Shown piece by piece: positions 1 to 61,189 of a stretch of DNA of 61,189 bases. The DNA comes from Patescibacteria group bacterium (GTDB lineage Bacteria; Patescibacteriota; Patescibacteriia; Patescibacteriales; UBA12465), in assembly GCA_028681575.1 (NCBI GenBank), contig JAQUHX010000003.1, positions 1 through 61,189 on the forward strand, given 5' to 3'. Within the stretch, counting starts at the first letter, position 1, and each line of letters starts with the position of its first letter. The notes beneath the pieces are model-generated. The model searched no databases. It was not told the DNA's origin and was given only the letters and a program-made list of their open reading frames with translations. A program made the position numbers and the translations under genes.

Positions 1-532
1 CGGGAAATGGTAATCTATTTAAATCTTTAATTAACTTCCGTCTTTTATTTATAATTATTCCAGACTTGGAACGATAAGCTAACCCAAGAAGATTATTCCA
101 TTTTTTTCCAGATAACAAAAATTCGGCCAATTTCTTAAAGGTAACTTCCCCTTCACCCATAATAACAAAATCAGCTGAAGGCATTGACTCTAAAGCTCGA
201 TTGATTTGCAGGGTTGGGAAATAACTACCAATACAAACTGGTGGGATATTTTTCATTTTTTCTTTTAAAACTTGGCAGGTTTTCTCACACCAGCTAATAC
301 CATCTTTAGCTATAACAGAAAAACCAATTAAAAATGGATTAAATTTAGATACTTTTAAAGCAACGTCTTCCGGGCTACTGTTTTCCAGGCGAGCATCAAT
401 AACCATTAACTCGAAACCAGCTTGCCGTAAATAAGAAGCCAAACAGCCCAAGCCTAAATTTTCCCGAGAAAAAGTTCCTTGAACATAATTGCCACGATTA
501 TTGGCACTGATTAAAATTATTTTATTGTTCAT
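1..532 (-). CDS. B12-binding-domain radical SAM protein, N-terminal ~177 aa (start present; the rest runs off the window)
   Basis: Own translation of the reverse strand from ATG at 532-530: MNNKIILISANNRGNYVQGTFSRENLGLGCLASYLRQAGFELMVIDARLENSSPEDV...FLIGFSV...CIGSYFPT...DFVIMGEGEVTFKKLAEFL...LLGLAYRSKSG...DLNRLPFP. This is the cobalamin-binding N-domain pattern that precedes radical SAM cores. It is missing from the ORF track only because it is open at the edge. Confidence 0.7.
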   Translation of the reverse strand, partial: MNNKIILISANNRGNYVQGTFSRENLGLGCLASYLRQAGFELMVIDARLENSSPEDVALKVSKFNPFLIGFSVIAKDGISWCEKTCQVLKEKMKNIPPVCIGSYFPTLQINRALESMPSADFVIMGEGEVTFKKLAEFLLSGKKWNNLLGLAYRSKSGIIINKRRKLIKDLNRLPFP

Positions 533-570
533 TTTTTTAAAAAAACTGGACAACACTTAATGCTATCCAG

Positions 571-993
571 TTAATAAATCCACTGATTAGCTTCAACTCC
601 TAGAAGCAATTTAGTTTCTCTAACAAAAGTTCTCTGATTACTTGTTGAATGAATAACATTCTCTCTTAAAGATGTAGCAAATTTGCCTCTAATAGTAAGA
701 TTTGGGTTCAACAAACTACTGTACCCACCCACAATTGATTGCAAATTATAAATAGCATCCTCCCCTTCAACAATAAATATTTCCACCTCACCAGAAAGCA
801 TATACTTAATAAGACTAGGATAAAAATCCATAGCGATCCAGTCTTGGTATAGCCCCTCTGCTAATCCGAGGTCTAATTGTATTCTTTTTTTAAATACAAT
901 TTTCAAATTAGAGGCGATGATCATGTCATACACCTCAGTTTCCAGTTTGCGCTTTAAGCAATCCGGTTTTAAAATACCGAGTCCGTACGACAT
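571..993 (-). CDS. ndk: nucleoside diphosphate kinase family protein (divergent)
   Basis: 140 aa. GILKPD near the N-terminus, LTIRGKFA and NVIHSTS (NxxH active-site context) match the NDK pattern. AGGAGG Shine-Dalgarno (rc of 1001-1006) lies 7 nt upstream of the ATG. Confidence 0.7.
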   Translation of the reverse strand: MSYGLGILKPDCLKRKLETEVYDMIIASNLKIVFKKRIQLDLGLAEGLYQDWIAMDFYPSLIKYMLSGEVEIFIVEGEDAIYNLQSIVGGYSSLLNPNLTIRGKFATSLRENVIHSTSNQRTFVRETKLLLGVEANQWIY

Positions 994-1070
994 GTTTATA
1001 CCTCCTATTTTTTAATGATACTTTATTTAATTATATATTGCTCAAAAAATACGCATCTGTCAATAGTAAA

Positions 1071-1093
1071 AGAGCCTCCAAAATGGAGACTCT
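1071..1093 (-). terminator. hairpin downstream of the RNase J gene, probable intrinsic terminator
   Basis: agagcctcc / aaaat / ggagactct forms a 9-bp stem with one mismatch, flanked by T-rich sequence on both strands. It sits between the rnj stop (1100) and the ndk start (993). Confidence 0.45.
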
Positions 1094-1099
1094 TTTTAA

Positions 1100-3175
1100 T
1101 TAAACTTTTATAATCACCGGCAAAACCATTGGACGTCTTTTTGTTTGATTAAAAAGGAATTGTCCAATATCATTACGAATCTTGCCTTTAAGAGTCTCAT
1201 CAGTCAAACCAAGTCCTTTTTCTTTAATTATCTTTTTCACGCGCTGCCGAGTTTTTTCAATTAATTCCCGGTTTTCCTTCATATGGACAAAGCCTCGCGA
1301 AATTAAATCCGGATTACCAATAACATCACTGGTGTGTGAGTCAATAGTCGCGATAACAACAATCATTCCATCTTCAGCCATCATTCGTCGATCACGCAAA
1401 ACAACTTCTGAAACATCGCCAACCCCCAAGCCATCAACCATCACATAATCACTAGGAACTTTTTCTTTAGTCAATGTTCCAACCGCCTCTTGACCGCGAC
1501 GACGAAAATCAACCACCTGACCATTATCAGCAACAAAAATTCTATCATTAGGAATACCAACTTCACGGGCTAACTCAGCGTGAGTTTCGAGCATATAATG
1601 GTTAGCTTCAATTGGCATAAAATATTGAGGTTTCAAAAGACGCATAACCAACTTCAAATCCTCTGCTTTGGCATGACCACCGGCGTGAATATCTAACATC
1701 CGATAATGAATAATCTTAGCTCCCTGTCGAGAAACCCTATCCATCAAATTTTGAATAGAGCGTTCGTTACCGGGAATAGCTGAAGAAGAAAATAAAACAG
1801 TATCACCGCGCTTCAAACTTACAACCCGATGCTCACCGGAAACAACGCGGCTTAAAAAAGCATTACTCTCTCCTTGGGCGCCAGTGCCAACAATAATTAT
1901 TTTATTATCCGGCAGCTTATTTAACTCTTTATCATCAACTAACAGCTTTGGATTGAATTTGAGGTAACCAATTTCCCGAGCGACCTCAACATTAGAGTTC
2001 ATGCTGCGCCCCTGCAAAGAGACGAGGCGACCATGTTGAGCGGCTAAATCAAAAATTTTCTGGATTCTGGCCAGTTGCGAAGCAAAAGTTGCGATAATAA
2101 TCCGACCTTCAATTTTTTCAAACAACTGCCCCATCTCCTCACCGATGTGCGACTCGGAAACTTGGTGCCCCGGATGAGTAGCATCGGTTGAATCAGACAT
2201 TAATAACAAAATTCCTCGAGCACCAACCTGGGCCATCTTATTAAGATCAGCCGGCTGATCGTTTACTGGACTAAAATCTATTTTAAAGTCTCCTGTATGA
2301 AAAACTGTTCCCAAAGGAGTATTAATAATTGTCGCGAAGCAATCAGGAATAGAGTGGTTAACGCGCATAAACTCCAAATTGAAATTTTGACCCAATTTTA
2401 ATTTAGTCGTACCATCAATTTCTTTAATTTTCAATTTGGGAGCTGTTTTATATTCCAAGTGACGCTTACGCACCAACCCAGCCGTCAACTTCCCCATAAA
2501 CATTGGCGGATTACCAATTTCGCCCATAATATGAGGAATACCACCAATATGATCATAGTGACCATGACTGATGACTACACCCTTAATCCAATTTTTCTTA
2601 TCCTTAAGATAAGAAACATTAGGAATAATATAATCAATTCCTGGCATATCTTCTTCTGGGAATTGGAGCCCCATATCAATAATGATAATTTCCTGGTTGC
2701 ATTCAATCAGAGTCATGTTTCGACCAACTTCTTCTAGGCCACCTAAAACCATTATTCGCAAATTATCACCACCGCTTTGCCGATTTAAAATCGGCTTTAA
2801 GGTCACCCCCTCAGCAGGTGTTTCTTTTGCTTGCTTAGCGGTAAAACCACGCGATTTTGAAATTCGGGAAGAATCTTTTTTTGAAGCTGAAAATGATTTT
2901 TTTAAATCCGTTCCGCTTTTCTCCGAAACCGCCCCACTTAAAGAATGATTCTGATTTTTAGGTTTCCAAGAAGAATAATTTTTACCGTAATGCTGACTAG
3001 TCTTTAATTTTCCTGACGATTTATTGGCATCCCAACCAGGAGTGGGCTGCATTAAAGAATTCATATCCAAGGGATCTGCTTTTTTAGAATTACGAAAAAC
3101 TAAAGCGTCATCCGCACTTTGCTTGGCAACCGTAGACGTTTGACGTATCGGCGCCGATTTATATTTACTAATCAT
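1100..3175 (-). CDS. rnj: ribonuclease J with a long N-terminal low-complexity extension
   Basis: 691 aa. Metallo-beta-lactamase motif VISHGHYDHIGG. The core begins LRIMVLGGLEEVGRNMTLIE, as RNase J proteins do. Length and C-terminal region fit RNase J. About 140 Lys/Ser-rich residues precede the core. Confidence 0.9.
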   Translation of the reverse strand: MISKYKSAPIRQTSTVAKQSADDALVFRNSKKADPLDMNSLMQPTPGWDANKSSGKLKTSQHYGKNYSSWKPKNQNHSLSGAVSEKSGTDLKKSFSASKKDSSRISKSRGFTAKQAKETPAEGVTLKPILNRQSGGDNLRIMVLGGLEEVGRNMTLIECNQEIIIIDMGLQFPEEDMPGIDYIIPNVSYLKDKKNWIKGVVISHGHYDHIGGIPHIMGEIGNPPMFMGKLTAGLVRKRHLEYKTAPKLKIKEIDGTTKLKLGQNFNLEFMRVNHSIPDCFATIINTPLGTVFHTGDFKIDFSPVNDQPADLNKMAQVGARGILLLMSDSTDATHPGHQVSESHIGEEMGQLFEKIEGRIIIATFASQLARIQKIFDLAAQHGRLVSLQGRSMNSNVEVAREIGYLKFNPKLLVDDKELNKLPDNKIIIVGTGAQGESNAFLSRVVSGEHRVVSLKRGDTVLFSSSAIPGNERSIQNLMDRVSRQGAKIIHYRMLDIHAGGHAKAEDLKLVMRLLKPQYFMPIEANHYMLETHAELAREVGIPNDRIFVADNGQVVDFRRRGQEAVGTLTKEKVPSDYVMVDGLGVGDVSEVVLRDRRMMAEDGMIVVIATIDSHTSDVIGNPDLISRGFVHMKENRELIEKTRQRVKKIIKEKGLGLTDETLKGKIRNDIGQFLFNQTKRRPMVLPVIIKV

Positions 3176-3260
3176 GATAGAGAGAAGCTCCTAAACAAAA
3201 AAATGAAATTAAAACTTTTTTAAAAAGAGCTTGTTTTATTTTTATTTATAAAGAAAATTT

Positions 3261-5201
3261 TTAACGAGAAAATTTAGCCCGAGATTTCAAAAACCAACCA
3301 GTGATTCCACTAAAGCGATGGCTTGGAGAGATGGCTGCGCTAGCAGAAAAACCTTTAACTTTTTTATCTTGAACAAAAATGTAATTTTTTTGATAGAGGG
3401 GAATTGCCGGCACCTCATCGGCAACAATCCTTTGGACTTCGCGATAATCATACCAACGCGCATTTACGTCTGGATTAGTTCGGGCGTCACTTAAAAGGTT
3501 ATCTACATCAGTGTTTTTATAGCTAGCAATATTTAAGCCGTCTTTAATTTGACTAGAGTGCCAGAAAGGGAAAATATCAGAATCAGCTCCGCTCGTTTGG
3601 CCAAAAATAAAAGCCTCAAAAGCGCGATCATTAATTAAAGCGCTAAGCTCAGAAACAGTAATTGTCTCTAAAACCGTGCGAACCCCTAAAGCCCCCCAAC
3701 TTTGAGCAATAAATTCACCCGCTGGTTGCGCTGGCCGGCCACTAACAGTTGTTAAACGAATCGTTAATAAGGTGACTTTATCGTCATCTTTTTTAAAACG
3801 CCATTCGCCTTTAGGATCTTGATTGTTAGCAGCGGCAAAATCTAAAACCGCCTTAATTTCAGGAGTGCTTGTTGCTTCGATATTATCCTCGTTGATTGTT
3901 AATTTTTCCCAACCAGCTACACCTAACAATCTATCAGCTTCTTCTTGATTAAAGGGGTACTTAGTAATCTCCTCATTATGAGCCTCCGACAACCGAGACA
4001 AGACACTATCTGTTGGTTCGTAAAAACCTGAAAAAATTTCATCAACTAAAGCCTGCTTATCGATAGCGTGAGCCAAAGCGCGCCGAACATTAAGTTCGGC
4101 TAAATTTTTATTTTTTTCAGAGTTAAAGAAAATTAAATCTTCTTGATTAGTTTCTAAAACGTGAAAATTTAAAGAACTTTGAGCAATCAAAGAAGTTTTC
4201 TGCTCTAAGGATAGAGAGCTAATCCCAAAAACATCACCATCATTTAAAGCGGCCACCAAAGAACTTGCATCTGGATAAAAACGGAAAATCACTTGTTCAA
4301 TAAAAGGTTTAGCCTCGTAATAATCAGGATTAGCCACCAGGCGATATTCTTTTATTTCTCCCTGCTTACTGCGCACAATTGAAGCAAATTTATAAGGGCC
4401 GGAGCCAATTGGTTCTAAATTTAATTCATTTAAAGCGGCGAACTCCGGAGCGATGTTTTCCCAAATATTTTGAGGCATGATGCCGAAAGTTAATAAATGC
4501 GGAAAACCAACATAAACAATCGGCAAAGAGAACTTAATTTGATTATCAGCTACTTTTTCAATCGTCACTCCTAAAAATTCCTGTTGCCAAGGAGAGTTAT
4601 AATCAGGATTATTTAACAGATTAAAAGTAAAAACAACATCATCTACTGTTAAATTTTCTCCGTTATGCCACTTAACATTGGGACGCAAAGTAACTAAAAA
4701 GTTTTTATTATCTGTAGTCTCAATCTTTTCAGCTAAATCGCTAAGCAAACGACCATCAACTCCATATTTAAATAAACTAGAAAAAATAAGTTGCCCTAAA
4801 TCCTGATCGGCTGGTCGAGCCGCACTATAAAGAGGGTTAATATTACGCGGATAGCCAATAACACCTTCATAGTAAATGCCTCCAGTAACAGGCTCTAAGG
4901 TAGTATTTTCGCGCCAAAGATAAAAAGCTAAATAAGCTAAGCCTAAAAAAACTAAAAACAAGGCCCCGCGGATTAACCAACTTTCTTTAGGGCTTAATGT
5001 TTTTTTTAGATGTTTCATCTGCTCACTATTTGGAATTTTAGAACTGGCCAAAGAGTAAACCAAATCTTTATCAGCTCGTTCTTTTGATAAACGTAAACTA
5101 CGCTTAAGCTTTAAGCGTTTAGATTTAAAAATTTTAGCAAAGCGGTGCTTAGTTTTTCCCCAAACAGCCGCCAGTCTTTTTTTAGCTTTACGAGATTTCA
5201 C
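3261..5201 (-). CDS. ABC-type substrate-binding protein, family 5 (OppA/DppA-like), membrane-anchored
   Basis: The track ORF is 3261-5264, but its first 18 codons overlap secG. A GTG at 5201-5199 or the ATG at 5018-5016 (MKHLKK...) is a more likely start. It has a basic N-tail, one TM (WLIRGALFLVFLGLAYLAFYLW), then a ~560 aa domain with the typical family-5 SBP pattern (VKWHNGENLTVDDVVFTF, GSGPYKF). Confidence 0.8.
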   Translation of the reverse strand: MKSRKAKKRLAAVWGKTKHRFAKIFKSKRLKLKRSLRLSKERADKDLVYSLASSKIPNSEQMKHLKKTLSPKESWLIRGALFLVFLGLAYLAFYLWRENTTLEPVTGGIYYEGVIGYPRNINPLYSAARPADQDLGQLIFSSLFKYGVDGRLLSDLAEKIETTDNKNFLVTLRPNVKWHNGENLTVDDVVFTFNLLNNPDYNSPWQQEFLGVTIEKVADNQIKFSLPIVYVGFPHLLTFGIMPQNIWENIAPEFAALNELNLEPIGSGPYKFASIVRSKQGEIKEYRLVANPDYYEAKPFIEQVIFRFYPDASSLVAALNDGDVFGISSLSLEQKTSLIAQSSLNFHVLETNQEDLIFFNSEKNKNLAELNVRRALAHAIDKQALVDEIFSGFYEPTDSVLSRLSEAHNEEITKYPFNQEEADRLLGVAGWEKLTINEDNIEATSTPEIKAVLDFAAANNQDPKGEWRFKKDDDKVTLLTIRLTTVSGRPAQPAGEFIAQSWGALGVRTVLETITVSELSALINDRAFEAFIFGQTSGADSDIFPFWHSSQIKDGLNIASYKNTDVDNLLSDARTNPDVNARWYDYREVQRIVADEVPAIPLYQKNYIFVQDKKVKGFSASAAISPSHRFSGITGWFLKSRAKFSR

Positions 5202-5211
5202 GAGAACCGGA

Positions 5212-5424
5212 TTAGAGAATAATGCCGAGCACGGAAACAGCAAAGAAAAGTATCGCCAAAACAATAGTGGCGATGAAGAGTTTTTTTTCTAAACCGCGCT
5301 TAGTTAAATAAACACCACCCGAACCACCAAAGGTTGAGCCGAGGCCAGTGCCCCGATTTTGCAATAAAACCACCAAAATCAAGAGCAGAGAAATGACTAG
5401 TTGAGCTATTTTAATCCAAGTCAT
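5212..5424 (-). CDS. secG: preprotein translocase subunit SecG
   Basis: 70 aa with two TM helices and the characteristic LLQNRGTGLGSTFGGSGG glycine-rich loop. Confidence 0.85.
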   Translation of the reverse strand: MTWIKIAQLVISLLLILVVLLQNRGTGLGSTFGGSGGVYLTKRGLEKKLFIATIVLAILFFAVSVLGIIL

Positions 5425-5427
5425 AAT

Positions 5428-5775
5428 TTATTTTTTTACTTCCGCGACAATCTTTTCCAGTACCGGTTTATTGTTGACCGCCAATTCGGCCAAAACCTTA
5501 CGGTTGAGATCAATATTTTTCGCTTTTAAGGCTCCCATGAATCGAGAATAAGACCAGCCTTGCTCGCGAACAAAAGCACTAATTTTAATTTGCCACAAAG
5601 CCCGACGATCACGTTTTTTCTTGCGACGATCAACATAAGCATGCGCCCCAGCCAGGGTGCGTGCTGTTTGAGCAAGCTTGATTAAATTTTTACGACCCCA
5701 TTTATAGCCTTTGGTATCGGCTAAAATATTTTTTCGTCGTTTAACATGAGAGACTCCTCTTTTTACTCTAGGCAT
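5428..5775 (-). CDS. rplT: 50S ribosomal protein L20
   Basis: 115 aa, MPRVKRGVSHVKRRKNIL... is the canonical L20 N-terminus. It is last in the infC-rpmI-rplT order. Confidence 0.97.
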   Translation of the reverse strand: MPRVKRGVSHVKRRKNILADTKGYKWGRKNLIKLAQTARTLAGAHAYVDRRKKKRDRRALWQIKISAFVREQGWSYSRFMGALKAKNIDLNRKVLAELAVNNKPVLEKIVAEVKK

Positions 5776-5799
5776 ACAATGTCAACTTTATTCTTTTAA

Positions 5800-5997
5800 T
5801 TATTTAAATTGCGCTAAAGTTTTGACAGTTTTCGTCAAAGAATCTGTTAGCGTGATATCATTTCGCTTATTCCGGGTAGTTTTCCCCGATTCACGAAAAT
5901 TATTATGCGCTTGTCCGGTTTTCCGTTTCAGCACTTTTTTTCCGCCCGTTGCCTTAAAGCGTTTGGACGTAGCTTGATGGGTTTTTATTTTTGGCAT
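5800..5997 (-). CDS. rpmI: 50S ribosomal protein L35
   Basis: 65 aa, MPKIKTHQATSKRFKATGGKKVLRK-like basic sequence, located between infC and rplT. Confidence 0.95.
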   Translation of the reverse strand: MPKIKTHQATSKRFKATGGKKVLKRKTGQAHNNFRESGKTTRNKRNDITLTDSLTKTVKTLAQFK

Positions 5998-6035
5998 ATT
6001 TCAAGAAAAAAACAGGTCTAAACCTGATTTAAGGG

Positions 6036-6596
6036 CTAAGATGGTTTTTTATTTACCAGTATCATACTAAACCGACCCCCCTGTTTTGTCAATGGTTGCT
6101 CAGCCTCAACATTTAAATCTTCAATGGACTGGAGCTTTGCTAAAAAGTCATTCATAATTGCCGCTGCTTTCTGTGGGTATTGTCTTTCTCGCCCCTTAAG
6201 CGGCAACTCAATTTTAATCTTATCCCCCTTACCTAAAAACTTAGCGGACTGGTTTAAACGCAACTCTAAATCGTGATCACTAATTCTAAAAGAAAGACGA
6301 ATTGCTTTAACATCAACTTTCTTTTGCTGCATCTTCTGTTTATGAGCTTTTTTGTCCCGCTCATACTTAAGTTGTCCTAAATCAACAATTTTAGCAACCG
6401 GAGGATTAGCCTTAGGGTTAACCTCAACTAAATCCAAATCTACCTCCTTAGCCATTTCTAAAGCAAGTTTGGTGGCCATTACCCCCAATTGTTCACCCGT
6501 TTCATCAATTAAAAAAACTTGCTCCGAAAGAATTTTTTCGTTAGCTTTAAATAAAACAACCTCTTTTGCTTCGGTGCGGTGAAATTTAATGCGCAT
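6036..6596 (-). CDS. infC: translation initiation factor IF-3
   Basis: FLIDETGEQLGVM..ALEMAKEVDLDLVEV...PVAKIVDLGQLKYE and the C-domain KAIRLSFRISDHDL match IF-3. The track ORF extends to 6683, but the ATG at 6596-6594 (MRIKFH...) fits IF-3 length better. The start is uncertain because IF-3 genes often use unusual start codons. Confidence 0.9.
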   Translation of the reverse strand: MRIKFHRTEAKEVVLFKANEKILSEQVFLIDETGEQLGVMATKLALEMAKEVDLDLVEVNPKANPPVAKIVDLGQLKYERDKKAHKQKMQQKKVDVKAIRLSFRISDHDLELRLNQSAKFLGKGDKIKIELPLKGRERQYPQKAAAIMNDFLAKLQSIEDLNVEAEQPLTKQGGRFSMILVNKKPS

Positions 6597-6698
6597 GATT
6601 TTTGCTGATAAATAATTTTTAGTCTCTTCTTTATAGCTAAAAAACCTTAGAAAGTCAAGAAAAAAACTTTTTTTAATCAACAAACTAAAGAAAAAAGG

Positions 6699-6770
6699 AG
6701 CGGGTAAAGGGAATCGAACCCTCCTCTCAACCTTGGGAAGGTTGCATAATAGCCACTATACGATACCCGC
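6699..6770 (-). tRNA. tRNA-Gly (anticodon CCC)
   Basis: Hand-folded cloverleaf on the reverse strand: acceptor gcgggta/tacccgc, anticodon stem caacc/ggttg with loop ttCCCaa, T-arm ggagggttcgattccctt. No encoded CCA. Confidence 0.9.
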
Positions 6771-7469
6771 CTAATACCACCATTTTAACCCAATTAAATA
6801 AATTATCCAAATATGTAAAGGATAAAATAGATAAAAAAAGTACTTTAGTGCCGGAGCACTCTTACCGCGTTGTCCGTTATAAAGCCACAAAAGAGGCAGA
6901 GAAAAAATCATTAACCACTGATAGTTGGCGTTTCCGGAAAAACCAATTTTCCAAAAAATAATTTGCCAGGCAAGCGCCCAAAAAACAAAAACTGGAAACA
7001 ACACTGACCAGCGCTGACGGGTAAAATAAAAAATCAAAGTGACCCCGAGAAGCATCCAGGACCCCTCAACAAAAAAGAATAAACAAACAATTATTGGTAA
7101 AGAAAAAAGAGCTAATAGATTAAAATTATTTTCTTTTAAAGCTTCAAAAGCAATCATTAAAGCAACTGACAGCGCCAAGGGCCAGAAAATATTAATATTA
7201 ATCAAAACTGGTGCCGGAAGAAAATGATTAAGCAAGCCGCTACCAAGAGACATTATAATTCCCCCAGAAATTAAGCGCCCCAAATAACGCCAGCGATTAC
7301 GAGTATGCCAAAAACCTTCCACAAGTAAAAAGAAAAAAATTGAAGCGACGATTCTTCCTAAATAACTAAACCAATCAGGGGTGCCCTCCCAAAAATAGTG
7401 AAAATGATCTAAGACCATCAGGCTAGCCGCCAAAAATTTTAATTGCGTGGCATTGAGAAATTTCTTCAT
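6771..7469 (-). CDS. TraX-family integral membrane protein (putative acyltransferase)
   Basis: 232 aa, polytopic. The N-terminus LNATQLKFLAASLMVLDHFHYFW resembles the TraX family signature (LK..A...M.iDH). The stop codon directly abuts the tRNA-Gly(CCC) 5' end. Confidence 0.6.
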   Translation of the reverse strand: MKKFLNATQLKFLAASLMVLDHFHYFWEGTPDWFSYLGRIVASIFFFLLVEGFWHTRNRWRYLGRLISGGIIMSLGSGLLNHFLPAPVLININIFWPLALSVALMIAFEALKENNFNLLALFSLPIIVCLFFFVEGSWMLLGVTLIFYFTRQRWSVLFPVFVFWALAWQIIFWKIGFSGNANYQWLMIFSLPLLWLYNGQRGKSAPALKYFFYLFYPLHIWIIYLIGLKWWY

Positions 7470-7502
7470 AAAAAAACAGAGCCAAGTGTGGCCCTGTAAG
7501 TG

Positions 7503-7574
7503 AGCGGGTAACGAGAATCGAACTCGTCTCTCGACCTTGGCAAGGTCGCATAATAGCCACTATACGATACCCGC
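7503..7574 (-). tRNA. tRNA-Gly (anticodon GCC)
   Basis: Reverse-strand cloverleaf: acceptor gcgggta/tacccgc, anticodon stem cgacc/ggtcg with loop ttGCCaa. The first 27 nt are identical to tRNA-Gly(CCC). Confidence 0.9.
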
Positions 7575-7647
7575 ATCTGCTATATAGATATAGCAAATCT
7601 TCGTTTTAAAAACAAGAACAAAAACAGGGTTGTCTATACAACCGGAG

Positions 7648-7731
7648 TGCCGCGGGCGGGAATCGAACCCGCACTGTGTCGCCACAACTGGATTTTAAGT
7701 CCAGCGCGTCTACCAATTCCGCCACCGCGGC
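7648..7731 (-). tRNA. tRNA-Leu (anticodon TAA)
   Basis: Reverse strand: acceptor gccgcgg/ccgcggc, D-arm gcggaattggtagacgc, anticodon stem ctgga/tccag with loop ctTAAaa, long variable arm, T-arm gcgggttcgattcccgc. Confidence 0.9.
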
Positions 7732-7752
7732 TTTTTTAACTAACAAAACGAA

Positions 7753-8132
7753 GGTGGAGATGATGGGAGTTGAACCCATGTCTAACGAGTTTCCTCAGAT
7801 GCTGCTACAAAATTAGCTCGGTTATTTGGTTTCACTTCCTATCTCATTAACCAAGCAAAATAATAAGAAGTTAGCTTTCATTATTTTCAAGTTAGCAAAG
7901 AAAGCGCCTGCCAACCCTAATCTCCATAAATTACACCGGTGACTAACCCTGGAGAAATGTTAGGCCGATGGTTGTTGCTATTTAAGCTACAACAGGAGCA
8001 TAACTTGGAACGAACCAAGTAAATGCTTTCGCTTTTTTGGCGTTTGTTGTTTTGAGTCTTGATAACGCGGTAGACTCACCGCGTTTTGCACATCTAAGGG
8101 AATGGTCTCGCTATCGAAAGCCCGACATCCCC
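7753..8132 (-). ncRNA. ssrA: tmRNA (SsrA), one-piece
   Basis: The reverse strand starts ggggatgtcgggctttcgatagcg and ends gggttcaactcccatcatctccacc, a tRNA-Ala-like acceptor/T-arm. An internal tag-like frame reads ...gcc aaa aaa gcg aaa gca ttt act tgg ttc gtt cca agt tat gct cct gtt gta gct taa. It lies immediately upstream of smpB. Confidence 0.85.
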
Positions 8133-8137
8133 TAAAT

Positions 8138-8596
8138 TTATCGCTGTTTTAAAGCGGTTTTAATCTGACGATCTATATCTCGTCGTTTGAGTGCTTCACG
8201 CTTATCAAACTTATGTTTTCCTTGCGCTAAAGCCAGCTCAACCTTGATTAAACTATGCTTAGTATATAGTTTTACGGGAACGAGTGTCAAGCCACCTGAA
8301 TTCAATTTTCCAATCAAACGATTAAGTTCTTCCTGTCTTAACAATAATTGCCGAGCGCGAGTTGGTTCATAATTATCTAAAACACCAGCATAACGGTATC
8401 GCGACACATGAGCGCCAATTAAAAATAAACTCGAGCGTCCTTTTTTTTCACGAATAGAGACATAGGCCTCTTTTAAACTAACATGACCATCCTTAATTGC
8501 TTTAACTTCGTGCCCTAAAAGAACCAACCCGGCTTCATAGGTTTCAAGAAATTGATAATCAAAACTAGCTCTTTTGTTGGTCGCCAGTACTGGCAT
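8138..8596 (-). CDS. smpB: SsrA-binding protein SmpB
   Basis: 152 aa. LATNKRASFDYQFLETYEAGLVLLGHEVKAI matches the canonical SmpB N-terminus, and the C-tail is basic. It is adjacent to the tmRNA and overlaps the tig 3' end by 32 nt. Confidence 0.95.
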   Translation of the reverse strand: MPVLATNKRASFDYQFLETYEAGLVLLGHEVKAIKDGHVSLKEAYVSIREKKGRSSLFLIGAHVSRYRYAGVLDNYEPTRARQLLLRQEELNRLIGKLNSGGLTLVPVKLYTKHSLIKVELALAQGKHKFDKREALKRRDIDRQIKTALKQR

Positions 8597-9875
8597 AATT
8601 CCATTCCTTTAAACGTTTTAAAACTTCACCATTTTGCATCACACTACCAACATAACGCCGATAACTAGGATCGTCAGCCATATTTTTCAAATCGGCATTT
8701 TCGGGATGCTGAGCTTTTAATTCTGCAATCTTATCACTAATTTCTGAATCGCTAATTTCTATTTTTTCCACCTTAGCCACCTGTTTCATAATCAAAGAGG
8801 CTTTAATGCGTTTTAAGGCACTAGGCACTAATTCTAAAGTAAACGCTTCTTGATTTTTTCCTAAATGAGTCAGGTAATCAGTTAAGGTTCCACCCTGCCT
8901 CTTTAAATCATCTTCAATCTCGTGAATCATAAAATGAGTTTCATTATTAATCATCACTTCTGGTATCTCGCCAAACTCCGAAGCCTCAATAATTTTATCA
9001 ATCATTTCCACCTCTAAACGATTAGCTTGCTGGCGCTCCTTATCAGCGATTATATTTTCCTCCAAAGCCTTTTTTAAATCATTTAAATCTTTAAAATTAA
9101 AACCAGTCGCTAAAGCATCGTCAATTTTCGGCAGCTCACGCTCATAAACAGATTTAACCTTAACTTTAAAGGTAACTTTTTTGCCAGCAATATTTTTTTG
9201 GTGATGCTCTTTTGGAAAATCCAAATCAAAATTAACCACCGCCTCTGCTTTTGCTCCCAATAACTTCTCGTCAAAACCAGGGACAAAATGATTTTTACCA
9301 ATAATAACTGACAAATCTTGAGTTTGCCCACCTTCAAGAGGCACCTTGTCTAAAAACATCTCTACATTAACCAGCAAACGATCGCCTGTTTTTGCCTCTT
9401 TTTCAGAAAGTACCTCGCTTGCTCGCAATTCCTGCAACTCAGCTAAACTTTTATCAATATCAGCGGCTGGAATCTTAATCTCCGCTTTCTTTATTCCTAA
9501 ATCTTTATACTTACCAAGGGTCACCTCGGGGCTAAGAGCGGTTATTATTTTATATTCTAAATCATTACCTGGAGCTAATTTAGTTATTTCTATCTGTGGC
9601 TGACCAACACTTTCTTTGCCATCCAAGTTTTCAGCAAGCACTTGGTCAATAGTCTTCTTAATGGCAATATTAGCGGCTTCTTCTAAAACAGCCATCTCGC
9701 CCAACTGCTGCTTGACCACCTCTAAGGGGGCTTTACCAGGACGAAAACCTTCAATTTTAGCAGTCTCGCTAATTTTTTTAGCTCCTTTTTCTAAGTAGGG
9801 CGTAAATTCAGACACCCCAAGGATTACATTTAATTCAATTTGACCTTTTTCTAAATCTTTTTTGGTAATTTTCAT
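8565..9875 (-). CDS. tig: trigger factor
   Basis: 436 aa. N-terminal ribosome-binding motif EGFRPGKAP, FKBP-like middle region and acidic helical C-domain, as in trigger factor. Confidence 0.9.
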   Translation of the reverse strand: MKITKKDLEKGQIELNVILGVSEFTPYLEKGAKKISETAKIEGFRPGKAPLEVVKQQLGEMAVLEEAANIAIKKTIDQVLAENLDGKESVGQPQIEITKLAPGNDLEYKIITALSPEVTLGKYKDLGIKKAEIKIPAADIDKSLAELQELRASEVLSEKEAKTGDRLLVNVEMFLDKVPLEGGQTQDLSVIIGKNHFVPGFDEKLLGAKAEAVVNFDLDFPKEHHQKNIAGKKVTFKVKVKSVYERELPKIDDALATGFNFKDLNDLKKALEENIIADKERQQANRLEVEMIDKIIEASEFGEIPEVMINNETHFMIHEIEDDLKRQGGTLTDYLTHLGKNQEAFTLELVPSALKRIKASLIMKQVAKVEKIEISDSEISDKIAELKAQHPENADLKNMADDPSYRRYVGSVMQNGEVLKRLKEWNYASTGDQQKS

Positions 9876-9990
9876 ATTTTCTTTTAATTATCAGGCTAAA
9901 AAATAAAATAATTAAGACAATCAACTTATTTGTCTAAACTTAACTATAAACATTCAAACACTAAAAAGCAAGTCTTAGCCTTAATTGTTC

Positions 9991-10019
9991 TTGACTTTTT
10001 TCGAAAAACTTCTTAAAAT
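9991..10019 (+). promoter_or_regulatory. sigma70-like promoter for ORF 10064
   Basis: TTGACT (9991-9996), 17-nt spacer, TAAAAT (10014-10019). AAGGAGG SD lies just before the ATG at 10064. Confidence 0.5.
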
Positions 10020-10063
10020 TAACCGTTCTTTTAGTACCATCAAAATTTAATAAAGGAGGAATC

Positions 10064-10492
10064 ATGAACCAGAAGAAAGAAGAGAAGTTATTACAAGTCT
10101 TGTTTGAAATTTTTGTCGAAAATCTAATCCAGGATCGCAACTTGATTGATTCTCAAGGTTGTTTCAACCACAATCGCTTAGAAACTTTGGGAAAGAAACT
10201 CAAAATCACCGAACTCCAGTTGCTCTACGCCTCAATCTCCTTGTCTTGCGCCAGAATTTCAGAAACAGAAATACCGCGCAATATTAGCGAAGAAAAAGAA
10301 AAAGAGGTTTGGTTGGCAGCTGTAAAAATGGTGATTAAAAACAATTCTGATGCCAACCTGGCTTCTTACAAAAAAAATGCCAAAAGTCTTCGTGCCGAAA
10401 TCAAAGCTAAAGGACTGAGCGTTTCTGAAAAAGAATTCAACGAGTTTATTCGTCCAATTTATCAAGAAGCGGTAAATGAAGTTGTCGCTTAA
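10064..10492 (+). CDS. hypothetical cytoplasmic protein
   Basis: 142-aa ORF with its own consensus-like promoter, strong SD and a downstream terminator. I recognise no motif. Confidence 0.6.
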   Translation: MNQKKEEKLLQVLFEIFVENLIQDRNLIDSQGCFNHNRLETLGKKLKITELQLLYASISLSCARISETEIPRNISEEKEKEVWLAAVKMVIKNNSDANLASYKKNAKSLRAEIKAKGLSVSEKEFNEFIRPIYQEAVNEVVA

Positions 10493-10511
10493 ATTCGCAA
10501 ATTACAAAAAA

Positions 10512-10537
10512 CCCCTGAGCAAATCAGGGGGTTTTTT
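10512..10537. terminator. bidirectional intrinsic terminator
   Basis: cccctga / gcaaa / tcagggg hairpin flanked by an A-run (10505-10510) and a T-run (10532-10537), between convergent ORF 10064-10492 and hppA. Confidence 0.75.
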
Positions 10538-10554
10538 ATATTCAACTAATTTTA

Positions 10555-12558
10555 CTAACCAAGAATAATGCCAACTAAAAGCAGGGCGACAATATTTAGA
10601 ACTTTAATCATAGGATTAATCGCCGGACCAGCCGTGTCCTTATAAGGATCGCCGACTGTATCACCAGTAACTGCTGCCTTATGGGCCTCTGATCCTTTAC
10701 CGCCGAAATGTCCAGACTCAATATACTTTTTAGCGTTATCCCAGGCGCCGCCACCGGAAGTCATTGAAATCGCCTGAAAAACACCAGTCACAATGGAACC
10801 AACCAAAAGTCCAGCCAAAACCTCTAAACTATTATTTCTAAAGATTAAAACTAAAATAATTGGTGTTAGTACTGGTAAAAGAGCAGGGACAATCATCTGC
10901 TTAATTGCTGCTTTAGTCACAATACCAACCGTACGGCCATAGTTAGGCTTATCTGTCCCCTCCATAATACCAGGCTTTTCCTTAAATTGAGCGCGCACAT
11001 CCTCAACTACTGAACCAGCCGTCTTGCCAACTGCCTGCATTGCTAAAGCGGCAAATAGATAAGTAATTGCGCCGCCAACAAACAAACCAATTAAAACAAA
11101 AGGATTATCAATTAAAAATTCCGCCTTGCCTCGAGAAAGAACAATCTTGTGAGTAAAATCAGCAAATAAAACCAAGGCAGCCAAAGCCGCAGAGCCAATT
11201 GCATAACCCTTAGTTACGGCTTTAGTCGTATTACCAACCGCATCTAAAGGGTCAGTAATATTCCTAACCTCATCACCCATTTCCGCCATTTCTGCAATTC
11301 CGCCAGCATTATCTGTAATCGGACCATAAGCATCAATCGTAATAATAATTCCCGCTACCGATAGCATCGCCATGGCTGCGATAGCAATTCCATATAAACC
11401 AGACAAAGAATAAGCTCCAAAAATAGCCAGACAAATAACAATAATTGGCCAAACTGTTGACTTCATCGAAACAGCTAAACCAGCAATCACGTTTGTGCCA
11501 TGTCCAGTTTTAGAGGCCTCGGAAATTTCTTTAACAGGTTTAAAGCTTGTGGAAGTATAGTATTCAGTGATAATTACGAGCAAGCCGGTCACCACCAAAC
11601 CGATTAAGGCTGACAAGAAAATATTTAAATAATCAGCGCCCCAGAAGTAGCGAGAAACAAAAAAGAAAGCAAGTGCTGATAACAAACCAGAAACAGCTAA
11701 GCCCTTATAAAGAGCAGCCATAATATTTTGCTTTTTACCTAAACGAATAAAGAAAATTCCAACAATTGAAGATACAATAGCTAGAGCTCCTAAAACTAAA
11801 GGAAATAAAACTATATTTTGATCACCATTAAAGGTAAGCGCACCTAAAACCATCGTCGCAATTGCAGTCACGGCGTAAGTTTCAAATAAATCAGCCGCCA
11901 TGCCAGCACAATCACCAACATTATCACCGACATTGTCAGCAATTACCGCCGGATTTCGGGGATCATCTTCAGGGATATTCACTTCAACTTTGCCAACCAA
12001 ATCGGCCCCAACGTCGGCCGCTTTAGTATAAATACCACCACCTAAACGAGCAAAAATAGAAATAAGAGAACTGCCAAAAGCAAAACCAATTAGAGCCACC
12101 AAGTCGCCCGTTAACAAATAAAAACCAGCCGTGCCAAGTAAAGCCAAACCAACAACAAGAATTCCAGTCACACTGCCGCCACGAACCGCGACATCAAGAG
12201 CTTTTTGAAGCCCCTTCCTGGCAGCTTCAGCCGTACGAACATTAGCGCGGACGCTAACAAACATACCAATATAACCAGCTGCCGCTGAAAGGACTGCGCC
12301 AACCACAAAAGCAATAGCGGTTTTCCAACCTAAAGAAGGGATAAAACCAATCACCAAAGTCAGGGCCGCAGCGACAAGGCCGATAGAGCTATACTGGCGA
12401 TTTAAAAAAGCATTAGCACCCTCTTGAATTGCTTGGGCGATTTGTTTCATTTTATCGTTACCAGCTGGCAACCTTAGAATATGGCGAACCATAAACAGGC
12501 CATAAATAATAGCCACCGCTACAGCTCCTAAGATAACCCAAATAATAGTGTTTATCAT
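10555..12558 (-). CDS. hppA: membrane-bound ion-translocating pyrophosphatase
   Basis: 667 aa, about 16 TM. Signature motifs [30 protein letters not shown] and [13 protein letters not shown]. Confidence 0.95.
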
Positions 12559-12570
12559 ACTTTTCTACTT

Positions 12571-12589
12571 AAAACCGCCAAGCGGTTTT
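12571..12589. terminator. intergenic hairpin between nusA and hppA (weak terminator or attenuator)
   Basis: aaaaccgc / caa / gcggtttt forms an 8-bp stem. The T-run is part of the stem, so termination efficiency is uncertain. Confidence 0.3.
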
Positions 12590-12603
12590 TTATTATATTA
12601 TTC

Positions 12604-13911
12604 TTAAATTTCTTTTTTTACTTTAGAACTTTTTTTAACAACTTTTTTTTCTATCTTCTTTGCAGTGTCTTCATCAATAACTTCTTCAGGAATAGAGTCT
12701 TTTTCAGTGTTTTCTTCTTCGGCAGCTACCATCACTTCACCACTATCACTTGCAACAACTTCGTCGCCATCAGAAATAATATCAATTTTCCAGCCGGTTA
12801 AATGTGCCGCCAAGCGAACATTTTGACCGCTTTTCCCAATCGCTAAAGACAGCTTATCAGGATCAACTTTAACAACCGCTTTATGTTCCGCTTCTATTAA
12901 TTTAATATCAACCACCTTTGCCGGAGCTAAAGAATTGGCGATAAACTTTTCAGCATTCTCGCTATATTCAATAATATCAACCTTTTCGCCGCCAAGCTCA
13001 CTAATAATTGTTTGAATGCGAGAACCGCGCTGACCAACACAAGAACCAACTGGATCAACGTTTTCAGCATCAGTCCAAATTGCTACCTTGGAGCGGGAAC
13101 CAGCCTCGCGAGCGACAGCTTTTAATTCCACTAAACCATTAGCGACTTCGGGGATTTCCAAATAAAAGACTTTCTTCAAAATCTCTTCACTACGACGAGA
13201 CAAAATAATTTCTGGCCCCCTGTGTCCTTCACGCACTTCCTTAACATAAATCTTATAGCGGTCGCCAACTTCATAACGTTCACTGTAAATTTGCTCTTCG
13301 GGTGGCAATAAACCAATTGCTTTCCCTAAATCAATAAAGACTAGACGGCCTTCACGGCGCTGAACAGCACCAGAAATAACTTCGCCCTCCTTATCTTTAA
13401 ATTCACCAAAAATCATATCTCGCTCCATCTCCCGCAACTTCTGAATTATCACCTGCTTGGCAGTTTGTGCAGCCATACGCCCATAACTTTCAGGAATCGG
13501 CAAATCAGTAATAATCTCATCACCAATTTGAGCGCCAGTTTTTAAAATTTTTGCTTCCTTTAATTGAATGTCGGTTTTAGGATTAAACCTTCTAATTTCT
13601 TCACCGTCGGCATCCAGCTCTGGTTCAACATAAACAGGCTCTTCCTTGGCGTTTTTATCAACTGGACCATACAAACGCTGTAACATTTCCGCCTCTTCTT
13701 GTTCTGGCAAGTCTTCAACGACTGTTTTTATATCAAAAATTTGACTAGTTGCAGTTTCTGGATCAAATTTTACTTTAATGTTTTGATTTTTCTCGCCATA
13801 GTCTTTGCGATAAGCAGCAGCCAAGGCTAACTCAATCGTGTTAACGACAGTGTTATAATCAAGATTCTTTTCCTCGCAAACCAACTTAATGGCATTTGTT
13901 AATTCAGACAT
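12604..13911 (-). CDS. nusA: transcription termination/antitermination factor NusA
   Basis: 435 aa. NusA N-domain (LVCEEKNLDYNTVVNTIELALAAAYRK), S1 domain and two KH domains (VGSCVGQRGSRIQTI, LAIGKSGQNVRLAAHLTGWKIDI). Confidence 0.95.
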   Translation of the reverse strand: MSELTNAIKLVCEEKNLDYNTVVNTIELALAAAYRKDYGEKNQNIKVKFDPETATSQIFDIKTVVEDLPEQEEAEMLQRLYGPVDKNAKEEPVYVEPELDADGEEIRRFNPKTDIQLKEAKILKTGAQIGDEIITDLPIPESYGRMAAQTAKQVIIQKLREMERDMIFGEFKDKEGEVISGAVQRREGRLVFIDLGKAIGLLPPEEQIYSERYEVGDRYKIYVKEVREGHRGPEIILSRRSEEILKKVFYLEIPEVANGLVELKAVAREAGSRSKVAIWTDAENVDPVGSCVGQRGSRIQTIISELGGEKVDIIEYSENAEKFIANSLAPAKVVDIKLIEAEHKAVVKVDPDKLSLAIGKSGQNVRLAAHLTGWKIDIISDGDEVVASDSGEVMVAAEEENTEKDSIPEEVIDEDTAKKIEKKVVKKSSKVKKEI

Positions 13912-13996
13912 AAATATTTAATTAGAGAAAAAGCTAATTGTGAAAAACAACTAGCTTTATCTAAATATTACCAGTTTTCAAAGATTTGTCAAAAAA

Positions 13997-14428
13997 TCAC
14001 CAAAATGGCCCCTTGCAGTCAACCGCACCATCGGTAGTCGTAAGACAAACAATAACATTTAAAAGATAATAAACTATCCCCCAAGAAGTTAAAATTATTA
14101 CTAAACCAATAGCTAGGTTTTTAATATTCCCTAAAGATTTACTTGTTTTTTCCTTGTTTCCACCCGAAGTCATATATTGAACCCCTGAAACAATTAAGAG
14201 AATCACGGCAATCAAAGCCAAAAAAGAAAGGATAGTGTTAATTAATTCCAAAATTGTCCGCCTCGCATCCTGAGGCTTGTTAGTGCTATAAGCTTGACCG
14301 CCAACTTCTTGAAGCAAGGTTTGCTGATTAAGTAAAGTATTATTGGCTACTGCCGGAGAACTAAAAAACAAAACGCCAAGCATAACTCCCGCTAAACCAA
14401 AAATGCCAATTTTTTTCGCAAGTCTCAT
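13997..14428 (-). CDS. VirB2/TrbC-like (T4SS-pilin-like) small membrane protein, dispersed paralog
   Basis: The start is moved to the ATG at 14428-14426 (MRLAKKIGIFGLAG...PAVA signal peptide), which removes the overlap with the divergent gene. The C-terminal half LALIAVILLIVSGVQYMTSGGNKEK...LAIGLVIILTSWGIVYYL has the same TM-loop-TM pattern as the 50-52.6 kb array. Confidence 0.65.
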   Translation of the reverse strand: MRLAKKIGIFGLAGVMLGVLFFSSPAVANNTLLNQQTLLQEVGGQAYSTNKPQDARRTILELINTILSFLALIAVILLIVSGVQYMTSGGNKEKTSKSLGNIKNLAIGLVIILTSWGIVYYLLNVIVCLTTTDGAVDCKGPFW

Positions 14429-14471
14429 ATTTTTGTTATAATTTAATACTACAAACATTATAGTTAAAAAA

Positions 14472-15923
14472 ATGACTGCTGACAAACCCTTAAAGCTTGC
14501 TACCCGTGTTTTTTACAATACCGCCATCCAAATTGGCGGTAAAATTGTTTCTACCCTTATCGGCTTATTGTCGATTGCCTTAATAACCCGCTATTTAGGG
14601 TTAGCTGGCTTTGGTTCATACGCGACTATTATTGCCTTTGTTTCTTTTTTTGCCGCTCTAGCTGACCTGGGTATGACCCTGGTAACCAGTCAAATGATTA
14701 GTCGCCCCCAAGCCGACCAGTCACGAATTTTAAACGGGCTCTTTGGTTTACGTCTACTGTCAATTGTAGCAATTTTAGCATTAGCTCCAATTGTCGGCTC
14801 ATTTTTTCCTTACAGCCCAGCTGTAAAAATTGGTATTTTAATTAGTACTCTTTCCTATATATTTCCCGCTCTTAATCAGATTATCATCGGCTTACTCCAA
14901 AAACATCTGCGCCTGGATCGAGCGGCGATTGCCGAAGTTTTTGGCAGACTTCTATTAATTGCTGGTATTTTCTGGGTTATCAAAACAGATGCCGGTTTAA
15001 ACGGGCTACTCTGGATTCATGTCATATCTGCTGCTGGTAGCTTTTTTCTAGCTTATTTTTTAGCTAGCGCTATTCATTGGCTCAGACCCCGTTTTGATTT
15101 TATTTTCTGGCGCAAAATACTCCTACAAAGCTGGCCCTTAGCTTTAACAACTCTCTTAAATCTAATTTATTTAAAAAGCGATACAATCGCTTTGTCTCTT
15201 AGTCGCCCCTCCGAAGAAGTTGGCCTGTATGCTGCTGCTGACCGTGCTGTTGAAATTTTAAGCACCTTACCTTTTCTTTTTGCCGGGATCATTCTCCCAA
15301 TTTTAACTCGTGCTTGGGCGGAAAATAAAAAAGATTATTTTAAAAAAATTCTTCAAAAATCTTTAGATTTAATGAGTATTATTGCAATTCCTCTAATTAT
15401 TGGCACTTTTATCCTAGGGGATTCAGTTATAGTTTTACTGGCTGGAGAGGAATATATGGCTAGCGGCTTAATTTTAAAAATTTTAATTCTTGCCGTGGCT
15501 GGAGTTTTTATTGGTTGTATTTTTTCTCATGCCATCTTAGCTATTGATAAGCAGAAAAAAATTATTAGCGCCTATGCCTTTATTGCCTTGAGTTCTTTAA
15601 TTTTCTATGTTTTACTAATTCCGCACTGGTCTTATCTGGCAGCCGCCCTAATTACCGTCTACAGTGAATGGGGGCTCGCCTACCTGGCTATCCGCTTGAT
15701 AAAAAAATATACAAACTTCAAAATAAATTTTCTAGTCTTGAAAAAATCGCTCTTCGCTTCTTTAATTATGGGGCTGGCTATTTTTCTCCTCCCTAAACAT
15801 CTAAGCTGGCACTGGTTAAGTCTCTTGGTTATTATTATTGGGGCAAGTCTGATTTATTTTATTAGTCTTTATCTTTTAAAAGGGCTCACAAAAGCCGATT
15901 TACAAATTCTTAAACGCCACTGA
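14472..15923 (+). CDS. MOP-superfamily flippase (Wzx/polysaccharide-biosynthesis type)
   Basis: 483 aa, about 14 TM helices. The N-terminal pattern (NTAIQIGGKIVSTLIGLLSIALITRYLGLAGFGSY) is typical of oligosaccharide/lipid-linked flippases. An extended -10 (TGTTATAAT, 14434-14442) lies upstream. Confidence 0.65.
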   Translation: MTADKPLKLATRVFYNTAIQIGGKIVSTLIGLLSIALITRYLGLAGFGSYATIIAFVSFFAALADLGMTLVTSQMISRPQADQSRILNGLFGLRLLSIVAILALAPIVGSFFPYSPAVKIGILISTLSYIFPALNQIIIGLLQKHLRLDRAAIAEVFGRLLLIAGIFWVIKTDAGLNGLLWIHVISAAGSFFLAYFLASAIHWLRPRFDFIFWRKILLQSWPLALTTLLNLIYLKSDTIALSLSRPSEEVGLYAAADRAVEILSTLPFLFAGIILPILTRAWAENKKDYFKKILQKSLDLMSIIAIPLIIGTFILGDSVIVLLAGEEYMASGLILKILILAVAGVFIGCIFSHAILAIDKQKKIISAYAFIALSSLIFYVLLIPHWSYLAAALITVYSEWGLAYLAIRLIKKYTNFKINFLVLKKSLFASLIMGLAIFLLPKHLSWHWLSLLVIIIGASLIYFISLYLLKGLTKADLQILKRH

Positions 15924-15925
15924 TT

Positions 15926-16690
15926 ATGTTAGAACCAAAAATTATCTGGGAAACAAACGACTATCTAGTTTTAAACAAACCAGCTGGGTGGACTGTCCAT
16001 GGCGGAGCGGGAATTTCCGGACCCCTTTTAACCGACTGGTTACACAAACACTATCCAAGTATTAACGATGTCGGCGACAATTCTTTGCGTCCTGGTATTG
16101 TCCACCGCCTAGACAAAGAAGCGAGCGGTTTAATGGTAGTGGCAAAAACAAATACTGCTTGGCAATATTTCAAAGAATTATTTAAAAGTCGCCAAGTTGG
16201 TAAAACTTACTGGGCTTTAGTTCATGGCCAAATTGCCAAAGACGAAGGGGTTTTGAATTTTCCAATCAAACGAGCCAGCTCGGGCCACCGGATGGTCGCC
16301 CTACCTTTTATTGACCAAAGCTTAACTGAAAAGAAGAATCTAAATAATCGCGATCGTGGCCTAGTTAAAGCAAGAGAAAAGGCAAAAAACGCATTAACAA
16401 AATTTAATGTTTTAAAAAGATTTATCAACTACACTCTAGTTGAGGTAAAAATAAAAACTGGACGCACCCACCAGATTAGAGTTCATTTTTTTGCTTACGG
16501 ACACCCTTTGCTCGGCGATCAACTCTACACCACCAAAAAAACGAAAGTTAAGAATGAAAAAGCTAAGCTTGAAAGAATTTTTTTAATTGCTAAAAGCCTA
16601 AAATTTAAAGACCCGGCTGGTGATGACAAAATTTTTGAAATCGACCTCCCCGCAGACCTTGAAAGCTTTTTAAATGGATCCGCTAAATAA
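15926..16690 (+). CDS. RluA-family pseudouridine synthase
   Basis: 254 aa. Catalytic motif HRLDKEASGLMV and GRTHQIRVH. Confidence 0.9.
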   Translation: MLEPKIIWETNDYLVLNKPAGWTVHGGAGISGPLLTDWLHKHYPSINDVGDNSLRPGIVHRLDKEASGLMVVAKTNTAWQYFKELFKSRQVGKTYWALVHGQIAKDEGVLNFPIKRASSGHRMVALPFIDQSLTEKKNLNNRDRGLVKAREKAKNALTKFNVLKRFINYTLVEVKIKTGRTHQIRVHFFAYGHPLLGDQLYTTKKTKVKNEKAKLERIFLIAKSLKFKDPAGDDKIFEIDLPADLESFLNGSAK

Positions 16691-16701
16691 TCTCACAAAC
16701 T

Positions 16702-16730
16702 TTGACGCCTACTTTGTTTTTCGCTATAAT
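16702..16730 (+). promoter_or_regulatory. sigma70-like promoter for ORF 16778
   Basis: TTGACG (16702-16707), 17-nt spacer, TATAAT (16725-16730). Confidence 0.55.
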
Positions 16731-16777
16731 AAGTTCATTGATTTTTTTAAAAAATAATAATAATTATCAAGAAAATT

Positions 16778-17761
16778 ATGAAGAAAAAAAATAATCTTCT
16801 CTTAGGAATTGTTCTCTTATTGATAGTTGTAGCCGCTGTTTTTGGAATTATTTTAAATAACCGTGGCACAATTAGCAAAAAAGAGGCAGCCGCTCAAGGG
16901 GAAAATTTTGTCAACTCTTTTTTGATGCAATCAGGAAGCGTTGCTTTGGTAAAAGAAGTTAGTGAGGAATACGATTTATATAAATTAAAGATGGATATCG
17001 GCTCCGGCCAAATGGTAGATTCTTATTTATCCCGAGATGGCAAGCTTTTCTTCCCTCAGGCTTTAAATATTGCCGAAGTTAGAGAAGAGATGGCTGCCGC
17101 TCCTACAGCTGACAACAACCAAGCAGTTGCTGCTCAGGATATTCCTAAATCTGAAAAACCAGAAGTGGAGTTATTCGTAATGAGCTACTGCCCTTATGGC
17201 TTACAAATGGAAAAAGGTATTTTCCCGGTAGTTGATTTACTGGGCGATAAAATTAATTTTGAATTAAAGTTTAATGATTATATAATGCATGGTGAAGAAG
17301 AGATTCAAGAAAATCTAGTTCAATACTGTATTCAAAAGGAAGAGAAAAACAAGCTCAATGATTACATGGATTGTTTTGTAAAAGCAGGTGATACTGCTAG
17401 TTGCTTAGTTGAAGCTGGTATAAATAAATCTAAAAATGATGCCTGTATTGAAGCCACTGATAAAGAGTACAAAATCATGGAAAACTTTGAAAACAATGTT
17501 GGCTACACAGGCTCTTACCCTGGCTTCGACGTTTACAAAGAAGACAATAATCGCTATAGTGTCGGCGGCTCTCCAACTTTAATCATCAACGGAGTTGATG
17601 TTTCGACTGCTAGAGATAGCGCGAGCTTACTGAAAACAATTTGCGGTGCTTTTGAAAACGCACCAGAAGAATGCAATAATACCGATCTTCCAACAGCTAC
17701 CCCTTCTGCCGGTATCGGTGTCGGAACAGCTAACACAGCCGTTGCGGCTGCTTGTGAATAG
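16778..17761 (+). CDS. membrane-anchored, Cys-rich thioredoxin-fold (DsbA-like) protein
   Basis: 327 aa. N-terminal anchor LLLGIVLLLIVVAAVFGII. FVMSYCPYGLQ resembles the thioredoxin-fold active-site position, but as CPYG (monothiol). Several further Cys are present, and GGSPTLIING matches the cis-Pro loop region of DsbA-like proteins. Confidence 0.45.
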   Translation: MKKKNNLLLGIVLLLIVVAAVFGIILNNRGTISKKEAAAQGENFVNSFLMQSGSVALVKEVSEEYDLYKLKMDIGSGQMVDSYLSRDGKLFFPQALNIAEVREEMAAAPTADNNQAVAAQDIPKSEKPEVELFVMSYCPYGLQMEKGIFPVVDLLGDKINFELKFNDYIMHGEEEIQENLVQYCIQKEEKNKLNDYMDCFVKAGDTASCLVEAGINKSKNDACIEATDKEYKIMENFENNVGYTGSYPGFDVYKEDNNRYSVGGSPTLIINGVDVSTARDSASLLKTICGAFENAPEECNNTDLPTATPSAGIGVGTANTAVAAACE

Positions 17762-17780
17762 TTAAAACACCTTTCAAAAA

Positions 17781-17809
17781 GACCGTCAACATTGACGGTC
17801 TTTTTTTTT
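17781..17809. terminator. bidirectional intrinsic terminator
   Basis: gaccgtcaa / cat / ttgacggtc forms a perfect 9-bp stem, with A5 before it and T9 after it. It lies between convergent ORF 16778-17761 and greA. Confidence 0.8.
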
Positions 17810-17868
17810 AAAAAAAGACCCAGAAAAACTTTTTGTTCTTCAAGGTCTTTAACTTTCAAAGTCAGTGG

Positions 17869-18300
17869 TTAAAAGTCTTTAACCGCTACTTCCAAAATTT
17901 CATAATTATTTTTTTGAATATTAATCACCGTACCCTTGGCTTTTCCCAAGAGCTTCTTTCCGAGAGGGGCCTCAACATTGACAACACCAGGAAAGCAAGC
18001 GATTCCTTCAAGTCGAAAACTATGAGCTGCCCCATTAATCCTCACGGTAACCGTGGAGCCGATTTGAACAAGCCCATTATCCTTAGGCCCAGCCACGACT
18101 TTTGCCGATCTTAGATCAGCCTTAGCTTTTTTCAGGGCCCGCTGAAGAATTTTTTCTTCTTGAATTTCCAGGCTAGTATCTACCCCCAAGAAGGAATCTT
18201 CACGAGCCATTTTTTGTATTAGCCGAATTTTTTGCTCAAAACTCGTAACTCTTGCCTGAAGGGCTAGATAATAATTTTTTGAAACTTTCTTTTCTTCCAT
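17869..18300 (-). CDS. greA: GreA/GreB-family transcription elongation factor
   Basis: Coiled-coil N-half and C-terminal domain IGSTVTVRINGAAHSFRLEG....EAPLGKKLLGKAKGTVINI, typical of GreA. The start is taken at the ATG at 18300-18298 (MEEKK...); the track ORF extends to 18360. Confidence 0.75.
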   Translation of the reverse strand: MEEKKVSKNYYLALQARVTSFEQKIRLIQKMAREDSFLGVDTSLEIQEEKILQRALKKAKADLRSAKVVAGPKDNGLVQIGSTVTVRINGAAHSFRLEGIACFPGVVNVEAPLGKKLLGKAKGTVINIQKNNYEILEVAVKDF

Positions 18301-18488
18301 CTTTTGCTTTTTTGTTAAAAATCTAAAAACAAATTTAACTCTTTTATGATTTTTTGTCAATAGCTAAGATTGTCTCCTGCTCAACCGTATCTTAATATAT
18401 CCAGTCGAAGGCTATTAAGCATTCTCCCGCACCAAACAAAAAAACGGAGATAAGACCCCGTTTTGTTAAGAAAAGCTTACTTTAAAAC

Positions 18489-18818
18489 TTAAATCCAAGC
18501 GGCCAAGTCAGCCTTAAGACTGTCTTTCGAACGCAAACCAACAAACTCAGCAGCAACCTCACCCTTTTTAAAAAGTTTTAAGTTGGGGATGCTCTGAATC
18601 TGGTATTCCATCGCCAGGCTTTGATTTTCTGGTTCTTCGGTGTTGACTTTAACAACTTTTAAACGACCCTCTAAATCGCTAGCTAATTCGTCCAAAGTTG
18701 GGCTCATTAAACGGCAAGGCATACACCAGGGCGCCCAAAAATCCACTAAAACAGGTTGTTCTGACTCAAGAACTTCCCCAGAAAATTGATTTTTATTAAT
18801 TTCTAAAACGTTAGACAT
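18489..18818 (-). CDS. trxA: thioredoxin
   Basis: 109 aa, VLVDFWAPWCMPCR active site (WCxPC) and IQSIPNLKLFKKGE. Confidence 0.95.
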   Translation of the reverse strand: MSNVLEINKNQFSGEVLESEQPVLVDFWAPWCMPCRLMSPTLDELASDLEGRLKVVKVNTEEPENQSLAMEYQIQSIPNLKLFKKGEVAAEFVGLRSKDSLKADLAAWI

Positions 18819-18824
18819 AAATTT

Positions 18825-19061
18825 TTATTTAACAATTTCTTTTAAAATCTTATTAAGTTTAGCTTGTTTAACTGGTTGCCTGCTCAAGCAAGGCAAAGCC
18901 TCATCACTTAAAACTTTCACCAACAAAGCATCGAGAGCTGCTCGAGCAGCCTTAAGCTGTGTAACAACCTCGAAACAATCATCTTTAGAGGCGGTTAGTA
19001 AATGTTTAATTCCATTTAACTGCCCAATAATATTGTTAATTCTTTGCTCATTAGTTTTCAT
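18825..19061 (-). CDS. CsoR/RcnR/FrmR-family (DUF156) metal- or thiol-sensing transcriptional repressor
   Basis: 78 aa. The INNIIGQLNGIKHLL helix and Cys in DDCFEV and LPCLS about 29 residues apart match the family layout. There is no His at the Cu-ligand position. Confidence 0.7.
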   Translation of the reverse strand: MKTNEQRINNIIGQLNGIKHLLTASKDDCFEVVTQLKAARAALDALLVKVLSDEALPCLSRQPVKQAKLNKILKEIVK

Positions 19062-19093
19062 ACGCTTCTAGTATAGCACACCCTACGGGGGTG

Positions 19094-19801
19094 TCAAGAG
19101 CTCTCCTTGGCAGGGCGCCAAACGAGCCAGTGATTATCCAAATCACTAAACAAGTCGTAGTCTTTACGACTAACACCCAAGCGTTTTAAAAGTCCTCTAA
19201 TCTCCGAACGAGAAAAAGCATGATAGTAGCGTTGGGCGACAACTTCTCCTTGTTGGTTTTTCCAAGGAAAAAGCAAATCCTTAAAAGATAAACGCTGGCC
19301 AAGCAAACGAGGTCGACGCCAAAAATGATGCCAAAGTTGCCGTCTTCTTTCTGCCCGCCCCCAAAAATTCCAAACACTAACTATTACTAAGCCTCCAGGA
19401 AGAGTAGCTTGAGCCATTTTTTCCAAAGACTCTAAACGACTTTTTAAATCAGGTAGATGATGCCAAGCCGCCAAGCTAACAACAACAGAAAACCGTCCCC
19501 ACTGATTAGCTTCTAAAAAACCCCCTTTAAGAAAACGATGTTTTGGGTAACTCGATTTTGCAATTGCTAATAATTCTGAGCTTGGGTCAACTCCCAGGTA
19601 ATCTAAATTGGCTGGTAAATAGGGTATTAGGCGTCCTGTGCCACAACCAAGATCTAATACGCTTCCGTTTTTCGGAAAAAACTTTAAAAATGGTTTAATT
19701 TTTGGACCAGCGCCTCGCTGACGAGTAGCAGCAAATTCTGGAGCAATCTTTTTATACCCTTCATAAACAATTTTTTGAAGTTCTGTTTGCAACTCAGTCA
19801 T
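19094..19801 (-). CDS. class I SAM-dependent methyltransferase
   Basis: 235 aa, SAM motif I VLDLGCGTGR and post-I LDYLGVDPS. Confidence 0.8.
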   Translation of the reverse strand: MTELQTELQKIVYEGYKKIAPEFAATRQRGAGPKIKPFLKFFPKNGSVLDLGCGTGRLIPYLPANLDYLGVDPSSELLAIAKSSYPKHRFLKGGFLEANQWGRFSVVVSLAAWHHLPDLKSRLESLEKMAQATLPGGLVIVSVWNFWGRAERRRQLWHHFWRRPRLLGQRLSFKDLLFPWKNQQGEVVAQRYYHAFSRSEIRGLLKRLGVSRKDYDLFSDLDNHWLVWRPAKESS

Positions 19802-19803
19802 AA

Positions 19804-21582
19804 TTATTTTAAATATTCTCGTTTTCGATAATCAGCTCCCCCTTTAGCTAGATGACGCGACGCTTTTAAACAATTATCACAATGACCACACTCTTTACCA
19901 TCTAAAACACCAAAATATTTGAGAATATACTGTTCGCGACAACCCAACTGATAAACATACTGTTCCATTTCATCTAATTTTTCATAGGCGCGAGCCGCCT
20001 TTTCCTTTAAAACTTTAAAATTTAAATTCAAATCTTCACCGCGAACCTTCTTTAAAATCTTAATTTCTGTGCCGCGAAAGGGGGGCCGATATTCTAATAA
20101 CTCTTGTTCGGCTAATTTTTTTATTGTTCGGCTTAAAGACTCTTTTTTTAAGCCAATAATAGCAGCCGTTTCTTCCAAATTAAAGTCCCAACCCTTTTTT
20201 AATTCAGCTGAAAATTTTTCAAATAAAGAATTAATCACCTCAATCTGGGTTTTAGCGCGCCTACTAACAGAATTTAATAAAGTGTCGTAATCAGCCTTAG
20301 CCTTTAAGAAGCCATTACTAGTTTTTTCGTTTGGGCGAGACAAATAACCATCTTTTTCTAGAATTTTTAAAGCCGTTCCGACTGCCATCTCGGGAACGCT
20401 TTCTGATAGATTTTGAATAATTTCAGAATAAGTAACCAGAACCGTATCTTCACCAATCTCCTCATTGCTATTAGACCATAGCCTTAATAAATCATAAACC
20501 TCGCGAATGATATGCGGTTCTGGGTTATCACCCTTAATAAAAAATTCCCGCAGATAACGATCCTGAGGAGCATAAAACAATAAACAAAAACTAGGGAGTC
20601 CATCACGACCAGCTCGTCCAGCTTCTTGATAATAAGCTTCAATTGTCCCGGGAAGATCATAATGAATAACAAAACGAATATTTTTTTTATTAACCCCTAA
20701 ACCAAAAGCATTAGTTGCAATAACTACGCGCGCTTGACCATTCATAAAACTATCTTGCACCCAAGATCGACTACTTGCATCTAACCCGGCATGATAAACC
20801 ACCGCCTCCACACCTTGCTCAACTAATAAGGTGGCCAGCTCATCAGCTTTAGCTCGGGTGCCAGTATAAATAATCCCACAACCTAATTTTTCATCACTCA
20901 CCGCATCAACAATATACTGAATTTTTTGACTATTACTTGCCTGAACAACCGCAAACTGTAAATTTGGACGAGAAAAGCCAGTAATAATTTGAGCTGGGTT
21001 GCTAAGCTGCAGCTGGGCAACGATATCTTCGCGAACCTCTGGGGTTGCAGTAGCCGTTAAGGCAAGTACCGGTGGCCGCCCCACTAACTTAAGCACGTCT
21101 TTTAAGCGTAAATAGCTGGGACGAAAATCATGCCCCCACTGACTGATGCAGTGGGCCTCATCAATAGCAAAAAGAGAGACTTTAACCTTTTTTAAATCAG
21201 CAAGAAAATTTTGATTATAAAAACGCTCCGGCGCTAAATAGACAATCTTATAATGACCGCTAACTACCTTTTCCCAGCGGGCAGCCATTTCAATTGGAGA
21301 AATTGAAGAATTGATAAAAGTTGCCGGAATACCGACCGCCTCCAAAGAATCTACCTGATCTTTCATTAAGGCAATAAGCGGTGAAACAACCAAAGTAAGC
21401 CCATCTAAAACCAAAGCCGGTAGCTGATAAATTAGAGACTTGCCACCACCAGTTGGCAAAATAACAACTGCGTCCTGATTATTTAAAACAGCATCCAAAG
21501 CCTCCTCTTGCCCTGGTCGAAAAGAATCGTAGGAAAAATGGATTTTTAATAAATCTTTAAGTTGTTGTTTTTTTGCAGTCAT
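19804..21582 (-). CDS. recQ: ATP-dependent DNA helicase RecQ
   Basis: 592 aa. FRPGQEEAL, PTGGGKSL (Walker A), DEAHCISQWGHDFRPSY, ALTATA, the Zn-binding region and a C-terminal Cys cluster. Confidence 0.9.
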   Translation of the reverse strand: MTAKKQQLKDLLKIHFSYDSFRPGQEEALDAVLNNQDAVVILPTGGGKSLIYQLPALVLDGLTLVVSPLIALMKDQVDSLEAVGIPATFINSSISPIEMAARWEKVVSGHYKIVYLAPERFYNQNFLADLKKVKVSLFAIDEAHCISQWGHDFRPSYLRLKDVLKLVGRPPVLALTATATPEVREDIVAQLQLSNPAQIITGFSRPNLQFAVVQASNSQKIQYIVDAVSDEKLGCGIIYTGTRAKADELATLLVEQGVEAVVYHAGLDASSRSWVQDSFMNGQARVVIATNAFGLGVNKKNIRFVIHYDLPGTIEAYYQEAGRAGRDGLPSFCLLFYAPQDRYLREFFIKGDNPEPHIIREVYDLLRLWSNSNEEIGEDTVLVTYSEIIQNLSESVPEMAVGTALKILEKDGYLSRPNEKTSNGFLKAKADYDTLLNSVSRRAKTQIEVINSLFEKFSAELKKGWDFNLEETAAIIGLKKESLSRTIKKLAEQELLEYRPPFRGTEIKILKKVRGEDLNLNFKVLKEKAARAYEKLDEMEQYVYQLGCREQYILKYFGVLDGKECGHCDNCLKASRHLAKGGADYRKREYLK

Positions 21583-21585
21583 GGT

Positions 21586-22428
21586 TTATGATTTTTGTTG
21601 TCGGCAGTAGAGGGTTAAAACATTTTTAAATAAAAAGGCAACCGTTAAAGGGCCAACCCCACCAGGAACAGGCGAATAAGCAGAAAGATGTTTATCAGCT
21701 CCACGCGGGTCCAAGTCTCCTTCAACCTTTTCTCCTTTTCTGGTTGTGCTGACATCAATTACCACAGCGCCGGACTTCAGTTTTTTTGAATTAATAAAAT
21801 GTGGTAATCCTAAAGCGCTAACTAAAATATCACAATCTTTAATTTTTTCTATTTCTTCTTTGGTGACTAAAATAATCTGTCTAAATCCCATTCTCTTTAA
21901 AACCTTTTTTAAAGTTTCCCCAAATATTTCAGAATTATATAGAATTCCCAAAACCATCTCCGCACAATCAAGATTTTGACGCTCCAACATTAAAGAGACG
22001 GCTGCCGCTACTGGAGAGATTATTTCTTTGGGGTGATTTTCTAAAAAACCATCAACATCTTTATTTGGATCAAGAACAGCCATAATTTCGTCGGTAGGCA
22101 AATGCTCTGGTAAGGGTAACTGAACCAAGATACCATTAACAGATTTGTCTTGATTTAAAAATTCTAAGACTTCTTTAATCTCTGTTGCGGTAGCCTCGGC
22201 TGGCAAACGATAAGTATGAGTTATTAAGCCCACCCGGCGCGCCTCTCGTTCTTTTATCTTTACATAAAGTTCAGAATCAGAACGCTCGCCCACCAAAACA
22301 ATGCCTAAACTAGGTCGATCTTGATTTCTTTTAAGCAACAAAAAAACTTCTTCGGCAACCGCTGTTTTTATTTCCGCTGCCAAAGCACGGCCATCAATAA
22401 TTTTCGTAATCATAGAGTTAATTACCAA
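21586..22428 (-). CDS. folD: bifunctional methylenetetrahydrofolate dehydrogenase/cyclohydrolase
   Basis: 280 aa. KIIDGRALA, ILVQLPLP, PVPGGVGPLTVA. Confidence 0.95.
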   Translation of the reverse strand: MVINSMITKIIDGRALAAEIKTAVAEEVFLLLKRNQDRPSLGIVLVGERSDSELYVKIKEREARRVGLITHTYRLPAEATATEIKEVLEFLNQDKSVNGILVQLPLPEHLPTDEIMAVLDPNKDVDGFLENHPKEIISPVAAAVSLMLERQNLDCAEMVLGILYNSEIFGETLKKVLKRMGFRQIILVTKEEIEKIKDCDILVSALGLPHFINSKKLKSGAVVIDVSTTRKGEKVEGDLDPRGADKHLSAYSPVPGGVGPLTVAFLFKNVLTLYCRQQKS

Positions 22429-22436
22429 CTTGTTTT

Positions 22437-23681
22437 TTAAAGGCTGGGAATAGGAAACTTTTCACTTAAACTGTTAGTTTCTTTTTTTAATAAGCCGAGA
22501 GTTTTTTCATCGCCACCAGATTTTAGGGCACGATCTATTAAATCAGCAACTAATCTTACTTCATTTTCTTTAAACCCCCTAGTTGTTATTGCTGGCGTCC
22601 CCAGCCTTAATCCCGAGGATTTAAAGGGAGGGTTAGGGTCGTTTGGGATAGTGGAACGAGAAACAGAAATGCCAATTTTTTCCAAAATTTTTTCCGCCTC
22701 ACGACCACTTATTTCTTGAGACCTTAAATCAATAATTAATAAATGGTTATCGGTACCGCCAGAAACTAAGCGATAACCACGCGCCTGTAGTTCAGTGGCC
22801 AAACAGCGAGCATTATCTAAAACCTGCTGACTATAATTTTGCCACTCCGGCTTTAAGGCTTCCAAAAAAGCAGTCGCCTTAGCAGCTATAACATTTTCAT
22901 GGGGACCACCTTGAGTACCCGGAAAAACCGCCCGATCAATTTTTTCGGCATATTTTTCTCGACACATAATTATTGCTCCGCGCGGTCCGCGCAAAGTTTT
23001 ATGAGTAGTCGTAGAAACTACATCAAAATAAGGCACAGGTGAAGCTAATAAGCCAGCCGCAATTAAACCGGCGGTATGAGAAATATCAGCAAAACAATAA
23101 GCGCCAACTTCCTTCGCAATTGCCGCAATTTTTTTCCAATCTAAAGAACGGGAATAAGCGCTAAAACCAGCTACAATCATTTTTGGTTTAACCTCTTTAG
23201 CCAACTCATAAAGAATATCTAAATTAATTTCTTCTGTTTTAGAGTCTACTTCATAAGGAGTAAAATTATAAAGTTTTCCTGAAAAATTTAAGGCATGACC
23301 ATGAGTTAGGTGCCCGCCATGGTCTAATTTTAAAGCTAAAACCTTATCTCCGGGCTCTAAAAAAGCCTGATAAACAGCAGCATTTGCCGGAGAGCCGGAA
23401 AGCGGCTGAACATTAACATGCTCAGCGCCAAATAATTTTTTTGCACGAGCAATTGCCAGTCTTTCAACCTGGTCAATTATTTCGTTACCCCCGTAATAAC
23501 GTTTGCCAGGATACCCTTCGCTATATTTATTTATAAGCGGTGTCGCTAGAGCTTCTAAAACTGCCTCCGAAATATAATTTTCTGAAGCAATTAATTCTAT
23601 CCCTATTTTTTGACGCTTGATTTCTTGTTTCACAAGCGACCAAAGCTCAGGGTCAGCCTTAGCTAAATTTTGATAAACCAT
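22437..23681 (-). CDS. glyA: serine hydroxymethyltransferase
   Basis: 414 aa. LIASENY, NKYSEGYPGKRYYGG and STTTHKTLRGPRG (PLP-lysine motif). Confidence 0.97.
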   Translation of the reverse strand: MVYQNLAKADPELWSLVKQEIKRQKIGIELIASENYISEAVLEALATPLINKYSEGYPGKRYYGGNEIIDQVERLAIARAKKLFGAEHVNVQPLSGSPANAAVYQAFLEPGDKVLALKLDHGGHLTHGHALNFSGKLYNFTPYEVDSKTEEINLDILYELAKEVKPKMIVAGFSAYSRSLDWKKIAAIAKEVGAYCFADISHTAGLIAAGLLASPVPYFDVVSTTTHKTLRGPRGAIIMCREKYAEKIDRAVFPGTQGGPHENVIAAKATAFLEALKPEWQNYSQQVLDNARCLATELQARGYRLVSGGTDNHLLIIDLRSQEISGREAEKILEKIGISVSRSTIPNDPNPPFKSSGLRLGTPAITTRGFKENEVRLVADLIDRALKSGGDEKTLGLLKKETNSLSEKFPIPSL

Positions 23682-23779
23682 GTTTTTGGGTTTTAAACTT
23701 TAAAAAAATTCACCCCAGACATTGTTATAATAAACGAGGGAGTTACTCTTGTCAAAAAGATTAAAATTTTAAAAAACTC

Positions 23780-25435
23780 TTATTTTTTAGGAGTTTTTAA
23801 TTTTTTAACCATATGCGTGCCAGATAAGCGATAACCCTGTTTTCGATAGTAAGCCCTTACTCCAACGCCAGCCGAAACCGCCAACAAATCAGCGTCGGCA
23901 GCAATAGCGATTTTCTCCGCTGTTTTTAACAATTCTTTTCCTAAGCCTTGATGCTGCACCCTGGCTCGCCCACCAACCGGAACTAATTCTCCATAAACAT
24001 GAAGCTCGCGAATCAAAGCTGGAGCAATTTTACTATTAGCGCTCAGCCGCAAACGACAAAAACCATACAGGGTTTGCCTATCTAAACTCTCTGCTTGAAT
24101 AAAATACTCACGGCCAGCTGAAGCCTCATAACTCTTTTGACTAATTTGATAATTTTCTGGATTCTTTAATTCCTTAGCTTCACGACAACGAATACAGCGA
24201 CACTTTACCCCCGCCTGCTGCATTACTTGGCGCAAATTAGTAATTTTATTTCCAGCAATAATGGATTCGCTTGGAATATCCCTAATCAAACGAATAATCC
24301 TAACATATTCAGGAACAACCGCTTTACAGTCAATAATTAATTGACGCAAGGCTTGATCACTATAAGGTTGATATTTTCCATTCAACCACCAATCATAAAG
24401 ACGGCTACCGCGAGTAACTACTGTAGGGTAAAATTTAATTTGATCGGGCTGAAAATTAGAGTCAGTAAACAACAATTTAAACAAAGCTAAATCTTTGGCC
24501 GGATTAGACCCCGGCAAGCCGGGCATAATATGATAAGTAATTTTTAAACCATAATCACGTAAACCTGCAGAAGCTCTAATAATCTCACTAACTCCGTGAC
24601 CGCGGCAATTAAGCCGTAAAATCTCATCATCTGGGGCCTGAACCCCAATCTCTACCCGAGTACAACCAAGTTCGGTCATCTGAACAAGCTCAGCCTCATT
24701 AATATAATCAGGTCGCGTTTCTAAGGTGAGTCCAATAATTTGATAGGCTGCTTTTTCATTTTTACTCTGCTCTATTTTAATAGCTTTTCTGAAAAACTCT
24801 AATGATTTTTTCCGAGAATAAGGGCTAGGCAAACTTTTTAATAACTTAAACCAATCACCACGACTGGCGGCCTGCCATTTTTTTTGTTTTTTAAGTCGAG
24901 CAAAATCATTAGCTGCTCGAAAACAATTTAAAATAAACCAATACTGATAACGATCTGGTAAATAACTCCAAGTACCACCAATCACGATTAACTCTATCTT
25001 AGTTGGATGGTGTCCATTTTCTTCTAAAGATTGTAGACGCAAAAGTGTTTGCCAATAAGGATTAAAATGACAGCGCAAAGCGCGCATTACCGCTGGCTCA
25101 TTAGGTAAATAACTAGTGGGCACGCCTGGCTCATTAGGACAATAAACACAAGAACCTGGACAAGGGTAAGGCTTAGTCAAAACTGCGACTGGTGCAACCC
25201 CAGATAAAGTCCGAACCGAGCGCTTACGTAAAAGTCGTTCAAAACTTTCTTGGTTTAAACGGCGTGGTAAAGATTTTTTCTCTTTCAGCTCTTGATAAAC
25301 TCTGAAAATTTGAGAATTACTAATTGATTTTAATTTATACTGCTTGCAAAAATCCCGCTTTAAAGCCGACAAAGCATCTCGATCTTTTAGATGAGGACCG
25401 TATTTCAAAATTATTTCTTTAATTGCTGCTTCCAT
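23780..25435 (-). CDS. elp3: Elp3-like radical SAM / GNAT acetyltransferase (tRNA U34 modification type)
   Basis: 551 aa. Cys cluster PCPGSCVYCPNEPG (CxxxCxxC) in a radical SAM TIM-barrel-like N-part. The C-terminal GNAT motif is HQGLGKELLKTAEKIA (Q/RxxGxG/A acetyl-CoA site). Overall length and order are as in Elp3. Confidence 0.8.
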   Translation of the reverse strand: MEAAIKEIILKYGPHLKDRDALSALKRDFCKQYKLKSISNSQIFRVYQELKEKKSLPRRLNQESFERLLRKRSVRTLSGVAPVAVLTKPYPCPGSCVYCPNEPGVPTSYLPNEPAVMRALRCHFNPYWQTLLRLQSLEENGHHPTKIELIVIGGTWSYLPDRYQYWFILNCFRAANDFARLKKQKKWQAASRGDWFKLLKSLPSPYSRKKSLEFFRKAIKIEQSKNEKAAYQIIGLTLETRPDYINEAELVQMTELGCTRVEIGVQAPDDEILRLNCRGHGVSEIIRASAGLRDYGLKITYHIMPGLPGSNPAKDLALFKLLFTDSNFQPDQIKFYPTVVTRGSRLYDWWLNGKYQPYSDQALRQLIIDCKAVVPEYVRIIRLIRDIPSESIIAGNKITNLRQVMQQAGVKCRCIRCREAKELKNPENYQISQKSYEASAGREYFIQAESLDRQTLYGFCRLRLSANSKIAPALIRELHVYGELVPVGGRARVQHQGLGKELLKTAEKIAIAADADLLAVSAGVGVRAYYRKQGYRLSGTHMVKKLKTPKK

Positions 25436-25487
25436 ATTTTTGGATTATACTTAAAGTGTTTGATTCTTTAAGTATAATTTATATTTT

Positions 25488-26618
25488 ATGAAAAAACTAT
25501 TTTGGGGCCTACTCCTGGTTTTACCCCTACTTTTAAGCGCCTCCGCGGCACAAGCTTTTTCTTTTGAAACTAAGGATAACTATCGATTACCAAAAGAAGA
25601 GGTTCACGACGGAAACCTTTACGTTGCAGCCGGAATAATAGCTATTGATGGTCAGATAAATGGCGATTTAATTGCTGCAGCGCAAAACTTAAGTGTTGAC
25701 GGAAAAATTGAAGGTGATTTAATTGCTTTTTCTCAAAACTTAATTATCAATGGCGAAGTTACTGGTAGTGTCCGCATTTTTTCCCAAAGCATAAATATTA
25801 ATGGTTTAGTTGGTCGTAACATCAATGCCTTTACCTCAACAATTAGCCTTGGATCTGAATCTGAAGTCGGCTCTGATTTATTAATTTTTGGCGCTTCAGG
25901 AAATTTTAACGGTTTAGTTAACGATAGTTTATATGGCGGTTTAGCACAAGCGAATATTAATGGTAAAGTTGGCCATGATGTTTCTCTAAACCTAGAAAGT
26001 GATTATAATGGCCGTAATTTATTTATTGGCTCCGAGGCTGTTATTGGTGGTGATTTAAAGTATAGTGCTAAAAGTGAAGCGGAAATTCAAAACCCCGAAG
26101 CCGTCTCTGGAAATATTAACTACCAACCACAAATAAAAAAACCTGAAAACTGGAAAAACAAAGCAACGAATCGCTTCTTTCAGTTATCTTCCCTTATCTT
26201 AATTGGCATTATTTTACTAACCCTTAAAAAGAAAAGTTTTGCCAAAACCGCTAAAACAATGGCCGAAAAGCCTTGGCAGACACCGCTAGTTGGTTTGATT
26301 TTTCTTTTAGTAACGCCTATTATTACTCTCCTCCTACTTATCACTGTTATCGGAATACCACTTGCCTTAATAATTATTGCTCTTTATTTGGTTTTATTAA
26401 TAATTTCTATTATTTATTCAGCTTATTACATCGGCCTTCTTTTGGGTAATGGTTTAAATAAAAAACCGATTAACCCTTTTCTTGCTTTAATTTTGGGCCT
26501 AATTATCTTTATCATTTTAATGTCTATTCCTTGGCTAGGCGGACTATCAACCCTTGTCTTTATCCTATTTGGTCTCGGCGCCTCGGTCTTAGAAATTAAA
26601 AATAACTTTGACTTTTAA
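25488..26618 (+). CDS. exported beta-helix-repeat (bactofilin/polymer-forming-like repeats) protein with C-terminal multi-TM anchor
   Basis: 376 aa. Signal peptide ...SASAAQA. Tandem ~19-aa repeats follow (IDGQINGDLIAAAQNLSVDGKIEGDLIAFSQNLIINGEVTGSVRIFSQSININGLVGRNINAF), then about 4 TM helices. Confidence 0.5.
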   Translation: MKKLFWGLLLVLPLLLSASAAQAFSFETKDNYRLPKEEVHDGNLYVAAGIIAIDGQINGDLIAAAQNLSVDGKIEGDLIAFSQNLIINGEVTGSVRIFSQSININGLVGRNINAFTSTISLGSESEVGSDLLIFGASGNFNGLVNDSLYGGLAQANINGKVGHDVSLNLESDYNGRNLFIGSEAVIGGDLKYSAKSEAEIQNPEAVSGNINYQPQIKKPENWKNKATNRFFQLSSLILIGIILLTLKKKSFAKTAKTMAEKPWQTPLVGLIFLLVTPIITLLLLITVIGIPLALIIIALYLVLLIISIIYSAYYIGLLLGNGLNKKPINPFLALILGLIIFIILMSIPWLGGLSTLVFILFGLGASVLEIKNNFDF

Positions 26619-26627
26619 AAAAACCTT

Positions 26628-27995
26628 ATGTTAGAAGCGAGTATTTTTAGAGCCTATGATATCCGCGGCATCTACGAAAAAGATTTTGATGATAACGCGG
26701 CTTATCAAATTGCCAGCGCCTATGTAGCCCTGCGTCGTTTAGACGATGATTGCCCTTCAGAAAAACCCTTGAAGATTGCGGTTGGCAGTGATATGCGTCT
26801 TTCTTCTCCTAAACTTAAAGCGGAAATTTTAAAAGCATTAAGCGCTAATGGTATAATTGTTTACGACTTAGGCTTAGTATCAACGCCTGCTTTTTATTTT
26901 GCAGTTTCCAGTCAAGACTTAGATGGCGGGATAATGATTTCTGCCTCACACAACCCTGGAAACTGGAATGGCTTTAAATTGGTGCGTCGCCAAGCAACGC
27001 CAATTTCTGAAAATAGCGGCCTTCTTTGGATGCGTGATTGGATTTTAAGAGGTGAAAAATTAGATTCTCAGACAAAACTAGGAATAGAAGAAATAAAAGA
27101 CATCCCCGAAAAGCAATGGGAACATGACCAAAAATACACCAACCTAAAAAAAATTAAACCACAAAAAATTGTCGCTGACACGGCTAACGGGATGGGGGCT
27201 GAATATTTAAATATTTTAGCTAAAAATCTGCCCGGGGAATTTATTAAAATAAATTTTGAACTTAACGGAAACTTCCCCGCTCATGAAGCTGATCCTATAA
27301 AACCCGAAAATCTTAAACAGCTTCAAATGTCAGTTTTAGAGAATAAAGCTGATTTGGGCATTGCTACCGATGGCGATGGTGATCGAATTTTCTTTGTTGA
27401 CGAAAAAGGAAACTTAGTTGAGCCCGCGATTATTCGCGGACTCTTAGCTCGCTCTTTTCTAAAAGACCGACCCGGGGCAAAAATTGGTCACGATGTACGA
27501 CCAGGAAAAATCACTGAAGATTTAATCTTGGCTAGCAACGGAAAACCAGTGCTCACGCGCGTTGGCCACTCCTTGATTAAAGAGCAAATGCTTAATGAGG
27601 ATATTTATTTTGCTGGCGAATCTTCGGGGCACTTTTTTCTCAATTTACCCTTGGGTTGTTTTGAAATGCCCAACATTATGATTTTACGGCTACTGGAAGA
27701 ATTTTCCCAGGCAGAAAAACCACTTAGTGAATATTTAAAACCTTTTAGAAAATACTATAGCTCTGGAGAAATAAATCGCGAGGTCCTTAACAAAAAAGAA
27801 ATATTTAACCTACTAGCAGAAAAATATGCCCCCGGAGAATTGGTTTTTTTAGACGGTATTACCGTGACTTACCCTAATTATTGGTTTAACGTTCGCGCCT
27901 CAAACACAGAAAACAAAATCCGTCTAAACCTAGAAGCAACAACCAATGAGCTTATGATAGAAAAACGAGATGAAATTTTAAAACTCTTAAAATAA
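26628..27995 (+). CDS. phosphomannomutase/phosphoglucomutase (alpha-D-phosphohexomutase)
   Basis: 455 aa. MISASHNPGNWNGFK (phosphoserine loop), GIATDGDGDR (metal loop) and GESSGH sugar loop. Confidence 0.9.
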   Translation: MLEASIFRAYDIRGIYEKDFDDNAAYQIASAYVALRRLDDDCPSEKPLKIAVGSDMRLSSPKLKAEILKALSANGIIVYDLGLVSTPAFYFAVSSQDLDGGIMISASHNPGNWNGFKLVRRQATPISENSGLLWMRDWILRGEKLDSQTKLGIEEIKDIPEKQWEHDQKYTNLKKIKPQKIVADTANGMGAEYLNILAKNLPGEFIKINFELNGNFPAHEADPIKPENLKQLQMSVLENKADLGIATDGDGDRIFFVDEKGNLVEPAIIRGLLARSFLKDRPGAKIGHDVRPGKITEDLILASNGKPVLTRVGHSLIKEQMLNEDIYFAGESSGHFFLNLPLGCFEMPNIMILRLLEEFSQAEKPLSEYLKPFRKYYSSGEINREVLNKKEIFNLLAEKYAPGELVFLDGITVTYPNYWFNVRASNTENKIRLNLEATTNELMIEKRDEILKLLK

Positions 27996-28010
27996 TTTAT
28001 GCCCCCCTAA

Positions 28011-28037
28011 AAGCCCCTGATAAACCAGGGGCTTTTT
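28011..28037 (+). terminator. intrinsic terminator after the phosphohexomutase gene
   Basis: aagcccctg / ataaac / caggggctt stem followed by a T-run ending at 28037. Confidence 0.7.
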
Positions 28038-28038
28038 G

Positions 28039-28749
28039 TTAATCATCTTTTTTAAGACTTGGCTTCTTATAGTAATAAGAATTAAAGATAATAAAAAGCA
28101 TTTCCAACTGATTAACGGCCGAGGTAATCATAAAACGCTGATTTTTATCCTTTACGTCAGTGCTTAAAATGCAAAAAGCTTTAAGATTAAAATTATTCTG
28201 TTGTGAAGCAACAATAGAGCAGCCTTCGACAGAACAATCACCATTAAGCAATTCTTGATTTTCAAGTTTAATTTTTTCCACTTTTTTATTGCCTCGACTA
28301 ATAAAATACTCATGCAAAGTTTTACCCTGGTCTAACTCCACAATTCGCAATAAAACCCAATCTGTTGGAATAATAGATAAAATTCTTTCAGCGGTATGGG
28401 TAAAAACAGCTTGAATATCTTTTTGACTTTCTGGGTATTTATTAAAATTAGAAAAAACTTTTTTCATTTCTTCCAACTGTAAATTAATTGAACCAATATA
28501 CTTAAAAGTTTCCCGAAGGCGCTCCTCTAAATCATCTTGAGTTTTTTTATATTTTTCAACTTCTTTAAAATAAACGCCTAGCAAAAAAGTGAGAAAAACA
28601 AAAAGAATAGTAATAATTAAAGAAGCAGAAAATTCTTCAGTTAAACGAAACAATCTTATTTGCAATAAAGGCGTCCCGACTACAAATAAAATATTTAAAA
28701 CAATTAAAGTCAAAACAAAATTCTGAAGACGTTTATATTTCTTGGTCAT
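28039..28749 (-). CDS. hypothetical membrane protein (2 TM plus cytoplasmic domain)
   Basis: 236-aa ORF. Two N-terminal hydrophobic helices, a charged coiled-coil segment and a C-terminal domain with no motif I recognise. Confidence 0.55.
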   Translation of the reverse strand: MTKKYKRLQNFVLTLIVLNILFVVGTPLLQIRLFRLTEEFSASLIITILFVFLTFLLGVYFKEVEKYKKTQDDLEERLRETFKYIGSINLQLEEMKKVFSNFNKYPESQKDIQAVFTHTAERILSIIPTDWVLLRIVELDQGKTLHEYFISRGNKKVEKIKLENQELLNGDCSVEGCSIVASQQNNFNLKAFCILSTDVKDKNQRFMITSAVNQLEMLFIIFNSYYYKKPSLKKDD

Positions 28750-28760
28750 AATTTTAATTT

Positions 28761-29912
28761 TTAAAAACTCTTTTTTTTATCAACTGGCGGATTTAAATAA
28801 TAAGCTGCCAAAAAAGTCGCAAGCGGAGCAGCCAAACAAATTCCAATTACCCCTACCAGCGTTCGAACAATTTCTGTAGCAATATTTTCATTATTAATTA
28901 TTTGAGCTGTTGTTAAAAATGGTTCTTGATGAACATTGAACAAGAGAACCAAGGGCAATGAAGCACTAACATAGGCTAAAAATAGAGTATTAATAATTGC
29001 TCCCAAGTGAGTACGGGAAATTTTTAAACCCATTTTAAAAATCCGCTGTGGTTTTAATTCCGGGTTTGCTTCTTTAAGTTGATAAACCGCCTCAATTTGA
29101 CCAACAACAATATCATCTAAAACACCTAAGGCGCCAATAATTATTGAGGCGAGTAAAAGACGGTGAAAACTAATTGGAACATCAAGACTATCAATTAGAA
29201 AAATAACTTCTTCATTACCGGCTCCAGACAAACGACCAGCGGAACCAAAAATCCAAGCCAAAAGAGCGGTAATCAACAAAGAAACGATGATGCTTAAAAC
29301 GGCCAAGTGGGCCTTTTTGTTTAACCCCTCAGTTAGATAGATTAAAGCTAAAAGAATTAAAGCGGCAATACTGATTCCAGTCCATAAAGGATCCCAGCCT
29401 TTAAAAAGCAAGGGGACTAAAACTTTAATTATTAAAAGGAAGGTTAAAGTTAAGGACAAAAGAGATAAAAGGCCTTTTTTACCACCTACTAGCAAAACTA
29501 TAACAACAAAAAGTAGCCCTAAATAAATTAATGTCGGGGTGCGAACAAAATCAATAATATAAAAACTATATTCCCCGTCTTCATTTTTATCATAACTCAC
29601 AACAACCTTGTCTCCGACTTTATAGTTCTGAGCAGCGACAACATCTAATTCTGAGATACCGTAATAATTTTTAACTTGCCCCTTAAAAGAGCCGGTTAAA
29701 ATTCCCAGCTCTAAATTTTGTTGAGTAACCTCTTGTCCATTTTCGCGCTCAAAATTACGCTCTTCAACTATTTTTAAAACCTCAGCCTCAGCTGTTAGGG
29801 CTTTAGCTGGTTCTAAGTTTGAATTGGCAACAACTTCTTGCGCTTGAGCTGGAAAAGCAAAAAAGGACAAAAATAGAGCGGCCCCAATAAATAAATATAA
29901 AATTTTCCTCAT
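28761..29912 (-). CDS. YibE/F-family membrane protein
   Basis: 383 aa. Signal peptide, an extracytoplasmic beta-rich N-domain, then about 7 TM helices with LGVLDDIVVGQ and a TLFLAYVSASLPLVLL-type segment, as I recall for YibE/F proteins. Confidence 0.5.
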   Translation of the reverse strand: MRKILYLFIGAALFLSFFAFPAQAQEVVANSNLEPAKALTAEAEVLKIVEERNFERENGQEVTQQNLELGILTGSFKGQVKNYYGISELDVVAAQNYKVGDKVVVSYDKNEDGEYSFYIIDFVRTPTLIYLGLLFVVIVLLVGGKKGLLSLLSLTLTFLLIIKVLVPLLFKGWDPLWTGISIAALILLALIYLTEGLNKKAHLAVLSIIVSLLITALLAWIFGSAGRLSGAGNEEVIFLIDSLDVPISFHRLLLASIIIGALGVLDDIVVGQIEAVYQLKEANPELKPQRIFKMGLKISRTHLGAIINTLFLAYVSASLPLVLLFNVHQEPFLTTAQIINNENIATEIVRTLVGVIGICLAAPLATFLAAYYLNPPVDKKKSF

Positions 29913-29984
29913 TTAATAATTATAGCAAAGAAAGGGGAATGTAAAAAAGAGGAACCTATAATTAAAAGTTTTGCGCCCCTAAGC

Positions 29985-30030
29985 AAAAAACGAGCTTTTA
30001 GACTCGTCTTTTCTTTAATGGGGTGGCTAA
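29985..30030 (-). repeat. direct repeat copy A: terminator hairpin plus a fragment resembling the tRNA-His 3' end
   Basis: aaaaaacgagcttttagactcgtcttttc....ggggtggcta, compared with copy B at 30566-30612 (aaaaaacgagcttttaaactcgtcttctc...ggggtgccta). The hairpin is acgag/ctcgt. Confidence 0.7.
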
Positions 30031-30072
30031 GCGCAAAGCTTGGCAAACTTTTTTGATGGAATATTTGGTAAA

Positions 30073-30492
30073 TTAAGTTGCCAGATACTTCTTTGCCTTT
30101 TTGGCCGCAATCTTACTATTTATATTATGCCACTGAATTTTTTCTATATCGCTAAAATTAACCCATTTACTATCCATGTGTTCAACACTAATCTTTACGG
30201 GCCCTCCTCCGCTTAATTTACACAAATAAAACACTGAGTATTTTGCCGGATTTTCTATTCCCCATCTAGCTGTATGAAGTGGTGCTATGATTTTTATTTT
30301 CAAGCCCGTTTCTTCAAGTACTTCTCGTTTTAAGCCAATTTCTGGCTGCTCCTCTTTTTCTAATCTGCCACCTGGAAACATCCACATATCCTTAGTGAAC
30401 TCTTTATTAATGGGTAACTTTAAAATTAAAAATTCTCCTTTTTTATTTATAATAACTCCATATTCACCGATATTACATTTTAATTTACTCAT
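30073..30492 (-). CDS. NUDIX hydrolase
   Basis: 139 aa. Nudix box GGRLEKEEQPEIGLKREVLEETGL (GX5EX7REUXEEXGU). Confidence 0.9.
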   Translation of the reverse strand: MSKLKCNIGEYGVIINKKGEFLILKLPINKEFTKDMWMFPGGRLEKEEQPEIGLKREVLEETGLKIKIIAPLHTARWGIENPAKYSVFYLCKLSGGGPVKISVEHMDSKWVNFSDIEKIQWHNINSKIAAKKAKKYLAT

Positions 30493-30565
30493 ATCTTGAT
30501 ATTTTAATAAATATTAAATTATTATAACATATTTTTTAAAACTCTTTTTATACTCCAATATCAAA

Positions 30566-30612
30566 GAAAAAACGAGCTTTTAAACTCGTCTTCTCAACTA
30601 GGGGTGCCTATC
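30566..30612 (-). repeat. direct repeat copy B: genuine tRNA-His 3' end plus its downstream terminator hairpin
   Basis: See copy A. In the hairpin part, 16 + 9 identical nt are interrupted by single substitutions. The element is preceded (in transcript sense) by the tRNA-His acceptor 3' strand. Confidence 0.7.
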
Positions 30613-30674
30613 GGGAATCGAACCCGAGATAACAGGACCACAACCTGCTGTGTTACCATTACACCATAGGCACC
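30601..30674 (-). tRNA. tRNA-His (anticodon GTG)
   Basis: Reverse strand: extra G-1 (g gtgccta...taggcac c), D-arm gtgtaatggtaacac, anticodon loop ttGTGgt, T-arm tcgggttcgattcccga. Confidence 0.9.
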
Positions 30675-30702
30675 ATTAAGACGCTAAGATAGCGCCTAGA
30701 AC

Positions 30703-30843
30703 TTATTCTTTTTCTGTTTTAGAAAAATCGCCCGGCTCTTCGCCACAAGAATGTGGACAATTAGAGCAATTACAACCCCCAAAACCTAAAAGCGCCTCTA
30801 GTTGCGCCACCTCTTCCTCGCTTAATTCTTGATCTTTTTCCAT
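30703..30843 (-). CDS. small Cys-rich peptide ORF (46 aa), not in the ORF track
   Basis: Own translation of the reverse strand: MEKDQELSEEEVAQLEALLGFGGCNCSNCPHSCGEEPGDFSKTEKE*. It fills the spacer between tRNA-Arg(TCT) and tRNA-His on the same strand. There is no obvious SD. Confidence 0.45.
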   Translation of the reverse strand: MEKDQELSEEEVAQLEALLGFGGCNCSNCPHSCGEEPGDFSKTEKE

Positions 30844-30857
30844 ATTTTTTATATAAA

Positions 30858-30932
30858 TGGTGCGCCCGGGAGGAATCGAACCCCCATAACCAGCTTAGAA
30901 GGCTGGTGTTCTATCCATTGAACTACGGGCAC
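30858..30932 (-). tRNA. tRNA-Arg (anticodon TCT), CCA encoded
   Basis: Reverse strand: gtgcccg...cgggcgc a cca, anticodon stem ccagc/gctgg with loop ctTCTaa, T-arm gggggttcgattcctcc. It is the only tRNA in the window with a genomic CCA. Confidence 0.9.
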
Positions 30933-30988
30933 TTAACTTCTCGGGCTGAATAGATTTTACAAAAACACTCACTAAAAGTCAACGAAAA

Positions 30989-31756
30989 TTAAATAAAACC
31001 TCGCTGCCGTTGAGCTTCAAACAATAAAACTGCTGCCGCCACCGAAACATTTAAAGAGTCCACCCCTGATCGCATCGGAATTTTAACAACTTCAGCTTCA
31101 CTGTTTAACCAAGCCGAAGACAAGCCAAAAGCTTCAGACCCTAAAACAAAAGCTGTTTTAGAAGTATAGTCCAGACTAGTGTAGACTTTAGCCTCTTTTA
31201 AAGCGCTTACATAGATATTAATTTGTTGCCTTTTTAAAAATTCTACCGTCTCTTTAAAGGGAGCAATAATTATTGGTAATTTAAAAATCAAGCCTTCACT
31301 AGAACGGATGACGTTTGGGTTATAAAAATCAGTTTTTAAATCATTAATAATTACAAGCTCTGCTTGAGCGGCATAAGCACTTCTAATAATTGCTCCTAAA
31401 TTACCAGGCTTTTCAACTGCTTCTAAAACAACCACCAGGGCTCGTTTAGATAATTTCAAATCTTCTAGTCTTAAATTTCGACGCTTAAATATAGCTGCCA
31501 CACCATCAGGATTTTCCTTAAAACTTATTTTCCTAAAAACCGCCTCACTAACCAATGTTAAATTTGTTAACTTTAGGGGGGTTTTTGCTAATGACTCAGA
31601 AAAAAAGATAGTCTCAGGAATCCAGCCAGAATCTAAAGCAGCTAAAACCTCCCGTCTTCCGTCAACAAAAAATAAACCCAGCTCTTTTCGACTAGTATTC
31701 TTTGTTCTTAATTTAACTGCTTTTTTTATTAAATTGTTATTTAAACTCGAAATCAT
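30989..31756 (-). CDS. TrmH/SpoU-family RNA 2'-O-methyltransferase
   Basis: 255 aa. VLEAVEKPGNLGAIIRSAYA, LGSEAFGLS and MRSGVDSLNVSVAAAVLLFE are the three SpoU motifs. Confidence 0.85.
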   Translation of the reverse strand: MISSLNNNLIKKAVKLRTKNTSRKELGLFFVDGRREVLAALDSGWIPETIFFSESLAKTPLKLTNLTLVSEAVFRKISFKENPDGVAAIFKRRNLRLEDLKLSKRALVVVLEAVEKPGNLGAIIRSAYAAQAELVIINDLKTDFYNPNVIRSSEGLIFKLPIIIAPFKETVEFLKRQQINIYVSALKEAKVYTSLDYTSKTAFVLGSEAFGLSSAWLNSEAEVVKIPMRSGVDSLNVSVAAAVLLFEAQRQRGFI

Positions 31757-31810
31757 TTTTTAATTATAACACAATAAGCTTATTTTTCTCTATAGAAAAA
31801 AAACCTTCTG

Positions 31811-31819
31811 TGCTATAAT
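31811..31819 (+). promoter_or_regulatory. extended -10 promoter element for the PBP gene
   Basis: TGCTATAAT (TGnTATAAT) lies 22 nt upstream of the ATG at 31841. No good -35 is present. Confidence 0.45.
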
Positions 31820-31840
31820 TTTGAATATACTTATTATTTT

Positions 31841-34300
31841 ATGCCTAAAAACCAAGTAAGAATCAATCAGTCGCCCAAGCTTAGCCGAAACAAGAGTTCT
31901 GACCGGCAGCGTGTTTATTCTAATCAAAATTTTAAAGAAACCCCTAAAAACAAGAAGAAAATTAACCCAGACCATCGCCACGCGAACTTAAGCCACAGAA
32001 AAACAAAAAAAATTGAAATTCCTAAAAAACCGTCAAACCAAAAACGTGTTTGGATTAAAAGAATTGTCGCTGTTTGTTTAATTCTAGCCGCCCTCCTGGT
32101 TTTGACTGGTTTTTTTGTGGTTGCTTGGCTAGGTCGTGATTTGCCTAATCCAAACCAGCTAATGAATCGCGAGATTGCTCAGAGCACCCGTATTTATGAT
32201 CGTAGTGGCCAACATATTTTATACGAAGTCCACGGTAATGAAAAAAGAACTTTAGTTTCCCTGGAAGAAATCCCTGAATATGCACAAAAGGCAACTATTG
32301 CTATTGAGGATAAGAATTTTTATGAACATGGGGGTTTTAGTGTTTGGGCAATGGCTAGAACCATGATTACTAATGTTATCTACAATCGCCGCGCTGGTGG
32401 TTCCACTCTAACTCAGCAATTTATAAAAAACGCTGTTTTAACGAATGAAAAAAGTATTACTCGAAAAATTAAAGAATTAATTCTCGCCCAAAAATTAGAA
32501 AAACGCTTTTCTAAAGATGAAATTTTACAGATGTATCTAAACGAAATCCCTTATGGTTCTAATGCTTACGGGATTCAGGCCGCTAGTCAAAAATATTTTA
32601 ATAAAAATGTTGGCGACATTACAATCGCCGAAGCTGCTGTTTTAGCCGCTCTAACCCAATCTCCTAGTCGTTATTCTCCTTATGGACCTAATAAAGATTT
32701 ATTATTAGGTCGAAAAGATTATATTTTAGGATTAATGGAAGAGCAGGGATATATTAGTGAAAGCGAAAAAGAACAGGCAAAAAATCAAGAAATTATTTTT
32801 TCCAACCCAGAAACAAGCATCTTTGCTCCTCATTTTGTTATGTATGTTAAAAGTTTGCTTTCTGAAAAATATGGCGAAAAAACTTTAGAACAAGGGGGTT
32901 TAAAAATTATCACCACTCTTGATTACGACAAACAAAAGATTGCCGACGAGGTAATTGCTGAGCTTACTGAAAATTATCAAGAAAAGTATAACGCCAACAA
33001 CGCCGCTTTAGTTTCTTTAGATCCTAAAAATGGCCAAGTTTTAGCAATGGTTGGCTCACGAAATTTCTTCGACAAAGAAATTGCTGGCCAAGTTAACGTG
33101 GTCACCAGCTCCCGTCAACCAGGTTCTTCTATTAAACCTATTGTTTATGCTGCCTTATTTGAAAAAGGCGCTTACAATCCCAACACTATAGTCTTTGACA
33201 CTGTTACTGATTTTGGTAATTATTCACCAAAAAATTACAACTTAAAAGAATACGGACCGGTAAGTTTACGCCAAGCCCTAGCCGGATCTTTAAATATTTC
33301 CGCTGTTAAGGTTTTATATCTGGCTGGCTTAAAAAATGTTATTTCTCTAGCCGAGTCTTTAGGATATAAAAATTTAAGTGAAGGGGTTGGCCTCTCTTTG
33401 GTCCTAGGCGGCGCCGAGGTTCGTTTATTAGATCACGCTAACGCTTTTAGTGCTTTAGCTCGTGACGGGGAAGTTAGCCCCCCTAGCGTTATTTTAAAAG
33501 TGGAGGATAAAGAAGGAAATGTTCTTGAAGAATGGAAAGTAAATAAAAAAAATATTTTAACCTCGGAAACAGCCCGTATGGTAACCAGTATTTTAATTGA
33601 TAACAATGCACGCTCTTTCGTTTTTGGCTCAAAAAACCATCTAACTTTAAGTGATCGTGAGGTAGCGGCTAAAACCGGAACAACCAACGAATTTAGAGAT
33701 GCTTGGACAATTGGTTATACCCCCTCTTTAGTTACTGGTGTTTGGATAGGAAACACTGATAACACAAAAATGAATCCTGGATCTGATGGTAGTGTTATAG
33801 CGGCGCCAGTTTGGCAAAAATTTATGTCTCGTGTTTTAGAAGGAACCCCAAAAGAAACCTTTAAACAACCAAAAATAGAAAAAACCGGAAAAGCTATTTT
33901 AGATGGCGAACGACCGATTATTGGTGAGTTATATCTTGATAGTCGCACTAAAATGCCTGCCAGTCCTAACACTCCGCCAGAATTTTTAGAGATAAAAGAA
34001 CTAAGCGATAACCACTCAATTCTTTTTTATTTAGACAAAGACAATCCCTTAGGAGACCCACCTAATAATCCAGAAAATGACCCTCAATTCAATAAGTGGG
34101 AGGAAGGTATTAAAAGTTGGACGGAAAAAAATTGGGAATTTATGTCAACCCCAGAACAACCACTTCCACCACCACTTATAGAAATTGCCACCACCACCGA
34201 AGATATAGACACTGATTTAACTGATGGTGAATTCTCCACCTCAACCGAAGCAATCTCAACAAGCACAATTATTTTTCCTCTTGATAAAATTGAAGATTAA
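31841..34300 (+). CDS. class A penicillin-binding protein (glycosyltransferase + transpeptidase, PBP1A type)
   Basis: 819 aa. GT51 motifs EDKNFYEHGG, GGSTLTQQ and RKIKELILA. Transpeptidase motifs SSIKP (SxxK), SLN and KTGTT. It has a basic N-tail plus one TM, and a Pro/Thr-rich C-tail. Confidence 0.92.
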   Translation: MPKNQVRINQSPKLSRNKSSDRQRVYSNQNFKETPKNKKKINPDHRHANLSHRKTKKIEIPKKPSNQKRVWIKRIVAVCLILAALLVLTGFFVVAWLGRDLPNPNQLMNREIAQSTRIYDRSGQHILYEVHGNEKRTLVSLEEIPEYAQKATIAIEDKNFYEHGGFSVWAMARTMITNVIYNRRAGGSTLTQQFIKNAVLTNEKSITRKIKELILAQKLEKRFSKDEILQMYLNEIPYGSNAYGIQAASQKYFNKNVGDITIAEAAVLAALTQSPSRYSPYGPNKDLLLGRKDYILGLMEEQGYISESEKEQAKNQEIIFSNPETSIFAPHFVMYVKSLLSEKYGEKTLEQGGLKIITTLDYDKQKIADEVIAELTENYQEKYNANNAALVSLDPKNGQVLAMVGSRNFFDKEIAGQVNVVTSSRQPGSSIKPIVYAALFEKGAYNPNTIVFDTVTDFGNYSPKNYNLKEYGPVSLRQALAGSLNISAVKVLYLAGLKNVISLAESLGYKNLSEGVGLSLVLGGAEVRLLDHANAFSALARDGEVSPPSVILKVEDKEGNVLEEWKVNKKNILTSETARMVTSILIDNNARSFVFGSKNHLTLSDREVAAKTGTTNEFRDAWTIGYTPSLVTGVWIGNTDNTKMNPGSDGSVIAAPVWQKFMSRVLEGTPKETFKQPKIEKTGKAILDGERPIIGELYLDSRTKMPASPNTPPEFLEIKELSDNHSILFYLDKDNPLGDPPNNPENDPQFNKWEEGIKSWTEKNWEFMSTPEQPLPPPLIEIATTTEDIDTDLTDGEFSTSTEAISTSTIIFPLDKIED

Positions 34301-34306
34301 AAAAAA

Positions 34307-34333
34307 GCCACCCCTTTAGGGGTGACTTTTTTT
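34307..34333. terminator. bidirectional intrinsic terminator
   Basis: cacccc / ttta / ggggtg hairpin with A8 before it and T7 after it, between the convergent PBP gene and dnaN. Confidence 0.7.
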
Positions 34334-34348
34334 ATTTATTAAACACGC

Positions 34349-35479
34349 CTACTGTTTAATTGGCATTACAACATAACAATAAGATGTATCTGTATTACTT
34401 GTTAATAAACATGGAGTATTTGAACTATTTATTCCAATACTAGCCTCATCGCCATTTAAATTATTTAAACCATCAACTAAATAACGGTAGTTAATTGCTA
34501 TTTCGTTATCAGGACCAGAAACATCAGCTGCAACCTCTACTCGACTCTCACCAGTTTGACCAGAAGAAGCAGAAATAATAATTTTTCCACTTAAAAGTTC
34601 TAAATTAATATCATTAATACCAATTTTAGAAAAAATAGCCGTTGCTTTTACCGCTCTTAACAATTCAGAACGCTTAACCTTTACTATTGTTTGATTTTTA
34701 TCGGGAATAATTTGCTTATAGTCAGGGTACTGGCCATTAATTAATCTAGATACTAATTCAACAGAATCAACAGAAAACAATATTTGATTATCCGAAACGG
34801 CAATTTTTACCCCCTCATTAGAACTAGCTTCTAAATTTTCATTAGAGTAGCCACTTAAGATTCTTAATAATTCTTGAATTGTTCGAGCGGGAACAATTAT
34901 TCTTTGTTTAGTAAAATCGCCTTTTGCTTTAATTAATAATTTTTTTTCTGCTAAACGATAACTATCAGTGGCCGCTAAAGTTAATTCATTATCTTCAAAA
35001 TTAAATAAAACACCTGCTAATTCAACTCGATTATCATTAACTGAGGCAGAAAAAATGACACTATTTAGAGCTTGACGAAGATCTTCAGCCTGACAATAAT
35101 AATAATTATTTTGATCAACATTAGGAATTAAAGGAAATTCTTGAGCTGATTCGCCTCTAATTTTTGTTTGATAATTTAAACATTCTATTTGCAAAGCTTC
35201 GTCATTATCAGTTGTTAATAATATATTTTCTTCAGGTAATAAATTAATATATTCAGTAATAATTTTTGAATCGACAGTAAATTCCCCCTCTTCTTCAATT
35301 TTTCCACGCAATTGATAAATAATTCCAATCTCTAAATTAGTACTAACTAATTCAATTGCTCCTTTTTTTGCTTTAATTAAAATATTACTAAGAATTGGTA
35401 AATTTATATTTTTACCTGTTCCATGACTAGTAATCGAGAGAGCTTTTTTTAAATTTTCTTGTGTGCTTATTAAACGCAT
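34349..35479 (-). CDS. dnaN: DNA polymerase III beta sliding clamp
   Basis: 376 aa, three-domain clamp pattern (LPILSNILI, TDSYRLA, LINGQYPDY), immediately downstream of dnaA. Confidence 0.93.
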   Translation of the reverse strand: MRLISTQENLKKALSITSHGTGKNINLPILSNILIKAKKGAIELVSTNLEIGIIYQLRGKIEEEGEFTVDSKIITEYINLLPEENILLTTDNDEALQIECLNYQTKIRGESAQEFPLIPNVDQNNYYYCQAEDLRQALNSVIFSASVNDNRVELAGVLFNFEDNELTLAATDSYRLAEKKLLIKAKGDFTKQRIIVPARTIQELLRILSGYSNENLEASSNEGVKIAVSDNQILFSVDSVELVSRLINGQYPDYKQIIPDKNQTIVKVKRSELLRAVKATAIFSKIGINDINLELLSGKIIISASSGQTGESRVEVAADVSGPDNEIAINYRYLVDGLNNLNGDEASIGINSSNTPCLLTSNTDTSYCYVVMPIKQ

Positions 35480-35719
35480 ATTATATTAGTTATATAATAT
35501 ATATAAATAATAACAATAATAAGGGTGGGAATAATTTTAACAATTTTAATAAAGAGGCTGAATTAATTAAGGTTATTATAATTTTTACTTGTTAATTAGT
35601 TATGGGTAATAGGTTTATTAAAGATTAATAAAAAGGTGATAACTTTTAAATTTTTAATAGTTATACCCAAATAAATTAATTAATAACAAACTATCACCTT
35701 TAAAAGAACAGTTTATCCA
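35480..35719. other. candidate oriC half: AT-rich dnaA-dnaN spacer (possible DNA-unwinding element)
   Basis: 240-bp non-coding spacer. It contains an almost pure A/T run at 35478-35522 (atattatattagttatataatatatataaataataacaataataa) and several degenerate TTATNCACA-like words. Confidence 0.45.
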
Positions 35720-35721
35720 CT
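35713..35721 (+). promoter_or_regulatory. DnaA-box-like 9-mer (8/9 match)
   Basis: ttatccact versus consensus TTATCCACA. It overlaps the dnaA stop codon. Confidence 0.4.
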
Positions 35722-37093
35722 AGACAGAAAACAATTGTTTAATTGAATTAAGTTCTTGTTTTATCTTTTCATTACCTAAATCAACAACTTCGTGGCGAAT
35801 CTTATTATAAGAATGAATTGCAGTAGTATGATCACGACCACCCATTTCTTGAGCAATTGTTGGGTAGGAGGATTCTATTTCTTCACGCATTAAATAGATT
35901 GCGATTTGACGCGGCCAAACAAATTCTTTTTTTCGGCTTGGACCTAAAAGGTCTTTTAAATTAAGATCATAAAAACGACAAACAGCATCAATAATTTCTT
36001 TATTAGATAAAGATTTTGTTTTAGTACTACTAACAAAATCAGACATTATCTCTTTTACGCTCTTTTCAGTGATTGGGGTTCCTTTAAGCTCATGAACAGC
36101 AATAATTTTATTTAGTAAACCTTCTAACTCGCGAATATTATTTTGAACACTTTCAGCCATCATAGTTAAAATTTCCGGACTTAAAGGAAAACCCTTTTCT
36201 TCGGCGCGTCTTTCTAAGATTGCAATTTTAGTTTCAGTGTCAGGTTTACCAACATCAGCAACCATCCCTGATTCAAAACGAGAGATAAGTCTTGCTTCAA
36301 TTGCTGGTAATGATTTAGGAGGGCGATCAGAGGTTAAAACCACCTGTTTGTCGGCTTGCTGTAATTCATTAAAGGTATGAAAAAATTCTTGTTGAGTACC
36401 ATCTTTACCGCCCATAAACTGAACATCATCAACTAAAAGTAAATCAACATTTCTATATAAATTTTTAAAGTCTTTACCTTTTCCAGAGTGAACCGCCTGA
36501 ATGTAGTCATTTGTGAATTGTTCAGAGGTTGTATATAAGACTCGCTGATTGCCTTTAGTGGCAACCTCATTTCCAATTGCTTGTAAAAGGTGTGTTTTTC
36601 CTAAACCAACTCCACCATAAATAAATAAAGGGTTGTAAGCCTTGCCTAAATTATTAACTACTGCCTGGCAAGCGGCGTAAGCTAACTCATTATTTTTACC
36701 AACAATAAACTTTTCAAAAATATATTTAGGATTAAGCCCTGACCGAGGTCGGTCATTACTGTTTTTATTTGTTGGTAAGGGGGAAAAGTTGGGTTGAGTT
36801 TTAATATATTCAACGTTTGGTTTGGAAAAATTTTTTTCTGCAACTGGTTTTAACTCCACCTGGTAAGAAACATCAACCTTTTCTTTAAGAACATTTTCTA
36901 AGGCAGAAACTATACTGTGGTGGTATTTTTCCTCTAACCATTTTTTAATAAAGGCGTTTGGCACACCAACAACAACTTTGGTTCCCTCTAGGGAGCTAAT
37001 AAAAGTGTTTTTAAACCAGGTAATAAAATTAGCTCGAGATAGTCCAATCTCGACTTCACCTAAAACAGATTGCCAAATTTGTTCGTATGACAT
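35720..37093 (-). CDS. dnaA: chromosomal replication initiator DnaA
   Basis: 457 aa. AAA+ Walker A GGVGLGKTHLL, Walker B LLVDDVQF, sensor motifs and the C-terminal DNA-binding helix DHTTAIHSYNKI. Confidence 0.97.
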   Translation of the reverse strand: MSYEQIWQSVLGEVEIGLSRANFITWFKNTFISSLEGTKVVVGVPNAFIKKWLEEKYHHSIVSALENVLKEKVDVSYQVELKPVAEKNFSKPNVEYIKTQPNFSPLPTNKNSNDRPRSGLNPKYIFEKFIVGKNNELAYAACQAVVNNLGKAYNPLFIYGGVGLGKTHLLQAIGNEVATKGNQRVLYTTSEQFTNDYIQAVHSGKGKDFKNLYRNVDLLLVDDVQFMGGKDGTQQEFFHTFNELQQADKQVVLTSDRPPKSLPAIEARLISRFESGMVADVGKPDTETKIAILERRAEEKGFPLSPEILTMMAESVQNNIRELEGLLNKIIAVHELKGTPITEKSVKEIMSDFVSSTKTKSLSNKEIIDAVCRFYDLNLKDLLGPSRKKEFVWPRQIAIYLMREEIESSYPTIAQEMGGRDHTTAIHSYNKIRHEVVDLGNEKIKQELNSIKQLFSV

Positions 37094-37166
37094 AAAGGGG
37101 TAAGTAAATATAAATTCATTATATTTAATAAAAAGCTTTCTAACAAGCTAAAAAATGTTTACAAGT

Positions 37167-37186
37167 TGTGGGTAAGTTGTGAATAA
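37167..37186. promoter_or_regulatory. two tandem DnaA-box-like 9-mers in the dnaA/rpmH divergent spacer
   Basis: tgtgggtaa (37167-37175) and tgtgaataa (37178-37186). Each matches TGTGGATAA at 8/9 positions, and they are 2 nt apart. Confidence 0.5.
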
Positions 37187-37213
37187 TAATTAAAAAAGGG
37201 ATAAGTGTCAGCA

Positions 37214-37242
37214 TTGACCATTAAAAATAAAAATGATAGAGT
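37214..37242 (+). promoter_or_regulatory. sigma70-like promoter for rpmH-rnpA-yidC
   Basis: TTGACC (37214-37219), 17-nt spacer, TAGAGT (37237-37242). Confidence 0.45.
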
Positions 37243-37278
37243 AAATTCGACTTAAAATTGAAAGAATATACATTTTTT

Positions 37279-37416
37279 ATGCCGAAAAGAACCTATCAAC
37301 CGAATAAGAAAAGAGCGAGCACAAAACATGGTTTTATGAGTAGAATGGAAACCAAGGATGGGCGTGCTGTTTTAAAGCGTCGGCGAGATAAAGGGAGAGA
37401 ATCCCTGACTAAATAA
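37279..37416 (+). CDS. rpmH: 50S ribosomal protein L34 (45 aa, not in the ORF track)
   Basis: Own translation: [45 protein letters not shown], the canonical L34 sequence and its canonical position before rnpA. Confidence 0.95.
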
Positions 37417-37434
37417 TGGTAGTCAAAAATAGGG

Positions 37435-37773
37435 ATGTTGCCCGCAAAAAATCGACTAACAAAAGACCGGGAATTTAATTCCATTTTTAAAGAGGGGCGC
37501 TCTTTTTATAGCGGTTCTTTGGGTTTAAAATATTTAAAAAATAACTTAGGGTTTAATCGTTTTGGCATTTTAGTTGGCGTTAAAGTAAGTAAATTAGCGG
37601 TTAAGCGCAATCTTTATAAGAGGCGTTTGCGGGCAATTATTAACCAAGAAAATAGACATTTAAAACAAGGCTTTGATTTAGTAATTATTACTAAATCTGA
37701 AATTAAAAACTCGTCTTACTCTAATTTAATTGAACACCTAAATAATTTATTTAAAAAAAGCGGCTTAAAATAG
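37435..37773 (+). CDS. rnpA: ribonuclease P protein component
   Basis: 112 aa, basic. LPAKNRLTKDREF... and the KLAVKRNLYKRRLR (RNR-like) motif. It follows rpmH. Confidence 0.9.
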   Translation: MLPAKNRLTKDREFNSIFKEGRSFYSGSLGLKYLKNNLGFNRFGILVGVKVSKLAVKRNLYKRRLRAIINQENRHLKQGFDLVIITKSEIKNSSYSNLIEHLNNLFKKSGLK

Positions 37774-37776
37774 AGA

Positions 37777-38550
37777 TTGAGTTTAAAAACAATTTTAAAA
37801 TATATGTTAGGTAATTTCTTCCAACTTTTCTTTTATCAACCAGTTCTTAATTTGTTAGTTTTTTTATACGGACAGATTGGCGATTTAGGGGTGGCAATTA
37901 TTTTATTAACCCTTATAATCAAATTAATTTTTTGGCCTTTATCTCAAAAATCAACTAAATCCCAATTAGCAATGCAAGGGATTCAAGCTGAACTAAATGA
38001 TTTAAAAAAGAAATATGCTGACAACAAAGAAGCTTTGGGGCGAGCAACAATGGATTTATATAAAAAACACAAGATAAACCCCCTTTCTTCTTGTTTGCCC
38101 CTTTTAATCCAACTCCCTTTTATTTATGCAATTTTTAGAACCCTTCGAGTTGGCTTAAGTGAGGATTTGGGCTTAGTCTATTCCTTTATTAGCCCAGTTA
38201 CCACGATTAGCACTATTTCTTTTGGGGTGGATTTGGGTCAGCGAGTAATCGTTTTAGCAGTGTTGGCTGGTTTGGCTCAGTTTATTCAGAGTAAATTAAT
38301 GTTAAAGAAGCAAGTTAAGACCACCCCACCAACTGAAGGTTCGGGGGTGGAGAATATGACAACAATAATAGGTAAACAATCAACTTATTTATTTCCAATT
38401 ATGACCGTCTTTTTTGGAATGTCTTTACCTGGAGGGTTAACTCTTTATTGGTTTACTTTCACCCTTCTAACCCTGCTTCAACAAGTTTTAATTCAAAAAA
38501 AACAGGACCGAGGTCCTATTAATGGAGTAGTTGTTTCTGGGGAAAAATAA
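37777..38550 (+). CDS. yidC: membrane protein insertase YidC (short, Gram-positive/CPR type)
   Basis: 257 aa. LGVAIILLTLIIKLIFWPL, MQGIQAELNDLKKKY and INPLSSCLPLLIQLPF are typical YidC/Oxa1 segments. The track start is TTG at 37777; an alternative ATG is at 37804. Confidence 0.9.
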   Translation: MSLKTILKYMLGNFFQLFFYQPVLNLLVFLYGQIGDLGVAIILLTLIIKLIFWPLSQKSTKSQLAMQGIQAELNDLKKKYADNKEALGRATMDLYKKHKINPLSSCLPLLIQLPFIYAIFRTLRVGLSEDLGLVYSFISPVTTISTISFGVDLGQRVIVLAVLAGLAQFIQSKLMLKKQVKTTPPTEGSGVENMTTIIGKQSTYLFPIMTVFFGMSLPGGLTLYWFTFTLLTLLQQVLIQKKQDRGPINGVVVSGEK

Positions 38551-38554
38551 TTTT

Positions 38555-38583
38555 AACCGGCCTTAAAGGGGCCGGTTTTTTTT
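38555..38583. terminator. bidirectional intrinsic terminator
   Basis: aaccggcc / ttaaagg / ggccggtt forms an 8-bp stem followed by a T-run, between convergent yidC and ORF 38582-39334. Confidence 0.75.
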
Positions 38584-39334
38584 AATCAAAACTACGATCA
38601 CGGCCAACAACAACGTTTAACTTGCCGCGAACAATCCCAATGTTTGCTGGAGCTGATAAATTGAGCGTACCATCAACTAAAAGCTCGTTGCTGGCAGTGC
38701 TTATTTTTAAGCTATCGGCCGTTAAGCGAGTTAAATCCTTAATATTTTTTCCAGTCTTTATATAAATATCTAAAAGGCCATCAATTGGGTTAACTTTTAA
38801 GCGCTTGTCGTCATTAGTGGCACTGCGTAAATTAAAAATCTCAATTACCCCCTTTTGATCGGTGCTTAAAGAAAAACCATCTTTAAATTCCAACACAGCC
38901 CCAGCGCTAGGTAAACTAACTTTATTTAAGAAATAGTAATTGTTGATAAGTCCGATATCAATTTTTTTCACTCGTCGGGCTAGTAAGATGTTGCAAGCTT
39001 CTTCACTAGCTTTAATGCCTAAAGAGTCGGCAATTGAATTGTCTTCGCCAATTGGAATAATAGAAAAAAGTACGTTTTTTTGGAAAAAACCGTAAAGCTC
39101 GTTATCAATGATTGCGCCAATCACTTTACTAACTGTTTGATTATTTCCAACTGCAACAATAGTTTTGGCGCCGTTTTTTATTTCATTTTGAATTACGTCG
39201 GAAACATTTCTGATTGCCCCCAGGCGAATAATTTTTCCATTTAGGCTTAAATCGGTTAACCTAATCTCAACCCGACTGAGAATGCGGTTGTATTTGGGCT
39301 TATTTAAATAATCGTCGTAAATATAGATATTCAT
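38582..39334 (-). CDS. diacylglycerol/lipid-kinase-fold (DAGK_cat/YegS-like) protein with a degenerate nucleotide motif
   Basis: 250 aa. IVAVGNNQTVSKVIGAI stands where the family has GGDGT. IIPIGEDNSIADSLGI resembles PlGtgNdfaR, and KKIDIGLINNYYFLNKVS resembles iDlg.vn..yF.n. Confidence 0.4.
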   Translation of the reverse strand: MNIYIYDDYLNKPKYNRILSRVEIRLTDLSLNGKIIRLGAIRNVSDVIQNEIKNGAKTIVAVGNNQTVSKVIGAIIDNELYGFFQKNVLFSIIPIGEDNSIADSLGIKASEEACNILLARRVKKIDIGLINNYYFLNKVSLPSAGAVLEFKDGFSLSTDQKGVIEIFNLRSATNDDKRLKVNPIDGLLDIYIKTGKNIKDLTRLTADSLKISTASNELLVDGTLNLSAPANIGIVRGKLNVVVGRDRSFD

Positions 39335-39357
39335 AAGCGCTACCCCTCTTTGCTAAA

Positions 39358-39768
39358 CTATTCTTCTTCTGGCAGCACTTCTTTTTTATCTGTAGAATTA
39401 TTTTTTTTGTTGCGAGCTGCTCCGTGACTACTTAAACGGCCATTAATTAAGGCCCCTCTAGAAACAGAAAGTTCTTGAAAATTAACATCACCATTTATTT
39501 TGGCGGTGCTACCTAAGGCAAGATATTGGCTAATTTTAATGGTTCCATTAATTTGGCCATTAATAGTGGCGTTTTCTGCTTCAATGTTGGCAACGACTTG
39601 AGCTTTTTCGCCAATATAAACATCAGCATCGGTTTTAAGACTACCTTCTAAACTGCCTTCAATAATAATGTTTCCGGTTCCATGAAAATCTCCTTTAACG
39701 GTAACCGAAGAGCCAATAATTGTTTCGGCGTCTTTAAACTTTTCTGGTTTCATTTCTTTATTAAACAT
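39358..39768 (-). CDS. bactofilin (polymer-forming cytoskeletal protein)
   Basis: 136 aa. TIIGSSVTVKGDFHGTGNIIIEGSLEGSL...ATINGQINGTI...INGDVNFQELSVSRGALINGRL is the bactofilin beta-helix repeat pattern, with disordered termini. Confidence 0.85.
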   Translation of the reverse strand: MFNKEMKPEKFKDAETIIGSSVTVKGDFHGTGNIIIEGSLEGSLKTDADVYIGEKAQVVANIEAENATINGQINGTIKISQYLALGSTAKINGDVNFQELSVSRGALINGRLSSHGAARNKKNNSTDKKEVLPEEE

Positions 39769-39899
39769 AATTTTAAAAACCCAAGTGCGTGCGGGTTGTT
39801 TATTAATAACAAGTTAATTTTAGTTTATAGACCCACCTTTGTCAAAAATAATTGACTAAAGAGAATAAAAAAAGCATACTAACAACAAGTCCATTTTTC

Positions 39900-39971
39900 G
39901 TCTTCGTAGTTCAATGGATAGAACGAGAACCTCCTAAGTTCTAGATTCAGGTTCGATTCCTGACGAAGACA
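39900..39971 (+). tRNA. tRNA-Arg (anticodon CCT)
   Basis: Acceptor gtcttcg/cgaagac, anticodon stem agaac/gttct with loop ctCCTaa, T-arm tcaggttcgattcctga. Confidence 0.9.
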
Positions 39972-40048
39972 CAAGTCTTTAAAGGTAAGATTAAAGTCTT
40001 TACTAATTTTATTAAATTAGTTATGATTGTCGTGTTAAATTTTTTAAA

Positions 40049-40122
40049 GGGCCATTAGCTCAGTTGGCTAGAGCGCTTCCATGGCATGGAAGAGGTCAAG
40101 GGTTCAAGTCCCTTATGGTCCA
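40049..40122 (+). tRNA. tRNA-Ala (anticodon GGC)
   Basis: Acceptor gggccat/atggtcc with the G3:U70 alanine identity pair, D-arm agctcagttggctagagc, anticodon stem cttcc/ggaag with loop atGGCat, T-arm agggttcaagtccct. Confidence 0.88.
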
Positions 40123-40309
40123 CATTTTTACCTATTATTAGCTAAATAACCTAATAATAGAAATTTCCTTTTTATATTTTGTTATTTATTTTGCTTAAAA
40201 TTATTTAATAGTGGTTATTTTATTTATTTTTTTATAAGCAACTTGAAAAAATTAATTCATAATTCCTGATTCAAGATATTTTAAAGAAAAAATAAAGATT
40301 TTGTTTTTT

Positions 40310-40356
40310 AAGGAGATAAGTCAACAATATTGTGGACTTATCTCCTTGTTTTTTTT
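40310..40356 (+). terminator. strong intrinsic terminator inside the 706-bp non-coding gap
   Basis: aaggagataagtc (40310-40322) pairs perfectly with gacttatctcctt (40335-40347), a 13-bp stem. The apical region holds the palindrome acaatattgt, and g + T8 follows. Confidence 0.75.
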
Positions 40357-40705
40357 AAGGTGAATTTACTCCTTTAATTTCTAGTAAAAGTTCTTTAAAG
40401 AACATTAGATCAAAAATAATTTTTATTCTTTAAAGTAGTAAATCAAAAATTTTAGGACATTTTCTAAGCACTTATTTTTTTAAACATCAAAATTAATTAA
40501 CTTTTTTATAATCTAAAATATATAGTTGAAAAATGTGTTTATGAGTTTTTTTGAGCTTTAGCTAAAGTATTAAATATTTTTAGGATTGTCTTCGTGCTTT
40601 AATTTTACCTTGTTTTTTAAATTTAAAATTTTCATAAATTTTTTTTGCTTAAAGTTATTTTTTAAATTTTGTCAGCCCCTTGTTCTTTGGGGAACATAAG
40701 GCGTT

Positions 40706-40740
40706 ATTTGTTTAATATTAGTCAATTTGTTTAATATTAG
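40706..40740 (+). repeat. perfect 16-nt tandem direct repeat (period 19) upstream of the trxB promoter
   Basis: atttgtttaatattag at 40706-40721 and again at 40725-40740. Each copy contains the palindrome taatatta. Confidence 0.85.
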
Positions 40741-40767
40741 CTAAATATAAAAAATAAGGACTGATGT

Positions 40768-40795
40768 TTGAAAAAAATTAAAAAAAAGCTATAAT
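40768..40795 (+). promoter_or_regulatory. sigma70-like promoter for trxB
   Basis: TTGAAA (40768-40773), 16-nt spacer, TATAAT (40790-40795), 33 nt before the ATG at 40829. Confidence 0.55.
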
Positions 40796-40828
40796 ATTAA
40801 TCTAGAGAAATTAATTCTTTTTGTTTTT

Positions 40829-41770
40829 ATGTTATATGATATAATAATTATCGGTTCGGGGCCGGCAGGCTTAACAGCAGCAATTTTTTCAACTCGTCGA
40901 GAAATGAAGACCTTGGTGATTGGTAAAGAGTTGGGCGGGCAGGTTGTTTGGGCCTCAGAGATAGAAAATTACCCAGGGTTTAAAAGTATTAGCAATTTTG
41001 AATTTATTGAGCGCCTACATGATCAGGCGCTTTCTTTCGGGGCGGAAATAAAAACCGCTGAAGTGGTGCGTTTGGAAAAATTAGCTGATGAAACTTTTAA
41101 GGTTTACGCTGGCAAAGAAGAGTTTTTAGCTAAAACGGTAGTTTTAACTATTGGTTTATCGCCACGACGCTTAGCTGTTGCTGGGGAAATAGAGCTTAGT
41201 GGTCATGGTGTTTCCTATTGTGCCAACTGTGATGGGCCTTTGTATAAAGGTAAAATAGTGGCGGTTATTGGTGGGGGAAATTCAGCTTTTGATTCGGCGG
41301 AAATGCTCTCAAAAATTGCTGATCAAGTTTATTTGATACATCGAAATCAAAATTTTAAAGCTTTTGAGTCTTTGATTACAGAAGTAAAAGAGCGAAAAAA
41401 TATAACCATTTTAGCCGATACAGTTGTTAAAGAAATTGTTGGCGATTCAAAGGTTGAAAAAATTGTTTACGAAACTATTGATGGTAAAACTAACGAGGTT
41501 TCTGTTGACGGTGTTTTTATTGAGATTGGCAGAATTGCTCACACAGACCTTGTCGCAGACTTAGTTGATCGTGATGACCGCTTACAAATTGTGGTTAATA
41601 ATTTAATGGAAACAAAAACGTCGGGTTTGTTTGCGGCTGGAGACGTGACTGATAAAAGTGAGTACAAACAAATAACGGTCGCTGTTGGGCAAGCAACAAC
41701 AGCTGCTCTGTCGGCTTATAAATATTTACAAACTAGAAACCAAATAAAAAAATCAACGACTGCTTATTAA
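40829..41770 (+). CDS. trxB: thioredoxin-disulfide reductase
   Basis: 313 aa. IIGSGPAGLTAA (FAD), redox-active CANCDG, GGGNSAFDSA (NADPH) and GLFAAGDV. Confidence 0.92.
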   Translation: MLYDIIIIGSGPAGLTAAIFSTRREMKTLVIGKELGGQVVWASEIENYPGFKSISNFEFIERLHDQALSFGAEIKTAEVVRLEKLADETFKVYAGKEEFLAKTVVLTIGLSPRRLAVAGEIELSGHGVSYCANCDGPLYKGKIVAVIGGGNSAFDSAEMLSKIADQVYLIHRNQNFKAFESLITEVKERKNITILADTVVKEIVGDSKVEKIVYETIDGKTNEVSVDGVFIEIGRIAHTDLVADLVDRDDRLQIVVNNLMETKTSGLFAAGDVTDKSEYKQITVAVGQATTAALSAYKYLQTRNQIKKSTTAY

Positions 41771-41774
41771 TTAT

Positions 41775-43046
41775 ATGAATAAAGAAAAAATAAATTTAAT
41801 CGCGGCTGATATGGGGTATGGTCACCAGCGAGCAGCCTATCCACTTTTAGACATTGCTGTTGGTCAAAAAATTGTTACGATTAATAATTATCAAGGTATT
41901 GCTGGGTGGGAGAGAAAGTATTGGGAAAATAGCAATAAAACCTATAATAAAATTTCTCGTTTAAAAAAACTTCCTTTGCTTGGTGATTTAGTTTTTTCAA
42001 TAATGGATGCTTTTCAAAAAGTTCAACCTTTTTATCCGAAGCGTGATTTGTCTGCTCCGACTCTACAAGAAAAGTTTTTTTATCATCAAGTTAGAAAGGG
42101 TTTAGGAAAAAATTTAATTAATAGTTTACGTGAAAGCGCCTTGCCTTTTTTAACAACTTTCTTTGTGGGTGCTTATTTTGCCGAAGAACAAAATCACTCC
42201 GGAGATATTTATTGTTTAATTACTGACACTGATGTTTCTCGAGCTTGGGTGAATATGGATTCAAAAAACACACGTGTTAAATATTTATTACCGAATGATC
42301 GGGTTCGGGAACGATTTTTAATGTATGGCGTTAAGCCGGAAAATTTAAAGGTAACTGGATTCCCTCTTCCTAAAGAAAACGTTGGCGAGAATGATGAAAT
42401 TTTAAAACAAGATTTAGCCAATCGTTTGCCTTATTTAGATCCTCAAGGCTGCTATCATAAAAAATATCAATCTTTAGTTGACCAGCATTTGCCCGCAGCG
42501 GAAAAACTAAGCAAGCCTCTCACAATTACCTATGCAGTTGGTGGCGCGGGAGCACAAAAAGAAATCGGCGTTCAAATTCTAAACGGTTTAATTGATTGGA
42601 TTAAAGAAGGTCGCCTTGGTTTAAATTTAATTGCCGGTAGTCGTCTAGAAGTTAAGGAATACTTTGATAAATGCCTTAAGGAGGCTGGTGTGGCTGAGAA
42701 CAAAAATGTTCGAGTTGTTTTTAATCCAGATAAAATTGAGTATTTTAAAGAATTTAATCAAGTTTTGAGAACAACTGATATTTTATGGACCAAGCCATCC
42801 GAGCTGTCTTTTTATGCCGCTCTAGGTTTACCGATTATTATGTCTCCAGTAATTGGGTCGCAGGAAGTTTTTAACCGTGAAAATTTGTTAAGCAGTGGTT
42901 CGGGGTTAGATTCTTTGCCTTTAGAATATGTGGCTGAATGGTTTCCTGATTTGCTTAATTCTGGGCGCCTTGCTCGAGCAGCTATGGATGCCTATCTTAA
43001 TGGTAATGCTCGAGGAGTCTATAATATCGAGGCTTTACTTAACTAA
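41775..43046 (+). CDS. GT-B glycosyltransferase, MGDG-synthase/UgtP-like (GT28-type)
   Basis: 423 aa. The N-terminal AADMGYGHQRAA resembles the G-x-GH-xxAA motif of UgtP/MGDG synthases. The C-terminal TKPSELSFYAALGLPIIMSPVIGSQEVFN resembles TKPGG.t.EAla.glP.i...pipGQE..N. Confidence 0.5.
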   Translation: MNKEKINLIAADMGYGHQRAAYPLLDIAVGQKIVTINNYQGIAGWERKYWENSNKTYNKISRLKKLPLLGDLVFSIMDAFQKVQPFYPKRDLSAPTLQEKFFYHQVRKGLGKNLINSLRESALPFLTTFFVGAYFAEEQNHSGDIYCLITDTDVSRAWVNMDSKNTRVKYLLPNDRVRERFLMYGVKPENLKVTGFPLPKENVGENDEILKQDLANRLPYLDPQGCYHKKYQSLVDQHLPAAEKLSKPLTITYAVGGAGAQKEIGVQILNGLIDWIKEGRLGLNLIAGSRLEVKEYFDKCLKEAGVAENKNVRVVFNPDKIEYFKEFNQVLRTTDILWTKPSELSFYAALGLPIIMSPVIGSQEVFNRENLLSSGSGLDSLPLEYVAEWFPDLLNSGRLARAAMDAYLNGNARGVYNIEALLN

Positions 43047-43055
43047 AGAAATCTT

Positions 43056-43997
43056 ATGTCCTGGTTTAGTGTTGCAATTATTTCTTATTTTTTGATGGCG
43101 GTAGTTAATCTGACCGATAAGTTTTTAATTGATAATGTTGTTAAAAGTTCAAAAACTTACACCTTTTTAGTTTGTACTCTTAGTCTGTTTATTTTTGTAG
43201 CTGCTCCTTGGTTTTTAGAGTTTCCTGGCTGGAAAGAGGTTTTGTTGGCGATTCTGTCAGGTTCTTTGTTTACAGCGGCAACCTTTTTTATGTATGAGGC
43301 TTTGCGGCGGAGCGCTGCTAGTCAGACCATTATTATTATTGGTGGCTTGGTTCCTGTTTTTACCGCCCTGTTGAGTTTTATTTTTCTTCGAGAATATTTT
43401 TTTATTTATCAAATAGGGGGCTTAATGCTTCTTATTGGCGGAACTTTTTTAATCGCTTTTTTACCGACAGTTACCTCTTTTTGGGAAAAAATTTGGCAGA
43501 ACTTTCACCCTAATAAATATAAAAGACGATCTTGGCGTTTAGCTGGTTTGGCCGCCTTTTTTTATGCCGCTTTTTTTGTCGCAACGAAGGAGGTTTATTT
43601 GCAACAACCCTTTGTTAGTGGTTTTATGTGGTTGCGATTGGGAGCTTTTTTGGCGGCCGCTCTTTTTCTTTTAGAGCCTAATAGTCGTCGAGAAATTATT
43701 CAACAAATTTTTCCAAAAAAGAAAAATAAGCATAAAAATAATTTTTTATTTTTAGCTAATCAGGGCTTAGGAGCTTTAAGTTCAATTTTGCAGAATTATG
43801 CTATCTTTTTGGGGCCGGTTGCTATGGTTGCTGCTTTACAAGGGGTACAATACGGAGCCTTAATAGTTATGTCTTTTTTGTTGGGTTTATTTATTAAACA
43901 ATATAAAGAGAAATTTACTTGGCGTATTTTTTTACAAAAACTAATCGCCATATTATTAATTATTGGCGGTTTGTATTTGACTGCCCTTCAGGTTTAA
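43056..43997 (+). CDS. DMT-superfamily (EamA-like) membrane protein
   Basis: 313 aa, about 10 TM arranged as two similar halves, each ending in a GG..L.(I/A) segment typical of EamA domains. Confidence 0.5.
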   Translation: MSWFSVAIISYFLMAVVNLTDKFLIDNVVKSSKTYTFLVCTLSLFIFVAAPWFLEFPGWKEVLLAILSGSLFTAATFFMYEALRRSAASQTIIIIGGLVPVFTALLSFIFLREYFFIYQIGGLMLLIGGTFLIAFLPTVTSFWEKIWQNFHPNKYKRRSWRLAGLAAFFYAAFFVATKEVYLQQPFVSGFMWLRLGAFLAAALFLLEPNSRREIIQQIFPKKKNKHKNNFLFLANQGLGALSSILQNYAIFLGPVAMVAALQGVQYGALIVMSFLLGLFIKQYKEKFTWRIFLQKLIAILLIIGGLYLTALQV

Positions 43998-44008
43998 ATT
44001 AAGTATTT

Positions 44009-45043
44009 ATGAGAAAGAAAAAGAAGATTTGGTTGTGGGTGCTTATTGGGTTGTTTTTATTTTTTGCTTTTTTTGCTTATATAAGTAAGTTTTGCAAACA
44101 CTACCCTAGAGAAATTAATTTAGAGCATAGTCCTAATTATTTTGGGGCGACTTTTTCTGCTAAGTATGCAACAGACTTGGGTTTAGATTGGCGGGATGTT
44201 TATCGGGCGACAATTTATGATTTAGGTGTTAAAAAAATGCGTCTACCGGCCTATTGGGATGAAATTAACCCAGAGGCAGGAGTTTATAATTTTAATGATT
44301 TAGACGAAATGGTTGATTTGGCCAGCCAGGAGGATGTTGAAATTATTATCGTTTTAGGTTATCGTCAGCCTCGTTGGCCTGAGTGTCACATTCCCTCTTG
44401 GGTGGTTTTAAAAGAGCGACCAGAACGCCAAGAGGCTTTACTTGAGGCAATTTCTGAAATAGTTGAACGTTATAAAGATAATCCCCAGATAGTTGCTTGG
44501 CAGATTGAAAATGAAGCTTATTTTAGCGCTTTTGGTGTTTGTCCTTCTCTTGATGAAGAATTTTTAGAGAAAGAGGTTTCTTTGGTTAAAGAGTTGGACT
44601 CAAGGCCAATTATGATTACTGCCTCTGGAGAGATGAGTAATTGGCGAAAAGAAGGAGACTTGGGTGATATTTTTGGGAGTACTTTGTATCGAGTTGTTTA
44701 TGATCATCGTTGGGGGTTTTTTAATTATTTTTTCGCCCCTGGATTTTATCGTACTAAAGCAAAGTTAGCCAAAATTGATTATCAAGAATCGAGTATTATT
44801 GAGCTTCAAACAGAACCATGGGTGCCGAATGGAAAAATTATTTATTTAAGTCAATCAGAAATTGACAAATCAATGAGCGTTGATCAATTTAAGGCTAATT
44901 TGCAATTTGCAATTAACACTCGCTTTAAAGATGTTTATGTTTGGGGGGTTGAGTGGTGGTATTGGCAGAAAATATACGGGAGCCCTGAGTACTGGGAGAT
45001 TGGTAAATTTATTTTTGATTCCACTGATTCTCTAGAATTGTAA
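44009..45043 (+). CDS. membrane-anchored clan-A (TIM-barrel, GH5/GH42-like) glycoside hydrolase
   Basis: 344 aa. N-terminal TM. PAYWDEINPEAGVYNFNDLDEMVDLA and IVAWQIENEAY (the NE acid/base motif of clan GH-A). Confidence 0.5.
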   Translation: MRKKKKIWLWVLIGLFLFFAFFAYISKFCKHYPREINLEHSPNYFGATFSAKYATDLGLDWRDVYRATIYDLGVKKMRLPAYWDEINPEAGVYNFNDLDEMVDLASQEDVEIIIVLGYRQPRWPECHIPSWVVLKERPERQEALLEAISEIVERYKDNPQIVAWQIENEAYFSAFGVCPSLDEEFLEKEVSLVKELDSRPIMITASGEMSNWRKEGDLGDIFGSTLYRVVYDHRWGFFNYFFAPGFYRTKAKLAKIDYQESSIIELQTEPWVPNGKIIYLSQSEIDKSMSVDQFKANLQFAINTRFKDVYVWGVEWWYWQKIYGSPEYWEIGKFIFDSTDSLEL

Positions 45044-46103
45044 AAATCTTTTTTTGGTTTTTATCGTGCCAATTTTTAAAACATTGCCCAGACTCGCTAG
45101 TCTGGGTTTTTGTTAATTTTAGCAATTTGTCAAAATCAAAATCGGCGCTAAATTCTGCTAAACCACAACGATTAGCATCATAGGCATTGCACCATTGTTC
45201 GTAATGATTTTTGCTTGGAATCATGAGGATTGGTTTTTGAAGATAAGCAGCTTCGCAGATTGATTCAAATCCCCCAGTGGAGATATAAGCGCAACACTTA
45301 GAGAGTCGATCAATAAACAAGGAGCCATTTATTTTGTGAAAGCATAAATTTTTTAAAGGAGTTTCTGTGGTTCCGGCTTCAAGTTTGTCCCAAAATGCTT
45401 CAACCTTTGTCTCCGGGTTTTTTTGTGCCCAATTACTAATAATATTGGCATAACCTGGATTTAAAATGTAAGAAAGAATAAAATCTTCAGGTTTAGCTTT
45501 CTGTTCTAAAATTGTTTGACGAATTAAAGGCGGGCAAACAAATAATTTTTTTTGAGGTTGGTCTGGGGAGTCAGAAAAAGAGAGGGCTATTTTTGCTTCA
45601 GAACCATAAGCAACTAGCCAGTTATAGATTTTTAAAAAGAAGAAAGAAAGCCAATGTTTTGGTGGTCTAATAAAATCAGGGTGAGTTACAAAAAATTGAT
45701 GCCCAATGGTAAAGCTTTTTATTTTTGGGCGAAAAAGAAAACGGTAGCAGCCAAATAAAGATTCATAAAAATTAATAATTAAATCAGGTTTTAAGGTTCT
45801 TATTAAGTGTTTTATTTTTTGAAAACTTTGCCAATAGACACGCCAACGAGAAAGATTAAAAAATAAGCTACGCCAAAAAATAATTCCTTTTTGATCTTTG
45901 CTGATTAAAAAATATGGACTATTTATGTAATAAATAGGCGCAGCAATTTCTTTTATAAAATATTCTGGTAAGGGGCGGGATGACAAATGATTAGTTACAA
46001 TACCGCAAATTTCATGGCCATCTTGGCGTAATTTATTAGCAATCGTAAGTGCCTGACTCATGTGACCGCGCCCCTCACTTTGAACAAAAAATAAATATTT
46101 CAT
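45009..46103 (-). CDS. GT-B glycosyltransferase (GT28/MurG-like, MJ1255-type)
   Basis: The start is taken at MKYLFFVQSEGRGHMSQALTIANKL (ATG 46103-46101; the track ORF extends to 46124). The C-terminal ISTGGFESICEAAYLQKPILMIPSKNHYEQWCNA matches the GT28 C-domain pattern. The 3' end overlaps the convergent hydrolase gene by 35 bp. Confidence 0.6.
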   Translation of the reverse strand: MKYLFFVQSEGRGHMSQALTIANKLRQDGHEICGIVTNHLSSRPLPEYFIKEIAAPIYYINSPYFLISKDQKGIIFWRSLFFNLSRWRVYWQSFQKIKHLIRTLKPDLIINFYESLFGCYRFLFRPKIKSFTIGHQFFVTHPDFIRPPKHWLSFFFLKIYNWLVAYGSEAKIALSFSDSPDQPQKKLFVCPPLIRQTILEQKAKPEDFILSYILNPGYANIISNWAQKNPETKVEAFWDKLEAGTTETPLKNLCFHKINGSLFIDRLSKCCAYISTGGFESICEAAYLQKPILMIPSKNHYEQWCNAYDANRCGLAEFSADFDFDKLLKLTKTQTSESGQCFKNWHDKNQKKIFTILENQWNQK

Positions 46104-46145
46104 AAGCTTAAAAACATAAAGCACCGCTATAGCGGCGCTTAAGTG

Positions 46146-46217
46146 AGCGGGTAAGGGGAATCGAACCCCTATCCTCAGCTTGGAAGGCTGATATAAAAGC
46201 CATTATACGATACCCGC
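46146..46217 (-). tRNA. tRNA-Gly (anticodon TCC)
   Basis: Reverse strand: acceptor gcgggta/tacccgc, anticodon stem tcagc/gctga with loop ctTCCaa, T-arm aggggttcgattcccct. Confidence 0.9.
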
Positions 46218-46290
46218 TAGCGTTATTATAATAACATAATTAAGCTCTCCGTCAACGGCGAAAAAGGGTTTTTTAAAATTTTAAATAATT

Positions 46291-47511
46291 TTAAAGGGAA
46301 TCCTTCATTCTGATTAAAACTGGAAAGGTGAAAAGACAAATAAAAAGAGCAACCGCAATAAAGACGTATTCTAGGGGGAGAAAAAGTAAGATAATTAGGG
46401 ATATAAAAGAGGCAATTACATAACCCAGGGGGGCAGCGGTTCTAAAAATATTTATTTTTTCAATATCATGGGTGTTAACATTTTTAAAAAAATAAGACTC
46501 TCTCATTGCTTCAATTAAGGCAACCCCAATTCGCGAAATAAAAAGGATTGTTGCCCAAAACCAAATATTGTTTGAAGTGCTGGTAAAGAAAACAGCTAAA
46601 CAGGCAATAATAATTAAAAATCCAAGAGTGAGCAACTCTTTTTCGCCGATGTATTTATCAGCTAAAATGCCAGCCGGTATTTCTATAAGCAAAAAAGGAA
46701 TTAACATAATAGAAAAAGCAATACTAAGTTCGCTCCAAGAAAAACCTAGATTTTGGTTAAGGTGAATTGGCAAAAAAACAACAGCGGCGTTTAGAAAAAT
46801 GCTTAATTGTCCAGCGGCAACATAGATTGCTAGTAAATTTTTATTTTGGATAGTTTCTTTTAAAGCCACCCTTAAAGGAGTTTTGGGGGCGTCAATTGCA
46901 GTATTTTTTAATTCCTTGCGGGCAAACAGAAAAATAATTAAAAAAGGAATCATTACGAGAGCTGAGATAAAAAAAGTTATTTCATAACCCTTACTTTCAA
47001 CTAGCCAAGCTGAGATGGTTGGAGCAAAAACCCAAGCCAAGTTCATAAAAGTTAGGTAAATTGTGCGCGTTCTTCCGGTTGTTTGATCATCAGAGTTTGA
47101 TTCTAAAAAAATATCTAAATTAATCCAAAGCAGGTATGAGGAGACCTGCATGATAATAAAAAATATAAATACGCTTAAAGCGCTACTACTAAGACTAAGG
47201 CCAATTAGGGAAAAGAAGAAAACAGAAATAACAACCCCAGCACTTAAATAATTACTTAAACGATTGATTATTTTAGGAAAGGTTAAAATAGAAATTATGG
47301 CAACAAGGTTGGCGGCAATATAAAACCAACTAACCGCAGAAACACCAACAAAACTTTCCATATAACTGGAGCGAATATAAGCAGGTAGGGCGTCGGCTAA
47401 GGCTAATAAAAAAGCAAACAAGCCAAAAATTATTAGTTTCTTTTGTTGTGTTTTTCTGGGAAAATCTTTATTTAGATTCCCAGTTTGGTCGGAGTGAGGG
47501 ATGTTTTTCAT
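46291..47511 (-). CDS. MFS transporter
   Basis: 406 aa, about 12 TM in a 6+6 arrangement with a central loop (ARKELKNTAIDAPKTP). The 5' end overlaps the lgt 3' end by 44 nt. Confidence 0.6.
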   Translation of the reverse strand: MKNIPHSDQTGNLNKDFPRKTQQKKLIIFGLFAFLLALADALPAYIRSSYMESFVGVSAVSWFYIAANLVAIISILTFPKIINRLSNYLSAGVVISVFFFSLIGLSLSSSALSVFIFFIIMQVSSYLLWINLDIFLESNSDDQTTGRTRTIYLTFMNLAWVFAPTISAWLVESKGYEITFFISALVMIPFLIIFLFARKELKNTAIDAPKTPLRVALKETIQNKNLLAIYVAAGQLSIFLNAAVVFLPIHLNQNLGFSWSELSIAFSIMLIPFLLIEIPAGILADKYIGEKELLTLGFLIIIACLAVFFTSTSNNIWFWATILFISRIGVALIEAMRESYFFKNVNTHDIEKINIFRTAAPLGYVIASFISLIILLFLPLEYVFIAVALFICLFTFPVLIRMKDSL

Positions 47512-48307
47512 GACAATATAAATAAATTAGGTAAGCAGTAATGGTAATAATTACTAAAGCAAAAGAAAAAAATTGAGGCCAGCGCCAAGAAAAAATTAAT
47601 GGTGCGGGGTCAATTTTAATAAACTCGAGGAAGAATCTTAGAAGTGATGCACTCGTCAGGTATAAAAATAAAATAGAAATAGATTTTTTTTCGCTTAAGG
47701 ATTTTGTTTTTTTTATTAAAAAAAATAAAGTAGTTGCTAAAATTAAGAGCCCTAAGCTTTCATAAAGAAAAGTTGGGTGAAAGAAGGAGAAATCTTCATA
47801 TCCTGGTGGTCTCTTGTTGGCTGAAATCAGAATTTTCCAAGGTAAGTTTGTTGGCTCGCCAAACAATTCTTGATTAAACCAGTTGCCGAAACGGCCAATT
47901 GCTTGGCCTAGGGCAAGTCCAGGGCTTAAAATTGCCGCCCAGTGCCAGAAGTTAGTTTTTTTCATTTTTGTCCACCACCAGAGAACAAGGATTCCTGCAA
48001 TTAAAGCGCCATGAATAGCTAGGCCCCCTTTCCAGATTTGAAAAATTTGTAATAAATTATTTTGGTAATAAGGCCAAAATAAAAAAACCTCGTAAAGGCG
48101 GGCACCAATAAAGCCCCAGAGAACTAAATAAAAAACCAAATCCCAAACTAATTCTGACTCTTTTTGAAAAATCTTTGCTAGATAGAGGGTGAGATATAGT
48201 CCAGCAATAACTCCTAAAACAATAAAAACTGCGTACCAGCGAATATTTAGAAGACCAAGAGATAAAAAAATGGGCTGTGGTTCAAAATTATGTAAAAAGG
48301 AAAGCAT
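47468..48307 (-). CDS. lgt: prolipoprotein diacylglyceryl transferase
   Basis: 279 aa. IRWYAVFIVLG, GARLYEV, KGGLAIHGALIAG and GRFGNWFNQELFG are the Lgt signature segments. Confidence 0.93.
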   Translation of the reverse strand: MLSFLHNFEPQPIFLSLGLLNIRWYAVFIVLGVIAGLYLTLYLAKIFQKESELVWDLVFYLVLWGFIGARLYEVFLFWPYYQNNLLQIFQIWKGGLAIHGALIAGILVLWWWTKMKKTNFWHWAAILSPGLALGQAIGRFGNWFNQELFGEPTNLPWKILISANKRPPGYEDFSFFHPTFLYESLGLLILATTLFFLIKKTKSLSEKKSISILFLYLTSASLLRFFLEFIKIDPAPLIFSWRWPQFFSFALVIITITAYLIYLYCHEKHPSLRPNWESK

Positions 48308-48308
48308 G

Positions 48309-48390
48309 TGCGGACAGAGAGACTCGAACTCTCAAGGGTTGCCCCGCTAGCTCCTAAGGCTAGTGCGTCTACCAATTTCGCCATGTCCGC
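48309..48390 (-). tRNA. tRNA-Leu (anticodon TAG)
   Basis: Reverse strand: acceptor gcggaca/tgtccgc, D-arm gcgaaattggtagacgc, anticodon stem ctagc/gctag with loop ctTAGga, long variable arm, T-arm gagagttcgagtctctc. Confidence 0.9.
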
Positions 48391-48462
48391 GATTTAATCA
48401 TTTTAAACTATATTTACTTAAATGTGAAGTAAGGTTAGTGAATAAATAGATGTTTTAAAAAA

Positions 48463-48490
48463 ACCCGCCCTTTTTTAAAAAAGGGCGGGT
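48463..48490 (-). terminator. intrinsic terminator after the 3D-domain gene
   Basis: 28-nt perfect palindrome acccgccctttttt/aaaaaagggcgggt (GC core cccgccc/gggcggg), with a T-run following on the minus strand. Confidence 0.7.
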
Positions 48491-48509
48491 TGGGATTTTA
48501 AATTTTTCT

Positions 48510-49190
48510 TTAAATTTCTTCTAGAACTTCAATTTTTGCAGTTTTTACACCAAATTTAAGGGCGTCTTTTTTTTCAACCATCCAAACATCAACTCGGTTT
48601 GAAAAACGCTTATTCATTCGATCGCGAACAACAAATACTTGGTCACCAAATAGTTCAGGAATGCGTACTTTAGTGCCTAATTTTAAGAAATTGGCGCCAA
48701 TAGTGTCCTCAATTCCGTGCTCACAAACATTAAAGCCGTTGGCGGTAATACAGGGAGAGCTATCTGTCTGGGCCGCCTCTGAGTTATAGGCAGTAATTAT
48801 ATGTTCACTCGTTTTGATAACACGGTATTTAATTTCTTCCTCTGGTTGGTTGTTATTCTGATCAGAAATCACCTGAGGATTGGCTAGCCGTAAAGCCTTC
48901 CCTTCCTTAACCGGTTCTGGGCTCAATCCGGGGTTGGCAATTAGATGATTAATAATATTTTGGGCTTCTGAGTCTAATTCAGAGCTTTTTAGAGGTAGGC
49001 TTAGACTGATTAGATCATCTTGAGTTTCGGTTTTATCTTTAAGGGGGTCAGTGATGCTAGCATTAGCTAAGGCTGGAGTGAAGAAGAAGAGAAATTCAAA
49101 GAGACAAACAATTAATAAATAAAGCAAAAAGCTTTGCCGTCTACTAAGAGGAATAAGATCCTCTCCGATTTTTTGGAGTTTAGTTTTCAT
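48510..49190 (-). CDS. 3D-domain (MltA-like double-psi beta-barrel) cell-wall-active protein, membrane-anchored
   Basis: 226 aa. N-terminal TM. C-terminal ITAYNSEAAQTDSSPCITANGFNV....IGANFLKLGTKVRIPELFGDQVFVVRDRMNKRFSNRVDVWM...ALKFG follows the 3D-domain pattern (vTaY....qTD..p..ta.G......iAa....pfGT.v.i.......y.v.DrM..r....iDi.....eA..fG). Confidence 0.75.
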   Translation of the reverse strand: MKTKLQKIGEDLIPLSRRQSFLLYLLIVCLFEFLFFFTPALANASITDPLKDKTETQDDLISLSLPLKSSELDSEAQNIINHLIANPGLSPEPVKEGKALRLANPQVISDQNNNQPEEEIKYRVIKTSEHIITAYNSEAAQTDSSPCITANGFNVCEHGIEDTIGANFLKLGTKVRIPELFGDQVFVVRDRMNKRFSNRVDVWMVEKKDALKFGVKTAKIEVLEEI

Positions 49191-49298
49191 AAATTATTTT
49201 TAGTCTCAAAATAAAAACCAGTAGACTGGTTTATTTCACGACCAACCTTTTTATCATAAGTATTGAATTAAGTCAAGAGTAGGGTTGTGGATAATACA

Positions 49299-49327
49299 TT
49301 GACAATTCAATTTAAAAATGTTAGAGT
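49299..49327 (+). promoter_or_regulatory. sigma70-like promoter for ORF 49363
   Basis: TTGACA (49299-49304), 17-nt spacer, TAGAGT (49322-49327). Confidence 0.5.
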
Positions 49328-49362
49328 CGTTTTAGAACATTAACACCTAAATATAACAGAAA

Positions 49363-49971
49363 ATGAAAAAATTATTATTAATTTTTGTTTTTTCGGGGCT
49401 AGTTTCTTTACTAGCAGCCCAAACAAATTCTGCTTTTGCCCAGCAAAAAATAATTGCTCTAGAAATGGAAGTAGAACAGTTAAAAAATGAACTCTATTTA
49501 ATAGAGACGTCAAAAACTAAACAACGCTCCCCAGAGAAGATGGGCTGTTGGGAGTTTAAGCGTCGCACTCGAGCTCAACACTTTAAAGTCAATGAAGCTT
49601 TGGCTGAGCAGGTAATTCGTCAGGCAGCATCAGAGAAAATATTTTATGATTCTGATGATCCGCTCTTGAATCAGGATATACCAGGATATGGTTTACCAGG
49701 GCTATTAATCAATAATAAGCGAGGCTTGGGAGAAAATGTTACCTTTAGGATTACTAGGCGCGGCTTTAAGGAGTTTGCTCCGCAAATTTATAGCCTTGTT
49801 CCCCAGGAAAGACTCTGGATAAAATTGCCGGCCGGTGAGTATCTGGTAGAAATTTCAATGGGAGGGAGATTTATTGGCTATGTTGTTTGTCCGGTTGACC
49901 CCGCTAATATTAAGCACGCGGATGGTCAGAAATGTTATTTTTGGGCCGAAAAAACCCTTTCAGATTTTTAA
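49363..49971 (+). CDS. hypothetical secreted protein
   Basis: 202 aa. Signal peptide MKKLLLIFVFSGLVSLLAAQTNSAFA, a short coiled-coil, and a C-terminal domain with three Cys. I recognise no motif. Confidence 0.6.
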   Translation: MKKLLLIFVFSGLVSLLAAQTNSAFAQQKIIALEMEVEQLKNELYLIETSKTKQRSPEKMGCWEFKRRTRAQHFKVNEALAEQVIRQAASEKIFYDSDDPLLNQDIPGYGLPGLLINNKRGLGENVTFRITRRGFKEFAPQIYSLVPQERLWIKLPAGEYLVEISMGGRFIGYVVCPVDPANIKHADGQKCYFWAEKTLSDF

Positions 49972-49989
49972 TTTTGAAAAATAAAAAAA

Positions 49990-50020
49990 GGACTATCATC
50001 AGGATAGTCCTTTTCTTTTT
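49990..50020. terminator. bidirectional intrinsic terminator
   Basis: ggactatc / atcag / gatagtcc forms an 8-bp stem, with A7 before it and a T-rich run after it. It lies between convergent ORF 49363-49971 and the first pilin-like gene. Confidence 0.75.
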
Positions 50021-50036
50021 AGATAATAGAATTAGT

Positions 50037-50450
50037 TTAGCCGCCAGCAACGCCACCACCACCACCACCAAAAGGTAGAATTCTAAATAAAGTGCTAGTG
50101 ATTATATAGGCTGCCAAAACAACAACCAGACCAATAACTGCATTGGTTAAAGTTTTTTTAGCTTTTTTGACTTCATCATCATTTCCTTGAGCGGTCATCC
50201 ATTTAAAACCAGAAACAATAGTGAGAATTAGAAAAATTACTCCTAAAAATCCCAGTAAAACTTGGATAATTGTTGCGATAATAAAGGCTAAGCTGGTTGT
50301 TTGACTTATTCCAGCCGCATCGGCAAAAGCTTTTGTTTGAGAATCTATTTTGTCGCTGTTAAAATCTGATGTTGTCGCCAAGGAGGCCGAGACAATGTTT
50401 GGTAAAATAAGAAAAAGGCCAATAATAATGGAATAAAAAATGTTTTTCAT
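50037..50450 (-). CDS. VirB2/TrbC-like (T4SS-pilin-like) small membrane protein, array copy 6 of 6 (last transcribed)
   Basis: 137 aa. Signal peptide ...PNIVSA|S, variable region, TM, SGFKWMTAQGNDDEVKKAKK loop, TM, then a poly-Gly tail GGGGGGVAGG. Its start overlaps the upstream copy's stop by 4 nt (ATGA). Confidence 0.7.
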   Translation of the reverse strand: MKNIFYSIIIGLFLILPNIVSASLATTSDFNSDKIDSQTKAFADAAGISQTTSLAFIIATIIQVLLGFLGVIFLILTIVSGFKWMTAQGNDDEVKKAKKTLTNAVIGLVVVLAAYIITSTLFRILPFGGGGGGVAGG

Positions 50451-50854
50451 AGTTTTGATAAAAAAGACACTTGAATAAACATCCAGATTGCGTAAGAAGA
50501 GATAATTATTAAAAGACCAGTCACCGCCTTGGTGATAGACCCTTGAGCCTCTTTAACTTTTGCATCATTCCCACCAGCAGTCATCCACTTAATACCAGCA
50601 AGAATTGTTAAAACTAAGAAGATAACTCCTAAAATCCCCAGCACAACATTGACTACCAGGCCGATGATAGTAGCTGCTGATGTTTCGGTGGCAGTTTCGG
50701 AAAAAGGCCCATAATTAGTAGCCGCGTTGTTTAGACGATCAAGGGGGGAGGCGTTTTTTTTGATAATATCATTGCCGGCAAAAACTAAGCCGGGAATTAT
50801 TAGAACAACGGTTAAGAAGAGAACGCTAAGCCAAGAAGGTAACTTTTTTTTCAT
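50447..50854 (-). CDS. VirB2/TrbC-like small membrane protein, array copy 5
   Basis: 135 aa. Signal peptide ...GLVFA|G, variable region, TM, AGIKWMTAGGNDAKVKEAQ loop, TM. Confidence 0.7.
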   Translation of the reverse strand: MKKKLPSWLSVLFLTVVLIIPGLVFAGNDIIKKNASPLDRLNNAATNYGPFSETATETSAATIIGLVVNVVLGILGVIFLVLTILAGIKWMTAGGNDAKVKEAQGSITKAVTGLLIIISSYAIWMFIQVSFLSKL

Positions 50855-50863
50855 AAGTATTTT

Positions 50864-51280
50864 TTAGGTAAAAATATTAAAAATAAAGAAGGCAATGGCA
50901 TAACTGGCCAAGATAATTAAGAGTCCTAAAATTGAGCTAATTAATCCCCCTCGAGCCTCTTTAACTTGATTTTCGTTGCCTTGGGCGGTCATCCATTTGA
51001 AGCCGTTAAAAATTAACAAGGCAAGAGCAATTACTCCCAATAAAGAGAAGGCAATATTGATTACTAAACCAACATAGTATTCGGGGCTTTGTGCTTCTTG
51101 ATTATAACCAATGTCTTTAGCAAAGTTGCCTAATTTGCCTTCTGAGGAAAAAGCACTTTTTATCCCTTTTTGGGGGACGGCGGGGCTGGTACTTGCATTA
51201 ACTGGTGCAAATAGTAAAAAACTACTTAAAATAAAGGACAGACTGATAAAAAAAGATGAAGTTTTTGAATAATTAAGCAT
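50864..51280 (-). CDS. VirB2/TrbC-like small membrane protein, array copy 4
   Basis: 138 aa. Signal peptide ...APVNA|S, variable region, TM, NGFKWMTAQGNENQVKEAR loop, TM. Confidence 0.7.
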   Translation of the reverse strand: MLNYSKTSSFFISLSFILSSFLLFAPVNASTSPAVPQKGIKSAFSSEGKLGNFAKDIGYNQEAQSPEYYVGLVINIAFSLLGVIALALLIFNGFKWMTAQGNENQVKEARGGLISSILGLLIILASYAIAFFIFNIFT

Positions 51281-51286
51281 AAAGAA

Positions 51287-51703
51287 TTATTCTTCGACTG
51301 TCGTTGGTGTTTCGCTTTCCACTTTTTGAGATGAATCTAAGGCGTTAAGAACAAAATAACTAACAGCGTAGGAGGCAAAAATAATAATTAAACCAATAAT
51401 TGAATTAATGAGAATTTTTTTAGCTTCACCAATTTTAGATTCATTGCCTTGGGCGGTCATCCATTTAAAACCAGAATAAATAATCAAAGCAAAGAAAATT
51501 AAACCTAAAATTGAAAAGACAACAGTTAGAACTTGCCCGACATAAGACTCAATAAAAGTGTCAGTGTTTTGGTTTGTTTCGTAGCCTAACTTTTCACCAG
51601 TTTCTTTAAGGCCACTTTCATTTACAAAGTTATAAGAAGCTTGGACGCTAAAGCCAAAAAATAAAGAAATAGCAATAAGAAAAGCGACTGCAAAACTTCT
51701 CAT
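51287..51703 (-). CDS. VirB2/TrbC-like small membrane protein, array copy 3
   Basis: 138 aa. Signal peptide ...FSVQA|S, variable region, TM, SGFKWMTAQGNESKIGEAKK loop, TM, acidic tail. Confidence 0.7.
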   Translation of the reverse strand: MRSFAVAFLIAISLFFGFSVQASYNFVNESGLKETGEKLGYETNQNTDTFIESYVGQVLTVVFSILGLIFFALIIYSGFKWMTAQGNESKIGEAKKILINSIIGLIIIFASYAVSYFVLNALDSSQKVESETPTTVEE

Positions 51704-51705
51704 AA

Positions 51706-52128
51706 TTAACTGGTTAATTGATTGCCAATGAAGGCAGTTAAAGAATAGGCTGCGGTAATGATAATTAAACCAATAATAGCGTTCATTAGTAAATCTTTGG
51801 CTTTTTTGATTTGGGCATCATTTCCTTGGGCAGTCATCCAAATGAATCCCGCGTAAATAGTAATGGCTAAAAAGATAACTCCCAAAAAGGAAAGAATTAA
51901 AGAAATGATGTCGGTAATTCGGTTTGTTAAAATATCTTGAGGATTTTTATCAACTTGAGATTTGTAAGCGTCAATACCGTCTTTCGAGTTACTTCCTTTT
52001 ACTGCTTCGTTTAGGCCGTCTAATGTTTTTTGGGTCCCCTCGTTAGCGCTTGCTAAAGAGGCCGCCGGTAAATTAAGGCAGCAGAAAGAAACGAAAAAAA
52101 GAATCAATAAAAATCTAAAAGTTTTCAT
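51706..52128 (-). CDS. VirB2/TrbC-like small membrane protein, array copy 2
   Basis: 140 aa. Signal peptide ...ASLASA|N, variable region, TM, AGFIWMTAQGNDAQIKKAKD loop, TM. Confidence 0.7.
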   Translation of the reverse strand: MKTFRFLLILFFVSFCCLNLPAASLASANEGTQKTLDGLNEAVKGSNSKDGIDAYKSQVDKNPQDILTNRITDIISLILSFLGVIFLAITIYAGFIWMTAQGNDAQIKKAKDLLMNAIIGLIIITAAYSLTAFIGNQLTS

Positions 52129-52232
52129 AAAAAACTAATTACAGCTGCAAGTCGCAATTATTTCCGGCTCGCAGCGGTAACCCCCATTAAAACAATGAGG
52201 GAACCATTTTTCAAGAATCGATTTCTGAAAAT

Positions 52233-52619
52233 TTATTGGGTAACTTTAACTGCATTTTCCAGGATAAAGTAAGCAATTCCCCAAGCAGAGAGGATAATAA
52301 TTAAACCAATAACACCGGAAGTCATTAATTTTCTTGCTTCGCCAACTTTGTCATCACTGCCACCAGCAGTCATCCACTTAAAACCAGCAATTAAAATAAT
52401 GCCCACGGCAATAATGCCTAAGAAAATCATGGCGGTGTTAATTAGTCTGGTTACCGTCTCAATCGGGCTTCGTCTGCCTATATCTAGAGTAGCATCAATT
52501 TCAGTAACACCCAGCTTGTCTAGGTTTAAAGTGCCGCTGCCAGCAAGCGTTGCCGCAGGAACAGCCACTAAAGAAAGCAATAAAGCTAAAGATAACAAGT
52601 GTTTCGTTATTTTTTTCAT
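52233..52619 (-). CDS. VirB2/TrbC-like small membrane protein, array copy 1 (first transcribed)
   Basis: 128 aa. Signal peptide ...AATLA|G, variable region, TM, AGFKWMTAGGSDDKVGEARK loop, TM. It is separated from copy 2 by a structured 104-nt spacer. Confidence 0.7.
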   Translation of the reverse strand: MKKITKHLLSLALLLSLVAVPAATLAGSGTLNLDKLGVTEIDATLDIGRRSPIETVTRLINTAMIFLGIIAVGIILIAGFKWMTAGGSDDKVGEARKLMTSGVIGLIIILSAWGIAYFILENAVKVTQ

Positions 52620-52693
52620 AATTCACCACCTTTCTAGTTTTATATATTATGCTAAGATTCTAGCATAAATAAGATTTCAAGACAATAAAAAAT

Positions 52694-53044
52694 TTATAAA
52701 TTTCGGTAGTGGTGCAAAAGGAAATGTTTTGGGCGGTCCGAAACAAGAGTGATTAAATCAAGACGACTCTTTTGGTATGAGTATCCGTGTAAATAACAAT
52801 AAGCTCTTAGGGCTTGTCGTAGTCTAGTTAATTGATAAACGCTTAAAAGTGCATGATTTAAGGCGAAAGCAGATTTTCTAGTTTTTACCTCGATGGCAAT
52901 TATTTCTTCAGATAATTTCATAATTAAATCTAGCTCTTTCCGGCCAAAGCGCCAGTTTTGGGCGAGTAGCTGGTAGTTGTTATTTAAAAGATATTTTAAG
53001 GCTTGTTTTTCTCCCCAAGCGCCTAAATTTTGTTTATTGGTCAT
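52694..53044 (-). CDS. yraN: YraN-family (UPF0102) endonuclease-like protein
   Basis: 116 aa. GAWGEKQALKYLLNNNYQLLAQNWR..GRKELDLIM......IAIEVKTR is the YraN / restriction-endonuclease-like core (E-x-D...E-V-K). Confidence 0.8.
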   Translation of the reverse strand: MTNKQNLGAWGEKQALKYLLNNNYQLLAQNWRFGRKELDLIMKLSEEIIAIEVKTRKSAFALNHALLSVYQLTRLRQALRAYCYLHGYSYQKSRLDLITLVSDRPKHFLLHHYRNL

Positions 53045-53047
53045 AAA

Positions 53048-53069
53048 AACCCCTCTTTAAAGAGGGGTT
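53048..53069 (-). terminator. palindromic hairpin between ORF 53099 and yraN
   Basis: aacccctcttt/aaagaggggtt is a perfect 22-nt palindrome, 3 nt upstream of the yraN start codon and 29 nt after the upstream stop. It could be a terminator or a translational-control hairpin. Confidence 0.4.
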
Positions 53070-53098
53070 TTAGAAAATGTTAAGTTATTTAAGGTTTT

Positions 53099-53485
53099 TT
53101 AGGGCAGGTATTTTTTTAAATCTGGCCCACCCGTTTTTTGAGAACGTTTTTTGGATACTTCTTTAATGTTTTTAATAATTACACACAACCACCAAATCAT
53201 CGCTATTAACCAAAGAAGATACCAGAAGTGAGCCGATAAAAAAGGGACGAGCTCATAGTTAAAAAACAATAAAATGAGGCCAATTAAAGAGTTTGCGAGG
53301 GCAAAATTATAAAAAATGCGGGCGGCGTAGCGGTTTTTTCCGGGGCGCCTTTTAACAATAAAAGAAGCAATTAAGATAAGAAGAAGAAGGCCAATAAAGC
53401 CTAGTAGGAAATAGCGCTGAATTCCCGAGAAACTTCCCGGACGTAAATTGAACCAAAACGAAAGAGAGAATAATTCTTGCCACAT
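53099..53485 (-). CDS. hypothetical membrane protein (about 3 TM)
   Basis: 128-aa ORF with three hydrophobic helices and a basic C-tail. I recognise no motif. Confidence 0.55.
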   Translation of the reverse strand: MWQELFSLSFWFNLRPGSFSGIQRYFLLGFIGLLLLILIASFIVKRRPGKNRYAARIFYNFALANSLIGLILLFFNYELVPFLSAHFWYLLWLIAMIWWLCVIIKNIKEVSKKRSQKTGGPDLKKYLP

Positions 53486-53491
53486 AAAAAG

Positions 53492-54043
53492 TTAGAGTTT
53501 TTTTAAAATAAAAGAATAATAATAATCACCGGCCGCAAATTGTTCTTTAATGGTTAAGCCGCTTTTAGCAGCTAAGTCAGCAACAACAGCTGGAGATAAG
53601 CGGTTTTTAATCGGTGGTCCAAAATTAGGGGCATCTAGTTTCCAATCAATTAAAACTAGTTGTCCGCCCACTTTTAGTAGCCTAGCAGTTTCGCGGAGAA
53701 TGTCCAGTTTTTTTTCTGATTGATTTAAAACATTAATTAAAAAAGCAATTTCTACGGTTCCAGATTTTATATTTGCGCCTTTGAAAACCTCTAAGTTTGT
53801 CCAAACCGTTTTTATTTGAGGGAGTTTTTCTATGTAGGCTCTTTTTTTAATATCGTCTAGAATTTCTGGAATAATATCCACTGCATAAAGAATCCCATTA
53901 GAACCAACTAATTTTGCAAGCGGGAAGACAAAATGACCCAGGTGTCCGCAGCCCAACTCAGCCACTACCTGCCCTTCGCTGATGGGCAATTTTTCAAAAA
54001 CTAAATCCATATCTAATGTTTTTCGAAAAGTAGATTCGCTCAT
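53492..54043 (-). CDS. class I SAM-dependent methyltransferase
   Basis: 183 aa. Motif I VAELGCGHLGHF, post-I YAVDI and motif IV-like LKVGGQLVLIDW. Confidence 0.75.
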   Translation of the reverse strand: MSESTFRKTLDMDLVFEKLPISEGQVVAELGCGHLGHFVFPLAKLVGSNGILYAVDIIPEILDDIKKRAYIEKLPQIKTVWTNLEVFKGANIKSGTVEIAFLINVLNQSEKKLDILRETARLLKVGGQLVLIDWKLDAPNFGPPIKNRLSPAVVADLAAKSGLTIKEQFAAGDYYYSFILKKL

Positions 54044-54069
54044 ATGGGTAAAATGGTTAATTAAAAAAT

Positions 54070-54732
54070 TTATTCCACTAAAATTTGACGCTCAATAACG
54101 GCTTCACTGCTATATTTTTTCTTAGCACTGATAGTAATATTGTTTAGGCCCTTTTTTAAGTTAATCAGAAGGGAAAAATCTCCATTTTTATTACTCAACA
54201 CTTCTTCGCCGTTAATTTTTATTTCTGCCTCAGCTTCGCTTTGACCATTAATTTCCCAAACAGTGCTAGTGGTTTTTAAATTTCCGGCCGGTTCCCAGAC
54301 GTTTAAATCGGGAGCGGAGACAATCATTTTTAAATAAAAACCTAAATAAGCCAAGCAAGCTAAAAGAATAAGGAGGAGAATAGTGGTTCGGACTAATTTA
54401 GGAAAATTAGCAAACTCTTTTTTGGCAACAATTTTTTGAAAAAAGGGATTAATTTCAGGTGAAATATTTTTTTCTTGTTCGGCAAGCCACTTATTGATTT
54501 CAGAATTAGGAAAGCCAAGCCAGCGAGCGTATTTTTTTGCATAGTTTCTTCCATATAATCCGGCTGGAAGGCGTTCAAAATGATCATCTTCTAAAGAGAG
54601 TAGATATTCTAAACGAATTCCGAGACGTTTAGCAGCCAGGGCGGGGTCAATTTGTTTAAATTCGCGAGCAGATTTTAAACGAGCGCCTAAACTTTTCTCA
54701 CCATTTAGAGGTTTTTTGGTAAACTCAGCCAT
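54070..54732 (-). CDS. RodZ-like HTH membrane protein
   Basis: 220 aa. N-terminal HTH LGARLKSAREFKQIDPALAAKRLGIRLEYLLSLEDDHFERLP (RodZ/HTH_25-like), one TM, and a small extracytoplasmic beta domain. Confidence 0.6.
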   Translation of the reverse strand: MAEFTKKPLNGEKSLGARLKSAREFKQIDPALAAKRLGIRLEYLLSLEDDHFERLPAGLYGRNYAKKYARWLGFPNSEINKWLAEQEKNISPEINPFFQKIVAKKEFANFPKLVRTTILLLILLACLAYLGFYLKMIVSAPDLNVWEPAGNLKTTSTVWEINGQSEAEAEIKINGEEVLSNKNGDFSLLINLKKGLNNITISAKKKYSSEAVIERQILVE

Positions 54733-54738
54733 GTTTGC

Positions 54739-55149
54739 TTATTTTAAGCTAGGAACTTTGCCACTACTAGCATCCCAATTTATTCCTAAGCCGCCAAACA
54801 AGGTTTGAATAATTAGAACGCTAGAAAAAACAAGTACTAAACCAACAACGGCCGCTCCCAAGATTTCTTTGCCTTTTTTTACTTTTTGCTCAGAACCAGC
54901 TGAGGTTAAAAAGACTATCCCGCCATAAACAAAAGCAGCTAAAGAAAGGGTTCCTACAAAACCTAAAATAAAATACATCAAATAAATTAGGTAATCTCGA
55001 ACATCATCCAGGGTGTACCCCCCGGTTTGATAGGCGGCGCTCTTTGTATCAACAAGGCTACTTGCTTGTACAATTTTCGGAGCGGCAGAAATAATCAAAC
55101 CAGCTCCTAATAAAATAAGCACAGCTAAAAAAAATCTTTTACGCTTCAT
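54739..55149 (-). CDS. VirB2/TrbC-like small membrane protein, dispersed divergent paralog
   Basis: The start is taken at the ATG at 55149-55147 (MKRKRFFLAVLILLGAG...), which removes the overlap with the upstream SBP gene. The C-half reads FVGTLSLAAFVYGGIVFLTSAGSEQKVKKGKEILGAAVVGLVLVFSSVLII, the same TM-loop-TM layout. Confidence 0.6.
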   Translation of the reverse strand: MKRKRFFLAVLILLGAGLIISAAPKIVQASSLVDTKSAAYQTGGYTLDDVRDYLIYLMYFILGFVGTLSLAAFVYGGIVFLTSAGSEQKVKKGKEILGAAVVGLVLVFSSVLIIQTLFGGLGINWDASSGKVPSLK

Positions 55150-55153
55150 ATGG

Positions 55154-56527
55154 TTAGCGAATTGTTTGCTGGACCTTAATGGCACCATCATTTAAAACAT
55201 CTAGTATTTTAAAGTTAGGGTTTAGGGCGTTATTAATCATCTCTCCAATTGCCCCTTCAGCGTCTTGAGCGCTGAGACCTCGATACCAACTCTTGGCGCT
55301 TAACACTTGTTCAGCAAAAGGGCCAAGGTATTCATCATTTTTTTGGTCATTAATACTTGCTTTGAGAGCAGTTGGTTTAGCGGTTTTTTGTAAGTAAATA
55401 TCAGCTTTTTCTTTTTTGGTTAAAAATTGAATAAAATCCCAGGCAGCATCGCTGTAGTTACTTTTCTTAGAAACGGTTAAGAGCCAATAATTAGCCATGT
55501 TTATTTGAAGCTGATTTCCTTCAATTTGAGGAAGTTTAGCAATTCCAAAATTTAATTTTGGCGCCTGAGAACGAATTTGTTCGAGGTTAAAAGAATAGCC
55601 AAGCATCATTGCTAAATTGCCGCTTGCAAAGGCGTCTAAAGCGTTTTTTTGCTCATCGTTCCAGCAGTAAACTTCTTTATTGGGGTTAGAAAAATCAGTG
55701 TAAAATCGTAAGGCTTCTAAACCGGGGTTGTAGCCGCTAGTAATGTAAGCAGGGACTTGGTTAAAGGTAACGCGACCATTTTCATCAATTATCGTAGCAC
55801 CATTTTGCATCATTAAAACTGTTAAAATGTCGCTAGCACGATTAATGTTGTTTGCCGTTCCGAGAGCGATTCCTGACTGGACTAAGCCTTTTTTTGGATC
55901 CTGTTTTGTCATTTTCTTAACGGCCTGTTGGAATTCTCGGTTCCAATAGCGAGGCGGTTCTGTGATTCCGGCGCTATTGAGTAAATCGCGATTATAATAG
56001 AGGGCCAGAGTATCAATAGATAAAGGCAATCCGTAAATTAAACCATCTTCTAAAATAGCGTCAGAGGCGACAACATCGGCAAAATTATTTTTTAATTCCC
56101 GGGTGCTCAGACTTCTAGTAGCTCGTAATTCTGGTACTAATTCTTTTTTGAATCCAGAGCTTTCGACGAAGTAGGCAACAGAAGTGTATTCTGGGAGGGG
56201 GTTAATCTTTGATTGATATTTTTTAACCCAGGTATTATGAATTGCAAAAATGTCTGGCCCCCGATCTTCTGCCCAGGCGTTAAGGAGTTGATTTTCGTAT
56301 TCTTCGTAACGAAATTTTTTATACTCAATTGTAATATTTGGGTGTAGAGTTTGATACTCGTTAATAATTTCTGAAAAAGCATCTGAATCGTCAAAAGCTT
56401 GCCAAAAAACAAGCTTAATTGGCTGTGAAGCTTTTAAGGTTGCTTCATTAATTTTAGTCTGGCAGCCAAAGCCGGCACCAAGGAAAAAGACTAATAAAGA
56501 AACAAGGAGAAGGGATTTTTTAAACAT
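55154..56527 (-). CDS. ABC-type sugar substrate-binding lipoprotein (family 1 SBP)
   Basis: The start is taken at MFKKSLLLVSLLVFFLGAGFGC (lipobox-like; ATG 56527-56525). The pattern is typical of an extracellular solute-binding family 1 protein (LVFWQAFDD, ...IFAIHNTWV, LALYYNRDLL). No permease or ATPase gene is adjacent. Confidence 0.75.
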   Translation of the reverse strand: MFKKSLLLVSLLVFFLGAGFGCQTKINEATLKASQPIKLVFWQAFDDSDAFSEIINEYQTLHPNITIEYKKFRYEEYENQLLNAWAEDRGPDIFAIHNTWVKKYQSKINPLPEYTSVAYFVESSGFKKELVPELRATRSLSTRELKNNFADVVASDAILEDGLIYGLPLSIDTLALYYNRDLLNSAGITEPPRYWNREFQQAVKKMTKQDPKKGLVQSGIALGTANNINRASDILTVLMMQNGATIIDENGRVTFNQVPAYITSGYNPGLEALRFYTDFSNPNKEVYCWNDEQKNALDAFASGNLAMMLGYSFNLEQIRSQAPKLNFGIAKLPQIEGNQLQINMANYWLLTVSKKSNYSDAAWDFIQFLTKKEKADIYLQKTAKPTALKASINDQKNDEYLGPFAEQVLSAKSWYRGLSAQDAEGAIGEMINNALNPNFKILDVLNDGAIKVQQTIR

Positions 56528-56641
56528 AAAATCAAAATGCGACAAACTGGTCGCTTAAGCATAACTATTATACCAAAAAATACTAAAACAAAAAAGAATT
56601 CTGTCATCTGGGCAGTCTCTAGAAATTATAATCAGTCATTT

Positions 56642-59600
56642 TTATCTTTTAGCAATCGGAGCGTCTTCTAACTTAACGCTTAAAAGTTGGCTAATACCAT
56701 CAGATTTCATGGTGACGCCGTATAAAACTTGAGAGCGTTTCATGGAGGCACGATTGTGGGTTATGACAATAAATTGAGTTTGGTTGGAAAGATCATCTAA
56801 AATTTGAGCGAGGCGTTCAGAGTTGGCTTCATCTAGGGCGGCGTCAACCTCATCTAAAATTACAAAAGGCGAGGGGTTGGCACTAATAATGGCGCAAATT
56901 AAAGCGATTGCAGTTAAGGCGCGTTCGCCACCCGAGAGCATGGATACGGTCTTAATCTTTTTTCCTGGAGGAGTTGCCTGGATTTCAATTCCTGATAAGC
57001 CTAAAGAATTCCGTTTTTTTAAGCGTTTTATTTTACGCAAATTGCGTTCACTCAAGCCTTGTTCTAAATTTTCTTCTTCAAAGCCTTCTGGGTTTTCTGG
57101 ATCTGACAGTTTAAAAACTTTAGCCTCGCCACCATTAAATAGTATTTTAAAATATTCACTAAACTTTTCAGAAATAAGAGCAAATTCCTGATCAAAACGA
57201 GCTTTAATATTGCTGTCTAATTCACTAATAATTTTTTCTAAAGAAATTATTGCTTGGTTTAAATCAGCGATTTGGTTGCTCAAAAAATCAAAACGTTCTT
57301 TGGTTTGATTAAATTCTGTTTCAGTTTCTGGATCAATGCCACCGATTAAATCTAGTTGGTTTTGGAATTGAGTGATTTTTTCGCGCCAGCGCTCTAATTC
57401 AATATTTTCTGTTTCTAGTAAATGATTTTTAATAAGAAGTAAATCTAGGTTAGCGTCACGAATATTACTTTCTAAATTTTCTAATTTTGCCTCTTGTTTG
57501 GCAGCAACCACCTGCCAATCGTTTAATTGGGTGGCTAAACTATTAAGAGCGCGACGCTTTTCGTCTGCTTGCCTTTGAAGAGCAAAAAGTTGAGCCGTTT
57601 CTGCTTCTTTTGTGGTATTGTAAACCTTTATTTTATCTTGAACTATTGTAATTTTTTGAGAAATAGCATCAATTTCTTTTTGGGCTTCGACTATTTTCTC
57701 TTCTAAATTGCTAGCATCAAATTTTATTTCACTCTTTCTTATTTTATTTTGAATTTCAATTTGTTCTTGTTTTAATTCTTCGAGACGGTTTTGAAGTAAG
57801 CGTTTTTTTTCTAATAAGGAATTTAACTCTAAATTTTTAGAACTTAAACGTTCTTGGGCTTGGCGGCGGCTTTCTTCTAAGGCGCTTGAGTTGTCTAGTT
57901 CGTAAACCGCTTTTATTTTTTGTTCTAATTTTTCCGCTTCCTTTATGAGAAGATCTTTTTTTTCTTGAGCAGCGTTTGCCTCGTTTTTGGTTTGGCTGGC
58001 TTTTTCAATTGTTTCTTGATATTTTTTTAAATCAGCTTCGGCGGCTGCATGTTTGGCCGAAGCTATCCGCCACTGTTCTTCTGTTGCCGCCACTTTGAGA
58101 CGTAAATCTGTTAGAGTGTCGCTAGCGGTTTGTTTTTCTTGACCGAGAGTAATTAAGAGTTCTTGCAGGTCTTTTAATTGTTCAGCTTCAGACTCAGCTC
58201 CGTAATCTAAAATCTCTTTAATTTCAGAGGCAAATTTTTCTTTACTTTCTTTAAGTCTGGCTTTAAGGCGGGCGCTATCAGTTTCTTCCTTTAGTCGTTC
58301 TAATTCATCAAGAAAACGTTCTATGGTGGCGCTGATAACTAATTTTCCGCTTTTTAATTCACTTTTTTTGAGCCTATCTTTAAGTTGGGCAACCTGAGAC
58401 CGGGTTTCGTTTAGAGAATTATTTAGAGAGCTTATTTTTTCAGCTGCTTGATTTTCTTTCTTTTTGGATTGGTTTACCGCCTCAGTGGCAGCTATTAAAG
58501 CGGCAGCGCAATCAGCAACAGCGTTTGTGAGAACCTTTTTTTCATTAGCGCTAGCCTGGGAATCGAAATTTAAAAATTCGCGACTAACTTTTAAAATAGC
58601 ATCAAGACGGGCGATTTCTTGTAAACACTGCCCCTTCTCTGCCTCTTGTTTTTTAACGGCAATAAGAGATTCTTTGGCGGCAGTGAGCTCTTTATCTAAT
58701 AAGCTTAATTCTTCCCGATTAGATTCAAGCTCTTTTTTGACTAATTCGGTTGGCAAATTGTTTAATTCTTGCTCGGTCGTGTTAATACTGTTTGTTAAGT
58801 CTTGATTTTTTGTTTTTAGCCAAGAAATATCGTATTGTCCTTGAGAATCTAATTGATGTTCAAGTTCAGCTTGAATCTTTGTCAGTTCACGCCAAATTTG
58901 GTCTTTTTCTTTTTGGTAATTGTTTAGCTCAAGTTCCCAGGCATTTAACTCTTCGCGATTATTGGTTGCTCTCATTTTCTCAATTGTTGACTCAAGTTCA
59001 GATAAACGATCGTCCTCTGTGAAGCGTTCTTTTTCTAGAGTTAGGTAGTTATTGTTTGCTTCTTTAAGTTTTTTGCTAGCTTCTTGATAAAGATAGCCGT
59101 AATAATTTAATTGATGGGTACGTAATTCTTTTTCAAGTTCATCACGATGTTTTAATTTTTCTACTTGGCGGGTGAGGCTTTTTAAGCGGGGCTTAATTTC
59201 TGTTAAGAGCATCTCTACTTGTTGGAGATTCTCATAGCTACTTTCTAGTTTGTTAATGGATAAATCGCGTTTGATTTGAAATTCTTTAATGCCGGTTGCC
59301 TCGTCAAAAAAATCTTTTCGTTCACTGGCGCTAGTATTTAAGAAATTTTCAACCATGCCCTGGCCGATAATACTGTAAGTTTTTTGTCCGACATTAGCTT
59401 TAGCGAGCAGCATTTGAACATCTGCCAAACGAACCCTTTTGCCATTTATTAAATATTCACTCTCACCGCTTCTAAAAAGTCGACGGGTGATTGTTATTTT
59501 GGGAGATTTTAAGAATTCCCGAACAGCGTCAAAATTTAAAGGGGCTGTGTTTTTAGTTTCTTCTTCGCTTTTTAAAATTGGTTCATTATCAAGGACTAGT

Positions 59601-59896
59601 CCGGCGGCTGGAATATCATTATTTAAAATTAAGGAAACCTCAGCAAAACTCAGTTGGCTTTTCTGGTCAGAACCCGAAAAAATAACATCTTCGCTTTTTT
59701 TCCCGCGTAAAGTTTTTAGGCTTTGCTCTCCTAAAACCCAACGGACAGCATCGGCGATATTTGATTTTCCTGAACCATTGGGACCAACAATTGAGGTTAA
59801 CCCACGTTTAGACTCGGAAATGATTCCCGGAAAAAGTAAGGTGTTTTTGTTGGCAAAGGATTTAAAACCCTGGATTTCTAACTTTTCTAAATACAT
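56642..59896 (-). CDS. smc: chromosome segregation protein SMC
   Basis: About 1084 aa from MYLEKLEIQGFKSF (ATG 59896-59894; the track ORF starts at 59920). Walker A GPNGSGKSN, long coiled coils with a hinge, signature LSGGE and Walker B FVILDEVDAALD. Confidence 0.95.
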   Translation of the reverse strand: MYLEKLEIQGFKSFANKNTLLFPGIISESKRGLTSIVGPNGSGKSNIADAVRWVLGEQSLKTLRGKKSEDVIFSGSDQKSQLSFAEVSLILNNDIPAAGLVLDNEPILKSEEETKNTAPLNFDAVREFLKSPKITITRRLFRSGESEYLINGKRVRLADVQMLLAKANVGQKTYSIIGQGMVENFLNTSASERKDFFDEATGIKEFQIKRDLSINKLESSYENLQQVEMLLTEIKPRLKSLTRQVEKLKHRDELEKELRTHQLNYYGYLYQEASKKLKEANNNYLTLEKERFTEDDRLSELESTIEKMRATNNREELNAWELELNNYQKEKDQIWRELTKIQAELEHQLDSQGQYDISWLKTKNQDLTNSINTTEQELNNLPTELVKKELESNREELSLLDKELTAAKESLIAVKKQEAEKGQCLQEIARLDAILKVSREFLNFDSQASANEKKVLTNAVADCAAALIAATEAVNQSKKKENQAAEKISSLNNSLNETRSQVAQLKDRLKKSELKSGKLVISATIERFLDELERLKEETDSARLKARLKESKEKFASEIKEILDYGAESEAEQLKDLQELLITLGQEKQTASDTLTDLRLKVAATEEQWRIASAKHAAAEADLKKYQETIEKASQTKNEANAAQEKKDLLIKEAEKLEQKIKAVYELDNSSALEESRRQAQERLSSKNLELNSLLEKKRLLQNRLEELKQEQIEIQNKIRKSEIKFDASNLEEKIVEAQKEIDAISQKITIVQDKIKVYNTTKEAETAQLFALQRQADEKRRALNSLATQLNDWQVVAAKQEAKLENLESNIRDANLDLLLIKNHLLETENIELERWREKITQFQNQLDLIGGIDPETETEFNQTKERFDFLSNQIADLNQAIISLEKIISELDSNIKARFDQEFALISEKFSEYFKILFNGGEAKVFKLSDPENPEGFEEENLEQGLSERNLRKIKRLKKRNSLGLSGIEIQATPPGKKIKTVSMLSGGERALTAIALICAIISANPSPFVILDEVDAALDEANSERLAQILDDLSNQTQFIVITHNRASMKRSQVLYGVTMKSDGISQLLSVKLEDAPIAKR

Positions 59897-59925
59897 AATA
59901 AAAAAAGAAAATTCCGGCAATTTCT

Positions 59926-59954
59926 TTACATCCTTAGCCGGCTTAGCTTATAAT
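59926..59954 (+). promoter_or_regulatory. sigma70-like promoter for cmk
   Basis: TTACAT (59926-59931), 17-nt spacer, TATAAT (59949-59954). Confidence 0.45.
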
Positions 59955-59985
59955 ATAATAAACTTTTATTAAGCAAAAGACAACA

Positions 59986-60567
59986 ATGATTATTTCTTTA
60001 AGTGGAAACCAGGGTTCAGGAAAGAGTGTTTTAGCGGAAAAATTAGCTAACGCTTTAGGGTGGCCTCGTTACTACATGGGTGGACTAAGACGGGAGGCCG
60101 CGGCTAATCGTGGTTTAACTTTAGCAGAATATAACAAATTAGGAGAGACGGACCCCGTTACAGATTTAGAGGTGGATCAATATCAAAAAAAATTAGGCGA
60201 AACTGAGGATAATTTTATTATTGAAGGGCGGACGTCCTGGTACTTTATTCCCCATTCGTTAAAAATTTTTCTAAAAGTTGATGAAATTGAGGGTGCACGG
60301 CGTATTCTTCTAGCTAAACGCGAGGGAGAGGATGATAAAATGTCTACTTTAGATGAAGTTTTAGCTAGCACGCGGAGGCGACAACTTAGTGATCAAAAGC
60401 GTTATTTGAATTATTTTAATATTGATGCTTATAACTCTGATAATTTTGATTATTTAGTTGATACCACTAACTTGACTCCAGAGGAGGTTTTTGACCAGGT
60501 TTACGAGATAATAAATAAGGAGTTGTTAAAAAAGGTGGGCATTGACAATTTAAACAGTAAATTATAA
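59986..60567 (+). CDS. cmk: cytidylate kinase-family P-loop nucleotide kinase
   Basis: 193 aa. P-loop ISLSGNQGSGKS, followed by YMGGLRREAA and a FIIEGRTSWY-type NMP/core pattern resembling short (archaeal-type) CMP kinases. Confidence 0.6.
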   Translation: MIISLSGNQGSGKSVLAEKLANALGWPRYYMGGLRREAAANRGLTLAEYNKLGETDPVTDLEVDQYQKKLGETEDNFIIEGRTSWYFIPHSLKIFLKVDEIEGARRILLAKREGEDDKMSTLDEVLASTRRRQLSDQKRYLNYFNIDAYNSDNFDYLVDTTNLTPEEVFDQVYEIINKELLKKVGIDNLNSKL

Positions 60568-60634
60568 GATGGAACGAGATTTAAAGTTGAAAACTCAACG
60601 AGGCTGAGCAGCTTCGTTTCTAATTTTAAGCAAT

Positions 60635-60994
60635 ATGGCAGAAAAAAAAGCAACCCTAGCCGAACAGGCGATGGAGCAAGATTTTGAACTCAAACCAGGA
60701 ATGACAGTTCGGGTATACCAAAAAATTAAAGAACTTAATTCAAAGGGGGAGGAAAAAGAGCGCGTTCAGTATTTTGAAGGTATTATTATTGCGCGTAAAC
60801 ACCAGAAAGAAAAGGGAGCGACAATTACAGTCCGTAAGGTTTCTGACGGTGTTGGTGTGGAAAAGATTTTTCCCCTTAATTTACCAACTATCACCAAGAT
60901 TGAAGTTAAAAAGATTGCTAAGGTTAATCGGGCTAAGTTAAATTATTTAAAGACGCCCTATAAAAAGAAGTTAAAAGAAACAACAATTCGTTAA
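60635..60994 (+). CDS. rplS: 50S ribosomal protein L19
   Basis: 119 aa. [13 protein letters not shown]....[15 protein letters not shown].....[29 protein letters not shown] is the canonical L19 pattern. Confidence 0.95.
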
Positions 60995-61019
60995 TTTATT
61001 GATAAGATAAAGGGCGAAG

Positions 61020-61103
<84 letters not shown>

Positions 61104-61114
61104 CCCTTGTTTAA

Positions 61115-61188
61115 GGGCGCATAGCTCAGTTGGTTAGAGCACTTCGTTTACACCGAAGGGGTCCAGGGTTCGAGTCCTTGTGCGCCCA
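61115..61188 (+). tRNA. tRNA-Val (anticodon TAC)
   Basis: Acceptor gggcgca/tgcgccc, D-arm agctcagttggttagagc, anticodon stem cttcg/cgaag with loop ttTACac, T-arm cagggttcgagtccttg. It ends 1 nt before the window edge. Confidence 0.9.
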
Positions 61189-61189
61189 C

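Follow-up and report, generated by a model that had tools for sequence, protein, structure and literature searches.

The window analysed here, a stretch of DNA of 61,189 nucleotides, carries six adjoining minus-strand open reading frames (ORFs) at 50037-52619, with the same boundaries as in a preliminary description of this DNA. From the first to the last gene of the operon these are pil1 (52233..52619, 128 aa), pil2 (51706..52128, 140 aa), pil3 (51287..51703, 138 aa), pil4 (50864..51280, 138 aa), pil5 (50447..50854, 135 aa) and pil6 (50037..50450, 137 aa), the last with a glycine-rich C-terminal tail. Counted from pil6 towards pil1, the spacings are -4, 9, 6, 2 and 104 nt, with the start of pil6 overlapping the stop of pil5 by 4 nt and pil3 starting 2 nt past pil2. 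A bidirectional intrinsic terminator (49983..50017), consisting of a 15-bp stem and a T-run and located 19 nt past the pil6 stop, closes the operon. At the other end, the 74 nt that separate yraN from pil1 hold a promoter-like site (52657..52685, minus strand; TTGTCT-17-TAGAAT with a TG extended -10), which is a consensus match only, the regional count of such sites being no higher than in shuffled sequences. The array is flanked by genes for a solute-binding protein (SBP), a RodZ-like protein, a methyltransferase, YraN and Lgt. Further downstream, the idea that a 226-aa ORF (48510-49190) encodes a 3D-domain cell-wall hydrolase found no support in Pfam or PDB and was dropped.

All six array proteins exceed the gathering threshold of the Pfam family T4SS_pilin (PF18895; 26.6 bits, over the two-helix core), with 40.9, 35.6, 40.8, 27.3, 37.1 and 47.9 bits for pil1 to pil6, respectively. 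The score of pil4 is barely over the cut-off, and the same protein matches a profile made from the six array proteins with E = 1.3e-51. This profile recovers 8 of the 427 window ORFs, each with E <= 4e-13, while the next ORF stands at E = 0.38, and the eight-member family is thus not a chance grouping. The two members outside the array are pil0 (54739..55149, minus strand; 29.5 bits), located five genes upstream of it, and pilN (13997..14428, minus strand; 42.9 bits), a singleton adjoining nusA, for which only close orthologs were found and whose ortholog in a complete genome is named 'pilin' by NCBI. The preliminary description had named PF18895 and proposed a pilin identity; both the accession and the family membership are borne out, and the six-gene array is real, although the family as a whole numbers eight rather than six copies in the window. 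Its further suggestion that the family is expanded in CPR/Patescibacteria agrees with the relatives carrying the same family. The closest relatives of the array proteins come from Candidatus Parcubacteria and Patescibacteria group MAGs, and a tblastn search with pil6 against 72,556 plasmids gave no match. With its six consecutive PF18895 genes, the locus falls within the published definition of a Patescibacteria VirB2-like array, namely at least two PF18895 or PF04956 genes in tandem or one gene apart in a Patescibacteria genome (Quinonero-Coronel et al. 2025, PMC12102498).

Based on hydropathy, each array protein contains three hydrophobic stretches (signal peptide, TM1 and TM2), and AxA-type sites are present at which cleavage is predicted. 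The AlphaFold model is confident for the hairpin only (residues 62-138, pLDDT ~90), and the topology of a signal peptide plus two-TM hairpin, as originally proposed, fits these observations. The loop is invariant at G..WMTA.G (G-F-K-W-M-T-A type) and has a net charge of +1 to +2, and is predicted to be cytoplasmic, while the N-segments are neutral or acidic (net charge 0 to -4). Between paralogs, the cores are 45% identical (z = 17.7), whereas the N-segments share an identity of 0.20 and, with an alignment z against shuffles of 0.3 (maximum 1.5), have no detectable similarity. The near-invariant loop and the unrelated N-segments of the preliminary description are therefore both recovered.

The array genes also differ in their expression signals. 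Only pil1 has a strong Shine-Dalgarno (SD) sequence (AAAGGTGGTG; duplex dG -8.8), and pil2 has no SD sequence. A strong gene-1 SD recurs in 25 of 31 arrays, and the median duplex dG across these 31 arrays is -8.8 for gene 1 versus about -1 to +2 for genes 2-6 (p = 2e-14). The first spacer likewise has a median length of 107 nt across arrays, versus 4 nt for the other spacers, and 21 out of 23 long spacers fold far better than shuffled sequences. In the window, the pil1-pil2 spacer (52129-52232) is the site of a conserved three-hairpin RNA element (52132..52237, minus strand; MFE -37.8 kcal/mol, z = -4.57). The seed alignment of this element comprises 26 pairs, which are 95.3% paired versus 80% in shuffles (0/500 reaching the observed value) and only 41-51% in slid controls, and 17 of the pairs change on both sides, amounting to strong covariation. 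The covariance model scores 97.9 bits at the pil1-pil2 spacer, its only sense-strand match in the window, and across loci 28 of the 33 sense-strand matches lie directly after gene 1; Rfam holds no matching family. As a general explanation, intrinsic termination by the spacer hairpins was rejected, as many loci lack the T-run or have it displaced. Since pil1 combines its own strong ribosome-binding site with the RNA element behind it, its product is probably abundant and the candidate major subunit, and since pil2-pil6 are devoid of strong SD sequences and packed 2-9 nt apart or overlapping, they would be expressed at a low level as minor or accessory subunits. This putative division into major and minor subunits is read from the SD, spacer and RNA element signals.

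The order of the genes is itself conserved. When compared to 30 distant arrays, window pil1 to pil6 find their best match at the same position in 26, 21, 22, 15, 24 and 24 arrays, respectively, with pil1 showing the best positional conservation, and across these arrays each of the six positions represents an orthologous class. The layout of six genes plus pil0 is present in every related contig, down to ~47% identity, and pil0 is syntenic in all related loci. In syntenic arrays the orthologs of pil2, for example, are 74-93% identical.

Taken together, we favour, with somewhat more confidence than doubt, the interpretation that this six-gene operon encodes the building blocks of a T4SS-type surface filament, one major subunit and five minor ones, all VirB2-like and belonging to ancient, non-redundant classes. 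The operon would then supply six subunit classes to the kind of T4SS-derived surface apparatus that Patescibacteria typically have. Sec would export each precursor and signal peptidase I would cleave it, leaving the mature subunit inserted in the membrane as a hairpin of two helices, with the WMTA loop in the cytoplasm and the class-specific N-segment outside. Output would be tuned to be unequal, with abundant pil1 and low-level pil2-pil6, and extraction of the subunits from the membrane and their polymerisation into a filament or conduit would presumably be the task of a VirB4/TrsD-type machine with its genes in another part of the genome. The distinct N-segments may have a fixed structural or contact role for each class rather than a role in variation. 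For the T4SS_pilin family in general, a surface filament is putative.

The main alternative arises from the neighbourhood of the array. A Pfam scan of the 61-kb window, covering nearly every non-nested ORF of at least 90 aa and including all ORFs of at least 450 aa, returned no VirB4, VirB3, VirB6, VirD4 or relaxase, in keeping with the preliminary description, which had noted the lack of VirB4, VirB6, VirD4 and relaxase genes in the 61 kb. No secretion ATPase was found in the 10 kb past the right edge of the window either, and VirB4, TrsD and VirB6 are absent within 50 kb of the array on one side and 18 kb on the other, while a viral-contig scan found nothing. Among related arrays, VirB4, VirB3, VirB6, VirD4 and TrsD occur within 10 kb of 0/82, and VirB4 is absent from 1.26 Mb of related loci. 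Hence, neither in the window and the next 10 kb nor at the 82 related arrays is the array encoded together with a VirB4-containing T4SS. Instead, directly upstream of pil0 lies an orphan gene for an SBP_bac_1 solute-binding lipoprotein (55154..56545, minus strand; PF01547, 118 bits; N-terminus ...LGAGFGC), and pil0 starts 4 nt past its stop codon. Across loci, a pilin gene comes within 120 nt after the SBP gene in 45 of 47 cases, permease or ATPase genes adjacent to the window SBP are lacking, and envelope genes recur as neighbours of the arrays (Lgt, polytopic membrane proteins, GalU and PBP1a). SBP-linked, VirB4-unlinked arrays could thus form a separate structure in the membrane or envelope, such as a hetero-oligomeric channel or an SBP-partnered anchor, which captures or imports host compounds independently of a T4SS. 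We consider this improbable. VirB4 is present in 2,417 of 3,035 Patescibacteria assemblies, and 813 of the 1,948 assemblies carrying both genes have a pilin gene away from virB4 (PMC12102498), so the distance between array and VirB4 is in itself weak evidence. In other CPR genomes, arrays of 6-8 genes of the same Pfam family are located 5-10 genes from TrsD-VirB4 (PMC12102498, Table S3), the array of Ca. Southlakia epibionticum lies inside an essential T4SS cluster, and no functional link between an SBP and such proteins is known. In its broadest form, in which the SBP-coupled, VirB4-unlinked arrays would be a distinct and ancient Patescibacteria module, forming a heteromeric structure, at the surface or in the membrane, of one abundant and five rare VirB2-like subunits with stoichiometry set by the RNA element and the asymmetry of ribosome-binding sites, and partnering the orphan SBP in contacting the host or capturing nutrients, perhaps with no T4SS ATPase involved, the idea is speculative and in our judgement equally doubtful.

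Less likely still, and to be regarded as very improbable, is a diversification array, in which divergent exposed segments serve antigenic variation or adaptation to host strains, as has been proposed for Bartonella and Anaplasma. The preliminary description had read the array in this way, as diversified exposed segments for antigenic, receptor or host-range variation, and versatility towards different host strains has also been suggested for such arrays in PMC12102498. The unrelated N-segments of the paralogs are compatible with it, and over deep time N-segments do diverge faster than the core (identities of 0.22-0.41 versus 0.44-0.65). However, among orthologs in seven syntenic genomes the N-segments are 66-89% identical, compared to 82-90% for the core, and pooled dN/dS values amount to 0.106 in the N-segments, compared to 0.076 in the core and 0.08-0.15 in housekeeping genes that flank the array. 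The N-segments are under purifying selection, much like their housekeeping neighbours. Among four near-identical strains, the differences come to 0-5 nt per array gene; the few substitutions concentrate in pil1 and include two adjacent N-segment residues, an observation that would fit diversification. Against it, the 30 arrays do not vary in the number, order or class of their genes, and no copy-number turnover, pseudogenes or recombination cassettes were found in the syntenic loci, so that the array displays neither the fast exposed segments nor the copy turnover of Bartonella/Anaplasma-type variation. The term 'hypervariable', which had been applied to the segments, is consequently accurate between paralogs and fails between orthologs or strains. 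N-segments conserved like the core in related arrays had been named beforehand as the finding that would speak against diversification, and this is essentially what the related arrays contain. The diversification reading is by now largely refuted, and instead of a quickly changing surface coat, the six copies represent old subunits, each conserved in its own right.

That the array codes for secreted effectors or else for small, unrelated membrane proteins (e.g. holin-like), with the pilin label an artefact of short hydrophobic profiles, is hardly credible: the initial name for the TM7x counterparts was 'six putative effector genes', with the label effector/Sec-secreted, weak sub-threshold matches to holin and other membrane families exist, and the fold search also matches generic hairpins, but two C-terminal TM helices follow the signal peptide in all copies, which makes the array proteins membrane-anchored instead of soluble effectors, 8/8 copies pass the curated PF18895 cut-off, only pilin families are matched consistently across copies, and the family is genomically linked to TrsD-VirB4 in other lineages.

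The interpretation of one major and five minor subunits is relevant beyond this locus, as a T4SS-type apparatus with a pilin series is essential in the one Patescibacterium tested genetically, and its function has been described as completely unknown (PMC11665869). Fixed classes under purifying selection, an expression design restricted to gene 1 and an RNA element behind gene 1 turn the idea of variable pilins into a testable one-major/five-minor model, in which the RNA element and the SBP-pilin coupling offer concrete handles on pilin arrays.

Among known systems, VirB2 of Agrobacterium resembles the array proteins in having a signal peptide, two hydrophobic helices and a short W-M loop (GISWMFGRAS in VirB2, GFKWMTAQGN in the array), and a profile-profile alignment is in register. 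Against eight authentic VirB2/TrbC sequences, hhalign gave a probability of 51.9% (E = 1.5e-4) with 60 in-register helix-loop-helix columns. Unlike in VirB2/TrbC, the match to TrbC (PF04956) is not significant and was obtained by hmmscan for pil1 only (E = 0.12; 13.1 bits versus a cut-off of 27.9), with some homologs of the array proteins carrying precomputed PF04956 matches. In addition, the mature N-segment is longer (30-46 aa) than in VirB2/TrbC pilins, and VirB2 is a single gene adjoining virB1, virB3 and virB4, whereas the array is a six-gene set. A Foldseek search against PDB gave nothing significant (best E = 2.4) and matched generic helical hairpins such as ATP synthase subunit c, among which the Aeropyrum conjugation pilus (8dfu) was placed seventh (E = 3.6, TM 0.61 on the target), and a sequence profile search of PDB returned spurious matches only (designed 'Pizza' repeat proteins). 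Homology to characterised VirB2 pilins is thus only moderately supported.

Closer counterparts are found within the Patescibacteria, which are thought to be monoderm and in which 441 VirB2-like arrays of 2-11 genes have been reported from 383 assemblies (PMC12102498). The window array shares with these the Pfam family, the tandem layout and a low within-array identity (mean 25% and maximum 54% in PMC12102498; 32-40% to the first copy in the window), and arrays were present in nearly all of the 80 species-representative loci that we sampled. This kind of array has thus been published (PMC12102498, PMC10633639, PMC12857230), and the one described here is an ordinary representative of an already documented class. 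New here are the gene-1 SD asymmetry, the three-hairpin RNA element, the SBP-pilin coupling and the VirB4-distant arrays, the first three of which go unmentioned in PMC12102498, and where that survey suggests versatility towards host strains, the orthologs examined here form fixed, conserved classes. In Ca. Southlakia epibionticum ML1, a pilin series inside the T4SS cluster is essential (Wang et al. 2023, PMC10633639) and has been counted as six VirB2-like pilins (PMC12857230). Southlakia, TM7x and the window all have a tandem of six alike-structured but sequence-divergent VirB2-like proteins near the replication origin; the Southlakia array was found in the survey with the same profiles, PF04956 and PF18895 (PMC12102498), and is likened here by description. 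It differs in being placed inside the T4SS cluster (SEML1_0006-0019), whereas the window array has no T4SS gene within 50 kb and 18 kb on its two sides. In cultured Paceibacteria, T4SS pilins rank within the top five by expression among genes with signal peptides (PMC10936435).

The Mbov_0395 family of pilin-like conjugal transfer proteins from Mycoplasma ICEs (NCBIfam NF045849) provides a further comparison, as all eight copies match its 80-residue model over the hairpin (E = 1e-10 to 6e-4). It is part of a monoderm system of the MPF-FATA type, and the Patescibacteria VirB4 clade is nested within that class (PMC12102498). Mbov_0395 is, however, ICE cargo, while the window genes are multiplied and reside in a chromosomal housekeeping context, and 7/8 are below the equivalog cut-off of 40 bits (array genes 21.7-36.2, pil0 19.5), which is reached by pilN only (40.9 bits). 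With regard to operon design, the array may be likened to type IV pili and pap operons, where a highly expressed subunit gene and an RNA structure likewise precede accessory genes of low expression. In the pap chaperone-usher operon, a hairpin stabilises the transcript of the major subunit. The protein families and assembly machines of these pili are unrelated to those considered here, and the likeness would thus be an analogy of operon design only.

Six tandem minus-strand genes, numbered pil1 to pil6 in order of transcription, encode pilin-like proteins of 128-140 aa: pil1 (52619 to 52233, the first gene transcribed), pil2 (51706-52128), pil3 (51287-51703), pil4 (50864-51280), pil5 (50447-50854) and pil6 (50450 to 50037, the last), with intergenic spacings from pil1 to pil6 of 104, 2, 6, 9 and -4 nt. 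The preliminary description, made from the sequence alone, had placed six ORFs at exactly these coordinates and in the T4SS_pilin family, and both points were confirmed, as all six proteins score above the PF18895 gathering score (27.3-47.9 bits; cut-off 26.6). Its count of six paralogs stands for the array but not for the window, where a six-gene profile run against all 427 ORFs recovered the six plus two more matches, each at E ≤ 4e-13 (next ORF, E = 0.38), making eight paralogs in total. The additional members, both on the minus strand, are pil0 (54739-55149; PF18895, 29.5 bits) and pilN (13997-14428; PF18895, 42.9 bits); the latter adjoins nusA and stands alone between it and a polysaccharide flippase gene, and its ORF as listed begins at a TTG (14485), with Met20 (14428) as the likely start.

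The family assignment of the array genes is supported, and homology of their products to authentic VirB2/TrbC pilins is plausible from profile comparison. Pfam TrbC (PF04956) scored no better than E = 0.12, and NF045849, a Mycoplasma ICE pilin-like family, matched all eight copies with only pilN reaching the cut-off. With hhalign, the comparison to eight authentic VirB2/TrbC proteins, taken from MPF-T plasmids via a VirB2 query 99.2% identical to an annotated gene, gave a probability of 52% (E = 1.5e-4) and was in register, placing GF.WMTA.GN of the array pilins on GISWMFGRAS of the VirB2/TrbC set. A fold search and a PDB sequence search were uninformative on this homology. Each of the six proteins shows three hydrophobic stretches, in agreement with the proposed architecture, in which a signal peptide precedes two TM helices. 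Between these helices, the loop has an invariant G..WMTA.G and 3-5 Lys/Arg (net +1 to +2), while the N-segment, from signal peptide to TM1, spans 30-46 aa and is neutral to acidic; the positive-inside rule predicts a cytoplasmic loop with both mature ends outside, as in VirB2 and F-pilin. AlphaFold2 predicted a confident helical hairpin for residues 62-138 (pLDDT about 90) and left the N-segment poorly defined.

Expression signals set pil1 apart from the rest of the array. Across 31 six-gene arrays, a Shine-Dalgarno (SD) sequence is a feature of gene 1 only, with a median duplex dG of -8.8 kcal/mol (at or below -6 in 25/31 arrays), compared to medians of about -1 to +2 for genes 2-6 (at or below -6 in 6/155; Mann-Whitney p = 2e-14); in the window, the SD sequence of pil1 (AAAGGTGGTG) lies in its upstream region, at 52620-52640. 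Additionally, there is a promoter-like site upstream of pil1 and a strong bidirectional terminator 19 nt after pil6. The first spacer is long (median 107 nt, at least 60 nt in 23 of 30 six-gene arrays) compared with the other four (median 4 nt, at least 60 nt in 1/120). Of the 23 long ones, 21 form folds far more stable than those of their dinucleotide shuffles (median z = -5.3). In the window's pil1-pil2 spacer this corresponds to a three-hairpin RNA element (52132-52237, minus strand; z = -4.57) located directly after the pil1 stop codon. Its first hairpin is nearly palindromic around the core AATCGATT; the 1.26 Mb of loci contain 24 copies of this 8-mer, 13 of which fall in first spacers, and the window has exactly one.

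Base pairing in the element is conserved, with strong covariation. In a 14-sequence alignment, its 26 pairs were 95.3% paired, against 80.0% in column shuffles (0/500 as high) and 41-51% in slid controls, and two-sided changes numbered 17 as opposed to 4-8 in controls. A covariance model gave 33 sense-strand matches at E < 0.01 in 1.32 Mb, of which 28 immediately follow gene 1, 4 follow gene 2 and 1 sits at a contig edge, and the element started -6 to +14 nt from the stop codon in all matches but one; in 17 non-seed sequences, all 17 pairs of the third, long hairpin showed compensatory change. No Rfam family matched the element, which could have a stabilising role, serve as a processing site or work as a partial terminator. 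From these signals we infer that pil1 would be the abundant subunit, with pil2 to pil6 made at a low level. The operon would then encode one major and five minor VirB2-like subunits building a T4SS-type surface filament with its ATPase encoded elsewhere, and we lean, with some reserve, towards this as the most likely reading of the array.

The window covers the chromosomal origin region, with dnaN, dnaA, rnpA and yidC at 34349-38550 and the array starting 12.9 kb from dnaA, and also holds tmRNA, smpB, RNase J, H+-PPase, NusA, trigger factor, SMC, PBP1a, Lgt and 11 tRNAs. As claimed before, secretion machinery is missing here: VirB4, VirB6, VirD4, VirB11 and relaxase were absent from the window ORFs scanned with Pfam, which comprised nearly every non-nested ORF of at least 90 aa and all of at least 450 aa, and none occurred in the 10 kb past the window's right edge, as judged from near-identical strains. 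Further, all of 82 arrays lack a VirB4-like P-loop protein within a distance of 10 kb; the large P-loop ORFs in these regions are SMC, ComM, PilB/GspE, DnaA, FtsH, UvrA, FtsK, Der and IF2. The window does encode a TraX-family protein (6771-7469, minus strand; PF05857, 90.6 bits) between two tRNA-Gly genes. In plasmid F, TraX N-acetylates mature F-pilin, so this protein could be a pilin-modifying enzyme, or equally a coincidence given the breadth of the family. Just past 61189, beside tRNA-Leu and tRNA-Val (10400-14000 in the near-identical strains L102-L105), gene content varies by strain between a large serine recombinase, an RNase H gene with small ORFs, and nothing, and a related locus (L009) has a phage integrase at the same site, which looks like an integration hot spot for mobile elements.

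The array lies in a co-directional block with the order SBP_bac_1 lipoprotein, pil0, HTH_25 (RodZ-like), methyltransferase, 128-aa membrane protein, YraN and pil1 to pil6. The HTH_25 gene (54070-54732) and two origin-proximal bactofilin-domain genes (39358-39768, minus strand; 25488-26618, plus strand) may hint at a link of the pilin block with cell-shape proteins. Beside the array lie genes for two secreted or membrane proteins (48510-49190, minus strand; 49363-49971, plus strand) that are syntenic in all close relatives and had no match in Pfam or the PDB. The orphan solute-binding lipoprotein gene (SBP; 55154-56545, minus strand; N-terminus ...GAGFGC) ends 4 nt before pil0, and such a gene is the commonest neighbour of arrays (46/82 loci); others that recur are Lgt, polytopic membrane proteins, GalU, PPDK and PBP1a. 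Across Patescibacteria loci, the SBP gene has a pilin gene no more than 120 nt downstream in 45/47 cases, with a usual gap of 2-10 nt and no ABC permease or ATPase beside the pair. This coupling raises the alternative of a T4SS-independent role of the array jointly with the SBP lipoprotein, which we regard as less likely.

A second alternative, advanced in the preliminary description, was that hypervariable N-segments serve diversification. Between paralogs, N-segments are indeed unrelated (identity 0.20, alignment z = 0.3 vs shuffles), compared to cores that are 45% identical (z = 17.7). All of the closest homologs belong to PF18895 and come from MAGs of Parcubacteria or Patescibacteria, and syntenic six-plus-one arrays occur in the complete 717-kb genome AP029158.1 (Candidatus Parcubacteria bacterium), on contigs with a pil2 ortholog 74-93% identical, and even in genomes only about 47% identical. 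Among orthologs in seven genomes, N-segments are 66-89% identical and cores 82-90%. Pooled Nei-Gojobori dN/dS in these genomes, approximate because dS is near 1 and with low dN values, was 0.24 for the signal peptide, 0.106 for the N-segment, 0.076 for the core and 0.30 for the C-terminal tail, with 0.08-0.15 in flanking housekeeping genes. In four independently sampled strains, each gene shows 0-5 nt differences from the window. The N-segments are therefore paralog-specific but conserved rather than hypervariable, and the diversification interpretation is not supported. Compared with L103-L105, pil1 shows 3-5 nt changes, mostly non-synonymous, representing most substitutions in an otherwise almost identical 5.7 kb; these changes, including the adjacent N-segment replacements D34G and K35D, may hint at selection on the exposed part of the major subunit and are too few for testing.

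A scan of species-representative genomes for the motif FKWMTAQ, a sample biased towards relatives of the query, gave 80 loci spanning Parcu-, Falkow-, Magasanik-, Uhr-, Komeili-, Buchananbacteria and others, nearly all with tandem arrays of 4-13 genes and most commonly six plus a nearby singleton. Many of the contigs (L014, L016, L019 and others) are titled 'uncultured Gammaproteobacteria bacterium', apparently a labelling artefact that arose in the submitting pipeline, since their pilin arrays and synteny with Parcubacteria genomes clearly mark them as Patescibacteria. In 30 other complete six-gene arrays, the best match to window pil1 to pil6 was at the same position in 26, 21, 22, 15, 24 and 24 cases, respectively, with about 5 expected by chance. 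Across distant arrays the N-segments diverge faster than the core and beat shuffles in most classes (mean z 1.8-7.7). Together, the positional matches and this residual similarity argue that the six pilin classes and their order are ancient.

Our limited literature search found no mention of the conserved classes, the SD asymmetry, the RNA element or the SBP coupling, and an earlier description is possible. Arrays as such are well documented: searching 3,035 Patescibacteria genomes with PF04956 and PF18895, Quinonero-Coronel et al. 2025 catalogued 441 arrays of 2-11 pilin genes with an average within-array identity of 25%, including, in their Table S3, arrays of 6-8 genes located 5-10 genes away from TrsD-VirB4 in several groundwater genomes (PMC12102498). 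Of the 3,035 assemblies, 2,417 had VirB4; 1,948 carried both virB4 and a pilin gene, and only 1,135 of these had the two close together (PMC12102498). Among the signal-peptide genes of cultured Paceibacteria, those for T4SS pilins rank with the most highly expressed (PMC10936435). The Southlakia pilin series, six by a review's count (PMC12857230), resides inside an essential T4SS cluster and is itself essential (PMC10633639), and TM7x has six such genes, originally called effectors. With these counterparts, the window array belongs to a published kind, that of the tandem pilin arrays of Patescibacteria and the six-pilin set of Southlakia.
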